Below, piece after piece: positions 1 through 64,000 of a DNA stretch of 64,000 nt. The position numbers and the translations under genes were made by a program. The DNA lies in the NCBI GenBank assembly GCA_002269645.1, contig NIVC01001367.1:124001-188000 (forward strand). The letters run 5' to 3'. This DNA comes from Macrostomum lignano. Its lineage: Eukaryota. The stretch's first letter is position 1, and every line of letters starts with the position of its first letter. The notes under the pieces were generated by a model, which was not told the origin of the DNA, ran no database searches, and saw only the letters and a list, made by a program, of their open reading frames with translations.

Positions 1-667
1 GGCGAGTGATGCAAGGCGATGCAACGTGGTGAGTAACGGCGATGAGCACAGAAGAGGCAGATGCGTAGTGGTGAGATTGGCGTTAGCCGTGGCAGTACAC
101 AGTAGAGTACAGTGTGTAAACAGGCTGGCCCAGACAAAGGAGCCGTGGCGAGAGATAAGGAGGCTCGAGGCAGCCAAGAGAGAGAGAAGGAAAACGAGAG
201 CCAGACGCCCGAAGCCAGAGGAGAGGGGAGGCGCCCCCCAGCCCGCCGCCAGGCGGGGGTTAATAAAGAGCGCAGAGGGCTAGCAATATACACGCGGAGA
301 TTTTTCATTGGCTGGCGAGAGGACTTGAAATTATCGATCGTGGTAAAATTTACAGACGAACGCAAGGCCTACCAAATACACAGTGAATTAGCAATTGATT
401 CAGATCATTTGCACGCTACTACAAGTAAACGTTAAAATAAACTATTGGAGAAACTTAGATGAGACATTGCGAGGGAAACTATAGTCCAACGGCCATTTTG
501 CGGGACCACTTAAACTAGCAACGTCACAATATCTTAGAAAATAAAAAACTATCAAACCGAATCACACTATGTTCTATTATCACTATTATCACGCTATGTT
601 TTCACCTAGATATCCCCCTATATTATTCCCTATATACTACGCCTTAAATAACTCTTACTACCCCCTT

Positions 668-937
668 GATATATCTAGCTATCTCTTGATATCCCCTGCT
701 ATTCATTGACATTTCTAGCCAATCCCATCGATATCTCTAGCTATCTCTTGATATCCCCTGCTATTCATTGACATTTCTAGCCAATCCCATCGATATCTCT
801 AGCTATCTCTTGATATCCCCTGCTATTCATTGATATCTCTAGCCAATCCCATCGATATCTCTAGCTATCTCTTGATATCCCCTGCTATTCATTGACATCT
901 CTAGCCAATCCCATCGATATCTCTAGCTATCTCTTGC
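668..937. repeat. 62-bp tandem repeat, about 4 copies
   Basis: Unit gatatctctagctatctcttgatatcccctgctattcattgacatttctagccaatcccatc. Confidence 0.9.
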
Positions 938-1115
938 AATTTTCCATTGATATACCCTGCTCTCCCCACGAAATGTCATGCTACTCTCTCGAAAATCGGG
1001 CTACCCCTTGAAAAATCATATCACATGCAATCTGCTGGAAATGCTGCTCACATGCTGCTCTAACGAGGCATTAATCGATTTTTCATGTTTAATTGGTCTT
1101 GTCATTATTTTAATC

Positions 1116-1243
1116 GGCGCCGCAGGCACTCATTTTGGCGCCGCAGGCACTCATTTTGGCGCCGCAGGCCCTCATTTTGGCGCCGCAGGCACTCATTTTG
1201 GCGCCGCAGGCACTCATTTGGCGCCGCAGGCACTCATTTTGGC
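1116..1243. repeat. 21-bp minisatellite, about 6 copies
   Basis: Unit ggcgccgcaggcactcatttt. Confidence 0.9.
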
Positions 1244-3132
1244 GCAATTGCTTCATTTCGGCGCAGGAGGCAACTCAATTGCCTCCTGGTTTTTGGTATC
1301 CGCCGCGCCCAACCCCACCCCCAGGCGATTGGGGGGGGCCCTGGCTACGCCACTGAGTTGTCCTTGCAACCAATACGAGTATGCAGCGACCCCAGCGAGT
1401 ACGTGTATAGTTACAGTTATTTACTTATCGATCACATAGTTAGATACCTACCGGCTACCGACAAACCATTTTTAGTATAGGATTAGAGATTTAGTATATT
1501 TGGAAGACAAATCTTAGACAATTAGTATAGCTAGTTGGATAGTTCATGCAATGAAATAGTTTGTGAACTTCCGTTTTTAAATTTTTGCGAAAAAATTGTA
1601 AAACAAAATTTTCATCCTCTTTTACTGAATTTTGTTCATTGATCCATAAATGTTTTGATTATCTTATGAAATATTGAATTTACATTTGCTTTTATTATTT
1701 TAGTTGCATATTTCTTCATCTTTTTAAATGTAAAATATAACAACAATATTCTTATTATCGTGACTTAAATTAGACATTAACTCATGTTTCCGACTTATTT
1801 CGACAGTATATACACCGATGTTTGTGACCAATTATTACACGGTAACATGCTAGTAATCTTAATATTATAGAATTTGAAAACGCCATTTTGTGCTTTTACG
1901 AATTATTCCTTCCAATAGGCCTAACATTAGTTCAACCTAGCCATTTTTTAACTTTGCATATTAAATTTAAAGCCCAGTTAGTTTTAACCAGTTTTGTATT
2001 GTGTAAAGTAAATATAGGCCTAATAAATTATTTAACGTCCTCAGCTAGGGATTACCTTTTATCCTTTTGAGTTTGATACAACTGGTACAGTGAGAATGTC
2101 TACTCTTTATCTTAGTTGAACTAAAAGGTTGAAACCTTTAGCCAGCCATTGGCATCACTAACACATTAACATGTGGCAGCCTTGGACCATCACACATGAA
2201 AAATATATAATCAGAGTATCAGCTTGCACATCTTAGTAATCATAAGACAGAAGGATTTCTAGCCTAGTTAAATGTCTAGGTCTGACAGGCATATAGCTGC
2301 TCAATCATATATGCAGCTAATATTAATAGTCTTCAACTATGCTAAGTGATATAAAATATACTAGACTTAATACAAGTTTATTTGCATATTCTTTTGGAAT
2401 ATATCAATTACATACTATTATTCTCCTTGCACTTATTACCAAAGTGGCTATTATTAATTTGGTCATCACTTGTTACCAAAGTAGACTATTATCCTATATT
2501 ATAAAATATGGCTACTATGCATGCAATTAAAAACACTAGATAGACAGCTGCTATGTATACAAGTAAAACGCTAGGTAGATAGCTAGCATGAATGCAAGCT
2601 TTTCCTTTTTTTAAATAGGAGAAAATTAAATATGCCTATTGAAAATATGGGCTATGGTCTCATCTAAATAAAAAAAGAAAATCTACCCACTATAAACAAA
2701 GCCTAGGCAAAAAACTAATTTTTTTATAGTTTACTTTTCCTATAAACACAATATAGGGCCTAGTTTAATCTATAGACTAAACCCTAGTAAAGTTATAGTA
2801 TAGTAGGCCCTAGTAATAGGCTAGGTCTAGTATAGGATAGGTCTATAGGATAGGTCTGGTATAGTAACCATATTGCTAACTTAAATTGAGACTGATACTG
2901 GCTGACTGAGAAATTGATTATGTCATAACTTTTTACTCCAATTGACTTGCTATAAGAATTGAATTATAAGGGCCACAATTCATGTTCTCCAATTGAAAAG
3001 AGATAGCCCTGATGCAAACAGACTGGAATGCTAATGTAGCAACCTGGGTTCAAATCTTAGTAGTGCAAAAAGATTTTTTTTATTAAAACACCTTAAAAAC
3101 ACAACAAAACTGCTAAACATCAAAGAAGTGCA

Positions 3133-4172
3133 ATGTCAAACATAGAAGAGCCAACATATCAAACATAAAAGAGTTACCATGTCAAACATAGAAGAGCCAC
3201 CATGTCAAACATTAAAGAGCCACCATGTAGAATATTAAAGAGCCACCATGAAGAACATTAAAGAGCCACCATGTCAAAGATTTAAGAGCCACCATGTCAA
3301 ACATTTAAGAGCCACCCTGTCAAACATAAAAGAGCCACCATGTTAAACATTAAAGAGCCACCATGTCAAACATAGAAGAGCCACCATGTCAGATATTAAA
3401 AAAGAGCCACCATGTTGAACATAAAAGAGCCACCATGTCAGATATTAAAAAGAGCCACCATGTCAAACATAAAAGAGCCACCATGTCAAACATAAAAGAG
3501 CCACCATGTCAAACATTTAGGAGCCACCATGTCAAACATATATGTGACTTTATGTCAAACATATATGTGACTTAATGTCAAACATTAAAGAGCTACCATT
3601 TCGAACATTAAAGAGCCACCATGTCAAACATTAAAGAGCCACCATGTAAAACATTAAAGAACCACATTGTCAAACATAAAAGAGCCATTATGTCGTACAT
3701 TAAAGAGCCACCATGTAAAACATTAAAGAGCCACCATGTCAAACATTAAAGAGCCGCCATGTCAAAACATAAATGTGCCATCATGTCAAACCTAAAAGAG
3801 CCACCATGTCAAACCTAAAAGAGCCACCATGTCGAACATTAAAGAGCCACCATGTCAAACGTAAATCTGGCATGATGTCAAACATTAAAGTGCCACCATA
3901 TTGAACATTAAAGAGCCACCATGTCTAACAGTAAAGAGCCACCATGTCGAACATTAAAGGGCCACCATGTAGAACATTAAAGAGCCACCATGTCAAACAT
4001 TAAAGAACCACCATGTCAAACATTAAAGAACCACCATGTCGAACATTAAAGAGCCACCATGTCAAAAATAGAAAAGCCACCATGTCAAACATTAAAGAGC
4101 CACCATGTCGAACATTAAAGAGCCACTCTAACATTAAAGAGCCACCATGTCTAACAGTAAAAAGCCACCATG
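3133..4172. repeat. 23-bp minisatellite, about 45 degenerate copies
   Basis: Unit atgtcaaacattaaagagccacc. Confidence 0.92.
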
Positions 4173-4175
4173 TCG

Positions 4176-4572
4176 CCTGCTATCTGGGGGTGCTTGCTAT
4201 CTGGGAGAGCCTGCTATCTGGGTGTGCTTGCTATCTGGTAGTGCTTGCTATCTAGGGGTGCTTACTATCTGGAAGTGCTTGCTATCTGGGGGTGCCTGCT
4301 ATCTGGGGGTGCTTGCTATCTGGGGTGCTTGCTATCTGGGGGTGCTTGCTATCTGGGGTGCCTGCTATCTGGGGATGCTTGCTATCTGGGGGTGCCTGCT
4401 ATCTGGGGGGTGCTTGCTATCTAGGGGGATGCTTGCTATCTGGGAGGTGCTTGCTATCTGGGGGGTGCCTGCTATCTGGGGGTCGCTTGCTATCTGGGGG
4501 TGCTTGCTAACTGGGGGTGCCTGCTATCTGGAGGGTGCTTGCTATCTGGAGGTGCTTGCTATCTGGGGGGGG
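4176..4572. repeat. About 15-17-bp minisatellite
   Basis: Unit gctatctggggg(t)gc(c/t)t, directly abutting the 23-bp array. Confidence 0.9.
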
Positions 4573-5084
4573 GGATGCTTGCTGTCTTAGGATGTTTTCT
4601 TTTTGCATTGCACTTCATCTGAGCAGTTTTTCTATTGACTATGTGAAGGCTTTGTTTGGCCATCTTATTGATACTTGTAGAGAACAGAGATTCTATCTAG
4701 ATGTCCCCCATCGGAGGGCAAAGATTGCTAGTATAAACTAATGCAGAAAACTATGTGTATATGCACATGTTTAACTTGTCTTACAAGTGTTTCACCTGAT
4801 CTATTTTAATTTCTAGATGTGCCTGATAGTCTAATATATATATTAGACATCTAGAGACAAACTATAATTGACCAAATATTTTTTAAATTTGAATCTGAGT
4901 CTACTTAAAACTATAGCATATATGCAATTCAAACACTAAGTAGATAGCTACTATGTATGTAAGCTGGCAATGCATAATCCTAGTTTCCTGCATTAAATTA
5001 TTTCAAGTTAAAAAATTAACTCAATAAGTTAAAACAAGTTAGTCCATAGCAATCAATATTCTATAATCTATAAGAATAATAGAA

Positions 5085-5280
5085 CAAGAACAAGTTGCCA
5101 AAGGACTTCTCCAAGTAAAGGCGGCACCAGATATACTCGCTCAGGTGCAAATCAAATAGGCCCTCGTTGGTGCTATTCATGTTCTGGAACTTTGCCTTGA
5201 CATGCACCTAAGTCCTTTTAATGGTATTCATATGCAAAGTTCCTATTTTGTAGTTTCCAACTAGTTCTAGGTTGCTCATT
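5085..5280 (-). mobile_element. Decayed Merlin/IS1595 (ISXO2-like) DDE transposase C-terminal fragment
   Basis: The minus strand translates GTLHMNTIKRT*VHVKAKFQNMNSTNEGLFDLHLSEYIWCRLYLEKSFGNLF. This matches the Merlin/IS1595 C-terminal pattern as I recall it (GxHTNTIEGxWxxxK...GTS...xxYLxEyxWRR...F), with TAG where the conserved W (TGG) is expected. No TIRs were identified. Confidence 0.55.
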
Positions 5281-6811
5281 ATTATGCCATTTAGTGAGCT
5301 CAGCAGACTATTGACTGTTATGGACTGACTTGTTTTGACTTATTGAGTCAATTTTTTTAACTCAAAATAATTTAATACAGAAAACTACAATTATGTTGCT
5401 GGCAATCCTCTAGTTTCACACATTTAAATATTTTTTGAAAAAATAGTGACTTAGTTACTGCAAGTAAATATTTGAACTCACACAAGTATAAGTATAAGAA
5501 TAATAACAATAATAATAATAAATAATAATAAATCAACCATCCAACCAAGTTAGTCTAGCCCATCAAAACATTGTCTTCATTTTTAGATAGAACTTGATTC
5601 ATAAGAATAAAGTATAATGTGTAGTAATTACACTTTATACTTTATTACTATTTATTTTTTATACTTTTAATACAATATCTAAAAAAGAATAAAAAAATTA
5701 TACTTAAGAACTCTTAAAAATTTCCTTTTGTTCATGTCTATTGTGCTATCAAATGATATTTAGGGTATAAATTTAAGGTATATATTTAGGATATAAAAAG
5801 GGTTATTTTTAAAACTAATTTTTAGAAAAAATTACTATAATATTTCTACTGATTATAGTTCTTTTTCATACCCATCATGTGCCCATTTCGACATGTACTA
5901 TCTCTGCTATTTTAATCTTCTTTCTTCTTTCTTAGATCTTCTTTCTTCTTCTTAGTAACTATGCTATATATAAGCAACTGCTAGTTGGCATAGCCAGTTT
6001 ATCCAATTTATAAAATATTTAAAATCATTATTTACTTAATTTTTACTTTTGTTTTTTGTAGGTTGCAAAACTGAGCCACATTTCAATCAAAACTGAGCTG
6101 CAGGCTAATATTTTTTGTAAATATAGCTGCATAGCCTGTGGAATATCTTACTAATATAATATTAGTCACAATTCAGCATTTTTCTGTATTGGCTTATTAG
6201 CAGTGTGACTGTGTGAACAGTTTTGCATTTTCCTCTTTCATAGTTTAGAATATCCATCATGACGAAGTTTCTTTTCTTTTTTGAGAAAATATCCTTCTGG
6301 CCTGGGTTCTTTTTATTGCGCAGCCAAACAGCTAGATGGATTAAACAGACACTGGCTGCAGAGGAATGTGGCTGCTAGCTTTAAACGCTTCTTTGTTCAG
6401 CCTTTTGCTGGCGCGAAAGCAAACAGAACCGATTTCCCGGCTTATTCGCAGTCTCTCCTCCGCCAGCAACAGCCGAAGAACAGAGTTCATGTATTAATTA
6501 TTATTATTAATGCTCTCCCAATGGCCGCGTTGCAGATCGTGGCTCGACATGTGAGCGCCTGCCGGAGCCGCCACGCCAGCACGCAGCCTCAGCCGCCCCT
6601 CGCCTCCCTGCGCCCCTCTCCCTCCGCCGCGGGCCCTCCTCGCCGCTGCAATCCGAGCTGTTAAAAAAAGAAAAGCCAAGCGCCAGAAATCCTGACCAGA
6701 AATTGCCGGATGTTCCACCAGCTCGCCAGCTTCCGTACCGACGGATGACACATCCACAGCCCAGTTTTATGTTGTCTTGTGCCAGCAGCACCGCCCCAGA
6801 CACCCGCACCG

Positions 6812-7442
6812 ATGAATTGGACCTCCAGGCCGCAGCTGATCTCCTTCATCCGGGACCATAGGTCCACCCTGCCGCACTCGTACGCGCTAAGGACCGCCAG
6901 GCCCGGGCTCGCGCCGGACTCGTTCTGCCTCACCAAAGCCGTCACTGACCCGAAATTTGCTGAGCAAGGAGCCGACGACAGCGAGCAGGTCAACATGGCG
7001 TTCGAGTCTGTAAGTCCTGCTTGGCGATTTCTGCTTCAGGAGGTCGAGCTTTCTATATGAGCTTTGATGCTTTCATGTTTCACACTTTGCCGCTAAATCA
7101 TCTTTGCTAGTTTTGTTCCAGGTGACATTCCCCCCACCCGATTTGCACATCAGGAGACATTCCCCACCCGATCTGCACATCAGGAGACATTCCCCACCCG
7201 ATCTGCACATCAGGAGACATTCCCCACCCGATCTGCACATCAGGAGACATTCCCCACCCGATCTGCACATCAGGAGACATTCCCCACCCGATTTGCACAT
7301 CAGGAGACATTCCCCACCCGATCTGCACATCAGGAGACATTCCCCACCCGATCTGCACATCAGGAGACATTCCCCACCCGATCTGCACATCAGGAGACAT
7401 TCCCCACCCGATCTGCACATCAGGAGACATTTCTCGGACTAG
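6812..7442 (+). CDS. Putative small two-exon orphan gene (about 172 aa) with a coding 30-bp minisatellite; strand assignment uncertain
   Basis: Exon 6812-7009 starts at ATG and is GC3-rich. It is followed by donor GTAAGT at 7010, a branch-like CTAAAT near 7093 and acceptor ttttgttccag at 7121. Exon 7122-7442 continues in phase 0 as VTFPP(PDLHIRRHSP)n...HFSD*. No recognisable domain. A competing minus-strand reading exists (see findings). Confidence 0.35.
7127..7431. repeat. 30-bp minisatellite, about 10 near-perfect copies
   Basis: Unit cacccgatctgcacatcaggagacattccc. Confidence 0.95.
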
Positions 7443-8183
7443 CAGCGCCAGCGGCTCCGGGCCTTGACCGCACATCGGACGGCGGCGCCTCGCGCCTGCG
7501 GTCCAGATCCGAGGCCGGAGGTCGAGTAGGTTTTCCCCATCCGCCTTATCCCCTACCGACTTCCCCGCCTGTCCATCAGGCTGATTGGCCGTCCGGGCCG
7601 TTCGCTTTCACTATCCGCCCATCATTACGTAACGATTTCCTCCGCCTTTTGCTTTGGCTATCCGCGGTGCGTGCGGCGCTCAACTCGATTGCAGCTCATT
7701 GTTTGCCGTTTTTTACGCTTTCATAAAATTCTCCTTGACTACCCGCTGCTTTGCTCATTCACGCGATCACGGGCCGAACCGAGCGGGCGGTGTCCTCGCT
7801 TGACCTCGGGGTCTCGCCTTCACTTCAACCTCTCCTCCCTGATCGCCGGCTCCTGCTTCACTGTGGAGAGCGGCGGCTCGGCTCAAGTGCCGCTCGCATC
7901 GATCAGAGTAGGCCGGCATTCACTCGGGGCTCCCCGTTCACCGGCCAGGCTGCGGCCGCTTCAGTCTGAGAGTGCAGTGTGCTTATGCGAGCTGTGCTTT
8001 AATTCATTAGTAGCATTTTATTATTAGTCTGGAATTCGGGCTGTGTTATTATCCGAGCTTAATCTGGTAATTGAAGGCGCTGATTCTGTTGAAATTCCAG
8101 GCTGCGTGCAAAAAATCCTCACTGAACTCCCATGCTGCGGTAACTTAGAGTCCCACTGTACCCCCCCCCCTCCAAATCCGCAG

Positions 8184-11100
8184 GGAAGCCACAAGCAGCT
8201 CAACGCCATCTCCCCAGCCGGCCAGAACCCCTCGGCTGGCCCGGCCGCCGGCCTGAACTACCGGCCCGACTCCTTCGCCTCGCTCACCCCCCGCCAGCAC
8301 CAGCTGCCGCACCAGCCGCTCCAGTTCGCCACGCCGCCCAAGCGCAGCGACTCGATGCCGAGCCCGTCCTCCCAGCCGCTGCCGCTCTGCCTGCCCGCCA
8401 CCCTGTCCTCAGCCGCGTCCGCCGCCGCCACCACAGCGACGCCGCCAGCCGCGGTCTCGGCGGCCTCGTCGTCCTCATCGGCGGTGGTCGCCCAGGGCGG
8501 CGATGAGGCCGACATCGGAACCGACGGCAGCAGGGCCGCAGCGCTGCAGGACGGCTACGACCAGGTGGTGTTCGAGTTCACCAAGGTGCCCGCCGAGGAC
8601 TTCGCCCGCGAGATCACCCTGATGTTCCTGCCGGTGTTCACCGCCATCCAGCCGGACGAGCTGACCAGCGTGGCCTGGCACGGCCGGGACAAGGAGCTGC
8701 GCGCCCCAAATGTTGTGAAATTCACCCGCGTGTTCAACCACGTCAATTTCTGGGTGCAAAAGTGCATCCTGGAGACCACCAGCTTGTCTAACCGGGCCAC
8801 TGTATTGGCGCACTTCATCAAGATTGCCAAGAAGCTGTACGAGCTGCAGAACCTTCACGGCACCTTTGCGGTGGTTGCGGCTTTGCAATCGCAGCCGATT
8901 TTCCGCCTGAAGAAGACCTGGTCCAGCCTGCCGCGCAAGCATGTTGAGGCCTTCGAGCGGCTGTCGGACTTGTTCTCAGCCAACAGCAACCACGAGAGAC
9001 TGCGCCGTCTCATGCAGGACATCCGGCAGCCCGTTATTCCCTATCTGGGTGAGTGACAGGGAAAGGAGGAAGGAGTGCCAGGGGAAGGAAGCAGGGAATG
9101 ACGTCGTGAAGGAAGCAGGGAATGGCGAGGAAGGAAGCAGGGAATGGCGAGGAAGGAAGCAGGGAATGGCGAGGAAGGAAGCAGGGAATGACGTAAAGGA
9201 AGCAGAGAATGGCGAGGAAGGAAGCAGGGAATGACGTAAAGGAAGCAGGGAATGGCGAGGAAGGAAGCAGGGAATGGCGAGGAAGGAAGCAGGGAATGGC
9301 GAGGAAGGAAGCAGGGAATGGCGAGGAAGGAAGCAGGGAATGGCGAGGAAGGAAGCAGGGAATGGCGAGGAAGGAAGCAGGGAATGGCGAGGAAGGAAGC
9401 AGGGAATGGCGAGGAAGGAAGCAGGGAATGGCGAGGAAGGAAGCAGGGAATGGCGAGGAAGGAAGCAGGGAATAGCGAGGAAGGAAGCAGGGAATGGCGA
9501 GGAAGGAAGCAGGGAATGACGTGAAGGAAGCAGGGAATGACGTGAAGGAAGCAGGAGTGGAGTGAATGGGACAAAAACAGGTGAGCCGGTCAGGGGAAGT
9601 AGGCAGTGGGAGAGGAGCTGTTGCCATCTGTAAGTTATAAAAGCCCGTATCTAATGGTAGGCATTTAGCAGCTTTTATCTAAAATTTATTAGCTTGGGCA
9701 GTTTAATGCCACAAAAGACGAGGCTGGGTCAGGAATGGCCCAGTGCTGCTGCACCGTTCCGCCTTGTGTAAATTGTTGGAGTTCTGCGCCCAGCGGACAC
9801 GTCACTGACCAGCTGATGTAATGCAGCTTTTATTGCTTGGACTTTTGACCTCTGGCACAGTTGTGGGAATTCAGCAGCTGGCAGTGCTTTTGGGGGGCAT
9901 CTCGGCAGGCCTTTTGCATTGCGCATTGCATTCTGCTGCTGCTGCTGCGCAATTCCGCGCTCTGCTGTGCGTGTAAACAGCAGATTGGCATCGGATGCTT
10001 TTGTGCAACAGATGGGCCGCTACTGACTGTAACCGCCTGTTGGCTCTCTGCCATCAGTGCCGCTGCTGCAATGTTACCGCTATATGCTTTCTGTGAATCA
10101 ATATTGTGCTTATGAATCCGCGCCCACATCTGAGCATCTGCGCCTCCTGTGCGCTCCGGTGCGCTCATCTGGTTGCTAAACGGACCCGAGATTCAATATT
10201 CTCTGCCTCTTAAGCCTTTTAATAACCGCAGCGTTATTTGATTATGCATAAATGTCCAGAAATATTGATTGACGATATCCTTGAGTTGCCCCCCCCCCAA
10301 ACCTCCTGTTCTATCGCTAGCGAGCCACCCAATCCAGAGCATGCGCAAAGCCTGTAAGCCCAGCAACCAGTGCAGTAAGCCAGCAACCAGTGCAGTAAGC
10401 TCATCAACCAGTGCAGTAAGCCCACCAACCAGTGCAGTAAGCCCAGCAACCAGTGCAGTAAGCCAGCAACCAGTGCAGTAAGCTCATCAACCAGTGCAGT
10501 AAGCCCACCAACCAGTGCAGTAAGCCCAGCAACCAGTGCAGTAAGCCAGCAACCAGTGCAGTAAGCTCATCAACCAGTGCAGTAAGCCCAGCAACCAGTG
10601 CAGTAAGCCAGCAACCAGTGCAGTAAGCTCATCAACCAGTGCAGTAAGCACTTCAACCAGTGCAGTAAGCCCATCAACCAGTGCAGTAAGCCCATCAACC
10701 AGTGCAGTAAGCCCACCAACCAGTGCAGTAAGCTCACCAACCAGTGCAGTAAGCCCACCAACCAGTGCAGCAAGCTCATCATTCCAGCCACAGACTGGGA
10801 GCTCAGTTGTGCTTCTATTTTATTGCATCAAAATTCCTAACGACTTTGCCCCGCAGGCCTGTACATGAACGACCTGGTGTACATTGACACCTGCCACCCC
10901 AGCACTGGCGGCCTGGAGTCGCAGGCCCGCAAAGACAAGATGAACAACATTTGCCGCGTGCTGTCGGACTATCAGCAGTCGCAGTACAGTGAGTTGCCTC
11001 TCCTTTATTCCCGCATTGAACAGCCGAGCTCTGTCTGAGTCCCGGAAATTGCGGCCCCCTTTGCCAATGCCAACTTTGAAGCTAATTTGATGAGAATTTT

Positions 11101-14100
11101 GTGACTCAAGTCTCCTGCCGCAGCTGACTGAGGGAAGTTCTGCTTGGCCTGAACATCTTCAAGCCGCTGCGTCATTGCACTTTGCAGCACATTTATTAAT
11201 ATGCCCCCTGCTGCTGTTTAGCACTGCTGACAAACTGTCACCCGATGCAGAGCACGTGACCGGCCTGCAAAACTGCCAGGAAATGCTGTCTGTAATTATC
11301 AAATGATGGTGTTGCAGTCCTCCATAGACCCTCCCAGCCCTCCCCCAGTGCCATGGCTTGTCACGCGAAAAATTCTGTCAGCTGCCAAAATTTTCAACAA
11401 TTTTTTATGCTTCAACTTTTATGCGTAGCCAGCAGGCAGGGGGACACTGCAAGGTCAGGCTTGCCAATGGCTGACCACCCCCGCACCCGCAGGCTTCCAG
11501 AGCAAGGAGCACGTGCGCCGCTACCTGGAGGGCCAGACCTACATAGAGGAGATGCAGAGCTTCGTTGAGGCCGCTAATTACAAAACCTCCCGCGACCTCG
11601 AGCCGCACGACTCCGGCGGCAGTGGCGGCGGCGGTCTGGTGGCCGCTTCTGGCGCCGGCATCCACCAGCACGACTCGCTGCGGCTGCCCGAAGGCTCCGA
11701 GCCGGGCCACCGGGGCCGTCTGGACAGTCAGGGCTCCGACTCCAGGACCTCGGCTGGCCACAGGAAGTCCAAGAGCTTCAGCGATGCGTGAGTGTCAGCT
11801 GGGAGCCTCATGCTTACCCCCTGCTGGTCAGAGTTCTCTCAACCGGAACCAGCTGCCCTGCTGCTCATTGTCTGCCCGTCTGTCTGCAGCCTCTCCCCTG
11901 CATCATCAGCATTATTTATTGCCTTCCGGGCCTGTCGTCTCCGCGCTGCCTGCCAGCCTCAGCCAGGGAGGGCACTGATTTATTGCCCCTGCTGGCCTGT
12001 CATTATTCTCGCATTATTTTATTCGCAATCTGTTCTGGAGGGGGTGCAGTTTCGACTCATGCGGTGTTCCATAGAGCTGAAAAGTGCATCGCGTCCTTCA
12101 TATTTCTAACCGATTCCCCTGGTAAGCGAACTCAGCAAACACTCGCGCTCCCCTTCACTCTCTGTAGCGGCGGACAGCAGGTTGTTCGGCCAGCCGATGA
12201 GCCAGAGTAAGAGAGAGCGCTCCTGAGCACATGATTAACTGTCTCACTTGTTGTGCGGCTGTTCATTTCTGTTGTGCCATCTCGTAGCTTCTGTCTGTCT
12301 GTTTATTTATTCTGCTTAGCCTTTGTATTTTTGTTTCTTATAAACTGCTTTTCACGGCTTTGATTTTCAGTTTAGCGCGCACAGTTTAATTTCTAACCCG
12401 GTTTGTTTCGCCTGCCTGCCAGCGGCGGCAAAAGTTCCCGCTGTCACTTGCGCACCAGAGATAAAGCGGTCGGGGGCATTGCGTCACTTGGCAAGGCCGC
12501 TCCGGAGGCCTCCCCCCCCCTGGGGCCCACGCGGCCCCTGCGTGGTCGCCGCCCACTGCCTCTCCCCGTGTCTTTCCGGCCGTCCCTGCCCTCCCCCTCC
12601 TGAATTCCCCCGCCTCCCCCTGCACGCCAGCCTGTGTAAAAAAGGGCGGCGGCAGCAGCTGCTGGCCGGTGGGGAGCGGGGCAGAAACTGCGGCTGGGGT
12701 GAGAGATTGCCAGACAGAGGGGCGATAAAGCCTCCCACAAGCCGTATCTGCTGCTGCCGCTCTCTCCCCACCCTGTTCGTCACAGCAGACGGCTTTGCCC
12801 CCCAGGGGGCAGAGAGGCAAGGAGTGTCTGGCGCAGCAGTTTGGAATTTGAGAGACCGCCCCCCCCCCGCCTGCCAGTCCCAATATGGCCTGGCCAAGGC
12901 GCTTGCATTTCTGTGTGGGTGTCGCGTGAATTTGTGCCGCTCTGCAACTTAAGTATCTTTATTGGGCCGGTCTGATATTAATAATGCTAATTATTTATTA
13001 TTCTTGTTGGAGTCGCCTTGCAGCTCTCTCGGTTTTATTACTGTTTTTGGCACCGAGCCAGGGGGGCGCGGAGGCCATGGGAAGCTGCAGGCCTGGCGGC
13101 CGCGATTTCTCTTCACCCCCCCCCCTCTCGCCTGTTCGCTGCGGCGATCCCTGCTGCCCCGGGGGCAGCTAATCTTTGCCGCTGCTCCTCCAAGAAGCTC
13201 TCAGCGCTTGCCTGAACTGTTTTTTTATGTTGCAGATTCTGTCTCTCCCGCGACCTCTTCCCACTGGAGAGCCGCCGCGGTTGCTGCTTTCTGTTTGCTT
13301 TACTTTTGCCGTTCAAACAAGGCGCAAAGTGGGGGGCGAAGGCGAGAATCACACAAATTGTATATTCAGCGGGAACAATCGTCTGTTTGCTTTGCACTGC
13401 TGGGTGTCCCCGCCTGAGAATTCTCTTCTTCATTCTTTCCGCCTGTCTGCCCGATTCCATTAATAATCCTTTCTCTTCTACTGCTGCTGCTGATGCGGAC
13501 GGGACGGGGACTGTGACCGGGACTATGACCGGGACTATGGCTGGGGCTGAGATCGGGACTGTGACCGGGACTATGGCTGGGGCTGAGATCGGGACTGTGA
13601 CCGGGACTATGGCTGGGGCTGAGATCGGGACTGTGACCGGGACTATGGCTGGGGCTGAGATCGGGACTGTGACCGGGACTATGGCTGGGACTGAGATCGG
13701 GACTGTGACCGGGACTATGGCTGGGGCTGAGATCGGGACTGTGACCGGGACTATGGCTGGGGCTGAGATCGGGACTATGACAGGGACTAGGGCTGGGGCT
13801 GAGTTCGGGACTATGACAGGAACCGGGACTCTGCCGGCTTCCTGGGCCTCGCCCTGGCCGACCCAAACTCGCCTGGCCTCCCTGCGGGGGGCGGGGCCGG
13901 CTGGCCAAGCGGACACCCGCTCCGCCCCCCGCCCCGCCCCCGCCCCGCCTCCTCCCTGCTCTCTGCTCCCGCGCCTGCCTGTCTTCTCTTCTCACCGTCT
14001 CAAGAACCCCCCCCCCGACAGTTTGCACTATTTCCTTGCTATATTTACTAAAATGGTTGAGCTGCGGGCCCAGACAGGCCGCAGCGGCAAATGAATTGAG

Positions 14101-17100
14101 CTGGGAGAAACGGAGACAGGAATCGGTACTGGGGGGGGGGGGATTAATCGATCTGCGTCCTTAGCCAGGGACTGTGCGGTCCAAGTGGGCTGTCCAGGCC
14201 ACTGGAATGCGGAGCGCCGGGGCCTGGCCTGCTCCCAGGGTCTTCATAAGGAACTGCAGTAGCCGTGCATTTTTGTTCTTCAAGTGTTGCCTTGTCTTAG
14301 CCTTCTGCCCAGCGACATTTGCTGGGATTTTGCTTGGGGAAATTCCAGGCAGTTTCCATTCCCCTGCGCATTATCAGCGGTGCACTGTGCCACCGTGTGC
14401 AGTGGCTCGTTGCCATCAGTTCGCGGTGCACTTTGCCACCGTGTGCAGTGGCTCGTTGCCATCAGTTCGCGGTGCACTTTGCCACCGTGTGCAGTGGCTC
14501 GTTGCCATCAGTTCGCGGTGCACTTTGCCACCGTGTGCAGTGGCTCGTTGCCATCAGTTCGCGGTGCACCTCTGCCCGTGTCTACCTGGCCTCCCCGCAC
14601 AGAAATCAAATCTGCGGCGTCCATCCCCAATCCCAGCGGGGCTTTCCGGATCCCCGCGGGTGCTTTGGGTGGCCGCTGAGGGAGTCTGGACCAGACGGCA
14701 GAGTGCAAAGCTGTCATTCATGCTGTACTGCGCTCCTCCATTTTTAGAAAGCGCCATCATTCTCGGTAACTTGCTGCCCGGCAGTGTTATTCAATAACTT
14801 GGCTGCTGGACTCCTGTTTCTGTTTTACCTGCTTCCACTATTCGCTGCGCTCTCGATTGCAATAATAATCAATATGTTGCACTTTTAGCATAAGCCCAGA
14901 TCCCGGTTTGGGATCTGCAGATATGCACTACTGACTGCCGCTATGTGCAGTAGTAGTATGTGTACCAGTATTCCTGTGTTTTTCCCGCGCAGTGTGCACA
15001 ACTTATTGTCACTTTTTTTGTAGCATTTTTTCTGTAGCTTTTTAATTTCTCAGTACTGGATGAACTGAGAGTCAGTGCTGAGCAGTTTGATGAGTCTGTG
15101 GCGAGCAATTTGAATAAGTGCTGAACAGTTTGAGTCTGTGCTGAGTAGTTTGAGTCTGTGCTGAGCAGTTTGAGTTTGTGCTGAGCAGTTTGAGTCAGTG
15201 CTGAGCAGCTTGAGTCTGTGCTGAGCAGTTTGAGTCAGTGCTGAGCAGCTTGAGTCTGTGCTGAGCAGTTTGAGTCTGTGCTGAGCAGCTTGAGTCAGTG
15301 CTGAGCAGTTTGAGTCTGTGCTGAGCAGTTTGAGTCTGTGCTGAGCAGTTTGAGTCAGTGCTAAGTAATTTGAGTCCGTGCTGGGTAGTTTGAGTCAGTG
15401 CTGAGTAGTTTGAGTCAGTGCTGAGTAGTTTGAGTCGGTGCTTTAATATGGTATTCAATATCGACTCAGTGAATGCGTGAATCATTACCCAATAGCCAGT
15501 AAGGCAGAAAGCAGCACCAACTGCACTCTTCACCGTCTCCATCCCCGAACTCCACCATCCCGCAGCTCTGTTGTCGGCTGCTGCTCGGCTACCCCAGTGC
15601 AGCAGGCCGGCGTGCAGCGGCACCTCACCATCGGGCCGAACTCGGAAATCCACCACAGGAATCTCATTGACGACTCGCCTGCATTTGCCAGTGAGTGTCC
15701 GATCAGCTCCCCACTTGATTGCATTCCCGCCCGCCTGTCTATCCCTTTCCCAGACTCTGTCCGACATCATTCCTCAGGGTAAGCCTTTGCTTTCCCCATT
15801 TGATCTTTTTCTTTCAGCAGCTTCAACCGCAGCCTCCCATATCCTGGCCTCCCATTTCGCCTCCGACAAGGGGATTTCTCATCCTGTTCGCCTCGGGGGA
15901 GGCGGAAGCAAAAGCAGAAGATGCATCTCCCAGGCCGCCGACAGCTGTCGCCTTCCTGCCCTTCCATGCCCCCCCCCCCAGATTCCCGACTTGTTTTTCA
16001 CCCCCTGTCAGATCCCGAATCCCCGCCTGCAAATCCGCCGCCCCCGCTCCGCTCCCCAGCCGGCTGCGCATGCGCGGTCACCCCGGCCGCGTCGGCCGCT
16101 TGCGACCGGTCGCTGGGCCAGCTGAGCTCCTGCAGTCAGTCGCCCAACGCGTCGGCGACTCCGCTGATGTCCGGCCTGGCTGTCCGCGGCGCCGCCTCCG
16201 TCGCGCCAAATCGGCAAATCGAAGAGGCGCTCAGAATGGCGCCAGTGATCTGCCAGGGCGCGCTCCAGCGCAAGGTGGTGTACAAGAGCGGCCGGAAGCA
16301 GACCCGGTCCAGCTACGTCCGTTTCTGGGCGGAGCTGGTTGTCACCGAGAACGGCAGTCACCCGCTGATCCGGCTGTACGCCGCCGCCAAGCCCTTCGCC
16401 AGCGACAGGCGCGAAGACTTCAAGCGGCAGTGCAAGAAGCAGCAGGACCTCAGCGACGCTTCCGTAGTTGTTTTTGAGAACACCAGCCAGTGCAGCGACC
16501 CAGAGCACACCTTCCAGATCAACTTTGACCTCTCTGGTGAGCTGGCGGACTGCTGCGGGATATGATATGTCTGGGGGTATGGGATTTCTAAGTTGGGAGA
16601 CGCTTGGGGTGTCTGGATAAATTTTAGTCTGGGGAAATGAGATACCTCAGGACTGCAAATGCTGTCCCTACACTTCAGGACTGTACAGTGTTGGGACTGT
16701 ACTGTGTGGGACTGTACTGTGTGGGTACTGTACTGTGTGGGGGCTGTACAGTGTGGGGGCTGTACTGTGTGGGACTGTACTGTGTGGGACTGTACTGTGT
16801 GGGGGCTGTACAGTGTGGGGGCTGTACTGTGTGGGGACTGTACTGTGTGGGGACTGTACTGTGTGGGACTGTACTGTGTGGGTACTGTACTGTGTGGGGG
16901 CTGTACTGTGTGGGACTGTACTGTGTGGGACTGTACTGTGTGGGGGCTGTACAGTGTGGGGGCTGTACTGTGTGGGACTGTACAATGTGGGGACTGTACA
17001 GTAAGGGACTACTGTGTGGGGGCTGTGCAGGGTGGGGGCTGTACTGTGTGGGACTGTACAGTGTGGGGCTGTACTGTGTGGGGGCTGTACAGTGTTAGGG

Positions 17101-18092
17101 TTGTACAGGGTGGGGGCTGTACAGTTGGCGTTGGCGGGTGTAACAAAGCGGAGCTTGTTGAGCAGTCCACTCCAGCAGCAAGGGCACCCCAGTGAGGCAA
17201 TCCAAAGCCGCTCCGGCCACTTGAGGGCGTAGGAAACTTCTACAGCAGCGGCTTCCATTTAAGGCGGCGGGGCAATTCTCAGCCGATGAACCCGAGGGGG
17301 GGGAGCTTTTATCAGCAGGTGCTCCGGCCTGAGTCACCTGTGCGCCCCCGCTGTGCTCGGAACTGGCTGCTCACAGCGGCGGGAAAGATAAGCCCCATTT
17401 GACTTGTTATGCAACTTGAAGAGCGGAAATCTTTGACCTTCGGTTAGGATTCTTTGACCTTCAGTTCTTCCGGCTCTGGTCCGCTCCGGTTGCAGCCGTG
17501 CCAGGTATCCAATGGATGCATTGTTTGCTTGTGTGTCGCCTTTAGGCTAAATCTGAATTTCAAATTGCAAATTTAGCATCAAGAGATGCCGGATGCGCCC
17601 GCCTGCTAGCAGTTGAAATTCTGCTTATCAGCGCCCGCTTACAGCCCTTGCCGTTCGTCAGTTATTATGCTGCCATTTCTAAGAATAGTGTCCGCTTGAT
17701 TTACTGGAAACTGCCGGCGCGAAAACTTTTGAAGGGGATATTTCCGAGGGGATTCTCAAGTCCGCCAACCCCCCCCCCCCCCGCCGGCCGCAGACCGGGT
17801 CGGCAGCTTCCGGCTGAACTCCTCGGAGGGCAAGTTCTGCAGCTACAAATACCGCGTGAGCCCCGGCAGCCGCAGGCAGACGCGCGACTTCTGGGTGGCG
17901 CAGATCAAGCGTGCCATCCAGCAGAGCAAGAAGGAGAAGTCGCTCATCGACTTCGAGGAGGACTCCGCGGAGGCCGGGGCCGCCGCTGCCGCACCGTCTG
18001 GCGTGGCGGCGAAGCGGGCGGCTGCGGGCAACCTGAACAACAACCGCAGCGAGAGCAGCCTGCACGTGATCGAGGAGAGCACCCAGCTGTGA
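8184..18092 (+). CDS. RALGPS: Ral GEF with CDC25/RasGEF domain and C-terminal PH domain (RalGPS family), multi-exon
   Basis: Phase-consistent GT-AG exons: 8184-9048, 10857-10988, 11493-11787, 15566-15690, 16060-16536, 17794-18092, plus possible micro-exons at 12075-12121 and 12168-12206. The RasGEF domain reads [18 protein letters not shown]...PVIPYLG|[10 protein letters not shown]...[12 protein letters not shown] with no REM domain. The PH domain reads [28 protein letters not shown]...[10 protein letters not shown]. The start is uncertain; the first in-frame ATG is near 8316. Confidence 0.9.
9078..9555. repeat. 22-bp purine-rich minisatellite in a RalGPS intron
   Basis: Unit ggaaggaagcagggaatggcga. 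Confidence 0.95.
10340..10775. repeat. About 21-bp minisatellite in a RalGPS intron
   Basis: Unit aaccagtgcagtaagccc(agc/atc/acc). Confidence 0.93.
13505..13825. repeat. 36-bp minisatellite, about 8 copies
   Basis: Unit gggactgtgaccgggactatggctggggctgagatc. Confidence 0.93.
14380..14568. repeat. 46-bp tandem repeat, 4 copies
   Basis: Unit cactttgccaccgtgtgcagtggctcgttgccatcagttcgcggtg. Confidence 0.93.
15065..15442. repeat. 20-bp minisatellite
   Basis: Unit tgagtc(t/a)gtgctgagcagtt. Confidence 0.92.
16675..17125. repeat. About 15-17-bp minisatellite
   Basis: Unit gggactgtactgtgt and variants. Confidence 0.9.
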
Positions 18093-18684
18093 CCGGGGCT
18101 CGGAGTTCTCTCTGCTGCTTGATCTCCTCTGTTTGCATATAGATGATCTAGGCGAGCTTTTCTCATTGCAGCCTACTGACTATTCAGTTATTAGTAATAC
18201 TTGCGCAATTTTATAACTGTAATTCTTTGCAATCGGCTCCCATTAAGGCCTACGGTTTTTGTTCACCGCCATCCAACCCCTGTCGCCCCCAGTTTTCTCC
18301 GGCAGGCTAGGTTTTTTATTATATTATAGCAAATACCCTGTTTTACCTGCGCACCGCTTCATGGCTGCCAGTTTGTTTCACTTTGCGCTCCAGCAGATAC
18401 CATTTATACTCAAATTCTCTTTTTATGCTGTTTTTGTTCTCCGCTTGCTGTTTGCGCACCCTGCCTTTTGCGCTGATCTCTGTGCTGGTCTCTGTCCTCT
18501 GTGTAACATTTTTGCTTCTTGTTATCTCAACTTTTTAGCCTATTGCGCAATAGTTGTTTGGCGAGCCAAAGTAACTGATTTGCCCCACCCTCCGGCCTCC
18601 TCAGGTGAGCTGGGCACCCAAACAAAATATTCACTGCGCTCTCCTGATCTCCTGATCCAGAAATCTATAATTGTTCTCAAAACG

Positions 18685-19170
18685 TCACGAAAACCTCAAC
18701 CCCATGAGAACCTCAGAGCCCCATGGGAACCCTCAGAAAGCCATTAGAACCCCAGAATGTCATGTGAACCTCAGAAAGCCATGAGAACCCTCAGAATGTC
18801 ACGAGAACCTCAGAACCTCATGAGAACCCCCAGAAAGCCATGAGAACCCTCAGAATGTCACGAGAACCTCAGAACCTCATGAGAACCCTCAGAAAGCCAC
18901 GAGAACCCTCAGAACGTCACGAGAACCTCAGAACCTCATGAGAACCCCCAGAAAGCCATGAGAACCCTCAGAACGTCACGAGAACCTCAGAACTTCATGA
19001 GAACCCCCAGAAAGCCATGAGAACCCTCAGAACGTCATGAGAACCTCAGAACCTCATGAGAAGCCCAGGGCACCATGAAAACCCTAAAAAGTATAAGAAC
19101 CCTGGGAACGCCATGAGAACCTGAGAATGCCATGAGAACCCTCAGAACGCCATGAGAACCCCCAGAACGC
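18685..19170. repeat. Degenerate 17-21-bp minisatellite with higher-order period
   Basis: catgagaaccctcagaa variants. Confidence 0.88.
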
Positions 19171-19727
19171 CAAGTTCACCTACCCACTGACCGCCCCTGA
19201 TGACCCGCCCACAGACCGGGCCGCCCCACTGCACACTGAAGCTGCCGTCTCCCAGCCGTGTACATAGCCCGAGCACATGCATATAGCGCACCACACCGCC
19301 GCCCTACCGTATCAATTTTGCTTCGCTCTCAGACCCCGCTAATTTGCCGCATTATCAAGGTGCAATTCTGACTGTCGCCAGCCAACCCATTGTTACCCTT
19401 CCACCGCCTCTGGTTTTACCTGTTGCTTTTTTCTATGAGCAATGACCCTACTATTCATATGAGCTTCTTCTGCCGATGGCTTTCCCTCCGATCGAACCAA
19501 TGCCCCGCTGTTTATTGACTGTTCATTAACTGTTTGTGTACAGAATTACACTCCTGTTCGCCCTCACCGCCTCATCTCCTGGCGCCTGGCTTTACTAAAC
19601 TTTTAATTAACCTGGGCCGCTGCTGGCTGGCTTTTCCTGGCTTCTGCCTTCATTTCCTGTGCGCACCTGCTGCGGTTTATTAGATTATAGCTTAGATAGC
19701 TTAGATGACTGCCTCACTTAAGGTAGA

Positions 19728-20578
19728 GTATTGCATCACTAGGGTGGATTGCTGCATCACTAGGGCAAATTGTTGCATCACTAGGGTGGATTATTGCATC
19801 ATCAGGGTAGATTATTGTATCATTAGGGTGGGTTATTGCATCACTAGGGTAGATTATTGTATCATTAGGGTGGATTTTTGCATCACTAGGGTAGATTATT
19901 GCATCACTAGGGTAGATTATTGTATCATAAGGGTGGGTTATTGCATCACTAGGGTAGATTATTGTATCATAAGGGTGGGTTATTGCATCACTAGGGTAGA
20001 TTATTGTATCATAAGGGTGGGTTATTGCATCACTAGGGTAGGTTATTGTATCATAAGGGTGGATTATTGCATCACTAGGGTAGATTATTGTATCATTAGG
20101 GTGGGTTATTGCATCACTAGGGTGGATTTTTGCATCACTAGGGTAGATTATTGCATCACTAGGGTAGATTATTGCATCACTAGGGTAGATTATTGCATCA
20201 CTAGGGTGGGTTATTGCATCACTAGGGTAGATTATTGCATCATAAGGGTGGGTTATTGCATCACTAGGGTAGATTATTGTATCATAAGGGTGGATTATTG
20301 CATCACTAGGGTAGATTATTGTATCATTAGGGTGGGTTATTGCATCACTAGGGTGGATTGTTGCATCACTAGGGTGGATTTTTGCATCACTAGGGTAGAT
20401 TATTGTATCATTAGGGTGGATTTTTGCATCACTAGGGCAGATTATTGTATCATTAGGGTAGATTTTTGCATCACTAGGGCAGATTATTGTATCATTAGGG
20501 TGGATTATTGCATCACTAGGGTAGATTATTGTATCATTAGGGTGGGTTATTGCATCACTAGGTCAGATTACTGCATCA
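19728..20578. repeat. 21-bp minisatellite, about 40 copies, upstream of FIGNL1
   Basis: Unit tattgcatcactagggtagat. Confidence 0.95.
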
Positions 20579-20852
20579 ATACGTGGGACACGTGTTAAAT
20601 ATAAATGTTTACAATACAACACCATACCGAGCAGCTGCAGCGCATACCAGGTTGCATGGTTGCGTCACCAAACTGCTCATATTCAACCGGGTCCTCAGTA
20701 GGCCCGTATAGTAATAATCATTTAAGCTGGAGAACTTTTTAAACATTTTTCTGACAGTCTGCTTTAAGTGCAGCTGAACAGAAATAGCATTTCACATGTA
20801 ACTCGAGTTTTTAATTAAAAAGAACTGGTATCCATGGCAAATCTCAGTTGCT

Positions 20853-23800
20853 ATGGCTGCATTCGAAGCAGATTTCACCAGAACATCCTCGCTCCCGACT
20901 CTGCAGTCCCAGCCTGCCGAGCCCCGTCAGCAGCAGCTGCGCCAGGTGCAGGCCGTGCACTGCCTGGACGCTGAGCTGCTCCGCTGCCCCCGGGGCAACC
21001 CGGAGCTTCGCGCCCGCCTCCTCCGCTGCCGTGCCTTTGCCCTCGCCGACTCGCCGTCGGGCGACCTGGCGCTGAACTGCCCGCTGGCCGGCGCCGCCCT
21101 GGACGCTTACGCGGCCGAGGTGGACAGCCTGCAGCCCGGCAGCCTCAACAACTTCGCCGATGCGGCCTTGAAGCTGGCGGCGGGCTGCCAGAACCGCGCC
21201 GCCGAGTGGCAGTCTGCGCTTGGCCCCGCCGCGCTGGACGGCCTGCTGGCGCCCTGCCGAGAGGCTGCGCCGCCAGCCACGGATGGCGGAGTCCGGCTTG
21301 GCGATCCCGTCGATGTCGAGCAGCGACTGCGCCAGGCGCAGCAGCAGCTGAAGAAGCAACAGGAGCCGCAGCGGCCACCGCCGCAAATTCAGAAACCGCC
21401 GCATCAGCATGCGCCAAACCGCGGAAGCTCCTTCGTCAGCGACAGTGGCGGTGGCAGCGGCGGCAGCGCCCTCCGTCCGCTGTTTGCCAGGCAGCAGCCG
21501 CCGCCTCCGCAGCCTCAGCCGCCGCAGCCTCCGGCCGCCGCTGGCCGTCCGCCGGCCCCGTCAGCCTTTGTGACGGCCAGGCGGCAGCTGCAAATCGATG
21601 CCGCCAAAACTGGCGGCGGAGGGGGCGGCGGCCCCGCCAAGCGGTCGCTGGGACCCAGCCGGCGGACGCCGACCTCCGGCTTCGTGCCGCCGTTCTCTCG
21701 TTCGAAGGCTGCCTCGCCACCGCCGCAGGAGCAGCAGCAGCAGAGGCCGCCGCAGCCCGCCGCCGCTGAGCCGGAGCTCTCCGAGGCGGCGGCCCTGGTG
21801 CAGGAGGACGAGCGCCTTCGCGGCCTGGACGTGAAGCTGGTGGAGACGATCCTGCGCGAGGTCATGGACTCGGCGCCCAGCATCGGCTGGGACGACATTG
21901 CCGGCCTGGAGTTCGCCAAAGCCACCATCAAGGAGATCATCGTGTTCCCCATGCTGCGGCCCGACATCTTCACCGGCATCCGCGGCCCGCCCAAGGGCCT
22001 CCTGCTGTTCGGGCCGCCCGGCACCGGCAAGTCGCTGATCGGCCGCTGCATCGCCTCGGTGTCCGGCGCCACCTTCTTCAACATCTCGGCCAGCAGCCTC
22101 ACCTCCAAGTGGGTGGGCGAGGGTGAGAAACTCGTCCGCGCCCTGTTCGCCGTGGCCCGCTGCCGCGCCCCCTCTGTGGTGTTCATCGACGAGGTCGACT
22201 CGCTGCTGTCGGCGCGCTCGGAGTCCGAGCACGAGTCCTCCCGACGGATGAAGACGGAGTTCCTCGTGCAGCTGGACGGTATCGGCACTGAGGCGGAGGA
22301 GCGCCTGCTGGTCATCGGCGCCACCAACCGGCCGCAGGAGCTGGACGACGCGGCCCGGCGGCGATTCGTCAAGCGGCTGTACATCCCGCTGCCCGAGGCC
22401 GTCGGCCGCCGGCAGATCGTCGAACGGATGTTGGTCGGTCAGAGCCACAGCCTGGCCGAGGCCGACATTGAACACATCGTGACCGCCACGGACGGCTACA
22501 GCGGGGCCGACGTGGCCAACCTGGTGGGTGGCCGGTCGCGGATCAGCGGTGGATAAGCTCCCTGTTTGCAGAGTGGTGGATAAGCTCCCTGTTTGCAGAG
22601 TGGTGGATAAGCTCCCTGTTTGCAGGGCGGTGGATAAGCTCCCTGTTTGCAGGGCGGTGGATAAGCTCCCTGTTTGCAGGGTGGTGGATAAGCTCCCTAT
22701 TTGCAGGGTGGTGGATAAGCTCCCTGTTTGCAGGGCGGTGGATAAGCTCCCGTGTTTGCAGGGCGGTGGATAAGTCCCTGTTTGCAGGGTGGTGGATAAG
22801 CTCCCTGTTTGCAGGGTGGTGGATAAGCTCCCTGTTTGCAGGGCGGTGGATAAGCTCCCTGTTTGCAGGGTGGTGATAAGCTCCCTATTTGCAGGGTGGT
22901 GGATAAGCTCCCTGTTTGCAGAGCGGTGGATAAGCTCCCGTGTTTGCAGGGCGGTGGATAAGTCCCTGTTTGCAGGGTGGTGGATAAGTCCCTGTTTGCA
23001 GGGTGGTGGATAAGCTCCCGTGTTTGCAGGGCGGTGGATAAGCTCCCTATTTGCAGGGTGGTGGATAAGTCCCTGTTTGCAGGGTGGTGGATAAGCTCCC
23101 GTGTTTGCAGGGCGGTGGATAAGCTCCCTATTTGCAGGGTGGTGGATAAGCTCCCGTGTTTGCAGGGCGGTGGATAAGCTCCCTATTTGCAGGGTGGTGA
23201 ATAAGCTCCCTGTTTGCAGGGCGGTGGATAAGCTCCCTATTTGCAGGGTGGTGGATAAGCTCCCTGTTTGCAGAGTGGTGGATAAGCTCCCTGTTTGCAG
23301 ACTCAAACGACTGCAATGTGATGAAGAGGCGACAGCTGAGTCACGAGCGCATCACATGAGTTGTAGAATCGTAAGAGTCGGAAAACGTCGTCCAAGAGTC
23401 GCCGTGTTGGCGCTTAACTTACTACTCACTCAAGTAGAATAAGTAGAGTTGCTTTACATTTTGAATGCGATTCAAATTCATATAGTGAAGATGCGCTTCA
23501 GCTGCAACTCAGGGACTCTACAGTGACCTCAAGGACCCCAGAGCCACCTGCATCGCCCCAGAGCCACTTGCATCGCCCCAGAGCCACTTGTATCGCTCCA
23601 GAGCCACTTGCATCGCCCCAGAGTCACTTGCATCGCCCCAGAGCCACCTGCATCGCCCCAGAGCCACTTGCATCGCCCCAGAGCCACTTGCATCGCCCCA
23701 GAGCCACCTGCATCGCCCCAGAGCCACTTCAAAGTCGCAGGCCACTCTGACAAATTTTTGGCAACTTTTACCGTGACGGCGTTTTAGAGTCAGTTCTTTC

Positions 23801-24069
23801 CTATTGTACCTGTGTTATCTGCAACTACTCTGGGTCTAATGAATGCTCATGATTTCCACATCCGGCAGGTGCGCGAGGCGGCGCTGGGCCCGGTGCGCAG
23901 CATCCCGCTGGACCGCATCCGCAGCATCTCCGTCAGCGCCGTCAGGCCCATCGGCCCGCAGGACTTCGAGGAGGCGCTCACGCAGGCACGGGCCTCCGTG
24001 CTGCCGAGCGACCTGGTGCACTACGCCAACTGGAACCAGAGCTACGGCAGCTACCGGCGGATGGTCTGA
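20853..24069 (+). CDS. FIGNL1: Fidgetin-like protein 1, AAA+ ATPase
   Basis: Exons 20853-22523 (donor gtgggt) and 23869-24069. Motifs: [11 protein letters not shown], Walker A GPPGTGKS, Walker [31 protein letters not shown], and a C-terminal Vps4_C-like [10 protein letters not shown]. The FIGNL1-type RAD51-binding motifs FVTA (FxxA) and FVPP and the N-terminal SLNNFAD...EWQSAL block are present. Confidence 0.93.
22546..23300. repeat. 27-bp minisatellite in the FIGNL1 intron
   Basis: Unit gtggtggataagctccctgtttgcag(a/g), starting about 22 nt after the donor. Confidence 0.95.
23537..23728. repeat. 21-bp minisatellite in the FIGNL1 intron
   Basis: Unit cagagccacttgcatcgcccc. Confidence 0.93.
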
Positions 24070-24075
24070 GTGCAC

Positions 24076-24158
<83 letters not shown>

Positions 24159-24187
24159 GTGTCTGTCTCTGTCTGTCTGCCTGTGTC

Positions 24188-24280
<93 letters not shown>

Positions 24281-24281
24281 G

Positions 24282-24328
<47 letters not shown>

Positions 24329-24357
24329 GTGTCTGTCTCTGTCTGTCTGCCTGTGTC

Positions 24358-24442
<85 letters not shown>

Positions 24443-24443
24443 G

Positions 24444-24486
<43 letters not shown>

Positions 24487-24515
24487 GTGTCTGTCTCTGT
24501 CTGTCTGCCTGTGTC

Positions 24516-24586
<71 letters not shown>
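24076..24586. repeat. (TCTG)n microsatellite immediately after the FIGNL1 stop codon
   Basis: About 510 nt of TCTG with a recurring interruption gtgtctgtctctgtctgtctgcctgtgtctct. Confidence 0.97.
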
Positions 24587-25012
24587 TCGCCAACAAAAAG
24601 GTGTCCCTAAGCTCGACCAACTGTCAGTTGTTCTTAATATTCTGCATTCGGCTTGGTGACTAAAAAAGTTAAAAATTAGAAATCCAAAGCAAAGTTCAGA
24701 GTCCCTTCCTGGCATGCATTTCCCAAGCTGTTCCGCGTTCGCTCACGCCCGCATTTTGCTGTTTTTTTATTTCAGCTTTTATTCCCGCATTCCGATGCAA
24801 ATATTTTTTGCCTTGTTATGCAAATCCCTGGACAGAGAGATCACCCAGGTTTCCAATAAAGAAGAAATAAAGAGTCCCCATTCTGTGCCAAGTAACGGAA
24901 ATTGTGCTGGCAACTTCGTGTGAATTGAGTTTGCTGGGTGGCTTGCGTTTGAATTGAAACTTTATTTGCTTTTCTTGGCGGCGGTCTCGGAGTCATGGGA
25001 TAAACGTTCCGA

Positions 25013-26333
25013 GAGGCTGGCTGCTCAGCCTGAGGACCTGGGAGGCTGGCTGCTCAGCCTGAGGATCTGGGAAGCTGGCTGCTCAGCCTGAGAATCTGGG
25101 AAGCTGGCTGCTCAGCCTGAGGATCTGGGAGGCTGGCTGCTCAGCCTGAGGATCTGGGAAGCTGGCTGCTCAGCCTGAGGATCTGGGAGGCTGGCTGCTC
25201 AGCCTGAGGATCTGGGAGGCTGGCTGCTCAGCCTGAGGATCTGGGAAGCTGGCTGCTCAGCCTGAGAATCTGGGAAGCTGGCTGCTCAGCCTGAGGATCT
25301 GGGAGGCTGGCTGCTCAGCCTGAGGATCTGGGAAGCTGGCTGCTCAGCCTGAGGATCTGGGAGGCTGGCTGCTCAGCCTGAGGATCTGGGAAGCTGGCTG
25401 CTCAGCCTGAGGATCTGGGAGGCTGGCTGCTCAGCCTGAGGATCTGGGAAGCTGGCTGCTCAGCCTGAGGATCTGGGAAGCTGGCTGCTCAGCCTGAGGA
25501 TCTGGGAGGCTGGCTGCTCAGCCTGAGGATCTGGGAGGCTGGCTGCTCAGCCTGAGGATCTGGGAGGCTGGCTGCTCAGCCTGAGAATCTGGGAAGCTGG
25601 CTGCTCAGCCTGAGGATCTGGGAGGCTGGCTGCTCAGCCTGAGAATCTGGGAAGCTGGCTGCTCAGCCTGAGGATCTGGGAGGCTGGCTGCTCAGCCTGA
25701 GGATCTGGGAGGCTGGCTGCTCAGCCTGAGGATCTGGGAGGCTGGCTGCTCAGCCTGAGAATCTGGGAAGCTGGCTGCTCAGCCTGAGGACCTGGGAGGC
25801 TGGCTGCTCAGCCTGAGGATCTGGGAGGCTGGCTGCTCAGCCTGAGGATCTGGGAGGCTGGCTGCTCAGCCTGAGAATCTGGGAAGCTGGCTGCTCAGCC
25901 TGAGGATCTGGGAGGCTGGCTGCTCAGCCTGAGGATCTGGGAAGCTGGCTGCTCAGCCTGAGGATCTGGGAAGCTGGCTGCTCAGCCTGAGGATCTGGGA
26001 GGCTGGCTGCTCAGCCTGAGGATCTGGGAGGCTGGCTGCTCAGCCTGAGGATCTGGGAAGCTGGCTGCTCAGCCTGAGAATCTGGGAAGCTGGCTGCTCA
26101 GCCTGAGGATCTGGGAGGCTGGCTGCTCAGCCTGAGGATCTGGGAGGCTGGCTGCTCAGCCTGAGGATCTGGGAGGCTGGCTGCTCAGCCTGAGAATCTG
26201 GGAAGCTGGCTGCTCAGCCTGAGGATCTGGGAGGCTGGCTGCTCAGCCTGAGGATCTGGGAGGCTGGCTGCTCAGCCTGAGAATCTGGGAGGCTGGCTGC
26301 TCAGCCTGAGAATCTGGGAAGCTGGCTGCTCAG
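25013..26333. repeat. 29-bp minisatellite, about 45 copies
   Basis: Unit ggctggctgctcagcctgaggatctggga. Confidence 0.97.
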
Positions 26334-26807
26334 TTTAAGTGCACCCGGTTTCGTTTCAAAATGGTACATGTACATTATTTTTCAAGGACACTGGACTTGC
26401 AGACACCTGCGCAGATTCAGTTGGTCATTTGGGGCAGACTTCAAATATTCAGACTTTAAATGTTAAAGCTGTATGCTACTTGTAAGAGTAGTGCGCAGGA
26501 GTATTTTAGTATCTGTTCGGTCAAATTCAAATTAAGCAATTTTCATATGCGGGAAAAAGACATTTGAAGACAGCAGCTCTCTTGGCAAGATATTTTTGCC
26601 CAAGTTGATTAGCAAATATTGCGCATTGATCACCCGTTTGGCACAGCAATGCCACGTTCAAGTGGGATTATACTGAGAAATGCTGTTTTTAAGCTCTTCG
26701 GCTGAGAGCTGGAGCGGCCGGATTGCCAGGGCTGCTCCAGCCAGCCAGCCATTGTGTCTCAGTGCTGCTCAAATCTGGCTTCAAGCACCAACAAAGTGGC
26801 TGCCCCG

Positions 26808-29800
26808 ATGTCCTCCCACGCGATCTCGAGTTCGCCCGTCCACTTCTCGGAAGACCGGAGCGCGCGCCGGCCGCGGCCGGGGCCGGGAACATGTAGGGAG
26901 GGGGGGACAAGTTTCAAGAGCTGTGCAGCGATCTCCGCCATGCCCTCCCCACCCTCAGTGCGTGATAATCTGGCGCGCGTGCCGGGAAAAAATCAATCGG
27001 GATTGGCACGACCTGGGCAGGGCAGCCGCGCGCACCTCGCACTGAATAAACTGGAGGGGCAGCGGCTGCGGCATTGGCCGGGCCGCGACGGCCAATGGCG
27101 GAGGCGGTGGCCCGGCTTGAAATCGCTGGGCGCTGCGCTCCAAGCCGCCCCTCGGCGAGCAGCTCGCGGCACCCGGGCGCGGCCAATGCAGTCCAAGCCC
27201 AACGGCCCACTGCAGACCCATCGCAGCGGCGGCCACGGCCGCTCGACCGGCGCCGAGTACGCGGCGCTGACGGCCGTCTCGCGGCAGAGCCTCTTCAGCA
27301 CCGTGCGCGGCATGGGCGCGGTGCGGCGCGCGCCCTCCGACAACTTCTCCGTGGGCTCCAGCGCCAACGCCAACCGGTGCAACCTGACGCTGCGCGAGAT
27401 GCGCAAACAGCGCCGGCGCGACATGAAGGAGCGATTTGGCGCCGGCGTTCCTGGCGGAGGCGCGGTCGGTGGCGCCGGTTGCGCGGGCGGCGGCGCCTGC
27501 GCTTCATCGGGCGCCAGGTATTCGCGGCGCTACCTCGGCAGCCGCATTGTGTTCGACCCCGCCGGGCAGTTCATCCACTGGTGGTGCACCGTGGTGTCCC
27601 TGGCCTTCCTGTACAACCTGTGGGTGATCCTGTTCCGCGTGGCCTTCATGGAGATCGAGGCCTCCACCATGAAGGTCTGGTTCCCCCTGGACTACACCAT
27701 GGACCTCATCAACCTGCTGGACATCGCCGTGTCCTTTCGCACCGGCTACCTGGAGGACGGCGTGCTGCAGACGGACCAGGTGAAGATGCGCCTGCACTAC
27801 ATGGACAGCACCCGCTTCTACATCGACTGCCTGTGCATGCTGCCTCTGGACCTGCTGTATCTGTCCTTCGACTTCCAGTCCATCGTGCGCGCCTTCCGCC
27901 TCTGCAAGGTGTACAAATTCTTCCAGTTTCTGGACCGCACGGAGCGCCACGCCAACTATCCGAACCTCATCCGCTCGCTGAAGCTGGGCCACTACCTCAT
28001 GCTCATCATCCACACCAACGCCTGCGTGCTGAAGCTGGTCATCCAGAACAACCCGGACTTTCTGTCGCACGCCCACCTGCACAACGACAGCTGGCGGGCG
28101 GAGCTGTGGTACTTCCCCAACCCCAACACCAGCAGGGTAGATGAGCAGTACCTGTTCTCTCTGTACTGGAGCAGCATGGCAGTGTCACTCATGGCCGAGA
28201 TGCCCAAGCCCAACGCGCTCTGGCACTACGTGTTCGTCATCTGCGAGATCGTCTTCTGCCTGCTGCTGTTCGCCACCGTGCTGGGCCACGTCTCCAACAT
28301 TGTGGCCAACACCAGCATGGCCCGCCGCGACTTCCAGGGTGAGTCAGTGAGCCTGCGGGTGTCTGCTGCAGTCCTGGGTGTCTGCTACAGTCCTGGGTGT
28401 CTGCTGTAGTCTTGGGTGTCTGCTGCAGTCCTGGGTGTCTGCTACAGTCCTGTGTGTCTGTTGCAGTACTGTGTGTCTGCTGCAGTCCTGGGTGTCTGCT
28501 GCAGTCCTGCGTGTCTGCTGCAGTCCTGTGTGTCTGCTGCAGTCCTGTGTGTCTGCTGCAGTCCTGTGTGTCTGCTGCAGTCCTGTGTGTCTGCTGCAGT
28601 CCTGCGTGTCTGCTGCAATCCTGAGGTGTCTTCTGCAGTAAAAGGGTGTTTTCTGCAGTAATGGGGTGTCTGCTGCAGTAAAGGGGTGTCTGCTGCAGTA
28701 AAGGGGTGTCTGCTGCAGTAACGGGGTGTCTGCTGCAGTAAAGGGGTGTCTGCTGCAGTAAAGGGGTGTCTGCTGCAGTAACGGGGTGTCTGCTGCAGTA
28801 AAGGGGTGTCTGCTGCAGTAAAGGGGTGTCTGCTGCAGTAAAGGGGTGTCTGCTGCAGTAAAGGGGTGTCTGCTGCAGTGACGGGGTGTCCAGTCAGTTA
28901 TTTCGAAGAAATCTCGTCACTTCTGAGACAATAATCTTAAGCGGCTCAGCGAAGGCTCTCAGCCAAAAAGTGAGTCCAGATCTTGGCTGGATGAAAGCAG
29001 CGCAGTGCAAAAGGACACGGTGACCGGCTGCGCAGCCGCCAACCCGCCTGCAGGCGCTGCAAATTTAAAGGAAAGAAAACAAATTTTTCTCACACATGCG
29101 GAGGCCAAAGGCAGCAAATTAGATTGGCCGTCTTGTCCTGTGACAGCTGGGCCCAGCCCGCACTGCTCAGAAATCCCAAGGATTAGCTGTAGCGGCTGGT
29201 AGTGCATCGGGACCCTAAGGGAAATATTCCGGGTGTCGAAATTTATCCTCAGCTGGGAAGGCGCTTATCTTGAGAGATCGAAATGACCTCATTGCGGTAA
29301 ATGCTGGGCAGAGTATGGAGAGCAGACTTGGGGATGCGGTGTCCATGGCCTGCGGTCCATGGCCATAGACAACTGGCACCGGGGTTAGGGAGAAACTCAA
29401 GGTGGTAAATTGCCAAATTAGTGCTGAAATCTGGAAATTCTTATAAATTCCTGTGCGTTCTATGATGAAATTGAGTCCTCGAAATGCCCATAAACTTGAG
29501 CGAACATGCCACAGCTCAAATGTAGTTGCTGAGATGCCACAGCTCAAATGTAGTTGCTGAGATGCCACAGCTCAAAGGGAGTTGCTGAGATGCCACAGCT
29601 CAAATGTAGTTGCTGAGATGCCACAGCTCAAATGTAGTTGCTGAGATGCCACAGCTCAAATGTAGTTGCTGAGATGCCACAGCTCAAATGTAGTTGCTGA
29701 GATGCCACAGCTCAAATGTAGTTGCTGAGATGCCACAGCTCAAATGTAGTTGCTGAGATGCCACAGCTCAAATGTAGTTGCTGAGATGCCACAGCTCAAA

Positions 29801-32800
29801 TGTAGTTGCTGAGATGCCACAGCTCAAAGGGAATTGCTGAGATGCCACGGCGCAAAGGGGAATTGCTGAGATGCCACAGCTCAAAGGGGATTGCTGAGAT
29901 GCCACAGCTCAAAGGGGATTGCTGAGATGCCACAGCTCAAAGGGGATTGCTGAGATGCCAGAGTCCACTGGTTGCATGAGGTCAATGAGACACTTTTTTT
30001 TAAGAAATGATTGCAGAGCCACTCCACTATAAAGGGAAACTGCTCTTTCTTCCCAAAAGGGGCTGAGAGCCGGGAGTCTTAAGTAATCCCATGGATTTCC
30101 CTTTAGCAGCGCACAGTTGTGAACTGGTTGGGCACTTTACGACCTGACCGTGGGCCCTGCTTGCAGGGGGCTCAGGTGGGACCTCGCACCCACCGCCTCA
30201 TCCCAGCGCGTGACTCGGCGCTCCGGCCGCCGGAACTGACCCGCTGTGAGCCCTCAGCCAGTCGGGTTCGCGAAGTCTCAATGAGTTACGAGGCCGCTCG
30301 GCTGCAGCCCTGCAAGCCGGTGTTGCCGGCCAGCTGCAGCCGTAGATCACCGCGGCCCCTCCCGTCCCAGTTCCGCTTCTCTCATCGGAGCACTTTCCTA
30401 CAGGCCCACTCCGGGGCGGGGGTTGCTGCGGTCTCGAGTCCCCAAATCCCCGCTCCCGTCATCGCGGCACATCAGCGGCAAATCCCTTTCGCATGATGAC
30501 GCTCTCGCGGAAGCTGGGCATAAACTCGAGCCGGCTGCCCGGATTGCTGCGCCTGAGGGGGATCAGCGAGATGGGAAGGCGGCGGCGGCTTGCACAGAAA
30601 TCTCCCGGATCGCTTGAGCACCCGTGACTCCCCATAGTGACTCATCCCAGCGGCCCAGAGCTGATGGAGGAGGCTGGGGCCGGCGTCATCTTTCAGATCT
30701 TCAGCTCGAGAGGCCGCTGCAGACAAGTTCTGAGCCTCAAAGAAATTCTCGCCCATTCCGCATCTCCCCTTTCTTATTCCCCAGCGTCCTCCCGCACTGC
30801 TCCCTATTAGTTCTCACCTGAGTCCCCCCGCCGCTCCCCCTGTTCCCCTCCTCCCTTCTTTGTTTTTCTTTTCCATGGAGCGCAGAGCGGGCGGGGGCTC
30901 TCGCGTGGCGCCAGCACTCAGAGCTGCGCGCGCCGCCTATCCGGAAACTCAGCCAGGCTCCGCCATCATTTCTGGCCGGCTTTATTGCCGCTAATTAAAG
31001 GTGCATGAGGGGAGCCGCGCCCGCACTCTCTCTCTCTCTCTGCCGCGGCAACTGGGCCCCCCCCCCCCAGCTGCCGGGAGTCGGCAGAGCCTCCCAGCCG
31101 GATTTTCCCACTCGGGAGCGATAAAAATAAAAGTTGCTGCAACGGCTTCAAGACGCGGTGGCAGACGCAGAGGCACGGGCGGTGCAAACGGCACAGATCC
31201 ACCTTGATTTCGGGCCCGGGCAGCTGGGCCAACCCCCAGGGAGTGTACATGCCTGGTGATGAGAAAGTCAAGGCTCAAAACCTCCTCACTGGCTGCAGGT
31301 TGCCTGTTGCATTGCTGTAATAAATAGCCTAGCTGTCACAGCCAAGTTACTTGCTAAAATCGAGACAGAAACAGCTGGACGCAGAACGAAACGGAGACAA
31401 AACAGAACACAGGTGAAACTAGAAGAGAAGAACAGACGAGACACAAAAGCAGAAGATAGAAAAGCAAGGAAGACACAAAAGCAGAAGATAGAAAAAGAGG
31501 AAACAACAGCAGAAGATAGAAAAGCAGGTAAGATACAAAAGCAGAAGATAGAAAAGCAAGCAAGATACAAAAGCAGAATATAGAAAAGCAATACACAAAA
31601 GCAGAAGATAGAAAAGCAGGCAAGATACAAAAGCAGAAAATACAAAAGCAAGCAAGATACAAAAGCAGAAGATAGAGAAGCAAGGAAGACACAAAAGCAG
31701 AAGATACAAAAAAGACACCAAAAGCAGAAGACACAGACGAAGCCGTGAATGCCGAGCCCAGAAGCACACCAGCCGCAGGTTGCAGGTTCCCGATGTACTT
31801 TGCTCGCACTGGCGGAGCCCAAGGACCGGAGCCGTGGGGTCAGGTCTCCCAGCCGTGACGCACAGGCTGTAATGAACTGCTTTCTTCGGGCTGGGCTGTC
31901 TGATTGACAGCCGAGGCGGGCATTGTTGGCCTCCGCCTGGGTGTTCCATCCCGGCATCCCCTCGCTAAACAGGCAGGCCTGAGGGAAGGCGCAGCGCGCA
32001 AAGTGAATTCGGCGGCTCCCCCAGCCTGCGCTGGTCTGCAAGGCGCGGCCCGCCCGGCTTATGCGGCTTCACGCCCGGGGGTTTGCCGGCCAGAGCGCGC
32101 ACCGCTTCTTCATCATTCGCGGCCGCCGAGGCGACTTTGCAGAAACACTGAAGTCTGCATTGTCTGCTGCTTTCGCTGCGCTGTTGCCCTCCTCTTGTAG
32201 CTGCTGCTCTGCTTTGCGAACTGATGGATTTGCCAGCAAGCAGGACACTGCGGGAGCTGGGGGGGCAACTGCTGCTGCAGCTGATGGATACTGACTTGTT
32301 CAGGGTGAAGCCGCTCTACCGGACCCCTGTGCTACCGGTCAGACCCCTGTGCTACCGGTCAGACCCCTGTGCTACCGGTCAGACCCCTGTGCTACCGGTC
32401 AGGCCCCTGTGCTACCGAGCAAACCACTGTGCTACCGGTCGCATCCCTGTGTTACCGGTCGCATCCCTGTGATACTGGTCGCATCCCTGTGCTACCGGTC
32501 GCATCCCTGCCCTGCAGACATCACGAGTGCTACTCACAGCCTCTAAAAAACAGAATTCAAAACTTCCCATTTGCCCCACCCCATCAGAGCTCCGCAGGGT
32601 TGCAAGCCAATAAACAGTTTAATCTTCACCGAGCAGGCGGTCCTGAGGCTCTTCACTGACTCCGCTGCCCCGGAAACGGGATGAGCGCCCTAAAGTGAGG
32701 CGCCCCGGGGCGGCAGAAGACGCGAGTTCGCGGCACGCATTACAAAAAATTGCGGGCAACCGATCTCATCGCGATTGCATTCAATGTCCGCGAAAGAGTC

Positions 32801-35800
32801 GAGAGAGAGAGGGGGAGGGGGGCAGCGCGGAGACGCGGCCAAATTTCGGTGCCTCCACAGTTTTGGCAGACGCGCTGAGAGTTGCCCCCGCCTTGCCGAC
32901 CGAAAGTTGGTCCGGAATCGATTTTGCCGGGGGGGGGGGTTCGAACAGGACCCGGAGGGCGGCGGCGCTGAGGAGCGTACACGCCACTTACACTGGTCTC
33001 TGGCTCTTCAAGCGCTGCGGGGAGGGTCGGGAGAGAGCGCGGGGGCAGGGCAGCCACAAGCAGACAGGGCGCAGCAGTTCCGGTCCCACTGCAGCCAACA
33101 AAACAGAAATTCCGCTTTTATAACCCGCTTAACAATCCTCTGATTTCACCGCTGAGCTGCCTGTCATTTGGACCTGGCTGCCAGGAGCTGCGCCCTGCTC
33201 ATTTCATTAGGCTGGGCAGCGGTGGGCGCCCTGGCCGCTGCAGCCGCAGAAATCAAATTAAACTTGTCGGCGGCTTGCGACTCCCGGCTGGAGATAAACG
33301 GCCCAGCCGGGGGGAGGGGGGGACTCGAGCGCCTCTTCCAATAATTGATCGATTTTTTCAGCTCCACTCGGAATCCTCGCAGTGACTGACAGGCGGACTG
33401 GGCTGAGCTGATTGAGCTGTGGGGGGAGCGTATTGCTGCTCCAGCACTTTCTTCTCCAGGGGTGTCGCTGCGTCTGTAAACAGAACTCGGTTATTGGGAG
33501 GCTGGGGCAGCCTCATGTGATCCCAGGCCACTGGTGCCCGCCTCATCTCTGCCCGGTCTGGCTGCAAAGCCTCTCTTGTTATTGTTGGGGCTTTGCAGCA
33601 GCTTCTTCATCCTGCATTTTGTCCGCTGCGGCGCCCCGTCTCTGACCTGCCGACTCTCACGCTGTCCTTCTGACTCTCACTCTGTCCTTCTGACTCTCAC
33701 TCTGTCCTTCTGACTCTCACTCTGTCCTTCTGACTCTCACTCTGTCCTTCTGACTCTCACTCTGTCCTACTGACTCTCACTCTGTCCTTCTGACTCTCAC
33801 TCTGTCCTTCTGACTCTCACTCTGTCCTTCTGACTCTCACTCTGTCCTTCTGACTCTCACTCTGTCCTTCTGACTCTCACTCTGTCCTTCTGACTCTCAC
33901 TCTGTCCTTCTGACTCTCACTCTGTCCTTCTGACTCTCACTCTGTCCTTCTGACTCTCACTCTGTCCTTCTGACTCTCACTCTGTCCTTCTGACTCTCAC
34001 TCTGTCCTTAAGACTCTCACTCTGTCCTTCTGACTCTCACTCTGTCCTTCTGACTCTCACTCTGTCCTTCTGACTCTCACTCTGTCCTTCTGACTCTCAC
34101 TCTGTCCTAACTGTCACTCTGTCCTTCTGACTCTCACTCTGTCCTAACTGTCACTCTGTCCTTCTGACTCTCACTCTGTCCTTCTGACTCTCACTCTGTC
34201 CTTCTGACTCTCACTCTGTCCTTCTGACTCTCACTCTGTCCTTCTGACTCTCACTCTGTCCTTCTGACTCTCACTCTGTCCTTCTGACTCTCACTCTGTC
34301 CTTCTGACTCTCACTCTGTCCTTCTGACTCTCACTCTGTCCTGATGTCTCTCCCTGGCTCTCTGACTCTCTCTTCCTGTCCCCTGACTCTCACTCTGTCC
34401 TGCTGTCTCTCCCTGCCTCTCTGACTCTCTCTCCCTGTACCTCTGACTCTTTGACTCTGTCCCGCTGTCTCTCCCTGTCCCTCTGACTCTCTCACTCTGT
34501 CCCGCTGTCTCTCCCTGCCTCTCCCTCTCTGGCAGCCGCCAAGATTTACCAGGCGTGCGCTTTGCCCCTCCACCCGCAGCCCACCTGGACGCGGTGAAGA
34601 TCTACATGAACCTACGCAGGGTGCCGCAGAGTCTGCAGTCCAAGGTGATCCGCTGGTTCGACTACCTGTGGAGCTCCCACAAGACGGTGGACGAGGAGAA
34701 GATCCTGTCCCTGCTGCCGGACAAGCTCAAGGCCGAGATGGCCATCCACGTGCACCTGGACACGCTGAAGCAGGTGGAGATGTTCCAGAACACCGAGGAG
34801 GGCTTCCTGTCCGACCTGGTGCTCTGCCTGCGGCCCGTGCTGTTCTCACCTGGCGACTTCGTGTGCAGGAAAGGTGAGTTAATGGGCTGGGACTGTGCAG
34901 TCTGGGTCTCCGTCTGCTCAGGAGTGCATGCAGATGGCTGCATCAGTCTGACGGATTGAGCGGTTTCTCCCGTTTCTCGCTATGCTGGGCCGTGTCTCTC
35001 ATGTCTCACAGTGTCTCTCATGTCTCACAGTGTCTCTCATGTCTCACAGTGTCTCTCATGTCTCACAGTGTCTCTCATGTCTCAGTGTCCCTCATGTCTC
35101 ACAGTGTCTCTCATGTCTCATAATGTCTCTCATGTCTCACAGTGTCTCTCATGTCTCACAGTGTCTCTCAAGTCTCTCAATGTCTCTCATGTCTCACGGT
35201 GTCTCTCATGTCTCATAATGTCTCTCATGTCTCACAGTGTCTCTTATGTCTCACAGTGTCTCTCATGTCTCACAGTGTCTCTCATGTCTCACAGTGTCTC
35301 TCATGTCTCACAGTGTCTCTCATGTCTCACAGTGTCTCTCATGTCTCACAGTGTCTCTCACGTCTCACAATGTCTCTCATGTCTCAGGATCTCAAAACTA
35401 TTCCAGATGCTTCAGGTTTCACAGGTGTCACAGACTTCACAGGTGTCACAGGTGTCACAGATTTCATAGGTGTCTCAAGTGTCACAGGTGTCACAGGTGT
35501 CACAGGTGTCACAGACTTCACAGGTGTCACAGGTGTCACAGATTTCACAGGTGTCTCAAGTGTCACAGGTGTCACAGGTGTCACAGACTTCACAGGTGTC
35601 ACAGGTGTCACAGGTGTCACAGGTGTCACAGGTGTCACAGGTCGCAAGCCTCTCAGGACTCACAGACCCCGCCTGCCTCAGAAGTCGCACCTTCCCAGTT
35701 CGTCAATTTAAAAGGAAGCGACACCACCTGCCCAGACTTCCTCCAAGCATTCGAGCAGGAAATGAGCACAGGGCATCGCGCCAGGCCAATAAGACCCTCC

Positions 35801-38416
35801 TGCAGTTCTTGGCACGTGACGCCAGCTATTTTTATCGGAATTAAAAGAAGAAGCGGCGGCCGGCGAAGGAGCGCCCGGCCAGGGTGGGCCTTTCTGGATG
35901 CGCAGGCGGCTGGGGCAGGCGGTCGGTCTGTCGGGCGGGCGGGCACGTTCTGCAGGCAGCTCTGGGCGGAGCCGCAGCGGCCGGGCGATAAGCAGGGGGG
36001 ATTGCGCTGGCCAACTGACATTTTTGGCCGGGCGATAAGCCGGGACAGCGGATCTCAGACACCGGTGCTGCGGCAGGGTGAAGAATCGGATGGGGGGCAT
36101 CTAGAGGGCCGGCAGGCGAAGCGGCGGCCTGCACTTCACGGATTTGATTGTCAGTATTCCCCACCCCAATCGCAACCTGTTTACGTCGGTCAGTGTGGGA
36201 ATAGGAAGGCCGAGTCTTGGCGGGCAGCCTGCCCCAACTGCACTTGAATAGGGTTGGCGCAGCCTCGTCGGGGCTGGCAGATGCACTTTTAACTGGTAGA
36301 GACTTTCCGAGTTCCTGTTCGATGGCGGCTGAGATCTGCTGTGCTTACAGGCGAAGAGGCAGATTCAAGGAGCGGAGAGGCAGATTCAAGGAGCGGAGAG
36401 GCAGATTCAAGGAGCGGAGAGGCAGATTCAAGGAGCGGAGAGGCAGATTCAAGGAGCGGAGAGGCAGATTCAAGGAGTGGAGAGGCAGATTCAAGGAGCG
36501 GAGAGGCAGATTCAAGGAGCGGAGAGGCAGATTCAAGGAGCGGAGAGGCAGATTCAAGGAGCGGAGAGGCAGATTCAAGGAGTGGAGAGGCAGATTCAAG
36601 GAGCGGAGAGGCAGATTCAAGGAGCGGAGAGGCAGATTCAAGGAGCGGAGAGGCAGATTCGAGGAGCCATTGCATTGCACCGGAACCCTTCCCCACCCCC
36701 GCAGGCGAGGTGGGCAAGCACATGTACATCATCAGCCGCGGCAAGCTGCAGGTGGTGGCGGAGGACTGCAAGAAGGTGCTGGCCACACTGCGGCCCGGCA
36801 GTTACTTCGGCGAGCTGTCAATCCTCAACATGGGCACCATGGGCAACCGGCGCACGGCCTCGGTGAAGTCCGTGGGCTACTCTGACCTGTTCTGCCTGTC
36901 CAAGACCGACCTGTGGGACGTGCTGAAGGACTACCCGGCCGCCAGGGTGAAGCTGGAGGCCATCGCAGCCAAGCGACTGCAGGCCTTCAAGAAGAAGCCG
37001 ATTGAGGAAGGTGAGGCACTCAAGGCACCGGTGCTGGCGAAGGCTTCTTTCTGCTGCAGCTGCCGCGCCCAGATAGGCTGTGTTTATGTTGTGTTTAGAC
37101 TGTTTATGCTGCATATATTGTGTATTATACTATGTTTATGTTCTATTTATACTGCGGTTAGGTGCGTTTATTTTTTTAGGCTGTGTTTAGGCTGTGTTTA
37201 GGCTGTGTTTAGGCTGTGTTTACCCACTCGAGGCGTGATCGCTTGAGCAGCTGCGTCAGCAAATCCAGTTAGAGTCCCGGGAGAATTGAAAAGCAAAATT
37301 GGCCGGTCTTTGAGGCGCCTCGCTCAGTCAATCAGGGAGCAAAACTCGGCCAGGTTTTGTTGAGTCCCCGCGGACTCAGGTGAACTGCCTTCTGCAGCAG
37401 CGGCAGCAGGGGTGGGGGTTCATTAGCCAGTGGCGCCTTTGTTGGAGCCAGGGGAGTTCTCAAATTAATTTATTGCTCAGCCAGTGCAAAACGTGATGTT
37501 TGCGTGTGGAGAACTGCCGCTGACATAACTGCGGGCGGGATTCGAGCCCGTGTGGCCTGTTTGAAAGCGGAACTTAGGTAGGTATTCGCGATAGCCTACT
37601 GAAGAGTAGCAATGAAAGAGTTTGAAGCTGCTCGTAGTTTTCAAATTTCATGCAAAATGGTGAATCAAAAGTTTCTTGGCTTGGTGATGCCACAAGAGAG
37701 GAGATTTCAAAAACCGGAGGCGCCCTCCCGCAGCGAACCTGAACCGCAGCCAGAGCACCCCCGGCCTGGTGGAGTCCAGCGGCAAGGTGCCCATCGAGGT
37801 CATGACCTTGGCGGCCAGGGTCGGCGGCAGCGGCGTCGGTGGCTGCGGCGGCTGCGGCGCCAACCAGCTGCACTGCTCCAGCTTCGAGCTGCATCACAAC
37901 CAGCAGCACCGGGGCTCCATCGCCTGCGGCCTTCAGCAGCCGCAGCAGTCTGGGGCCGGCGAGGCGGCGAAACCCCCCGCTATGCCACCGCCGCCGCCGC
38001 CGCCGATGCCTCCCACGCAGCCAGCGCTGCTGCCACCGCCTCGGTTCTGCGTCGATCCGCCGACTCCAAGCGAGGCCGGCGGCAGCGGCGGCGGCGGCAG
38101 CAGCGGCGGCCTGCAGTGCGAGCTGAACCGCCTGAACCGGCGGCTGGCGCTGCTGGAGGCGGAGAACACCACCCTCAACCTGAAGCTCAACCACCAGCAG
38201 TGGCTGCTGGACCATCAGCTCCATCGGCTGTCGCCCAGAACCGAGGTGGAAGCGGAGGCCGCCTGCCCGCTGCACTGCGTCGTGTCCTCAGCTTCCGTGG
38301 CGGCGGCGGCGGCGGCTGCGGCGGCCGAGGACGACGCTGACTCGGAATCCTCCAGCAGCTCGAACTTCGAGCGGACACCCGCGGCGCCACCGGCCCCGCC
38401 GCCCAACAGGTTTTGA
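26808..38416 (+). CDS. Cyclic-nucleotide-gated cation channel, alpha-like, invertebrate subfamily
   Basis: Exons from 26808 (or ATG 27186) to 28338, then 34580-34873, 36705-37010 and 37734-38416, all joined in phase 1 by GT-AG. S1-S6 includes S4 [23 protein letters not shown] and S6 [15 protein letters not shown]. The C-linker reads [24 protein letters not shown] and the CNBD reads [22 protein letters not shown]-terminal coiled coil reads [26 protein letters not shown]. Confidence 0.93.
28357..28890. repeat. 21-bp then 20-bp related minisatellites at the start of CNG intron 1
   Basis: gtgtctgctgcagtcctgtgt, then ggggtgtctgctgcagtaaa. Confidence 0.92.
29503..29960. repeat. 28-bp minisatellite, about 16 copies
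   Basis: Unit gctgagatgccacagctcaaatgtagtt. Confidence 0.95.
31430..31725. repeat. Degenerate A-rich repeat of about 30 bp
   Basis: aaaagcagaagatagaaaagcaagcaagatac variants. Confidence 0.85.
32318..32508. repeat. 20-bp minisatellite
   Basis: Unit cagacccctgtgctaccggt / cgcatccctgtgctaccggt. Confidence 0.9.
33650..34345. repeat. 20-bp pyrimidine-rich minisatellite, with a degenerate tail to about 34530
   Basis: Unit tgactctcactctgtccttc. Confidence 0.96.
34995..35642. repeat. 19-bp (34995-35385) and 9-bp (35416-35642) minisatellites in CNG intron 2
   Basis: tgtctcacagtgtctctca; acaggtgtc. Confidence 0.93.
36355..36662. repeat. 21-bp minisatellite ending about 40 nt before CNG exon 3
   Basis: Unit gcggagaggcagattcaagga; open in frame with the exon. 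Confidence 0.95.
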
Positions 38417-38749
38417 AGGCCGGCCGGTCTTGACCGCACATGCTTAATGAATGTTATTTCAATATTTTGCTGATTTCCAGGCCGAATCCGATGACATTGT
38501 TAAATGTTTTGGTGAATGAATTTTCTACCTGCTGTTCACGGCTGTCAATGAACTGTGTACAGTCTTGCTTAACCGGAGTGCAATATATGCGGGCCACAGC
38601 GGCCGCGCTCTCATTCAGTTTACAGCCTATGCTTGAGGACAAACAGGAGGCACTGTATTGCCTGATGGAGTTCTGCAGCTTCGTTTTAATGCAGTTGTCG
38701 GCTAAATTTTTACTTTAAGGGCCAGCTAAAGTCTTGATGATTGCTGCGG

Positions 38750-39035
38750 GCCAGATGAGAGTGGAAAGGAGATGGAATGAGGGAGAGAAGAGATGAGATA
38801 AAAGGTAAAAGAGAAATGAGGAGATTAGTTGAAAGGAGAGAGGAGATAGATGAGAGGGATGAGATTAGATGAGAGGAGATGAGATGAGAGGAGAGATGAG
38901 ATGAGATGAGATGAGAGGAGAGATGAGATGAGATGAGAGATGAGAGAGGAGATGAGAGAGAGATGAGATGAGATGAGAGAGAGATGAGATGAGATAAGAG
39001 ATGAGAGGAGATGAGAGATGAGAGGAGAGAGATGC
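38750..39035. repeat. (GAGAT)n-like low-complexity tract
   Basis: Purine-rich gagat/gagag runs. Confidence 0.88.
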
Positions 39036-39422
39036 GATGATGATCAACTTTCAATCAAGCTGAGGCCTTCATACTGTACGTAGTCAACACCAGTTGTTCC
39101 AGTCCTCGAAGACACACAAAGGCTTATTCAGCTCCTCCGGCTCCATCAAGTCAATGCACAACTCAACTTAACACCATAGGAAAGAAATTAATGCCTATAA
39201 ATAAACATTATAACAAAGGCAATTTTCCGATCCAAATTTCAGCAAAAAAGCTCCACCATCAGCTGGATGTTTTGTTTATTTGCAGAGCTCAACTGAGCAA
39301 ACAACAGAAATTTAACTATCGACTGCTTTAACAAAAAGATGGAAATGAAATGCCTTCTATCAATTCTTTAAATGCCAATTCATAAGCACACAAGTTGAGT
39401 TCAGCTCAGCCGCCTGTGGTTT

Positions 39423-39623
39423 TCATTTGCTCCCGGGCTCCTTGTATAGTTCGTTGTTGGGGTTAAGCTGATTCGAATGGTTGTCGAGGTCAGCCTTGGT
39501 GCCCTTGCCTGAGTAGCCGCCCGTCTTCTGTTGCTGCTGCGCGTCATCGCCGCCTTTGGCCTGGCCGCCGGCCTGCGGCTTCGGCTGACTCGCTGACTGC
39601 TTGGCATCCTTATCCTTGTCCAT
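39423..39623 (-). CDS. 66-aa Gly/Gln/Lys-rich microprotein, paralog 1 (DLDNHxxQLNPNN motif), function unknown
   Basis: MDKDKDAKQSASQPKPQAGGQAKGGDDAQQQQKTGGYSGKGTKADLDNHSNQLNPNNELYKEPGSK*. It is GC3-rich, with acceptor cccgcag 5 nt before the ATG (exon starts 39628) and an upstream non-coding exon ending in donor GTAAGC at 40325. AATAAA lies in the 3' UTR near 39275. A conserved paralog is 2.1 kb away. Confidence 0.8.
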   Translation of the reverse strand: MDKDKDAKQSASQPKPQAGGQAKGGDDAQQQQKTGGYSGKGTKADLDNHSNQLNPNNELYKEPGSK

Positions 39624-39661
39624 TGAGACTGCGGGTACGGGTGGATCAGGTGAGTTATGAG

Positions 39662-40150
39662 ATGGCTGCTCACTGCCAGCATGACTGCAGCTGGCCAGTG
39701 CTTCATCACTATGCCTGCTCACTGCTCAATAGCATGACTGCAACTGGCCAATGCTTCATCACTATGGCTGCTCACTGCTCAATAGCATGACTGCAGCTGG
39801 CCAATGCTTCATCACTATGGCTGCTCACTGCTCAATAGCATGACTGCAGCTGGCTAGTGCTTCATCACTATGGCTGCTCACTGCTCAATAGCATGACTGC
39901 AGCTGGCCAGTGCTTCATCACTATGGCTGCTCACTGCTCAATAGCATGACTGCAGCTGGCCAATGCTTCATCACTATGGCTGCTCACTGCTCAATAGCAT
40001 GACTGCAGCTGGCCAGTGCTTCATCACTATGGCTGCTCACTGCTCAATAGCATGACTGCAGCTGGCCAGTGCTTCATCACTATGGCTGCTCACTGCTCAA
40101 TAGCATGACTGCAGCTGGCCAATGCTTCATCACTATGGCTGCTCACTGCT
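39662..40150. repeat. 53-bp minisatellite, about 9 copies, in the 5' UTR intron of microprotein 1
   Basis: Unit tcactatggctgctcactgctcaatagcatgactgcagctggcca(g/a)tgcttca. Confidence 0.95.
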
Positions 40151-40489
40151 TTATTGTTAGCATGAGTGCAGCCAATGCTTATAGTATACTCATTTGCAAA
40201 GCCTACTATTTCAATATTCAAGATCAAGTGCCCGTGTGTGCAGTCACAGTGGCAATTATGCTTCAAAAACTAATATATTGAAGTAGTTACTCCTAGCCAA
40301 GAGTAAGAGCAAGTTATGTGCTTACCTTAAAACTGAAGCGATGGATATAAATGTGCAGCTAGTCTGAGTGGTCCAATTGCAGGAGACCAAGAATGAATCC
40401 AAAGCTCTTAATTGATTGATTATCAAACAGTTCGGCAGCTTCAGGTGAAATTGAAATCCGTTTAATCCGCAGCCACCCATAGGGCCTCC

Positions 40490-40552
40490 ATTTAAATAGA
40501 TGGTGAAATCGAAAAACGAAAAACGAAAAACGAAAAGCGAAAAGCGAAAAGT
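40490..40552 (-). promoter_or_regulatory. Promoter of microprotein 1: six CGAAAAR heptamers (ISRE/IRF-E-like) and a TATTTAAA box
   Basis: (cgaaaaa)3(cgaaaag)3 at 40510-40551 and atttaaata at 40490-40498 (TATTTAAAT on the minus strand), 11 nt apart. The arrangement is conserved in paralog 2. Confidence 0.6.
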
Positions 40553-41509
40553 GCAAGATGTCTTTTTGGCGATTGTTGTCTGCCTGATTTTAGCAGTCTC
40601 AAACGCAATTTTGCTAGCAATAAACTCCTGCACAGCGAGTGCAACTCAAATGACGTTGCAAAATACATGCTGAAAAACTGTTTTACTGAACTGCTGACGG
40701 AATTATCAGCAATATGATCGTTCCGCGATTAATCGTGAATTATTGCTTCAATTAAATATCATTTATTTTCAGCATCTTTTGTCTTTTTCTGTCTTTTTAA
40801 TGATTTATAAACTAACGTATAATAAAGGAGACTGCATTGAACTACTCTTCACGGGCATTTGTTGCAGAATATGATCAGACATATTTTATTGGCATCGGGA
40901 GTGCCATGTACTTTAGCCTCACCTCCCCCCTGAGATCCTCTCGGGTCCCTGATAGTAAGGCATGTTCAAGAGTCTATTCACTTCACTGCTCAAAATGCAG
41001 TTCAGTTAATTTTCTCGAATGCGAGTGGAATCTCTAAATAATGCACATATGCAGACATGAGCGCGTGTTTGACTTTAGCGCCGTACGTTTCTGGTATGCT
41101 TTGTGCTCACATGAGGAATTTTTATGCTCCAGACCTCAAGGCCTGCAGTTTACTGATTATTCTAACCAATTATTATTTACATTATTTCAGTTACAAATAA
41201 CCAGAATGAGCTGCTAGTCTTCCCTGATTTTCTCCATGCATTCCTAAAAACGGTTTTTTATTTTTAGATGCCATGCGACCTCTTGGCGAAGGCTTTGGTT
41301 GCCATGAAGCAAGTTTCCAATCGATATTACAGCAAAAACAGCTTCATCAGCTGGATGCTTTGTTTATTTTTAAAGCTCAACTAAAGCAGAAACGGAAACT
41401 TAATCGCAAATGCTTTGAACAAAAAGATGGAAATAAAATGCTTTCTGTCACACTTGCTCAAAATGCCAATTCATAAGCACAGAGTGAGTTCATCTCCCGC
41501 CTGCGGTTC

Positions 41510-41701
41510 TCAATTGCTCTGAGGCCCCTTGAACCGCCAGTTGTTGGGGTTGAGCTGCTTGGCGTGGTTGTCCAAGTCGGCCTTGTCGCCCTTGCCTGAG
41601 TAGCCGCCCGTCTGCTGCTGCTGCTGCCCGTCATCGCCGCCTTTGGCCTGGCCGCCGGCCTGCGGCTTCGGGTTCGCCTGCTGCTTGGCCGTCTTGTCCA
41701 T
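41510..41701 (-). CDS. 63-aa microprotein, paralog 2 (DLDNHxxQLNPNN motif), function unknown
   Basis: MDKTAKQQANPKPQAGGQAKGGDDGQQQQQTGGYSGKGDKADLDNHAKQLNPNNWRFKGPQSN*. The acceptor is ccccgcag with a CTAAC branch point (exon starts 41708), and the 5' UTR intron donor is GTGAGA at 41957. The architecture is the same as paralog 1. Confidence 0.8.
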   Translation of the reverse strand: MDKTAKQQANPKPQAGGQAKGGDDGQQQQQTGGYSGKGDKADLDNHAKQLNPNNWRFKGPQSN

Positions 41702-42117
41702 TGAGAGACTGCGGGGTGCGGGCGGATCGAGTTAGTGATGATGATGACATGGCTGCTCATGCTTAGCATGGCTGCAGCTGGCCAATGCTTCATCACTATG
41801 GCGGCTCACTAAGCCTACTGTTTAATATACTAAGTCTCAGTGTGCGCAGTCCCAAATGCTTGGCTATTACATGATTCTCGAAAATAGAATATGTAAATAG
41901 GTACTGGTACGAGGATACAGGTAGCCAATAACTGAGAGAGTTATTAAATATTCTCACCTTATACAATGAAGCGTTGCAAAATGTCAGATAGTCTGAGCGG
42001 TCCAGTGACAGGAAACCAAAAATTATTTGAGAGGCTTTCAACTGATTGATTATCAAACAGTTCGGCAGCTCCAACAGGTGAATTAAATGTCTCAGCCGCC
42101 TCCGGGGCCGCGCCTCC

Positions 42118-42166
42118 ATTTAAATATATGGTCGAATCGAAAAACGAAAAACGAAAAGCGAAAAGT
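42118..42166 (-). promoter_or_regulatory. Promoter of microprotein 2: four CGAAAAR heptamers and a TATTTAAA box
   Basis: (cgaaaaa)2(cgaaaag)2 at 42138-42165 and atttaaata at 42118-42126, with the same 11-nt spacing as paralog 1. Confidence 0.6.
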
Positions 42167-42802
42167 TCAAGATGTCCTTTCAGCGACTGTCGGCTCCCTG
42201 AGCATGCAGTCTCGAGCTCAATTTTGCTAGCATTAAACTCCAAATTAATTAATGAAAGTGCTGTAAGTTTACTCAGAACTCTGTTTTACTGACTTATTGA
42301 CGGAATTATCGCCATCATTCTAATTGCAAAGGTCAGAGGAGGTGAGTCCTTAATATTGTATGCAATACATATTACACAATACATACGAAGCTCTTCTCAG
42401 CATCTTTTGGCTTTATACTCTGTCATATTTTAACTTGATCAGGTGACGAATTTCTATAGTTGCTAACGTGTGAAATGCTCTTATCTTAGCGTGCATCTCT
42501 TATAGATTATGACAAAATTATTCATAGCCCATTATTTCCCCCAAAGAAATCCCCTATCTCTAAATCTTCGAAAACTATAATTTTACTTGCCGCTTAAGTG
42601 CATGTTCAAGAGCCTACACAGTACGCACTGCTCAAAATTCTGTTCACATGATTTAAGTGGAATTTCCAAATGCACTGGGCAGAAAAGCGTACGTGTAGTG
42701 GCACATTCCTTCGGATTATCTCGTAAGCATGCCGAGCTCAGACTCAGCACGCTGAGCTCAACATTGCTGAACAACAACTAGAGTTCAAAACAAAAAGCTT
42801 CA

Positions 42803-43081
42803 CTAGATAGATAGATAAACAAATAAATAGATAGATAGATAGATAGATATAGATAGATAGGTAGATAGGTAGGTAGCTAGATAGGTTAGATAGATAGATA
42901 GGTAGGTAGAAAGGTAGATAGATAGATAGGTAGCTAGATAGGTTAGATAGATAGATAGGTAGGTAGGTAGAAAGGTAGATAGATAGGTAGGTAGCTAGAT
43001 AGGTTAGATAGATAGATAGGTAGGTAGAAAGGTAGATAGATAGATATAGATAGATAGACGGATCGATGGAAAGATAGGTAA

Positions 43082-43117
<36 letters not shown>

Positions 43118-43223
43118 GTAGGTAGGTAGGTAGATAGATAGATAGATAGATAGATAGGTAGGTAGGTAGATAGATAGATAGATAGATATAGATAGATAGA
43201 CGGATCGATGGAAAGATAGGTAA

Positions 43224-43259
<36 letters not shown>

Positions 43260-43430
43260 GTAGGTAGGTAGGTAGATAGATAGATAGATAGATAGATAGG
43301 TAGGTAGGTAGATAGATAGATAGATAGAAAGATAGGTAGATAGATAGATAGATAGATAGATAGGTAGGTAGATAGATAGATAGATAGAAAGATAGGTAGA
43401 TAGATAAATGGAAAAAGATAGATAGATAGA
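42803..43430. repeat. (GATA)n/(GGTA)n microsatellite
   Basis: GATA runs with a duplicated interruption gacggatcgatggaaagataggtaaat. Confidence 0.96.
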
Positions 43431-43609
43431 CTCGTAGTTTGCATGAACAATTTTATCTTGGCTGCCCTGCCTTAGATTTCGGTGGCAGCCAGCTTCTACC
43501 GAGTGCTCAGTCTTTCAGATCTTGGATTGTACAGTACAGCACTTGTCTCAATCAACATCGACTTAAGTTCTTGTGAAATACTTACGATGGCTCAAGCAGG
43601 CCAATTCCG

Positions 43610-44164
43610 ATTTCGGTAGAAGGATTCGGTAGATGAATTCAGTAGAAGGATTCGGTAGATGAATTCGGTAGAAGGATTCGGTAGAAGGATTCGGTAGATG
43701 GATTCGGTAGAAGGATTCGGTAGATGGATTCGGTAGAAGGATTCGGTAGATGAATTCAGTAGAAGGATTCGGTAGATGAATTCGGTAGAAGGATTCGGTA
43801 GAAGGATTCGGTAGATGGATTCGGTAGAAGGATTCGGTAGAAGGATTCGGTAGTAGGATTCGGTAGAAGGATTCGGTAGATGGATTCGGTAGAAGGATTC
43901 GGTAGATGAATTCAGTAGATGGATTCGGTAGATGAATTCAGTAGATGGATTCGGTAGATGGATTCGGTGGATGGATTCGGTAGATGGATTCGGTAGATGG
44001 ATTCGGTAGAAGGATTCGGTAGATGGATTCGGTAGAAGGATTCGGTAGAAGGATTCGGTAGTAGGATTCGGTAGAAGGATTCGGTAGATGGATTCGGTAG
44101 AAGGATTCGGTAGATGGATTCGGTAGATGGATTCGGCAGAAGGATTCGGTAGATGGATTCGGTG
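43610..44164. repeat. 13-bp minisatellite
   Basis: Unit ga(a/t)ggattcggta. Confidence 0.95.
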
Positions 44165-44668
44165 ATCCATGTGCCAGCTGCCGAGGATCAATCATACCCA
44201 GCAGTCTCTTAGCTTCCAGGCGGTCCCTGCTCACAGGTGCCTCGCGGGTCACTAGACAGAAACAAATAAATATTGAGAATTTGATAACAAAATCATTAAT
44301 TTATAATATAACAATAGTATATTCAGACTGCGCAGCACTGCGGATACCAGCATATGGGATTTATTTATTCAGATTATAAATAGATTTTTTTAAAACTAAA
44401 TAATTGGTCGCAGCTTCGGTGAGGAGACGGAATTGGTTGGCCTGATGGTCTCAGGGCCAGGGGACGGAGCGACGTTCGGACTGCAATAATAATGTGTAGA
44501 AAATAGAGGCAATTTTAATATAACTGAGCACACAGCAGCGGCAGCGCACAGCGCCGCAGGGGAACAAGCGGCATTGGGGAGGGTCAGCCAGTCAGTCAGC
44601 CAGGCTCAACTCAAAACGAAAGTCAGCCAGTCAGTCAGCCAGTTCAGAGGAACGCCAGCCGCCTGGGG

Positions 44669-47600
44669 CTACAGGCCGCCGCCGAGCGAGATCTCGCTGA
44701 CGCTGTCGGCCTCATCCGGGCTGCTGCCGGCCACGGGGTCCAGGCCGGGCACGTTGACCGTCAGGCGGCGCGGCCCGGTGGTGCCCAGGCTGGCCGAGTC
44801 CGCGGTGGCAGCGAAGGCGTCCTGGATGGCCTGGTTGGTGCTGAGCAGGTTGGTGGCGGTGCTGCTCAGGCCCAGGTAGGCGTCCGGGTCCACGTCCGGC
44901 CGGTCCGTGGCCTCGGTGGAGAACTCGGCCGTGCTGGCCATTGCGGTGCGGTCGTCGGCGGCGGCGCTGTCCCGCAGCTGCAGGGACTCGCGCTGGGCGG
45001 GCGGCGACTGGCTCGGCCGGAGCGGCTCGCTCGGCTCGCTGGTTCGGGCGGCCGCGGACGATGACGAGGGTGGCGGAGGAGGCCGCGACGGCACCGGGGC
45101 CGGCGGTGGCGGCGGAGAAGGCGGCGGCAACTCAGCGTCATCGTCATCGTCGCCGATGATGTCGGTGACGTCGTCACCGTTGTCGGGGCCGCCTGGCTCA
45201 GAGAGGGACGAGCCGGCTGAGCTGTCGGCGAAGTCCGCGGCGGCGGCGGCTGCAGCGGCGGCGGCGTCGGAGCGATGGCGCCGGCCAGGAGGGGGCGGGT
45301 AGAGCGGGCGCCCGTCGCTGCCAGCGATGACGGCCAGCACGGGATCACGGCGGGGGTCGGCCCGGTGCGACGGCGCCCGGCGCGGAAATTCGCCCTCGCT
45401 GCGGGTGGGCGGGTCGGCCAGAGACTGGTCGGCGGTGAGATCGAAGGCGGCCTCGCCGTTGCTGGCGTCCAGCTGGCCGAGCAGCTGGCGAGCTTCGGTG
45501 GCAACCTGGATGTTCGGCGCCTGACCCTCGCTGCGGTCCAGCAGCCAGACGCCCTCGGAGATGCTGTCCGCGCAGGTCGGCGTGGCGGGTGACGACGGTG
45601 TCGAGGGCGTGGCCGAGGGCGGCACCTCGGGGACAGCAGACTGCGGCGGCGAGCCGGGTATCGGCAGAGTCGTCTGCGCCTCGACATCCACGGCTGTCTG
45701 GGAGACAGCGTCCTGTAGGGTCTGGCAGCCCATGTCCATCCGAGACGACTGGGCGATCGGTTGCGGCTGGGGCGGCGGGGTGGCCGCTGACGGCTCCTCC
45801 AGCGATGGCGTCGGGGTGCGCACAGAGTGACGCGACGGCAGGCTGACGATGTCCTGGTCGGGAAGTTGGCGTTCTTCTGCTGTTGATCCGCCGCTGAGCT
45901 CCGAATCCGGAGAGGCGGCCTGGGCTCGAGGCTGCGGCTGTGGCTGCGGAGGCGGGGGCGGTGCCGGCGGCTCCGGGCGCTGCTGCAGCAGCAGTTGCAA
46001 AGCCGACAGAGGCACGGAGGGCTCAGCAGCGGGCGCAGCAGGCGTCGGAGTTCGCTGAGTCGGCGTGGATTCGGTGGCCGTCTCCGGCTGCTCGTCATCG
46101 CGCGGGGTGGCTTCGGGCGTTGAAAAGGCGGCGCCGCCTGGCGGCTGTACGTCCCGACCGGCCAATCGGCGCGCGGCGCGTTCGACTCGGGCAAGCAGCG
46201 CGGAGAGAATCATGCGCCGGATCAGCGCGTCCAGGCCAGCCGAGTTCGCGCGCTCTGGAGGCGCACCTGACGGCCGCCTGCGCTGGTCGACCATGCGAGC
46301 GAGCACCTCGGCAAGGACTTCGTCGCGCATCCGGGAGCGCACGGCATCGGCGGTGCGGCCGGCGCGAACTCGACCGGCTGGCTGTGACGCCGCGGCCGCG
46401 TCCTCGGCGGAGGGACGGCGACGCGATGGGCCTGTTGGAGGCGCTGGCCGGCGAGGCGGCGGCCGGTGATAGCCAGGAAGCCGGACGCCTGCGCCCTCAA
46501 CCGAGGCGCCGTCCTCGTCGTCGCCGTCGTTCCCGTCGTCACGGCGATCATCCCGGGGCGGCGATCCCGCCTGCACGGCTTCCTCGCGAGTTTGCGGCGG
46601 CTTCGGCTCCCGCCTCTTTGGCACGGCGCTGGTCGGTGCGGCGCGCCGGCGTGGCGGCTCCTCAGCCGGCTGACGGGGCAGGGCGGTGATGGGGCCTTTC
46701 ACATCATTGGCAAAGTGCATGTACGGCATGCGCTGCCAGGGCCCCAGCTTGCGGCGCTGACCGCCTGCTGGGGCGGCTTTCTGAGGCGAGCACAGTCGGG
46801 CCAGCTCTGACTCCGATACTGCGTCAAAAATTGCTCGAATCGGCAGAGGCGCCTCTTCGGGCGGCTGCTGCACTCGCGTTCTTCTGGCGCCGGGCACCGC
46901 TCGCTGACGGATGGCGCCGCCGTGCTTGATGACGTCATCGACAATGGCGCGAACCCGGGCCCTCTGCGCGGCCGCCTCGTCCTGCCAGATGGCGTCAACG
47001 ATGCTGTAGATCAGCTTGCCATCGCGGCTTCGCTCGGCTGTCTGGGCGCGCGTCTCCAGCGCCTTCTGGCGGCGTCGAACCTCCAGCAGGGTGCGCTGCG
47101 CCGCCGCCACCGAGTCCTCTGGCTTGTGGCTGCCGGCCGCCTCCTGTTGGCGCCGCTCCGCCTCCAGCACGCTGTCATAGGATGGATAAACGCTGCGGTC
47201 AGGCAGCGGGTCGCGGCGCAGGTACTCGTTCAGCGGATAGGAGCGGCGCTTCTTCTCTGGCGCCGCCGCCGCGCCGGCGCCGCCGCTGCCAGCCCCGTTG
47301 ATCTCGAAGCGGGACAGGCCGGAGAGGCTCACGGCGGGCGTTGAGCGATCAGCGGGCGGCTCAATGGCGGACATCGCAGGCGAGGACTGGTACTGCGGCA
47401 GCATGGACGTCGGGCGGGAATGCCCCGCGCTGGTGGTCGGGCGGGACTGCCCCGCGCTGGTCGTAGCCGTGGCCTCGGCCGGCGGCATGGCCTGGTAGCG
47501 GTCTTTGTGCGCCCGGATGTCGGAGCGAATGCTGTCGATCTCGTTAAGCAGGCGGGCCACGCCGCCGCCGAGCTCGCTGTCACCGCGGCGGACGATCGCA

Positions 47601-49023
47601 CGCACCTCGTCACGAATGTCCGACACGACTTGGGCGGCGCGATCGACGCTCGGTGGCTGCGGCTCCGCCGGCTGTGGGCCCGGAGACTTGCGCGTCGACT
47701 CGCCTGCCGGGCGGCGCTGCGGCCCGGTGGACGACGCCCGCTCGTCGACCAGCTGGCGCAAAAACTGCTGCTGGTGTTGCGTGGGAGGCGGGGGCGGCGG
47801 AGGCCCCGGCATCACAGGCACCATCGGCATTCGGTGCTGCTGCATGAGCAGCTCCTGCTGCATCCGCAACTGCTCCCGCTGCAGCTGCTCCAGCTGGCTC
47901 AGCCGGTCTGCCAGCAGGCGGTCCAGCTGCTCCCGCAGGCGGCGCTCTTCCTCCTGCTTCGGCTGCTGCCCACCTGCCGAGACAGCCCGCTCCGCCTCCA
48001 GCCGTTCGAGCCTCTCCAGCAGGCGGCCGATGTTCGCCTCAACCTGCTGCTGCCCGCGGATCAGCGGCTCTGCCATGGCCACCGCGGCAGTCGCGGCCGC
48101 CGTAGCCGCCACCTGCTGCGGCTGCTGTTGAGGTGGCAGGACCCTCGGTGGACGACTCGGCCACCGGAGCCGCCGCCGCCGCCGCCAACTTTTCGGCTGG
48201 CCAGGAGGCGGCGACAATCAGCGACATCGCCGGCCGAGGGCTGCGGCTGCTGCTGACGGGCCGCCGTCTCCCCGAACTCTCTGCCTTCATTCTCGGCCTC
48301 CTCATCATTGCCAAGGCGCTGAGGTGGAGACTCGCAGGCAGCTCCCTGCCGGAGACCGCTGCCACCTTGCCGGAGCGTCATGGTGGCGATGCCTTCGTCA
48401 GCCAGCTCGATGTCGCCCGATGCGACTGCCGCGGCGTTTTCGGTGACGCCGTCCATGACGTCATCCACAGTCCGGGCGGGAACGTCAACAACGTCGGAGA
48501 AGACGGCGCCGGGGACCGGCCGCTTCCACACCAGCTTGTCAGGAATGCGGCCGCTGCTCCGCAGCTCGCCCGCAGCAGCCGAGCCGGCCAGCTGGTGCGC
48601 CGCCTCTGTGGGCAGCAGGTAGAACTGATCGTCCAGAGTTGTCGAGCCCTGCGACGCCCGGACGTCGACAGCAGAAGCGGCCTGCTGGTCGCTGTCCTTC
48701 TCCTGCTGCTGCCAGGACGCGTCCCAGCGACTCCGCAGGGCCTCCTCGCTTTCGGGCGGCGCGCGGCCCGCGCTGCCCAACGCGGAGTCGACAGCCCGCT
48801 GAGTGGCTCGAAGGACCCGGTCAGCGGCTGAGGCTTCGCTGGCTGCGGAGGCGCCTGCCGGCTGCTGCTGCGCCTTCAGGCGGGTGAGCTCGGCGCTGCC
48901 GTTCAAGCTGAGCATAGGCGCGCCGCTGGAGCCGGTGGGTGGGGGAGGGCTCTGCATTGATTCCCGATAGAATTCGGACTGCTCCCGCCCAGACTGCTTC
49001 TGCACTACTTGAAGTCCAGCCAT
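44669..49023 (-). CDS. KIAA0586: TALPID3/KIAA0586 centriolar ciliogenesis protein; two long ORFs (49023-about 48145 and about 48145-44669) with a frame break
   Basis: VAATAAATAAVAMAEPLIRGQQQVEANIGRLLERL matches the TALPID3 [30 protein letters not shown] block as recalled. RDGKLIYSIVDAIWQDEAAAQRARVRAIVDDVI matches KDGAAMYSLINAL...RIRKTVDEWI. The C-terminus has SISEG/SEGQ motifs, and coiled coils are present. Confidence 0.8.
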
Positions 49024-49451
49024 AGACTAATTTCTATTGATAGCAATTTCATTCTTTGAGCTCTCTACGCTTGCTAAACCCCAGGCTTGAAAGAGAGTTA
49101 AGTGGAAATAAACAGTTTTAAAAAATCACGCTATTAATAAACTATATATATTTTGCCAAAGCATCTAACACATTGAAAACGCAAATAAAATCAAGATTGG
49201 TGTGCAAATTAAAGAGTGGAAAAACCCTAGGCATTTCTCCTACCCAGCGCATGCAATCAGCAGTCCAGCAAAGCAGCCCAGAAACCGCAGGGAATGTCAG
49301 AAAATGCAGCAGCCAATGAGCAACGCCCGCTGTTATTGACAGCAAATCGATCGAATGATAGTGCAAGAAAAAATATAGGAAAGCCGCTAACAGATAGAAA
49401 ATTGAGAACGCTGAGCCAGAATAACTATAAACCATTGTGCAAAAATTAATG

Positions 49452-49960
49452 TATCCGAACACACCGCAGGCACTCAGATATCCGGACACAGCGCAGGCAC
49501 TCAGATATCCGGACACAGCGCAGGCACTCAGATATCCGGACACAGCGCAGGCACTCAGATATCCGGACACAGCGCAGGCACTCACATATCCGGACACAGC
49601 GCAGGCACTCACATATCCGGACACAGCGCAGGCACTCAGATATCCGGACACAGCGCAGGCACTCACATATCCGGACACACCGCAGGCACTCAGATATCCG
49701 GACACACCGCAGGCACTCAGATATCCGGTCACACCGCAGTCCGCAGGCACTCAGATATCCGGTCACACCGCAGTCCGCAGGCACTCAGATATCCGGTCAC
49801 ACCGCAGTCCGCAGGCACTCAGATATCCGGTCACACCGCAGTCCGCAGGCACTCAGATATCCGGTCACACCGCAGTCCGCAGGCACTCAGATATCCGGAC
49901 ACACGCAGTCCGCAGGCACTCAGATATCCGGACACACGCAGTCCGCAGGCACTCAGATGC
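49452..49960. repeat. 27-bp minisatellite grading into a longer variant unit
   Basis: cgcaggcactcagatatccggacacag, then ...ccggtcacaccgcagtccgcaggcac. Confidence 0.93.
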
Positions 49961-50057
49961 ACTCAGCGGGTACAGTAAAGCTATCAATTAAAGCGCATTA
50001 TCTATAAAAATAGAGGAAAAATCGTGCATCGAATGCCCGACGGCCGGCAGCCCAGAG

Positions 50058-51559
50058 CTATGGCTGCCTCGGCCAGATGGGCAGCGGGTGCGCTTCGGTG
50101 TTGAACAGCCACTTGTCCAGCGGCAGCAGGTCGTTGTCCTCAGAGAATAGCAGGAAGAAATACTTCAGTGTCTCGGCGAACCAGAACGACTCGCATTTGG
50201 TCCGCTTGCCTGGGTTGCGGGCGTTGGTGACGTCGCTGATGCTGACGTAGCCGGCTGGCTGCACCTTGGTGTACTTCTCGAAGGCCTGGAAGATGGCCCA
50301 GCCCCAGTCTTGGTACTTCCTGTCACCGGTGACGCGCCACATGTAGAACAAAGACTCCACAGTTTCCGGTCGCTGAATATTGTGCCGGTCAAGCGGCTTC
50401 ACGTAGGTGTCGGCCACCGAGGCGGCGTCCGTGTTGAAGTGGGTAATCTCAGGAGCCAGGCCGGTGGCCGTGGTCGTGTAGGTGATGTAGCAGGTGCGCA
50501 TGAGCTGCTCGGCCAGCCGCAGGTGCTCCCGCGGCATGCCGTGCAGGAAGCCGTAGGCCAGGGCGCCCGGCAGGAAGCAGACCAGGTGGTCCATCTTGGG
50601 CGAGAAGGTGGTGCCGCCGAGCAGCTCGCCGACGAACTTGAACCGGTGCGGCTGGGACTCGCGCACCAGGTGCTTGGCGACGCCGTCCATTGCGGCCAGC
50701 CAGTCGTCGCGAAGGTATTCAAATGAGCGCGACTTGCCGGCCTGCACGAACTGCTTGATGAGGTATTCGTAATAGCTGTCACCGCGGGCGCCCAGCGACA
50801 CGGTGCCGCCGTTGTGCAGCCGGCCGGTGACGGAGTTCACGTAGATCGGCACCAGGCCGTCCTTCTTGTCGGCCGAGTGCAGCACGCGGCTGATCCGGTC
50901 GGCGGCGTCGGCGAACTCCGGCCGGCCCGTCAGGCGGGACAGCTCGCGGAGTTCCAGCTGCACGGAGGACACCTGGGTGCGGCAGGTGGGGTGGGGGCGC
51001 TTGGCTCTTTTGTGCACGAACCCCTGCGGCTTAGAGAATCGAACCTAGGAGCTTGGTTGCGCGAGTAAGACACATCTCCGCTCCGCCACTGTCCCCGTCC
51101 TATCGGTGAGATCAGTGAGATCACAGATAGAGGGCCCGATTTCAAACCTCAGACGTGGAAGACTCAACAGTCCAGACGGGGTTGGAGGCCTGGCCAGTGT
51201 GCAGGTTGATGTCGCTGTACGGCAGGCCCGAGGGCGAGCTGAAGGCGGGCAGCAGCCGCTCGCCAAGCTGAAGGGCACGGTCCAGGTAGATAGAGTCATT
51301 GGACAGGTGGTAGGCCGACAGCAGACCTCCCAGCAACCGGATGGTGGTCTCAAAGACGTTCGTGTGCGGCTTATCGACATCAAAGTTGAGCTGCGTGGCG
51401 ACCCACTCGCGGGCCTTGGCGACCTGTTGGGACATCCCCATGATCATGAGAGTGTCCAGCGAGTCTATGAGAGTCAGGCCGGCGCCCATCCACACAGCGG
51501 AGGACCTACAAATGGGAGCAATTCAGTAGCGATTGAAAGCTGCGGCCTGTCTGTCATGG

Positions 51560-51602
<43 letters not shown>

Positions 51603-51661
51603 GTCTGTCTGCCTGTGTCTCTGTCTGTGTCTATCTGTCTGTCTGTCTGTCTTTCTGCCTG

Positions 51662-51714
<53 letters not shown>

Positions 51715-52420
51715 TTCTGCCTGTGTCTGTCTGTCTGTCTGTCTGTTTAGGGCTCAGCCGCAGTGGCGAACAGCCCCTAAACGCACTTGGACAGCGGGTG
51801 AACCTCGTCCTTGCCCCAGGCGTAGAGCTCGTAGGCCTTCCACGAGTGCTGCATGGCCTCCAGCACCGCCAGCTGCCGCCGGCTTGGCGACGTCTCCGAC
51901 AGGCGGCCCAGCGAGCCGGCCGGCAGCGGAGACCGGCGGCTGGCGGCGACACCCGCTGCGGGGCCGGCGACCCCCGGCGCATCCGGCAAAGCAGGCGGCC
52001 GCGGCGGCTTCGGCAGCTCCGGTGGGGGCGATGCAGAAGTCGGATCAGCTGCAGAAGCAGATACAGGAATGTCAGAGACTCGCCTTCTCAAAGGCACGCG
52101 GCATGATTCAGGACAACCTCTGCTGCTCAATCCAAGCTTTTGAATAACCAATTCTTAAAAATTCACAGTTAAAAGCAATAAAGCTCACCTCTTTCCTCAG
52201 GTTTTGCCGGCCCTGCCTCAAAGCCAGGCGGGTCGACCATCTGCAGGTCCTGGCCAGCGGCCGCCCGCTCCATCACGGCAACCCGGGGCAGGGCGAACCA
52301 GAACACGAACAGCGCCAGCGCCAGCAGCAGCAGCACCAGGCGGCGCTGGAAGCGCGAAATTCCTCGCCACCGGCGCAGCAAGGCGGTGGGCGGAGCGATT
52401 TGAAGCGAGCTCTGAGTCAC
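50058..52420 (-). CDS. MAN1B1: ER mannosyl-oligosaccharide alpha-1,2-mannosidase (GH47), type II membrane protein
   Basis: Exons about 52430-52189 ([20 protein letters not shown] anchor), 52048-51787, 51505-51148 and 50972-50058, all phase-consistent. GH47 motifs: [52 protein letters not shown]. The 5' end is unresolved; a possible first exon has an ATG at 52629. Confidence 0.92.
51559..51748. repeat. (TCTG)n microsatellite in a MAN1B1 intron
   Basis: TCTG run with gcctgtgtct interruptions. Confidence 0.95.
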
Positions 52421-52645
52421 GGGCTGCGGCAGCTCACGCTAAAGACGGCCTATGCTAAATACTTTGCAGCCAGATAATGCTGGGAGTATAGCCCAGGTAT
52501 ACTGTGACTGTCTGGCACCTGAGCTCCAAGTCACCGGCACTTCAGCATTCCACACCCCTGGGCATGCACTCACACAGGGATGTCCGGTGGTGAGGAAATT
52601 CTGCCCATTTCGCTGACAGCTGAGGACATACAAGCGCGCGCGGAT

Positions 52646-52764
52646 GTACTGTACTCAGGCACGCACTCAGGCACGCACTCATGTACTCAGGCACGCACTC
52701 ATGTACTCAGGCACGCACTCATGTACTCAGGCACGCACTCATGTACTCAGGCACGCACTCATAC
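52646..52764. repeat. 20-bp minisatellite upstream of MAN1B1
   Basis: Unit gtactcaggcacgcactcat. Confidence 0.9.
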
Positions 52765-53069
52765 ACAAGCTAACACCTTCTAACCGTCAGGCATGTTCAC
52801 TCCCTGCGGACAGATAATTATATACAGGATTTGGACGATAGGGTAAAATTAACTTCCTACTAGCCTGAATGCTAATTCTAGGACAAATAAACAGAGACAG
52901 GACAAATAAAACATTAAAAGCGAACGGTAAAGAACTTCATAGCAGTTTCACTTTGTTTTAATTTTCTTGCTTTTCAAATAACAAATAAAACAAGTGAGCT
53001 ACATGCAGCTAGGACATGTGCGGAAAACTGCTTTGGCAATCATAGGTTCGTAAAGGCAACATGAGGGTC

Positions 53070-53565
53070 AGTCAGTCATGCAGCAGTTCCTCTATTCTCA
53101 CCTGGTGCCCCTCACACTGTCAGTCATGCAGCAGTTCCTCTATTCTCACCTGGTGCCCCTCACACTGTCAGTCATGCAGCAGTTCCTCTATTCTCACCTG
53201 GTGCCCCTCACACTGTCAGTCATGCAGCAGTTCCTCTATTCTCACCTGGTGCCCCTCACACTGTCAGTCAGTCATGCAGCAGTTCCTCTATTCTCACCTG
53301 GTGCCGCTCACACTGTCAGTCATGCAGCAGTTCCTCTATTCTCACCTGGTGCCGCTCACACTGTCAGTCATGCAGCAGTTCCTCTATTCTCACCTGGTGC
53401 CCCTCACACTGTCAGTCATGCAGCAGTTCCTCTATTCTCACCTGGTGCCCCTCACACTGTCAGTCATGCAGCAGTTCCTCTATTCTCACCTGGTGCCCCT
53501 CACACTGTCAGTCATGCAGCAGTTCCTCTATTCTCACCTGGTGCCGCTCACACAGTCAGTCATGC
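53070..53565. repeat. 48-bp minisatellite, about 10 copies
   Basis: Unit gtcagtcatgcagcagttcctctattctcacctggtgcccctcacact. Confidence 0.95.
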
Positions 53566-53820
53566 AACACTTCATGACTCATTGGTAAGAAAATAAGCAA
53601 ACGATAAAGCCGCACATAGGATAGATTTTTGCTAATGCAGTAGTGGATGAATATTAGATTAAGTAGAAGTGAGTCTGCAATAAAGGATGAACAGGCTTAT
53701 ACAATGTAGATGAGGATGCGGAAGATTAAGACAGTAAGCGACAGCGGTATATACCGCTTGTACAGCATAAAGTGTGCAATAAAACAAAAACTGGATTGAA
53801 CACAATGCAAAAAGCTGGAG

Positions 53821-53968
53821 CCAATCACACTCCAGACAATCGAACATCGGATACATTAGTTACATTGGCAACCCTGAAACCTCAGCGCGAAATAGCCAAT
53901 CACACTCCAGACAATCGAACATCGGATACATTAGTTACATTAGGAAAACTGAAACCTCAGCCCGAAAT
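53821..53968. repeat. 75-bp direct duplication (2 copies)
   Basis: ccaatcacactccagacaatcgaacatcggatacattagttacatt... at 53821 and 53896. Confidence 0.9.
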
Positions 53969-54242
53969 AACAAAGACTTGGATTCCTATATACTAAAAAA
54001 TTTTTATTCTAAAAATCGTTTTCAAACATTCGTAAAAATCGAAAAAGCTGCAACCCAGAATTTGGAACCAAAGAACACATTGAGCAAGATGGGAGCAGAG
54101 CTCACTAATACGAATCGTATGTAAATCAAGAAAAAAACGATTGCAGAGCGCACAGATAAAAACATTCACGTTGGCTGAAGGAACAAAAAAACAAGGATAC
54201 AAATGTTACAGATGTTAAACCGTGGTGTGCGGGGGTAGCAAA

Positions 54243-55410
54243 GATTTACCGATCAGATCTGCTGAACTCAGCTCAGGCCATGGCAGTGATTTACCGATCA
54301 GATCTGCTGAACTCAGCTCAGGCCATGGCGGTGATTTACCGATCAGATCTGCTGAACTCAGCTCAGGCCATGGCAGTGATTTACCGATCAGATCTGCTGA
54401 ACTCAGCTCAGGCCATGGCGGTGATTTACCGATCAGATCTGCTGAACTCAGCCCAGGCCATGGCGGTGATTTACCGATCAGATCTGCTGAACTCAGCTCA
54501 GGCCATGGCAGTGATTTACCGATCAGATCTGCTGAACTCAGCCCAGGCCATGGCAGTGATTTACCGATCAGATCTGCTGAACTCAGCTCAGGCCATGGCG
54601 GTGATTTACCGATCAGATCTGCTGAACTCAGCTCAGGCCATGGCAGTGATTTACCGATCAGATCTGCTGAACTCAGCTCAGGCCATGGCGGTGATTTACC
54701 GATCAGATCTGCTGAACTCAGCCCAGGCCATGGCGGTGATTTACCGATCAGATCTGCTGAACTCAGCTCAGGCCATGGCAGTGATTTACCGATCAGATCT
54801 GCTGAACTCAGCTCAGGCCATGGCAGTGATTTACCGATCAGATCTGCTGAACTCAGCTCAGGCCATGGCGGTGATTTACCGATCAGATCTGCTGAACTCA
54901 GCCCAGGCCATGGCGGTGATTTACCGATCAGATCTGCTGAACTCAGCTCAGGCCATGGCAGTGATTTACCGATCAGATCTGCTGAACTCAGCCCAGGCCA
55001 TGGCAGTGATTTACCGATCAGATCTGCTGAACTCAGCTCAGGCCATGGCGGTGATTTACCGATCAGATCTGCTGAACTCAGCTCAGGCCATGGCAGTGAT
55101 TTACCGATCAGATCTGCTGAACTCAGCTCAGGCCATGGCGGTGATTTACCGATCAGATCTGCTGAACTCAGCCCAGGCCATGGCGGTGATTTACCGATCA
55201 GATCTGCTGAACTCAGCTCAGGCCATGGCAGTGATTTACCGATCAGATCTGCTGAACTCAGCTCAGGCCATGGCAGTGATTTACCGATCAGATCTGCTGA
55301 ACTCAGCTCAGGCCATGGCGGTGATTTACCGATCAGATCTGCTGAACTCAGCCCAGGCCATGGCGGTGATTTACCGATCAGATCTGCTGAACTCAGCTTA
55401 GGCCATGGTG
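54243..55410. repeat. 45-bp minisatellite, 26 copies, with a 10-unit higher-order repeat and a downstream inverted copy
   Basis: Unit gatttaccgatcagatctgctgaactcagc(t/c)caggccatggc(a/g)gt; the inverted arm is at 55495-55521. Confidence 0.97.
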
Positions 55411-55645
55411 ATTATTTACCTAGGGTCGCTATAAACAAATTTTATAAAATCCAGCATGGAAATGAGTTCTTAAATCTAGCAAAATTGCATCTGCAGCTGA
55501 GTTCAGCAGATCAGATTGGTAGGGACTAGCAATATTGTTGCTAATGCAAATAGCCATACATAAGGACACAAATAGCATTGAAACAAAGAAACAATTTTAA
55601 CTGATTGAACGCGCAAAAAGAGTTTGCCATCCAGTAGGACAGATT

Positions 55646-58600
55646 TCACTGCGGAGGAAAGACAGGACTTTCCGGCTCGGCCATGGGGTCCGGATGACCG
55701 TAAGCGGCGACCCGGGGAACAAAATCGAACTGCTCGTCATAGTCCATCTGGCCATGCAGCAGCAGATCGGGTTCAGCCTCTTGGGCTAACATATCCGGCC
55801 GGTCATTTCGCAAAGGCTGCAGCATCGAAGGCTGAAATTCGGCTTCATTCAGTTGTGGTCCCAACTCGGTCAGGTCAACTTCGGCAGCGAAGTCCGGGAC
55901 GTCTAGGCCGAATCGGCAGTAGAGTTCCATGAGAAACTCGTCACAGTCACCAGGAAAACTGCCCATGGCTTCTGCCTCGCTGCGAATTTCAGCAGCTCGA
56001 GCTAAAACCACTTCCTCAGTAACTCCACTGCCAAAGAGAGATACGTTATCGAATTCAGCATTGTGCAGTCCGGGAAGTTCCATGACAGCTTTCAAATAGT
56101 TGTATGCGTTGGAGAGTTGCGACTGATTGCGGGAAGCTAATCCACTTTTGATCATCCGTTTGGTCATCTTGGCACCAGGACAAAAGATTATAGCTTTAGT
56201 TTCATAGCCAGGACCGCAAAGTTCTACACGGTTTCTTCGGGTGCCGTAGGACAAGTTGCAAAAATCGATAATTATGTTGGATCTCATCTTAGTAGCGTGT
56301 GTTAGACACGTGTGAATGAGATCATTTCCGGCGATCTGTAAATAGTCGAATAATCGATTCAACGTCTCCTCGTTAGACAATGATTCGTCAAGTTCCGGGG
56401 CAATGAGCCTTTCGAAAAATAGGTCCAAACTCACAACCATGAGCTGCGAGTCTTTATGGACAGATTTCTGCGCTTCGGTAAAGCGAGTTTTGCCTGATAA
56501 TGGCAGTCCTACATTAAAAAGCACTTCTGGCTGCTCAGGAGGTTTGAATTGAGCAATTGGCACAGCTGTATTGAAAGCCAATGACAAGTTGTCTGACGGA
56601 CGAACTAACGTTGATGAAATTTTGTTGAAGCACAGTTGGAGCTTGGAGTTTACAACAGCAACATGCGGAACCCAGACCATATCTATGATGTTCGCTGGGA
56701 GCTGATATCGGATACTAAATGGACATGACTGTCGCGCTAAGTGCCGGCCAGAAGGAGAGGAGGCAACAGCGACATTAAAAATGGCAAGCGCTTCGTTGCA
56801 GTCAGTTTTTTTAATCTCAATAGTAATCGCAACTCGATCACCAACTGCGCATTCAAGACCAGGTAGTCGAGAAAGCGAACCAGCGAGAATAGCGTAGCCT
56901 TTGGAGGAATAAGCAAAGCTGAATTTACTTGATCCTGGAAGTCCGTGATTGGCCGCACAGAAATTAGATCTCGGTACTAGACTCCACCCAACACGAAAAG
57001 CACTTCTTTGAGAAGGTTGCTCTTTCGCGTGAAGCAGGACAGTCTCAAAATAAATTTTTCCTTCAGAGACGCCATGACTAGCAAATGATGTCCCCCAAAG
57101 CTCACAGACCGAGTTTCCGGGGGCAGGAAGTTCGTCTAGACTGTTAATGACACCACAGGGCACGTCTTCTGTTTGCAAAAAAGGATCATCTAAAATCAAG
57201 CTAACGGATAACCTTGATTCCGAAAAACTCTGGTCTTCAGACGAGTTGTTTAGTGCCTGATTTTCGAGGTCAGTTGACGCTGCTCTAACTGTAGTTTCAG
57301 ACGGCTCTGAGCTTGAATTCTTAGACATGGATCTGTCCATATAGTTTGCATACATTGGACGACTGCTAGAAGCGCTATCTGCAACAAGCTTGCTTTGGCG
57401 AAATCTAGAGGTCCTGGCGGCCTTCATAGAAGCGCAAGCAATGATTTCCTGAAGGTTAGAGATCGGCTGCATTTTCACTTCAACAATATCAGACACTTTG
57501 CTGCTTTTATTTAAAGCCACAAAGCGCGAGTATTGACGCAGTGCCAATTCTAAGTCAATGTTCGAATCCAACGATGCAACCAAAAATTCTGGCAGATCGG
57601 CTTTTATGGCTAACTTTCGAATGCATACAATCCGTTCTAATTCCGCAAATATCTCCGACGGAAATGCAGCACCAGCTTGCTGACACAAGAGCTTAAAACG
57701 CTGAGAAATAATAGAAAATGATTCGACTAGTTCTTTCTGCAATCGATGATGCTGAAGATGACCCATGTACTTCTTAGCACAGAGTTTAGCTACAATGGTT
57801 AACAACTTCTTGACTTCAGGCATTGAAATTTTGCTTTGTTGCACTGCGGAGTCAATGGCTAGCTTTAGCTCACTGTCCATTTTTGATTGGTCAATGCTGT
57901 TCTTTAAATGATTAAATTGTAATTGAGCACAAAAGGCGGAACAAATCGGGATAGTTGAGTCAGGAAAACCATTGACAGTTACATTAAATGGCTTGAAGCT
58001 TACTCGATCAGAGCGCAAGGCTAAAAGTTTAATAATATTACAAGCTTCACGAACTTCGATTAGCTTTTCTTTTGGAAAACCAAACTTCTGACCAATCAAA
58101 CGCAGCGCAATTCTATCGATCATTGGCGCAACAGAGCCATGCGGAAATTCAATCTGCAGCTCACAGCAGAAATTTCGCATTTTCTGCACAACTTGGAGTG
58201 GTTGGATTTGTAGCCTGCCGTCGTCATTAAAGTCAACTGATTTTTCTCGCAAAAACTCATTGAAATAAATATCTACAGCACCTGAGAGAACATGGCTCGG
58301 AAACTCAGTTAATGACCCAATGTCCTCAGCGCGAGGATTCTCAATGTTGACTTTATAAAGTCTTGATAAACAACTCTCCAGGTCACAGGCTTTAATGCCG
58401 CCATGCAATAACGTTTTAATTTTATTAATTGTCCATTGGCAGCTTATAAATGGTCGAAAGGCTGCAAAAATCGAGTGAGAATCAAGAACAAGCCTTTGAG
58501 CTTGGACAATAACCTCTAGGATTCTCATTTCAGTTCGAGGATATTCGACGCCAAAGGCGCTGCAAATGAATTTAATTCTTTGCACCAAATTATCAGTTGA

Positions 58601-61534
58601 ATTTAAACGTTTTAAACTTCGCATGGGATGAGTAATCCAACGAATATGCCTGCAAATGGCGACTGAAAGCGATCGAGTAAATACATCAGCTGGAACTGAC
58701 CTTTTAATCTCTAACAGAGAGCTGTTCAACCTGTCGCGCAAACTGCCGAGAAAGGAATCGTGCACATAGAGAAAAAAGTACTGCCGGTTTTCACGCAACA
58801 CACTAGCGATACTTGATATAAGAGATTCCGGTAACCGATGTTCAGAATAAATAGATGGCGGAATTCGTTCGATTTGGTTGAGGCAGGCAAGGAAGTCCAT
58901 TTTTTTACCAAGCAATGAGAATAGCTGCCACAAAGTTGTGGTAACTTGATCCAACTCTTCGGGAATAGAAAGCCTAAAGCACGCACGCTTAACAAATGCC
59001 AATTCAACAATTCGATCGACAAGATCACGCGGCATGTACTTTAAAGAGAAGCATCGGTCCTTTAAGCACTCGAGGTCCAATTTTTCGATCTCAATTAGAC
59101 TGCTCTCAATTTTACAAAACATTTCTGCTCCGAACTGACTAAAGGCTGTCTCTAAAATATCTGTCGAATCATTTGAACTCAATTCAACCTTATCGAGACA
59201 ACTGAGCTCTATGCGCTGCATTACCTTCTGCTTATCGAATGAACGATTTTTTTCGGTCAAGGCACCAGCGTTAAGAAGCTCATTTAAAATACAAAGGATT
59301 TCTTTAGTAGCTCGCTGCTTCACAGCATCATCCGGTTGTCTCATTGTCTTATGTGGTCTGGAAGGGCCTGCTTCAGACCCCGTTGGCCTGTTGATCGCCT
59401 CGGACTGTTGTTGATCTTTGGAGACACTCCTTTCTTCGCAAATTGGAGTGCTTTTGCCACTTGGCAGCGGAACACAATCGTTTTGGCAGTTAAAAGTTTT
59501 GTTAGATTGAATGTCGCGTTTCGATGTTGAATTTTCTCCTGACTTTTTTGGGATTTTCTTGCGAAACGGGTTCTCCCTAGGTTGGTAGTCACATTTTGAT
59601 TTCGTCAGCGTGTCAACAGGCTGAGGGCTGCCATCTCTGTTCGGAGCTTTGTTACATGGTGGTGCTGCGTCCTGGACAGGAAGATGTTGCGAATTGTCCT
59701 CTTCGGTGGGTTCTTCATCATTAGCAGGCTGGTGGTGAATAATAAGCTTGTCAGTTGGCTCACCAGTGTTTTCAGTGAGTTCAATAGCATCCGGCGCATT
59801 ATTCGAATCCTTAACAGAAATCAATGAAGATGAATTCCCAGCTGACTGGTGGCTGCCAGGTTTTGCTTTGGCTAACGAGTCAGTAGCCTGTGGACTTCTG
59901 TCGTTTCCCGGTTCCTCAAGCGACGCGATTTGGTTCTTTGAAGTTAGATCCTGCGAAGCTCGGTTGCTTGGCCTAATGTCAGTTGAATTTTCTGAAAGTA
60001 GATCATAGTCTATATCTTCTTGATCGGCATCATCGAGCGAGAAACAGAAAACGTTGTCTAATTCCGATTGTGCAGACTGCACATTCTCGTTGGGCAGTCG
60101 GCTATCAGATGGCTTGCTTCTCATATCGGAATCTTCTTCGAACGACTGATCTTCTGCGGGCAAATTGTCTTTCACAGACGTGCTTGGAGACTTAAAATTG
60201 CCCCGTTCATAATCTCGAATTTCATCCGACTTGCACTGATGGCTCTCTGTTGACTGATCGGTCATTCGCACGCCCTGCTTCATTGTCACATTGTTACTAG
60301 TTACCTTTCTGCTCTTGTCTGAGACGGCAGTCTGCTGTTCAACATAAAAATTCTCCGTGGAATTTTCACATTGCGGTTTGCTAGAAACAAATGGTTTTTC
60401 GGAGGTTTTGTCCTTCAGCAAATCAAGCGAGTCGTCTCTAGCCTGTTGATCCAGTTTAGGGTCTCGTAGCAAAACAATGATAGGACAACGGTTTGCCCCA
60501 AGTGCAGCGTTGGAATAATTGAGAGAAACCTTAGATGTTTCGTCACTTTCAGATTTTGATGCACCCGGCTTGTGTGTGTGACCGCTTTGAGTTTGCGTCA
60601 GGTAGTCGAGTCTCGGACTCTTACCAGGTTTCTTCGAAACACTTTTTGTATCAGTCGTAATCGAATGCATTTGACAATCCTTTCGCTTTGCTAGGGATCT
60701 CTCTGAACTGGATGAATGGGAAAGCTCAGATGGATTAGAAGAGTACTTCTTAATTATTTGAGATGTCCCAAGCTCAGAGAGAGGTACTTCTTTTCCAGGA
60801 GAGACGGCAGTCTCAGAAATAACACGTAAGTCTTCTGTCGTGCTCTGTTCTTCTGTTGCTGTTTCATTTGCGCTGACTGGGGAACGGGGATCGCAGATGC
60901 TCAAATCATCAGTTTTAGATGCTAAATTCGATGCAGTATTTGCAGAATCCCCTTCTGGGCGCGACGAGTTCTGTTTAGTATGCTTTTCTGAGCTTTTCTT
61001 CGGCACAGTATGCTTCTCGAATAGCACACTGCTGCTGCTGGAACTCACACAAGCTGAGGTTACAGGTTGATTTGACTCGGTGGTCTCCAAGCCGCAGTTT
61101 AGCTGCTTTCGCTGTTTCTGCTCTGCTTGTGCGTCTCCTTGCTCAGAATCAGTGAAGGCCGCGACCACAGTGCCCAAGCTGACATTGCGCTTCTTCCGTT
61201 TCCTCTTTGATTCAAATGCCTGCTCAGCGTCTGTGGAGACTCCAGAGACTCCAGGCGCTTCTGTGGTCTCTGAGTCGCCACCTTGCTGCATTCGTTTCTT
61301 CTTTGTTCTTGCAGCTGTCTGTTCAGCATCCGCATAGCTTGTGACCTCGAGTGATCCAGACGAGACTTGCGAGCCTCTGCGCTTTTTGGTCTTTCGCCGC
61401 ATTTTAGCTGAATTTCCTTTGCCAACTTCAGCTCCGGACTGCGCCGCCTGTGCTGAAAGCGAGAGAGCGAGCTGGTCAAGCTGGGGATTTCTCACTATCA
61501 CCACAACTGCAATGCGACCGCTGCCCTGCGACAT
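55646..61534 (-). CDS. 1962-aa uninterrupted ORF: disordered NLS-bearing N-terminus, unknown helical middle, C-terminal SPRY plus P-loop NTPase (AAA_33) of divergent hnRNP U/hnRNPUL type
   Basis: The ORF is stop-free for 5.9 kb. The SPRY-like region at about 57210-56620 reads LWGTSFASHGVSEGKIYFE...FRVGWS...FSFAYSSKG...WVPHVAVVN...LCF. The NTPase has Walker A GLPLSGKT (56509-56486), Walker B-like NIIIDFCN, KAIIFCP and MELPG...EFDNV, in the same order as hnRNP U. No SAP domain or RGG box was seen. Confidence 0.8.
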   Translation of the reverse strand: MSQGSGRIAVVVIVRNPQLDQLALSLSAQAAQSGAEVGKGNSAKMRRKTKKRRGSQVSSGSLEVTSYADAEQTAARTKKKRMQQGGDSETTEAPGVSGVSTDAEQAFESKRKRKKRNVSLGTVVAAFTDSEQGDAQAEQKQRKQLNCGLETTESNQPVTSACVSSSSSSVLFEKHTVPKKSSEKHTKQNSSRPEGDSANTASNLASKTDDLSICDPRSPVSANETATEEQSTTEDLRVISETAVSPGKEVPLSELGTSQIIKKYSSNPSELSHSSSSERSLAKRKDCQMHSITTDTKSVSKKPGKSPRLDYLTQTQSGHTHKPGASKSESDETSKVSLNYSNAALGANRCPIIVLLRDPKLDQQARDDSLDLLKDKTSEKPFVSSKPQCENSTENFYVEQQTAVSDKSRKVTSNNVTMKQGVRMTDQSTESHQCKSDEIRDYERGNFKSPSTSVKDNLPAEDQSFEEDSDMRSKPSDSRLPNENVQSAQSELDNVFCFSLDDADQEDIDYDLLSENSTDIRPSNRASQDLTSKNQIASLEEPGNDRSPQATDSLAKAKPGSHQSAGNSSSLISVKDSNNAPDAIELTENTGEPTDKLIIHHQPANDEEPTEEDNSQHLPVQDAAPPCNKAPNRDGSPQPVDTLTKSKCDYQPRENPFRKKIPKKSGENSTSKRDIQSNKTFNCQNDCVPLPSGKSTPICEERSVSKDQQQSEAINRPTGSEAGPSRPHKTMRQPDDAVKQRATKEILCILNELLNAGALTEKNRSFDKQKVMQRIELSCLDKVELSSNDSTDILETAFSQFGAEMFCKIESSLIEIEKLDLECLKDRCFSLKYMPRDLVDRIVELAFVKRACFRLSIPEELDQVTTTLWQLFSLLGKKMDFLACLNQIERIPPSIYSEHRLPESLISSIASVLRENRQYFFLYVHDSFLGSLRDRLNSSLLEIKRSVPADVFTRSLSVAICRHIRWITHPMRSLKRLNSTDNLVQRIKFICSAFGVEYPRTEMRILEVIVQAQRLVLDSHSIFAAFRPFISCQWTINKIKTLLHGGIKACDLESCLSRLYKVNIENPRAEDIGSLTEFPSHVLSGAVDIYFNEFLREKSVDFNDDGRLQIQPLQVVQKMRNFCCELQIEFPHGSVAPMIDRIALRLIGQKFGFPKEKLIEVREACNIIKLLALRSDRVSFKPFNVTVNGFPDSTIPICSAFCAQLQFNHLKNSIDQSKMDSELKLAIDSAVQQSKISMPEVKKLLTIVAKLCAKKYMGHLQHHRLQKELVESFSIISQRFKLLCQQAGAAFPSEIFAELERIVCIRKLAIKADLPEFLVASLDSNIDLELALRQYSRFVALNKSSKVSDIVEVKMQPISNLQEIIACASMKAARTSRFRQSKLVADSASSSRPMYANYMDRSMSKNSSSEPSETTVRAASTDLENQALNNSSEDQSFSESRLSVSLILDDPFLQTEDVPCGVINSLDELPAPGNSVCELWGTSFASHGVSEGKIYFETVLLHAKEQPSQRSAFRVGWSLVPRSNFCAANHGLPGSSKFSFAYSSKGYAILAGSLSRLPGLECAVGDRVAITIEIKKTDCNEALAIFNVAVASSPSGRHLARQSCPFSIRYQLPANIIDMVWVPHVAVVNSKLQLCFNKISSTLVRPSDNLSLAFNTAVPIAQFKPPEQPEVLFNVGLPLSGKTRFTEAQKSVHKDSQLMVVSLDLFFERLIAPELDESLSNEETLNRLFDYLQIAGNDLIHTCLTHATKMRSNIIIDFCNLSYGTRRNRVELCGPGYETKAIIFCPGAKMTKRMIKSGLASRNQSQLSNAYNYLKAVMELPGLHNAEFDNVSLFGSGVTEEVVLARAAEIRSEAEAMGSFPGDCDEFLMELYCRFGLDVPDFAAEVDLTELGPQLNEAEFQPSMLQPLRNDRPDMLAQEAEPDLLLHGQMDYDEQFDFVPRVAAYGHPDPMAEPESPVFPPQ

Positions 61535-62490
61535 TGGGTCGACACTGCGGACCTTGCCGGGAGCAATAGAATCTAGAGTTTGAGCTGCTCAGCATGAATG
61601 ATCAGGATGTAGGTAGAACCATGTTTAGAACTGGCTCGCCAAAAAACTGCTATCGATTTTAGGTAGTTCATGTTGAATTTATAGCTTCAATGGAATGCCA
61701 TACCATGATTCTAAGTCAAGGCTTAAGTATCATAATGCTAAATTATAAATAAGCTTTAACTATGCGATTGTCAGACTTGACGAGACATACTAACAAAAAT
61801 TGTTAAACGAAACAATTCGTCTTTATTAACTAATACCGTATCTTAATACAGTGCATAATGCATCAATGTGGGTTGCATTAATCAAGTATTCTATATTAGT
61901 ATATTTACATCCTCGTATGTTTGTATCGATTTTTGAGAAGTATAAAATTGGACAGGCGAATCCAATTTTTCTGCACTTCCGCAAAAGTCATACTATTTTC
62001 TTACAAGGCTGAGATGCAACAAAAAGCGCTTATGCTTTTTCAAAGCTCTAAATGTTCCAGAAAACTTAATTAGAACGTGTATATTTTTTGTTCTCTTAGA
62101 CTTTTTAAACTAACTGTAACTTTCCCTTGTAGAAAAATAGAAAAGTAAAGCTTTTTTGTTCGCTAAACAGGTGTGGCACCTTTAGCAGCTAATCACAGCA
62201 AGCGATAAAAACGAGAAAACAGCATTGAACAGAGGGCGCCACACTGTACTAAGGTGGTGATTTATAAAAGTTGTTATAAATCGAACAGCTCACAATGAGT
62301 GATTACTTGATATTTCTGACCCTAGCGCTTTGTAATTTTGGCACACAAATCGGCTGCTGAGTTTTCAGTTGCAAGCAAACTTTGAGTAAGAAGCAAAGGC
62401 AACAAAGCACCAATGGGGCAGTCACGATTTGCACAGAAAGCAGAGTAACGCATAGCAGTGCATTTCTCTGAGATTTGCACTCCCGACACT

Positions 62491-63972
62491 TCAGTCTGCA
62501 TCCTTGTCTTCGAGCTGCACCAGGAACAACTTCTGCACCAAGCGGGTGAAGCTGGAGCTGGCCTTCAACAGCGAGGTTGGTTTCCTTTGCCAAGCAACGC
62601 CGACCAGGTAGACCGGGATGCCGGTCAGGATAATAAGGATGCCCATGACGCTCTCCTGGAAGGCGCCAATGAAGGTGTTGGTGCACAGCAGCACGGTGAG
62701 CAGGGTGTACACCACTGGGAACACGATGGGCACCCGAATCGGCCGGGGCGCGAGCGGTCGCGTGATGCGGAAGTACAGCACGATGAAGACAGACAGGCCG
62801 ATGGCCAGCCAGTTGACGAAGCCCATGTAGTTCATCAGCATGTAGATGTCATCGGCCACCAAGTAGACGAGCGACAGCAGGCCAACAAGCAGCACAGCTG
62901 GCAGCGGTGTCAGCAGCTTGCGCTGGATCATGCAGAGCACGGCTGGCATGTGGCCCTCTTCAGCGGCGGTGTAGAACAGCCTGGACGTGGTGAGCATGAT
63001 GCCGTTGACGCCACCGAAGGTGGACAAAGACACGAAGACGGGCATCACCATGGCCAGCGGGCCGAACAGCTTCTGTGCAAACAGAATGGCAACAGCTGGA
63101 GTGGAGACGAAGATGCTGACTGGCACGGTGGTGAAGTAGGCGGCGTTGGCCAGGACGTAGACCACGGTGACCAGCGCGCAGGAGATGAAGATGGCCAGAG
63201 GCAGGTCCCGCTGCGGATTCTTCATCTCGCCAGTGACGCAGTTCAAGTAGTTCCAGCCATTATAAGCGAACAGGCCGGAGTAGAAGGCCCGCACAAGATT
63301 GCCGATGCCGAGCGTGGTGTCAGCGAAGGCATCATTGAAGGCCTCAACGCGACCGCGGCAAACCTGGGCAACGCCGGCAGCGATGATACCCAGCAGGGCG
63401 ATGGTCTTGCCCCAGGTGCAGACGTCCTGGATAATGGTGGACGCGCGGACGCTGCAGCAGTTGGCGAAGGTGATGATGGTGATGCAGAGGGCAGCCAGCA
63501 GCTTCTCAGTAATGATGGGCGCCTGGCAACCTGTGAAAATTGGCTCCAGGACGTACTTGGCGAATGTGAGTGCCACAATGGTCTGGCCGCAGGGCCGCAT
63601 GACGATGATCTCGCACCAGACGCGCAGGAAGCCGAGGAACGGGCCGAACGCGTCCAGAACATAGGCGTAGTCAGCGCCCGACCGCTGAATCATCGTGCCC
63701 AGCTCCGCGTAGCTGTACGCCCCAAAGAAGCTGAACACGCCGCAAGCGACCCACACTAGCAGGGAGGCGCCTACGCTGTTTACCTCCTTGAAAATGCCAG
63801 TCGGGCTAACAAAGATCCCGGACCCGATGATGGAGCCGACAATGATGCTGACCCCATTGATGAGGGTGATGCGCCGCTTCAGCTGCACCGGGTCCTCTGA
63901 AGAGGCGAGCTCCTCTCCCGAAGCCGCCGCCTTTTTACCAAGGCTCTCCGTTGACTCGCAGGCCTTCGGCAT
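62491..63972 (-). CDS. SLC7A5-like: L-type/y+L amino-acid transporter light chain (SLC7 LAT family)
   Basis: Single 493-aa ORF. Motifs: IIVGSIIGSGIFVSP, LSYAELG-like YSYAELGT, extracellular Cys in IFTGCQAP (the position of the heavy-chain disulfide), FAYNGWNYLN, STFGGVNG, SRLFYTAAEEGHMP. Acceptor ctctgtag lies immediately before the ATG. The exact orthologue cannot be assigned. Confidence 0.93.
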   Translation of the reverse strand: MPKACESTESLGKKAAASGEELASSEDPVQLKRRITLINGVSIIVGSIIGSGIFVSPTGIFKEVNSVGASLLVWVACGVFSFFGAYSYAELGTMIQRSGADYAYVLDAFGPFLGFLRVWCEIIVMRPCGQTIVALTFAKYVLEPIFTGCQAPIITEKLLAALCITIITFANCCSVRASTIIQDVCTWGKTIALLGIIAAGVAQVCRGRVEAFNDAFADTTLGIGNLVRAFYSGLFAYNGWNYLNCVTGEMKNPQRDLPLAIFISCALVTVVYVLANAAYFTTVPVSIFVSTPAVAILFAQKLFGPLAMVMPVFVSLSTFGGVNGIMLTTSRLFYTAAEEGHMPAVLCMIQRKLLTPLPAVLLVGLLSLVYLVADDIYMLMNYMGFVNWLAIGLSVFIVLYFRITRPLAPRPIRVPIVFPVVYTLLTVLLCTNTFIGAFQESVMGILIILTGIPVYLVGVAWQRKPTSLLKASSSFTRLVQKLFLVQLEDKDAD

Positions 63973-64000
63973 CTACAGAGAGCAGAGGCACAGACCGGGA

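What the first reader, a model, noticed from the sequence alone, without database searches (positions are those of the whole stretch)
39190..42720. Tandem pair of unannotated-looking microprotein genes with a conserved GGYSGKGxKADLDNHxxQLNPNN core
Seen: two minus-strand genes of 66 and 63 aa, 2.1 kb apart, with the same architecture (TATA, non-coding exon, intron, ATG 5-7 nt into exon 2). The core PKPQAGGQAKGGDDxQQQQxTGGYSGKGxKADLDNHxxQLNPNN is almost identical while introns, UTRs and protein ends have clearly diverged, which suggests purifying selection on the peptide. There is no signal peptide, TM segment or Cys. From memory and unverified, DNH(A/S)NQLNPNN-type motifs occur in small uncharacterised proteins of other invertebrates and microbes. 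Inference: with the ISRE-like promoters, this may be an inducible innate-immune or stress microprotein module, the best candidate for an undescribed system in this window.
Basis: partly seen in the sequence, partly recalled or inferred. Interest (0 to 1): 0.8.

Follow-up and report, generated by a model that had tools for sequence, protein, structure and literature searches.

The report
Flatworm copies of unnamed ancient microprotein
The two small genes are real, selectively constrained paralogs in the flatworm Macrostomum lignano, and they belong to a large, unnamed, unstudied family of tiny disordered proteins whose 13-residue core (DLDNHxNQLNPNN) is nearly identical in animals, protists, bacteria and archaea; function is unknown and the proposed interferon-type immune link is weak.

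Summary
The observation mostly holds. The window is M. lignano contig NIVC01001367.1. Two minus-strand genes (63 aa, CDS 41701-41510; 66 aa, CDS 39623-39423) lie 2,078 nt apart. Both have a TATA box, a GT-AG 5'UTR intron, an ATG 7 or 5 nt into exon 2, and AATAAA.

The peptide is under purifying selection. Paralog dN/dS is 0.39 (0.28 in the core). Between homeologs of gene B the core has 5-6 synonymous and 0 non-synonymous changes. At nucleotide level, however, the CDS (86%) is no better conserved than the aligned non-coding DNA (80-90%).

The motif defines a large family: at least 1,722 proteins in one search, and 474 clusters in an exhaustive HMMER scan. Members occur in sponge, bivalves, sea slug, annelid, crickets, Euglena, a dinoflagellate and at least 115 prokaryote loci. 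Every source name is "hypothetical". Pfam, NCBIfam, PHROGs, PADLOC, the PDB and the searchable literature have nothing.

AlphaFold2 predicts disorder with one short helix per motif. The window proteins meet the hydrophilin criteria.

The ISRE-like element is a variable 7-bp repeat found only at this pair. Older M. lignano paralogs and the oyster orthologs examined lack it.

Best reading: divergent one-repeat members of an undescribed hydrophilin-like, motif-bearing microprotein family. An immune role is not supported.

The parts
41510..41701 (-). Gene A coding sequence, 63 aa plus stop: MDKTAKQQANPKPQAGGQAKGGDDGQQQQQTGGYSGKGDKADLDNHAKQLNPNNWRFKGPQSN
   Evidence: ORF list and tblastn. Identical protein in homeolog L001. 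Family membership.
41709..41957 (-). Gene A 5'UTR intron (249 nt, GT..AG). It holds one copy of the unit that forms the 53-bp minisatellite in gene B (about 41810-41749).
   Evidence: Donor TATAAG|GTGAGA and acceptor CCGCAG|TCTCTCAATG located. Repeat relation. Inferred from sequence only; no RNA evidence.
41958..42095 (-). Gene A non-coding exon 1. The start is approximate, placed about 30 nt downstream of the TATA box. It contains the invariant 28-nt block AGCTGCCGAACTGTTTGATAATCAATCA at 42043-42070.
   Evidence: Six-copy alignment. The block occurs only twice in the window. The transcription start is inferred.
42116..42128 (-). Gene A TATA-like box TATATTTAAATGG
   Evidence: TATTTAAATGGAG is invariant in all six copies.
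42138..42165 (-). Gene A heptamer run, 4 x TTTTCG(Y). On the + strand it reads CGAAAAACGAAAAACGAAAAGCGAAAAG. It supplies 4 IRF-type half-sites (AANNGAAA) but no exact GAAANNGAAA.
41363..41368 (-). Gene A polyadenylation signal AATAAA. Paralog homology ends about 55 nt further on, near 41309.
39423..39623 (-). Gene B coding sequence, 66 aa plus stop: MDKDKDAKQSASQPKPQAGGQAKGGDDAQQQQKTGGYSGKGTKADLDNHSNQLNPNNELYKEPGSK
   Evidence: exact product on NIVC01001367.1. 95% identical to BOX15_Mlig014947g1.
39629..40325 (-). Gene B 5'UTR intron (697 nt, GT..AG), containing a 53-bp minisatellite of 9.3 copies at 39662-40150
   Evidence: donor TTTAAG|GTAAGC, acceptor CCGCAG|TCTCAATG; Tandem Repeats Finder
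40326..40467 (-). Gene B non-coding exon 1 (approximate start), with the same invariant 28-nt block at 40413-40440 and one exact ISRE core GAAATTGAAA (+ strand, 40447-40456)
40488..40500 (-). Gene B TATA-like box TCTATTTAAATGG
40505..40550 (-). Gene B heptamer run, 6 x TTTTCG(Y), 6.4 copies by Tandem Repeats Finder, plus an adjoining exact ISRE core GAAATCGAAA (+ strand, 40505-40514). It supplies 7 IRF-type half-sites.
39275..39280 (-). Gene B polyadenylation signal AATAAA. Paralog homology ends near 39219.

Best explanation
WHAT IT IS (shown). The two genes are tandem, lineage-specific paralogs in Macrostomum lignano. They belong to an ancient, unnamed family of 30-130-aa proteins built from one to three copies of a unit of about 25-30 aa: Y-[ST]-G-x-G-[TD]-K-A-D-L-D-N-H-[SA]-N-Q-[LCM]-N-P-N-[NH]-x-x-[YF]. 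Canonical animal members, including another M. lignano locus, have two units. The window pair keeps only the C-terminal unit, behind a low-complexity K/Q/G-rich N-terminus.

HOW IT MOST LIKELY WORKS (inferred). The product is a cytosolic, intrinsically disordered, extremely hydrophilic protein of hydrophilin type. Its only ordered element is a short helix over K-A-D-L-D-N-H-x-N, capped by an N-P-N-N turn. I propose that it acts stoichiometrically through this motif. It would either bind a very widely conserved ligand or surface, or serve as a protective or chaperone-like solute under water, osmotic or temperature stress. It is neither an enzyme nor a secreted effector.

Expression is probably stimulus-dependent, from a TATA-type promoter carrying a (TTTTCGY)n repeat. 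That repeat is peculiar to this pair.
For: GENES AND SELECTION. The ORFs and gene signals are present in both copies and in four further copies on two other contigs. A versus B gives dN/dS 0.39 (Fisher p = 0.015) and 0.28 in the core (p = 0.03). Homeologs of gene B differ in the core by 5-6 synonymous and 0 non-synonymous changes. About 79% of core sites are non-synonymous, so the chance of that pattern is about 4e-4.

FAMILY. The first search gave 15 hits. The profile search gave at least 1,722 hits, all 'hypothetical'. An exhaustive HMMER scan of 1.84 billion representatives gave 474 clusters at E <= 1e-3. Named members come from Geodia, Pinctada, Mercenaria, Dreissena, Magallana, Elysia, Lamellibrachia, Gryllus, Euglena and Prorocentrum. 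A further 115 bacterial and archaeal loci encode stand-alone 27-90-aa versions.

TRUE EUKARYOTIC GENES. Pinctada has a splice acceptor 19 nt before its ATG. Mercenaria has an intron between the two units. Canonical M. lignano paralogs exist, and one has the same exon 1 / intron / ATG layout.

DISORDER WITH A MOTIF HELIX. AlphaFold2 on the window protein gives pLDDT 56.6 with a helix at residues 43-51. On a two-unit sponge protein it gives pLDDT 60 with helices at 13-22 and 43-52.

HYDROPHILIN CRITERIA. The criteria are Gly > 6% and hydrophilicity index > 1 (PMC11277543). The window proteins have Gly 13.6 / 15.9% and GRAVY -1.77 / -1.78. 91% of small eukaryote-type members also qualify.

PORTABLE MOTIF. 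The motif appears as a terminal appendage on PLAC8, tetraspanin-like and other proteins.
Against: There is no expression, translation or phenotype evidence for these two genes.

Meeting the hydrophilin criteria is a statement about composition and says nothing direct about function. The prokaryotic members are Gly-poor (median 3.8%) and acidic, and only 23% of them meet the criteria. A bulk-protectant role therefore does not explain why exactly this 13-residue core is nearly invariant across all three domains. That pattern points more to a specific binding partner.

Prokaryotic gene neighbourhoods show no consistent partner and no stress-operon signature.

At nucleotide level the CDS is no better conserved than the flanking non-coding DNA. 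One of the six copies carries a frameshift.
Confidence: 0.4

Rival explanations
1. Specific-partner regulator. The DLDNHxNQLNPNN helix-turn is a short linear recognition motif for one macromolecule conserved in Bacteria, Archaea and Eukarya, for example a component of translation, transcription or proteostasis. On this view the microprotein is a regulator or inhibitor of that partner, perhaps in dormancy or stress. It would not be a generic protectant.
For: The 13-residue core is almost invariant from Nitrosopumilaceae and Flavobacteriia to flatworms and crickets, while everything around it varies: basic tails in animals, strongly acidic W/Y-rich tails in bacteria. The motif is the only predicted ordered element. 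It is used as a terminal appendage on unrelated membrane proteins.
Against: No partner is indicated by gene neighbourhood or by any library. There is no structural homolog. The idea is pure inference from the conservation pattern.
Confidence: 0.22
2. First reader's hypothesis. The pair are IRF/ISRE-driven, pathogen-inducible innate-immune effector microproteins.
For: IRF-type half-sites (AANNGAAA) number 4 and 7 within about 150 nt of the two promoters, against 1.06 per kb in the window. Promoter B has 2 of the window's 4 exact GAAANNGAAA cores. The element abuts a TATA box and is kept, in at least 2 copies, in all six gene copies. M. lignano is listed among species with RIG-I-like receptors (PMC8476169). 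In the clam locus, a minisatellite with GAAAGTCGAAAC units lies 1.7 kb upstream of the gene.
Against: The repeat has 7-bp periodicity (3-nt spacing), whereas the ISRE has 6-bp periodicity. There is no full ISRE in either promoter and no exact core in promoter A. Copy number varies as in a microsatellite. The canonical M. lignano paralogs and the oyster upstream sequences lack the element. A clear IRF3 homolog was not found in planarians (PMC13563047). The proteins have no signal peptide and no cationic-amphipathic character. PADLOC and PHROGs give no hit. The family is present in free-living bacteria and archaea, which have no IRF system.
Confidence: 0.12
3. Decaying duplicates. The pair are redundant copies of the canonical two-repeat gene. 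They have lost repeat 1 and are drifting toward pseudogenes, with little or no function of their own.
For: Only one repeat remains, and the N-terminus is low-complexity. The CDS is no more conserved than non-coding flanks at nucleotide level. The upstream copy on contig NIVC01000020.1 has a +1 frameshift in an A-run. Intact canonical paralogs exist elsewhere in the genome.
Against: The synonymous / non-synonymous pattern shows constraint on the remaining core. ORF, splice signals, TATA and AATAAA are intact in five of six copies. The frameshift sits in a homopolymer of a long-read assembly and may be a sequencing error.
Confidence: 0.1
4. Metal- or ion-binding peptide. The Asp/Asn/His-rich core, plus the extra His and Cys in repeat 1 of canonical members, chelates a metal ion, and the proteins buffer or deliver it.
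For: There is an invariant His flanked by Asp and Asn. Canonical repeat 1 often reads DNH-x-NQC-NPNH-x5-H, giving a possible His3Cys set. The motif is fused to PLAC8 domains, a family that includes plant cadmium and zinc resistance proteins (established knowledge).
Against: The window proteins and most bacterial members have a single His and no Cys. No match to any metal-binding family was found.
Confidence: 0.08

Closest known systems
Hydrophilins in the broad sense (for example yeast SIP18, STF2, Hsp12; plant LEA proteins)
   Same: Small, cytosolic and intrinsically disordered, with Gly > 6% and a hydrophilicity index > 1 (criteria from PMC11277543). Found in prokaryotes and eukaryotes. Genes often occur in tandem copies.
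   Different: There is no sequence relationship to any named hydrophilin. Induction by water deficit, which is the biological hallmark, is untested. Prokaryotic members are Gly-poor.
LEA group 1 / Em proteins (Pfam PF00477 LEA_5) and bacterial GsiB
   Same: Short hydrophilic proteins made of tandem copies of a conserved unit of about 20 aa, with members in plants, bacteria, archaea and some invertebrates. In that sense the architecture and the cross-domain distribution are alike (established knowledge).
   Different: The repeat sequence is different and there is no HMM match. The core here is Asn/Asp/His-rich with an Asn-Pro turn, whereas the LEA_5 motif is Gly/Arg/Glu-rich.
KGG-repeat stress proteins (Pfam PF10685; E. 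coli YciG, Neurospora Con-10)
   Same: A repeated motif of about 20 aa in 60-90-aa hydrophilic proteins shared by bacteria and eukaryotes (established knowledge).
   Different: No HMM match. The motif and the taxon range are different.
Vertebrate and mollusc ISRE/IRF-driven interferon-stimulated genes
   Same: Short TATA-proximal arrays of GAAA elements. IRF half-sites AANNGAAA are enriched.
   Different: The periodicity is 7 bp where the ISRE has 6 bp. There is no full ISRE consensus. The element is absent from the other family loci examined. The trans-acting factor is uncertain in flatworms.
ArgC (N-acetyl-gamma-glutamyl-phosphate reductase) dimerisation domain, Pfam PF22698 positions about 27-58
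   Same: A 29-residue local resemblance of the form G-x-S-G-x-G-x-K-A...N...N...Y. The best score is 26.2 bits against a curated cut-off of 27. It also hits TIGR01850 weakly.
   Different: The score is below threshold, the match covers 29 of 165 profile positions, and the window proteins score only 11.9 bits or nothing. This is treated as local resemblance and is not taken as evidence of membership.

Membership tests
Unnamed DLDNHxNQLNPNN-repeat microprotein family (defined here) | Core D-[LM]-D-N-H-[SA]-x-Q-[LCM]-N-P-N-[NH], preceded by Y-x-G-x-G-x-K-A | tested here: met
   Both window proteins carry GGYSGKG[DT]KADLDNH[AS][KN]QLNPNN. The phmmer E-value to family members goes down to 6e-15 outside M. 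lignano.
Unnamed DLDNHxNQLNPNN-repeat microprotein family | Two tandem units in canonical animal members | tested here: not met
   Only the C-terminal unit is present. BLASTP against the canonical M. lignano paralog aligns residues 33-54 only. The pair is therefore a one-unit variant, an arrangement otherwise common in prokaryotes.
Unnamed DLDNHxNQLNPNN-repeat microprotein family | Small (about 30-130 aa), no signal peptide or TM segment, predicted disordered | tested here: met
   63 and 66 aa; maximum 15-aa hydropathy -1.2; AlphaFold2 pLDDT 56.6 with a single 9-residue helix.
Hydrophilins | Gly content > 6% | tested here: met
   13.6% and 15.9%. Criterion quoted from PMC11277543.
Hydrophilins | Mean hydrophilicity index > 1 | tested here: met
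   GRAVY -1.77 and -1.78
Hydrophilins | Transcript or protein accumulates under water deficit or osmotic stress | not testable with these tools
   No expression data could be retrieved.
LEA_5 (PF00477) / KGG repeat (PF10685) | Match to the family HMM above the gathering threshold | tested here: not met
   No hit even at E <= 10 for the window proteins, or at E <= 1 for nine relatives.
ISRE/IRF-regulated genes | ISRE consensus GAAANNGAAA(C/G)T in the promoter | tested here: not met
   Neither promoter has the full consensus. The exact 10-nt core is present twice in promoter B and is absent from promoter A. The repeat spacing is 3 nt.
ISRE/IRF-regulated genes | IRF half-sites AANNGAAA clustered near the transcription start | tested here: met
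   4 (A) and 7 (B) within about 150 nt, against 1.06 per kb in the window.
ISRE/IRF-regulated genes | An IRF-family factor is present in the organism, and the gene is induced by an immune stimulus | not tested
   Only indirect literature is available: planarians have a diverged IRF3/4-like gene and no clear IRF3 homolog (PMC13563047). The IRF repertoire of M. lignano was not examined.
Antimicrobial peptides / secreted effectors | Signal peptide, cationic amphipathic or Cys-stabilised mature peptide | tested here: not met
   No hydrophobic N-terminus, no Cys, net charge +0.6 / +2.6, strongly hydrophilic throughout.
Anti-phage defence components (PADLOC) / phage proteins (PHROGs) | HMM match | tested here: not met
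   No hits for ten representatives, apart from one match at E = 0.046 to a PHROG of unknown function. tblastn against 50,697 phage records found nothing.
ArgC dimerisation domain (PF22698) | HMM match above gathering threshold over the domain | tested here: not met
   Window protein B scores 11.9 bits against a cut-off of 27. The best relative scores 26.2 bits over 29 of 165 positions.

The most novel reading that the evidence does not exclude
The DLDNHxNQLNPNN unit is a universal recognition peptide for a partner conserved across all three domains of life. It has moved horizontally between hosts and symbionts: the 35-aa Nitrosopumilaceae, Cenarchaeum and Poribacteria version is almost identical to the animal repeat. 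In M. lignano, a one-unit derivative has been placed under a private GAAA-repeat (IRF-type) inducible promoter as a stress or immune effector. That would make it a new, pan-domain class of regulatory microprotein.
Probability: 0.12. Interest if true: 0.85.

Novelty: new variant of a known kind. Interest (0 to 1): 0.55.

Why it matters
A 13-residue core that stays nearly invariant from marine archaea and Flavobacteriia to sponges, bivalves, crickets and flatworms has no Pfam or NCBIfam model, no solved structure and no mention in the searchable literature. That makes it a rare unclaimed conserved element among microproteins.

M. lignano offers transgenesis, RNAi and abundant RNA-seq data (established knowledge). 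It has both canonical two-unit genes and this divergent one-unit pair, so the family could be studied experimentally there. Working out what the motif binds or protects would annotate thousands of "hypothetical" small ORFs across all three domains.

For the window itself the finding is more modest: two paralogous small genes, correctly spotted, with no support for an immune role.

Tried and rejected
LIBRARY SEARCHES.
- Pfam, NCBIfam, PHROGs and PADLOC scans of the window proteins and up to ten relatives gave no family.
- A PDB profile search gave 0 hits at E <= 10.
- Rfam on 36-46 kb gave nothing.
- The recurrent sub-threshold hit to ArgC (PF22698 / TIGR01850) was considered and rejected as membership. 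It covers 29 residues and is below the cut-off.

LITERATURE.
- Two searches for motif strings gave 0 papers.
- Searches for Mlig014947 and K1PVB4 gave 0 papers.

TRANSCRIPT EVIDENCE.
- Exact-sequence look-ups found only genome contigs.
- The oyster ortholog contigs could not be assigned to RNA or DNA with confidence, so they are not used as evidence.

PROKARYOTIC GENE NEIGHBOURHOODS (80 loci).
- Only small, taxon-restricted clusters appeared: LytTR regulators, HTH-NYN proteins, an IS110 transposase, and unannotated HTH-like proteins downstream in Flavobacteriales.
- There was no common operon partner and no RiPP-type modifying enzyme. The RiPP-precursor idea was therefore dropped.

PHAGES AND PLASMIDS.
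- tblastn found two plasmid copies annotated 'hypothetical' or unannotated, and no phage copy.

OTHER POINTS.
- Fold search was not run. Both AlphaFold2 models are low-confidence (pLDDT 57-60), so matches would be meaningless.
- The N-terminus as a decayed first repeat (QQANPKP versus NQCNPNN) is not supported by BLASTP and is kept only as a weak inference.
- The invariant 28-nt exon-1 block is about what chance allows at 85% background identity (my estimate is about 0.4 such runs expected). It is not claimed as functional.
- The comparison of CDS with non-coding identity between homeologs has no power.

Full report
1. WHAT IS IN THE SEQUENCE

The window is Macrostomum lignano DNA. The 66-aa product is encoded exactly on NIVC01001367.1 of assembly GCA_002269645.1. 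The region is 94-97% identical to a homeologous or allelic locus on NIVC01000694.1.

On the minus strand there are two ORFs:
- Gene A, 63 aa, 41701..41510.
- Gene B, 66 aa, 39623..39423.
- Their ATGs are 2,078 nt apart.

Both genes show the same layout:
- a run of TTTTCG(Y) heptamers;
- a TATA-like box 8-10 nt downstream of it (TATATTTAAATGG at 42128; TCTATTTAAATGG at 40500);
- an untranslated stretch of about 135-140 nt ending in AAG|GT (exon 1 ends at 41958 / 40326);
- an intron of 249 or 697 nt ending in CCGCAG|;
- an ATG 7 or 5 nt into exon 2;
- an AATAAA about 140 nt after the stop codon (41368 / 39280).

The duplicated unit spans about 42654-41309 for A and about 41012-39219 for B.

The pair lies in a gap of roughly 5.5 kb. 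On one side are the last exons of a cyclic-nucleotide-binding ion-channel gene on the + strand. On the other is a 1,182-aa TALPID3-like ORF on the - strand. Long microsatellites bound the gap.

The exon-intron model rests on sequence signals and on their conservation in six copies. I could retrieve no RNA-derived contig for these peptides.

2. IS THE PEPTIDE UNDER SELECTION?

At nucleotide level this does not hold. The CDS is 86% identical between the paralogs. The aligned parts of promoter, exon 1, intron and 3'UTR are 80-90% identical. The non-coding regions differ mostly by indels and by a 53-bp minisatellite that expanded in the intron of gene B.

The codon-level tests do show constraint:
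- A versus B gives dN/dS = 0.39 (Fisher p = 0.015), and 0.28 in the 44-residue core (p = 0.03).
- Between the three homeologous copies of gene B, the core carries 5-6 synonymous and no non-synonymous substitutions. The two amino-acid changes (K8N, G64Q) and one codon indel fall outside the motif.
- About 79% of core sites are non-synonymous, so five changes all being silent has a chance of about 4e-4.

One of the six copies, the upstream gene on NIVC01000020.1, has an extra A in an A-run that shifts the frame. This is either a pseudogene or a long-read homopolymer error.

The strongest evidence that the peptide matters is its conservation far outside flatworms, described next.

3. THE FAMILY

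A single-sequence search returned 15 small proteins. Outside M. lignano, most of them have two copies of Y(S/T)GxGTKADLDNH(S/A)NQ(L/C)NPN(N/H)xxY.

Wider searches gave these numbers:
- A profile search found at least 1,722 proteins at E <= 0.01 among the 8,000 candidates scored.
- An exhaustive HMMER scan of 1.84 billion cluster representatives found 474 clusters at E <= 1e-3 and 133 at E <= 1e-10. Most are 40-140 aa.

Named sources are the sponge Geodia; the bivalves Pinctada, Mercenaria, Dreissena and Magallana; the sea slug Elysia; the tubeworm Lamellibrachia; two Gryllus crickets; Euglena; and the dinoflagellate Prorocentrum. Every name is 'hypothetical' or 'uncharacterized'.

These are genuine eukaryotic genes:
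- The Pinctada gene has a splice acceptor 19 nt before its ATG, the same layout as in the window.
- The Mercenaria gene has an intron between the two units.
- Lamellibrachia has two family genes in tandem.

One scan of a genome per prokaryotic species found 115 loci. The ORFs are stand-alone microproteins of 27-90 aa:
- Nitrosopumilaceae, Cenarchaeum, a Poribacteria MAG and a Gemmatimonadetes MAG encode a 35-aa form, MGKYSGTGDKADLDNHSNQLNPNNEEYAG-acidic. It is almost the same as the animal unit.
- Flavobacteriia, Dehalococcoidia and many others encode xxADLDNH(A/S)NQLNPNNDAYWxSRGxDERPDDWE with acidic tails.

4. POSITION OF THE WINDOW GENES IN THE FAMILY

M. lignano also has canonical two-unit genes. 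One example is Mlig011114g3, MSDKAASDNKSNQCNPNNERYAGHQPGYQGTGTKADLDNHATQLNPNNERYQ.... They form a tandem array of three next to the CRM1/exportin gene on two other contigs.

One of these (L095:1568) has the same architecture as the window genes: TATA box, non-coding exon 1, an intron containing a minisatellite, an ATG 10 nt after the acceptor, and a protein that starts MDK.

The window pair keeps only the C-terminal unit. BLASTP against the canonical paralog aligns residues 33-54 only. The pair are thus lineage-specific, divergent one-unit derivatives, with a K/Q/G-rich low-complexity segment in place of unit 1.

5. IS IT A KNOWN FAMILY?

No.
- Pfam-A, NCBIfam, PHROGs and PADLOC give no family for the window proteins or for nine or ten diverse relatives.
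- A profile search of all PDB sequences gives nothing at E <= 10.
- RefSeq calls a plasmid copy 'hypothetical protein'. No phage record carries the motif.
- Full-text searches for eleven motif strings and two gene identifiers return no paper.

The only recurrent signal is a sub-threshold match of 29 residues (G-x-S-G-x-G-x-K-A...N...N...Y) to the ArgC dimerisation domain. The best score is 26.2 bits against a cut-off of 27, and the window protein scores 11.9 bits. I treat it as a local resemblance.

6. WHAT THE PROTEIN LOOKS LIKE

AlphaFold2 with 91- and 107-sequence alignments predicts disorder:
- mean pLDDT 56.6 and pTM 0.22 for the window protein;
- mean pLDDT 60.0 and pTM 0.36 for a two-unit sponge protein.

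Each motif carries exactly one short helix: residues 43-51 (KADLDNHSN) in the window protein, and residues 13-22 and 43-52 in the two-unit protein. The models are too weak for a fold search.

The window proteins have 13.6% and 15.9% Gly, GRAVY of -1.77 and -1.78, no Cys, and no segment more hydrophobic than -1.2. They meet the two numerical criteria for hydrophilins, Gly > 6% and hydrophilicity index > 1 (PMC11277543). So do 91% of the small eukaryote-type members. Only 23% of the prokaryotic ones qualify, because those are Gly-poor and strongly acidic.

In a few larger proteins the motif is a terminal appendage. The partners are PLAC8 domains, a tetraspanin-like four-helix protein, a glycine-zipper-like domain and a possible nucleotidyltransferase-like domain. 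This fits a portable short motif.

Prokaryotic neighbourhoods give no common partner.

7. THE PROMOTER AND THE IMMUNE HYPOTHESIS

The heptamer run is specific to these two promoters: 6 overlapping matches in the window against 0 expected.

Read on the + strand it is (CGAAAAA/CGAAAAG)n. That gives GAAA every 7 bp, whereas an ISRE has GAAA every 6 bp. The counts are:
- IRF half-sites (AANNGAAA): 4 in promoter A and 7 in promoter B, within about 150 nt, against 1.06 per kb in the window.
- Exact ISRE core (GAAANNGAAA): only four in 64 kb. Two are in promoter B (40447, 40505) and none in promoter A.
- Full ISRE consensus: absent from both promoters.

Other evidence also weighs against a functional ISRE:
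- Copy number of the heptamer is 2, 4, 4, 4, 6 and 7 in the six M. lignano copies, which is microsatellite-like behaviour.
- The canonical M. lignano paralogs have no TTTTCG at all in 8 kb.
- The Pinctada and Magallana upstream sequences that I could read have nothing comparable.
- The Mercenaria locus has a 21-bp minisatellite with GAAAGTCGAAAC units 1.7 kb upstream. Its link to the gene is unknown.
- Planarians are reported to have a diverged IRF3/4-like gene and no clear IRF3 homolog (PMC13563047). M. lignano is only documented there and in PMC8476169 as having RIG-I-like receptors.

The element may well be a cis-regulatory feature private to this pair. Calling it an ISRE, and inferring immunity from it, is not supported.

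8. BEST EXPLANATION AND RIVALS

SHOWN. These are two real-looking, constrained, tandem paralogs of an ancient, unnamed, widely distributed microprotein family.

INFERRED.
- The product is a cytosolic, disordered, hydrophilin-type protein that acts through its single helix-turn motif.
- The closest functional analogues are the repeat-motif hydrophilins, LEA group 1 / GsiB and the KGG-repeat proteins YciG / Con-10. They share the architecture and the cross-domain spread but not the sequence.
- The main weakness of a generic-protectant reading is the near-invariance of one specific 13-residue core amid freely varying flanks. That pattern favours a specific conserved ligand or partner, so I rank that rival second and close.
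- The immune-effector reading, the decaying-duplicate reading and a metal-binding reading remain possible but are less supported.

9. VERDICT

The interest lies less in this locus than in the family it exposes. That family is a pan-domain, unannotated motif, and it could be studied in a tractable flatworm.

Noticed in passing
L091-L094 (contigs carrying P0079): A two-unit family member is annotated in NCBI as a hypothetical protein of Salmonella Paratyphi A / Enterobacteriaceae. It sits on near-identical 785-818-nt contigs in at least 33 sample blocks. The contig is intronless and ends in AATAAA plus an A-run. It looks like a polyadenylated eukaryotic mRNA or cDNA that contaminates many unrelated assemblies and has been taxonomically mis-assigned.
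   Followed up: partly
L002:4107-4317 (NIVC01000020.1): The upstream (A-type) copy has GGCCAAAAGGCG where the others have GGCCAAAGGCG, which shifts the frame. It also has a duplicated ANPKPQ. This is either a pseudogene or a long-read homopolymer error.
   Followed up: partly
window 39662-40150 (gene B intron); single unit in gene A intron at about 41810-41749: A 53-bp minisatellite (9.3 copies, 96% matches) has expanded inside the 5'UTR intron of gene B. Gene A has one unit. Homeolog L001 has more copies. A canonical paralog (L095) independently has a 26-bp minisatellite in the equivalent intron.
   Followed up: partly
L007-L018 (Nitrosopumilaceae, Cenarchaeum, Poribacteria and Gemmatimonadetes MAGs): Archaeal and bacterial MAGs of lineages known as sponge symbionts encode a 35-aa protein, MGKYSGTGDKADLDNHSNQLNPNNEEYAG.... 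It is almost identical to the animal repeat unit, including the YSGTG part that other prokaryotic versions lack. Host-symbiont horizontal transfer is possible.
   Followed up: no
P0171, P0200, P0142, P0231, P0167, P0209, P0187, P0196: The motif is fused to other domains: PLAC8 (P0142, P0231), a tetraspanin-like domain (P0167), a Gly-zipper-like N-domain (P0209, P0187, P0196), and a C-terminal region with a nucleotidyltransferase-like signature GSRLKGTAISNSDWDY (P0171, P0200; no Pfam hit). Some of these may be gene-model artefacts.
   Followed up: partly
P0016, P0017, P0007, P0023 against PF22698 / TIGR01850: There is a recurrent near-threshold similarity of the unit (G-x-S-G-x-G-x-K-A...N...N...Y) to a 29-residue segment of the ArgC dimerisation domain. 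The best score is 26.2 bits against a cut-off of 27, at E = 8e-6.
   Followed up: partly
L088:3120-3330 (Mercenaria mercenaria): A minisatellite of about 21 bp with GAAAGTCGAAAC-type units (GAAA-NNN-GAAA, the same 3-nt spacing as in the flatworm heptamers) lies about 1.7 kb upstream of the clam family gene. Its relation to that gene's promoter is unknown.
   Followed up: no
window 42043-42070 and 40413-40440: The 28-nt block AGCTGCCGAACTGTTTGATAATCAATCA in exon 1 is invariant in all six gene copies and unique to them in the window. It is only marginally longer than chance allows at the local divergence.
   Followed up: partly
window 42804-43430, 43612-44163, 38821-39040: Large simple repeats bound the gene pair: (TAGA) x 158, a 13-mer x 42 (TTCGGTAGAAGGA), and (GAGAT)n arrays.
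   Followed up: no
window 34555-38400 (+), 44669-48217 (-), 50058-51017 (-): Neighbouring genes are a cyclic-nucleotide-binding ion channel (Ion_trans plus cNMP_binding in the homeologs), a TALPID3-like 1,182-aa ORF, and an ORF resembling a class I alpha-mannosidase (glycosyl hydrolase 47; identified by eye, not by a search).
   Followed up: no
L095/L096 (NIVC01003302.1, NIVC01004449.1) and L089 (Lamellibrachia): Family genes occur in tandem arrays in other places too: three canonical copies next to CRM1/exportin in M. lignano, and two copies 4 kb apart in the tubeworm.
   Followed up: partly

What the first reader, a model, noticed from the sequence alone, without database searches (positions are those of the whole stretch)
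55646..61534. Giant intronless hnRNP U-like protein lacking SAP and RGG, with codon usage unlike its neighbours
Seen: 1962 aa in one ORF with many A/T-ending codons, in contrast to the GC3-rich flanking genes. It has about 740 aa of S/E/D/K-rich disorder with basic NLS clusters (RRKTKKRR, KRKRKKR), an unknown middle region, then SPRY and an NTPase with intact GxxxxGKT and hhhhD motifs, and an acidic tail. Known: hnRNP U/UL1/UL2 are SAP-SPRY-AAA-RGG proteins of about 750-860 aa acting in chromatin-RNA scaffolding, DNA-break resection and snRNA/Pol II regulation. Inference: a fast-evolving retro- or lineage-specific paralog that replaced the nucleic-acid-binding ends with new modules, possibly germline-restricted.
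Basis: partly seen in the sequence, partly recalled or inferred. Interest (0 to 1): 0.7.

Follow-up and report, generated by a model that had tools for sequence, protein, structure and literature searches.

The report
Giant flatworm hnRNP-U-like SPRY–kinase protein
This is a real, selectively maintained, intron-free gene of the flatworm Macrostomum lignano that attaches about 1,400 residues of new sequence to the SPRY-plus-kinase-like core found in hnRNP U proteins; it is a lineage-specific variant of a known protein type.

Summary
Window 55646..61534 (-) is one 1962-codon ORF, expected by chance at about 3e-50. Its GC3 is 0.43, against 0.82-0.90 in six neighbouring genes. The window is Macrostomum lignano contig NIVC01001367.1.

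The layout is:
- N-terminal disordered region of about 760 aa, with three basic clusters
- orphan, leucine-rich ordered region, aa ~761-1380
- Ser-rich linker
- divergent SPRY domain, aa ~1441-1660
- PNK-like P-loop domain, aa ~1661-1880
- acidic tail

Pfam alone does not find SPRY, and AAA_33 scores below its cut-off. An exhaustive HMMER search, a paralogue-only profile, and an AlphaFold model (pLDDT 79.6) searched with Foldseek all recover SPRY plus a PNK-like kinase fold, homologous to hnRNP U/UL1/UL2. SAP and RGG are absent.

The nearest relatives are two intron-containing M. lignano paralogues. The three genes form one clade (NJ bootstrap 100).

Between two homeologous copies the ordered part gives omega ~0.09 and the disordered N-terminus ~0.87.

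Walker A, Walker B and the Asp equivalent to the PNKP catalytic residue (Asn in human hnRNPUL1) are all present, so it may be an active kinase.

Retrogene origin and germline restriction remain untested.

Verdict: new variant of a known kind, moderate interest.

The parts
55646..61534 (-). Complete single-exon CDS, 1962 aa plus stop
   Evidence: ORF list. Identical to L003 12439..18327, and intact in homeolog L002 with 46 substitutions and no indel. In L002 it is annotated as a single-range 1979-aa 5'-partial CDS, PAA93786.1.
59255..61534 (-). N-terminal low-complexity, probably disordered region (aa 1-760)
   Evidence: S15 K8 D7 E7 T7 %, GRAVY -1.07, 19% hydrophobic residues. No Pfam hit at E<=10. 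Omega ~0.87 against L002. An in-frame 99-nt deletion occurs here in L001.
61376..61399 (-). Basic cluster RRKTKKRR (aa 46-53), NLS-like
   Evidence: Regex and translation. Nuclear import is inferred, not tested.
61187..61207 (-). Basic cluster KRKRKKR (aa 110-116), NLS-like
   Evidence: It lies in a short repeated [ST]DAEQ...K/R-cluster unit read from the translation.
57395..59254 (-). Orphan ordered region (aa 761-1380), Leu-rich, no detectable homologue
   Evidence: About 39% hydrophobic residues. No Pfam or PDB hit. The exhaustive HMMER search found only self for this stretch. Omega ~0.17 for aa 761-1420. One internal pair of about 50 aa aligns with z 4.8.
57215..57394 (-). Ser-rich linker (aa 1381-1440)
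   Evidence: Hydrophobic fraction drops to 18% in this block.
57470..57472 (-). Met1355, start of the 608-aa and 624-aa public gene models
   Evidence: P0026 and P0001 align from aa 1355. AATAAA and an ...AAAAGCAG acceptor-like site lie just upstream. A short isoform is possible but untested.
56555..57214 (-). Divergent SPRY domain (aa ~1441-1660)
   Evidence: Weak ASH2L SPRY hit, E 0.5. Macrostomum-only profile hits ASH2L/Bre2 SPRY at E 0.003. Family profile hits DDX1 SPRY at 5e-38. The AF2 model gives Foldseek matches to DDX1 and ASH2L SPRY at E 2e-11. W, HG, G, FRVGW and PHV motifs are conserved.
55895..56554 (-). PNK-like P-loop kinase domain (aa ~1661-1880), the AAA_33 / 'dPNK' equivalent
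   Evidence: AAA_33 24.3 bits, E 4e-5, below the 27-bit cut-off. Kinase-only profile hits PSTK at 2e-7, bacterial Pnkp1 at 6e-6, and T4 PNK and PNKP. Foldseek matches the PNKP kinase domain and other P-loop kinases at about 1e-5. pLDDT is about 87-95.
56486..56509 (-). Walker A GLPLSGKT (aa 1676-1683)
   Evidence: G, K and T/S are invariant in all 23 aligned homologues.
56423..56425 (-). Asp1704, the column of the PNK catalytic Asp (PNKP D396, hnRNPUL1 N456)
   Evidence: It lies 22 residues after the Walker A Lys, as N456 does after K434 in hnRNPUL1 (PMC13066744). The column aligns with the 'NRD' Asp of bacterial Pnkp1. It is Asp in all three Macrostomum paralogues.
56264..56266 (-). Walker B Asp1757 in NIIIDFCN
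   Evidence: Invariant Asp in all 23 aligned homologues. Equivalent to hnRNPUL1 D505.
55649..55894 (-). Acidic Pro/Asp/Glu-rich C-terminal tail (aa 1881-1962)
   Evidence: Net charge -15, P15 D11 E11 %. Low pLDDT in the modelled part, aa ~1883-1900.

Best explanation
The ORF is a genuine, transcribed, selectively maintained nuclear gene of Macrostomum lignano. It encodes a lineage-specific member of the SPRY + PNK-like ('hnRNP U-like core') protein family. Its C-terminal ~460 aa form the same juxtaposed SPRY/P-loop kinase-fold unit as in hnRNP U/UL1/UL2, with an intact nucleotide-binding site.

In place of SAP and RGG it carries about 760 aa of disordered sequence with NLS-like basic clusters, an orphan ordered region of about 620 aa, and an acidic tail.

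Most likely mechanism (inferred): the protein enters the nucleus through the basic clusters. ATP binding to the kinase-fold domain then controls how the SPRY-kinase core and the flanking disordered or helical regions engage RNA 5' ends and partner proteins. This is what has been shown for human hnRNPUL1 and hnRNP U.

Its low GC3 reflects a young, weakly codon-selected, lineage-specific gene sitting at the genomic background composition. It does not point to foreign origin.
For: Shown:
- One 1962-codon ORF, intact with no indel in a second homeologous copy.
- Omega ~0.09 over aa 761-1962 (3 non-synonymous vs 10 synonymous changes, p<0.001), against ~0.87 in aa 1-760.
- Public, RNA-seq-derived gene models cover it.
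- Homology to SAP-SPRY-AAA_33 proteins named hnRNP U/UL1/UL2, spanning both domains.
- SPRY and PNK-like folds in an AF2 model with pLDDT 79.6 and pTM 0.79.
- Independent paralogue-only profile hits to ASH2L/Bre2 SPRY.
- Walker A, the catalytic-column Asp, Walker B and an Arg cluster are conserved.
- A clade with two intron-containing M. lignano paralogues of intermediate GC3 0.58-0.60.
- Conserved synteny with the SLC7 gene in three homeologous loci, and no transposon or viral domain.
- M. lignano genome GC is 45.9% against CDS GC 58.7% (PMC6739440), so GC3 0.43 is the background value.

From the literature: the hnRNPUL1 SPRY-dPNK core binds NTPs and RNA 5' ends and regulates interactions made by its disordered regions (PMC13066744).
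Against: - No direct evidence of localisation, ATP binding or RNA binding.
- Pfam does not call SPRY, and AAA_33 is below its cut-off.
- The AF2 model depends on an alignment dominated by hnRNP U-like sequences, so the fold match is not fully independent of the sequence homology.
- Without SAP and RGG, the nucleic-acid-binding ends of true hnRNP U proteins are missing, so a chromatin or RNA role may not carry over.
- Two of the three public gene models cover only the last ~608-624 aa.
- The third homeolog (L001) is frameshifted.
Confidence: 0.6

Rival explanations
1. It is a catalytically active polynucleotide 5'-kinase acting in RNA or DNA end processing, not a 'dead' nucleotide-binding scaffold. 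The N-terminal ~1400 aa would serve to target the enzyme.
For: Asp1704 occupies the column of the PNK catalytic Asp, which is Asn in human hnRNPUL1 and hnRNP U. A single N456D change reactivates hnRNPUL1 (PMC13066744). The column aligns with 'NRD' of bacterial Pnkp1. Walker A, Walker B and three of four basic residues after Walker B are present, and Asp is kept in all three Macrostomum paralogues. The kinase domain alone retrieves stand-alone and HD-fused PNK-like kinases about as well as it retrieves hnRNP U proteins.
Against: hnRNP U N512D was not reactivated, and hnRNPUL2 (Glu at this position) is inactive, so the acidic residue alone is not sufficient. Asp is the commonest state in the sampled family (14 of 23), so it does not mark a special subgroup. 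The T507-equivalent position is Cys, and one Arg of the RNA-binding patch is Asn. No assay has been done.
Confidence: 0.25
2. The gene arose by retrotransposition of a spliced mRNA from an intron-containing SPRY-PNK parent. This would explain both the missing introns and the atypical codon usage.
For: There is no intron in 5.9 kb, while the M. lignano average is 4.9 introns per gene. The two closest paralogues each have at least two introns, one of them inside the SPRY region. The gene sits on a different contig from the paralogue cluster.
Against: The nearest paralogue is only 34% identical over the core and shares nothing detectable outside it, so no parent can be named. No poly(A) tract is visible after the stop, and target-site duplications were not searched for. 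The adjacent SLC7 gene is also a single ORF, so intron-free coding sequences are not rare here. Low GC3 is equally explained by weak selection or low expression.
Confidence: 0.2
3. The long ORF mainly yields a short product. An internal trans-splice or promoter site gives a ~608-aa SPRY-PNK protein starting at Met1355, and the upstream 1354 codons are a separate or rarely translated unit.
For: The public gene models for the window copy and the L001 copy start exactly at Met1355. AATAAA and an AG acceptor-like site lie within 40 nt upstream. M. lignano transcription units are often cut by trans-splicing. The frameshifted L001 copy still keeps the C-terminal 696-codon ORF open.
Against: The upstream 1354 codons stay open and in frame with the C-terminal part in two homeologs, and have no stop of their own. 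aa 761-1420 show purifying selection (omega ~0.17, p 0.015). The L002 model spans the whole ORF. A short isoform would add to the full-length product rather than replace it.
Confidence: 0.2
4. It is foreign or selfish DNA: a transposon, a viral insertion or a horizontal transfer, betrayed by its deviant codon usage.
For: GC3 is 0.43 against 0.82-0.90 in the neighbours, there are no introns, and satellite arrays flank the gene.
Against: The gene keeps the same position next to the SLC7 gene in three homeologous contigs. No transposase, reverse transcriptase or integrase domain is present. The nearest relatives are intron-containing M. lignano genes, followed by animal and plant hnRNP U-like proteins. 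The viral structure library gives only generic single-domain matches. No prokaryotic relative was found. The composition equals the host's non-coding background.
Confidence: 0.03

Closest known systems
hnRNP U-like proteins 1 and 2 (HNRNPUL1/HNRNPUL2) and hnRNP U / SAF-A
   Same: The same juxtaposed SPRY + PNK-like P-loop core. The alignment runs across both domains (E 5e-8 to 6e-4, 19-22% identity to the query in alignment A1). Walker A and Walker B are conserved, the core is flanked by disordered regions, and nuclear-type basic clusters are present.
   Different: It has no SAP domain and no RGG/RG region. It is 1962 aa against about 560-1030 aa for the hnRNP U-like hits found here. About 620 aa of orphan ordered sequence and about 760 aa of disordered sequence precede the core, and the tail is acidic instead of basic. 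The SPRY domain carries an insertion and the kinase domain a C-terminal helical extension, both shared only with the Macrostomum paralogues. Asp replaces Asn at the catalytic column. The gene is intronless with low GC3.
M. lignano paralogues Mlig023272 (PAA90456.1, 1401 aa) and Mlig031917 (PAA90455.1 / PAA80896.1)
   Same: The closest relatives: 34% and 26% identity over the core, at 180 and 86 bits, forming a clade with bootstrap 100. Both lack SAP and have Pfam AAA_33 only. Both share the SPRY insertion, the 'FGLD'-type helix after the kinase domain, and Asp at the catalytic column.
   Different: They have introns and GC3 0.58-0.60, and lie in tandem next to an ankyrin + Mab-21_C gene. Their N- and C-terminal regions show no detectable similarity to those of the query. 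Mlig023272 has a Q/K-rich disordered region and an R/S/H/P-rich C-terminal tail.
Polynucleotide kinases of the PNK family (mammalian PNKP kinase domain, T4 Pnk, bacterial Pnkp1) and PSTK
   Same: The same P-loop kinase fold (Foldseek ~1e-5; profile E 2e-7 to 0.03). Walker A, catalytic-column Asp and Walker B sit at matching positions.
   Different: There is no phosphatase or ligase partner domain, and the kinase fold is fused to SPRY. Activity is unknown, and the substrate-binding residues are only partly conserved.
SPRY domains of DDX1 and ASH2L
   Same: The best structural matches for aa ~1441-1660 (Foldseek E 2e-11 to 5e-10, TM to target 0.7-0.75). The motif pattern W..(A/S)HG..G.(Y/C)FE...FR.GW is shared.
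   Different: Sequence identity is only 16-19%. The Macrostomum SPRY has an extra beta-hairpin-sized insertion and is not detected by the Pfam SPRY model.

Membership tests
hnRNP U family (hnRNP U / UL1 / UL2) | N-terminal SAP DNA-binding domain | tested here: not met
   No Pfam SAP hit at E<=10 in aa 1-762 or anywhere else. A SAP HMM built from four family members gives a negative score with all filters off.
hnRNP U family (hnRNP U / UL1 / UL2) | SPRY domain immediately N-terminal to the NTPase | tested here: met
   Not called by Pfam. Recovered by homology to SPRY-containing hnRNP U-like proteins, by a paralogue-only profile against ASH2L/Bre2 at E 0.003, and by the AF2 model searched with Foldseek (DDX1/ASH2L SPRY, E 2e-11).
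hnRNP U family (hnRNP U / UL1 / UL2) | PNK-like P-loop domain (Pfam AAA_33) with Walker A and Walker B | tested here: met
   AAA_33 24.3 bits, below the 27-bit cut-off. GLPLSGKT and IIID are invariant columns. Profile and fold matches to PSTK, Pnkp1 and PNKP.
hnRNP U family (hnRNP U / UL1 / UL2) | SPRY and kinase-fold domains packed into one globular unit | tested here: inconclusive
   pTM 0.79 for the two-domain model suggests a fixed arrangement. Coordinates and PAE were not available for inspection, and the alignment used was dominated by hnRNP U-like sequences.
hnRNP U family (hnRNP U / UL1 / UL2) | C-terminal RGG/RG RNA-binding region | tested here: not met
   No RGG tripeptide and only two RG dipeptides, at aa 53 and 444. 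The C-terminal 82 aa have net charge -15.
hnRNP U family (hnRNP U / UL1 / UL2) | Orthology to one of the U / UL1 / UL2 lineages | tested here: inconclusive
   In the NJ tree the Macrostomum clade is a long branch outside all sampled U/UL1/UL2, plant and unnamed members. Sampling is small, only a distance method was used, and no other flatworm sequence was available.
Active PNK-family polynucleotide 5'-kinases | Catalytic Asp after beta-2 (PNKP D396, T4 Pnk D35) | tested here: met
   D1704 lies 22 residues after the Walker A Lys, in the same column as hnRNPUL1 N456 and the Pnkp1 'NRD' Asp.
Active PNK-family polynucleotide 5'-kinases | Phosphotransfer to 5'-OH nucleic acid | not testable with these tools
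   This needs a biochemical assay. The literature shows that the acidic residue alone does not guarantee activity.
Zeta-toxin family (Pfam PF06414) | Score above the Pfam gathering threshold | tested here: not met
   18.6-21.4 bits against a cut-off of 22.3, covering only profile positions 10-101 of 199. The match reflects the shared P-loop kinase fold.
Retrogene | Intronless copy of an identifiable intron-containing parent, with poly(A) remnant or target-site duplication | tested here: inconclusive
   The intronless criterion is met, and the paralogues have introns. The closest paralogue is only 34% identical, and no poly(A) tract follows the stop. Target-site duplications were not searched for.

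The most novel reading that the evidence does not exclude
The Macrostomum SPRY-PNK clade, this giant protein included, may be made of live polynucleotide kinases. That would mean the hnRNP U-like core is enzymatically active in some animals. Here the activity would be coupled to a new ordered module of about 620 aa and a long disordered arm, possibly in a lineage-specific RNA-end surveillance or defence role. Two hints point that way: the paralogues sit next to an ankyrin/Mab-21 (cGAS-like) gene, and a CARD-SPRY-AAA_33 protein exists in an unidentified organism.
Probability: 0.15. Interest if true: 0.6.

Novelty: new variant of a known kind. Interest (0 to 1): 0.35.

Why it matters
The SPRY + kinase-fold core of hnRNP U proteins was recently shown to be a 'dead' polynucleotide kinase in humans, reactivated in hnRNPUL1 by one Asn-to-Asp change. 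This flatworm protein and its two paralogues naturally carry Asp at that position and lack the SAP and RGG ends. They offer a natural test of two questions: whether the core can be enzymatically active, and what the core does when separated from its usual DNA- and RNA-binding modules. M. lignano supports transgenesis (PMC5730564, PMC7053086), so the question can be tested there. The gene is also a clear example of a young, lineage-specific gene whose GC3 sits at the genomic background while conserved neighbours are strongly GC3-biased. Beyond that it is a lineage-specific domain-architecture variant, not a new kind of system.

Tried and rejected
- Word-indexed protein search with the full ORF, with the C-terminal 562 aa, and with the three-paralogue profile. 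These returned nothing, only the gene itself, or the gene plus one paralogue.
- Exact look-up of the 1962-aa product: not on record. The locus was reached through the neighbouring SLC7 gene instead.
- Scan of bacterial and archaeal genomes: no relative, as expected for a eukaryotic gene.
- Bacterial promoter and terminator scan of the upstream region: nothing found, and not relevant to a eukaryote.
- Single-sequence AlphaFold of aa 1401-1962 failed (pLDDT 32). The run with an alignment succeeded.
- Pfam and PDB sequence searches of aa 1-762 and 763-1400: no hits. A P2Y12 receptor match at E 0.45 is noise.
- Self-BLAST of aa 741-1962 found no repeats. Pairwise Smith-Waterman against shuffles found one significant pair only.
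- A SAP-like reading of the recurring 'C..FG..YP' helix motif: rejected, because the SAP HMM scores are negative.
- BLAST and phmmer of the query's first 1440 aa against the non-core parts of the paralogues: nothing.
- Expression look-ups by gene identifier in full texts and in three papers' supplements: no occurrence.
- Viral structure library: only generic SPRY or P-loop kinase single-domain matches.
Full report
**1. What is there**

The window holds a single ATG-to-stop ORF of 1962 codons at 55646..61534 on the minus strand. With the local base composition, a stop-free run of that length has a probability of about 3e-50.

The neighbouring 493-aa amino-acid permease gene (62491..63972, minus; Pfam AA_permease_2, E 9e-56) is found exactly in assembly GCA_002269645.1, whose proteins the sources name Macrostomum lignano, on three contigs. 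One of them, NIVC01001367.1 (locus L003), carries an ORF identical to the window's. The window is therefore M. lignano DNA. Its other long ORFs are ordinary metazoan genes: RasGEF, COG4, an AAA ATPase, an ion channel, a TALPID3-like protein and a GH47 mannosidase.

**2. The observation**

Codon usage:
- GC3 of the ORF is 0.43, ranging 0.37-0.55 along its length. Six neighbouring genes have GC3 0.82-0.90.
- The ORF's GC is 0.45, nearer to the flanking intergenic DNA (0.36-0.37) than to those genes.
- Published values for M. lignano are 45.9% GC for the genome and 58.7% for coding sequence, with conserved genes strongly GC3-biased (PMC6739440).
- So the ORF sits at the background composition rather than at a foreign one. 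A COG4-like exon ORF nearby also has GC3 0.47.

The regional description is correct:
- aa 1-760 are Ser/Lys/Asp/Glu/Thr-rich, with GRAVY -1.07 and 19% hydrophobic residues.
- aa 761-1380 are Leu-rich, with about 39% hydrophobic residues.
- A Ser-rich linker follows.
- The last 82 residues carry net charge -15.
- RRKTKKRR (aa 46), KKKR (aa 78), KRKRKKR (aa 110), GLPLSGKT (aa 1676-1683) and NIIID (D1757) are all present.

**3. Is it a real gene?**

The three contigs carry homeologous copies in the same position next to the permease gene. M. lignano is described as a neopolyploid (PMC12896417).

L002 differs from the window copy by 46 substitutions and no indel over 5889 nt. Those substitutions divide sharply:
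- aa 1-760: 24 non-synonymous and 8 synonymous changes, omega ~0.87.
- aa 761-1962: 3 non-synonymous and 10 synonymous changes, omega ~0.09, p<0.001.
- The orphan region aa 761-1420 taken alone: omega ~0.17, p 0.015.

The ordered part is therefore under purifying selection, and the disordered arm drifts almost neutrally while staying in frame.

The third copy (L001) has four lesions:
- an in-frame 99-nt deletion in the disordered arm;
- a complex, locally duplicated indel that shifts the frame near aa 1273;
- a 1-nt deletion in a C run near the end.

It is either a decaying homeolog or carries assembly errors.

The genome annotation was built from RNA-seq (PMC5730564). It gives a single-range 1979-aa, 5'-partial CDS for L002 (PAA93786.1, Mlig013270g7). 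For the other two copies it gives only 608- and 624-aa models starting at Met1355. An AATAAA and an AG acceptor-like site lie just upstream of that Met, so a short SPRY-kinase isoform is possible. I could not test this.

**4. What the domains are**

Direct searches are weak:
- Pfam on the whole protein gives only a sub-threshold Zeta_toxin match.
- On the C-terminal 362 aa it gives AAA_33 at 24.3 bits (cut-off 27) and nothing for SPRY.
- PDB sequence search gives a weak ASH2L SPRY match, E 0.5.

The exhaustive HMMER search of aa 763-1962 against 1.84 billion representatives found 24 proteins:
- the gene itself;
- M. lignano Mlig023272 (34% identity, aa 1422-1879);
- M. lignano Mlig031917;
- proteins at E 5e-8 to 6e-4 whose alignments span aa ~1477-1797.

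Pfam shows the last group to be SAP-SPRY-AAA_33 or SPRY-AAA_33 proteins. Their sources name them hnRNP U, UL1 or UL2, from vertebrates, a mosquito and plants.

In an 11-sequence alignment (A1) two sets of motifs line up:
- SPRY hallmarks: W, HG, G, FR-x-GW and PHV.
- P-loop motifs: GLPxSGKT and IIDxxN.

Three further tests agree:
- A profile of the three Macrostomum sequences alone retrieves ASH2L and Bre2 SPRY domains at E 0.003-0.005.
- AlphaFold2 with alignment A1 gives pLDDT 79.6 and pTM 0.79: a beta-sandwich followed by an alpha/beta domain.
- Foldseek matches the first half to DDX1 and ASH2L SPRY domains (E 2e-11). It matches the second half to the PNKP kinase domain, a fungal P-loop kinase, zeta/PezT-type kinases and APS kinase (about 1e-5 to 1e-4).

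The fold result is not fully independent, because the alignment used was mostly hnRNP U-like sequences.

SAP is absent, and there is no RGG tripeptide. Nothing at all was found for aa 1-1420: no Pfam hit, no PDB hit, no representative other than self, and no similarity to the non-core parts of the paralogues. Within the orphan region, one pair of ~50-aa segments aligns better than all 200 shuffles (z 4.8).

**5. Relatives and origin**

In a neighbour-joining tree of the core, the query, Mlig023272 and Mlig031917 form a clade with bootstrap 100. The query pairs with Mlig023272 at bootstrap 98. The clade sits on a long branch outside all other sampled members.

The three share features that the others lack:
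- an insertion in the SPRY domain;
- a helical extension after the kinase domain ('...C.(K/R)(F/L)G(L/I)...').

The two paralogues lie in tandem on NIVC01000110.1, followed by an ankyrin + Mab-21_C gene. Each has at least two introns and GC3 0.58-0.60.

The query is thus the most derived member of a Macrostomum-specific expansion: intronless, with the lowest GC3 and the largest size. Retroposition is compatible with this but not demonstrated:
- the closest paralogue is only 34% identical;
- no poly(A) remnant follows the stop;
- the adjacent permease gene is also a single ORF.

Foreign or selfish origin is disfavoured:
- synteny is conserved in three homeologous loci;
- no transposon domains are present;
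- viral structure matches are only generic single-domain hits;
- there is no prokaryotic relative.

**6. How it probably works**

A 2026 study showed the following for human hnRNPUL1 (PMC13066744):
- Its SPRY and kinase-fold domains form one globular unit.
- That unit binds NTPs (Kd ~164 nM for ATP) and RNA 5' ends.
- The unit controls interactions made by the flanking disordered regions.
- The kinase is 'dead' because Asn456 replaces the catalytic Asp of PNKP (D396).
- N456D restores 5'-kinase activity.
- The equivalent change in hnRNP U does not restore activity, and hnRNPUL2 (Glu at that position) is inactive.

In the flatworm protein the residue 22 positions after the Walker A Lys is Asp1704. 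That is the same spacing as K434 to N456. The column holds Glu in bird UL2 and Asn in the plant proteins, and it aligns with the 'NRD' Asp of bacterial Pnkp1. Walker B Asp1757 is present, and three of the four basic residues that follow are present. The T507-equivalent is Cys. Asp at this column is the commonest state among the 23 sampled homologues (14 of 23), so it is not special to this clade.

My best-supported reading is a nuclear protein that enters through its basic clusters. Its ATP-binding SPRY-kinase core then regulates, or anchors, interactions of the long disordered arm and the orphan ordered module with RNA ends and partner proteins. An active 5'-kinase is a serious rival (0.25).

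What is shown: the domain identities, the motif conservation and the selective constraint. What is inferred: localisation, ligand binding and any catalytic activity.

**7. Comparison, novelty and verdict**

The protein works like, and is homologous to, the core of hnRNP U-like proteins. It fails two defining features of that family, SAP and RGG, and cannot be assigned to the U, UL1 or UL2 lineages. I therefore file it as a new architectural variant built on a known core, not as an hnRNP U orthologue.

SAP-less SPRY-AAA_33 proteins are not unique to flatworms. Several unnamed representatives have only the two domains, and one from an unidentified organism has CARD_2-SPRY-AAA_33.

- Lineage-specific paralogue with replaced ends: yes.
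- Retro origin: open.
- Fast evolution: only in the disordered arm.
- Germline restriction: untested.

Interest is moderate. The gene is annotated only as 'hypothetical protein'. Its value lies in offering a natural Asp-bearing, SAP- and RGG-free version of the SPRY-dPNK core in a flatworm with established transgenesis.

Noticed in passing
window 54243-55420: A 45-bp unit repeated 26 times at 97% identity lies directly 3' of the big ORF. It produces two spurious long repeat ORFs, 54222..55529 and 54280..55401 on the + strand.
   Followed up: partly
window 42804-43430, 43612-44163, 49452-49958, 53071-53573: Several more satellite arrays lie between genes: (TAGA)n x158, a 13-bp unit x42, 27/34-bp units, and a 48-bp unit x10.
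   Followed up: no
window 57470-57540 (minus strand): The public gene models for this copy and for the L001 copy start at Met1355. AATAAA and an ...AAAAGCAG acceptor-like site lie within about 40 nt upstream. This may be an internal poly(A) and trans-splice site giving a 608-aa SPRY-kinase-only isoform.
   Followed up: partly
L001 12456-18319 (NIVC01000694.1): The third homeologous copy has an in-frame 99-nt deletion, a complex locally duplicated indel that shifts the frame near aa 1273, and a 1-nt deletion in a C run near the stop. It is either a decaying homeolog or carries assembly errors. The intergenic DNA upstream of the ORF (between the SLC7 gene and the ORF) differs by 5.6-6% from the other copies, while the ORF differs by only about 1.5%.
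   Followed up: partly
L004 3734-19887 (NIVC01000110.1): The two SPRY-kinase paralogues (Mlig031917, Mlig023272) sit in tandem, followed on the same strand by an ankyrin-repeat + Mab-21_C (cGAS-like) gene. Older gene models fuse them into 1915-2328-aa proteins.
   Followed up: partly
protein P0015 (Logan assembly, organism unknown): A 533-aa protein with a CARD_2 + SPRY + AAA_33 architecture. The hnRNP U-like core is here joined to a CARD domain, a domain type best known from death-fold signalling proteins.
   Followed up: no
window ORF aa 8-21, 350-363 and 1442-1454 (about 61472-61513, 60446-60487, 57173-57211): A short hydrophobic motif recurs: IAVVVIVRNPQLDQ, CPIIVLLRDPKLDQ and LSVSLILDDPFLQ. 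The third copy lies just before the SPRY domain, and the first two are islands in the disordered arm. Their meaning is unknown.
   Followed up: no
window ORF aa ~966-1017 and ~1259-1310; also aa ~1865-1880: Two segments of the orphan region align (z 4.8, 0 of 200 shuffles) around QR(I/F)K..C...G..(Y/F)P. A similar '(F/L)G(L/I/F)' helix motif follows the kinase domain in all three paralogues and occurs near the N-terminus of Mlig023272.
   Followed up: partly
window 62491-63972 (minus): The SLC7-type amino-acid permease is encoded by a single uninterrupted ORF with GC3 0.83. It differs at only 2-3 of 1482 nt among the three homeologous copies.
   Followed up: partly
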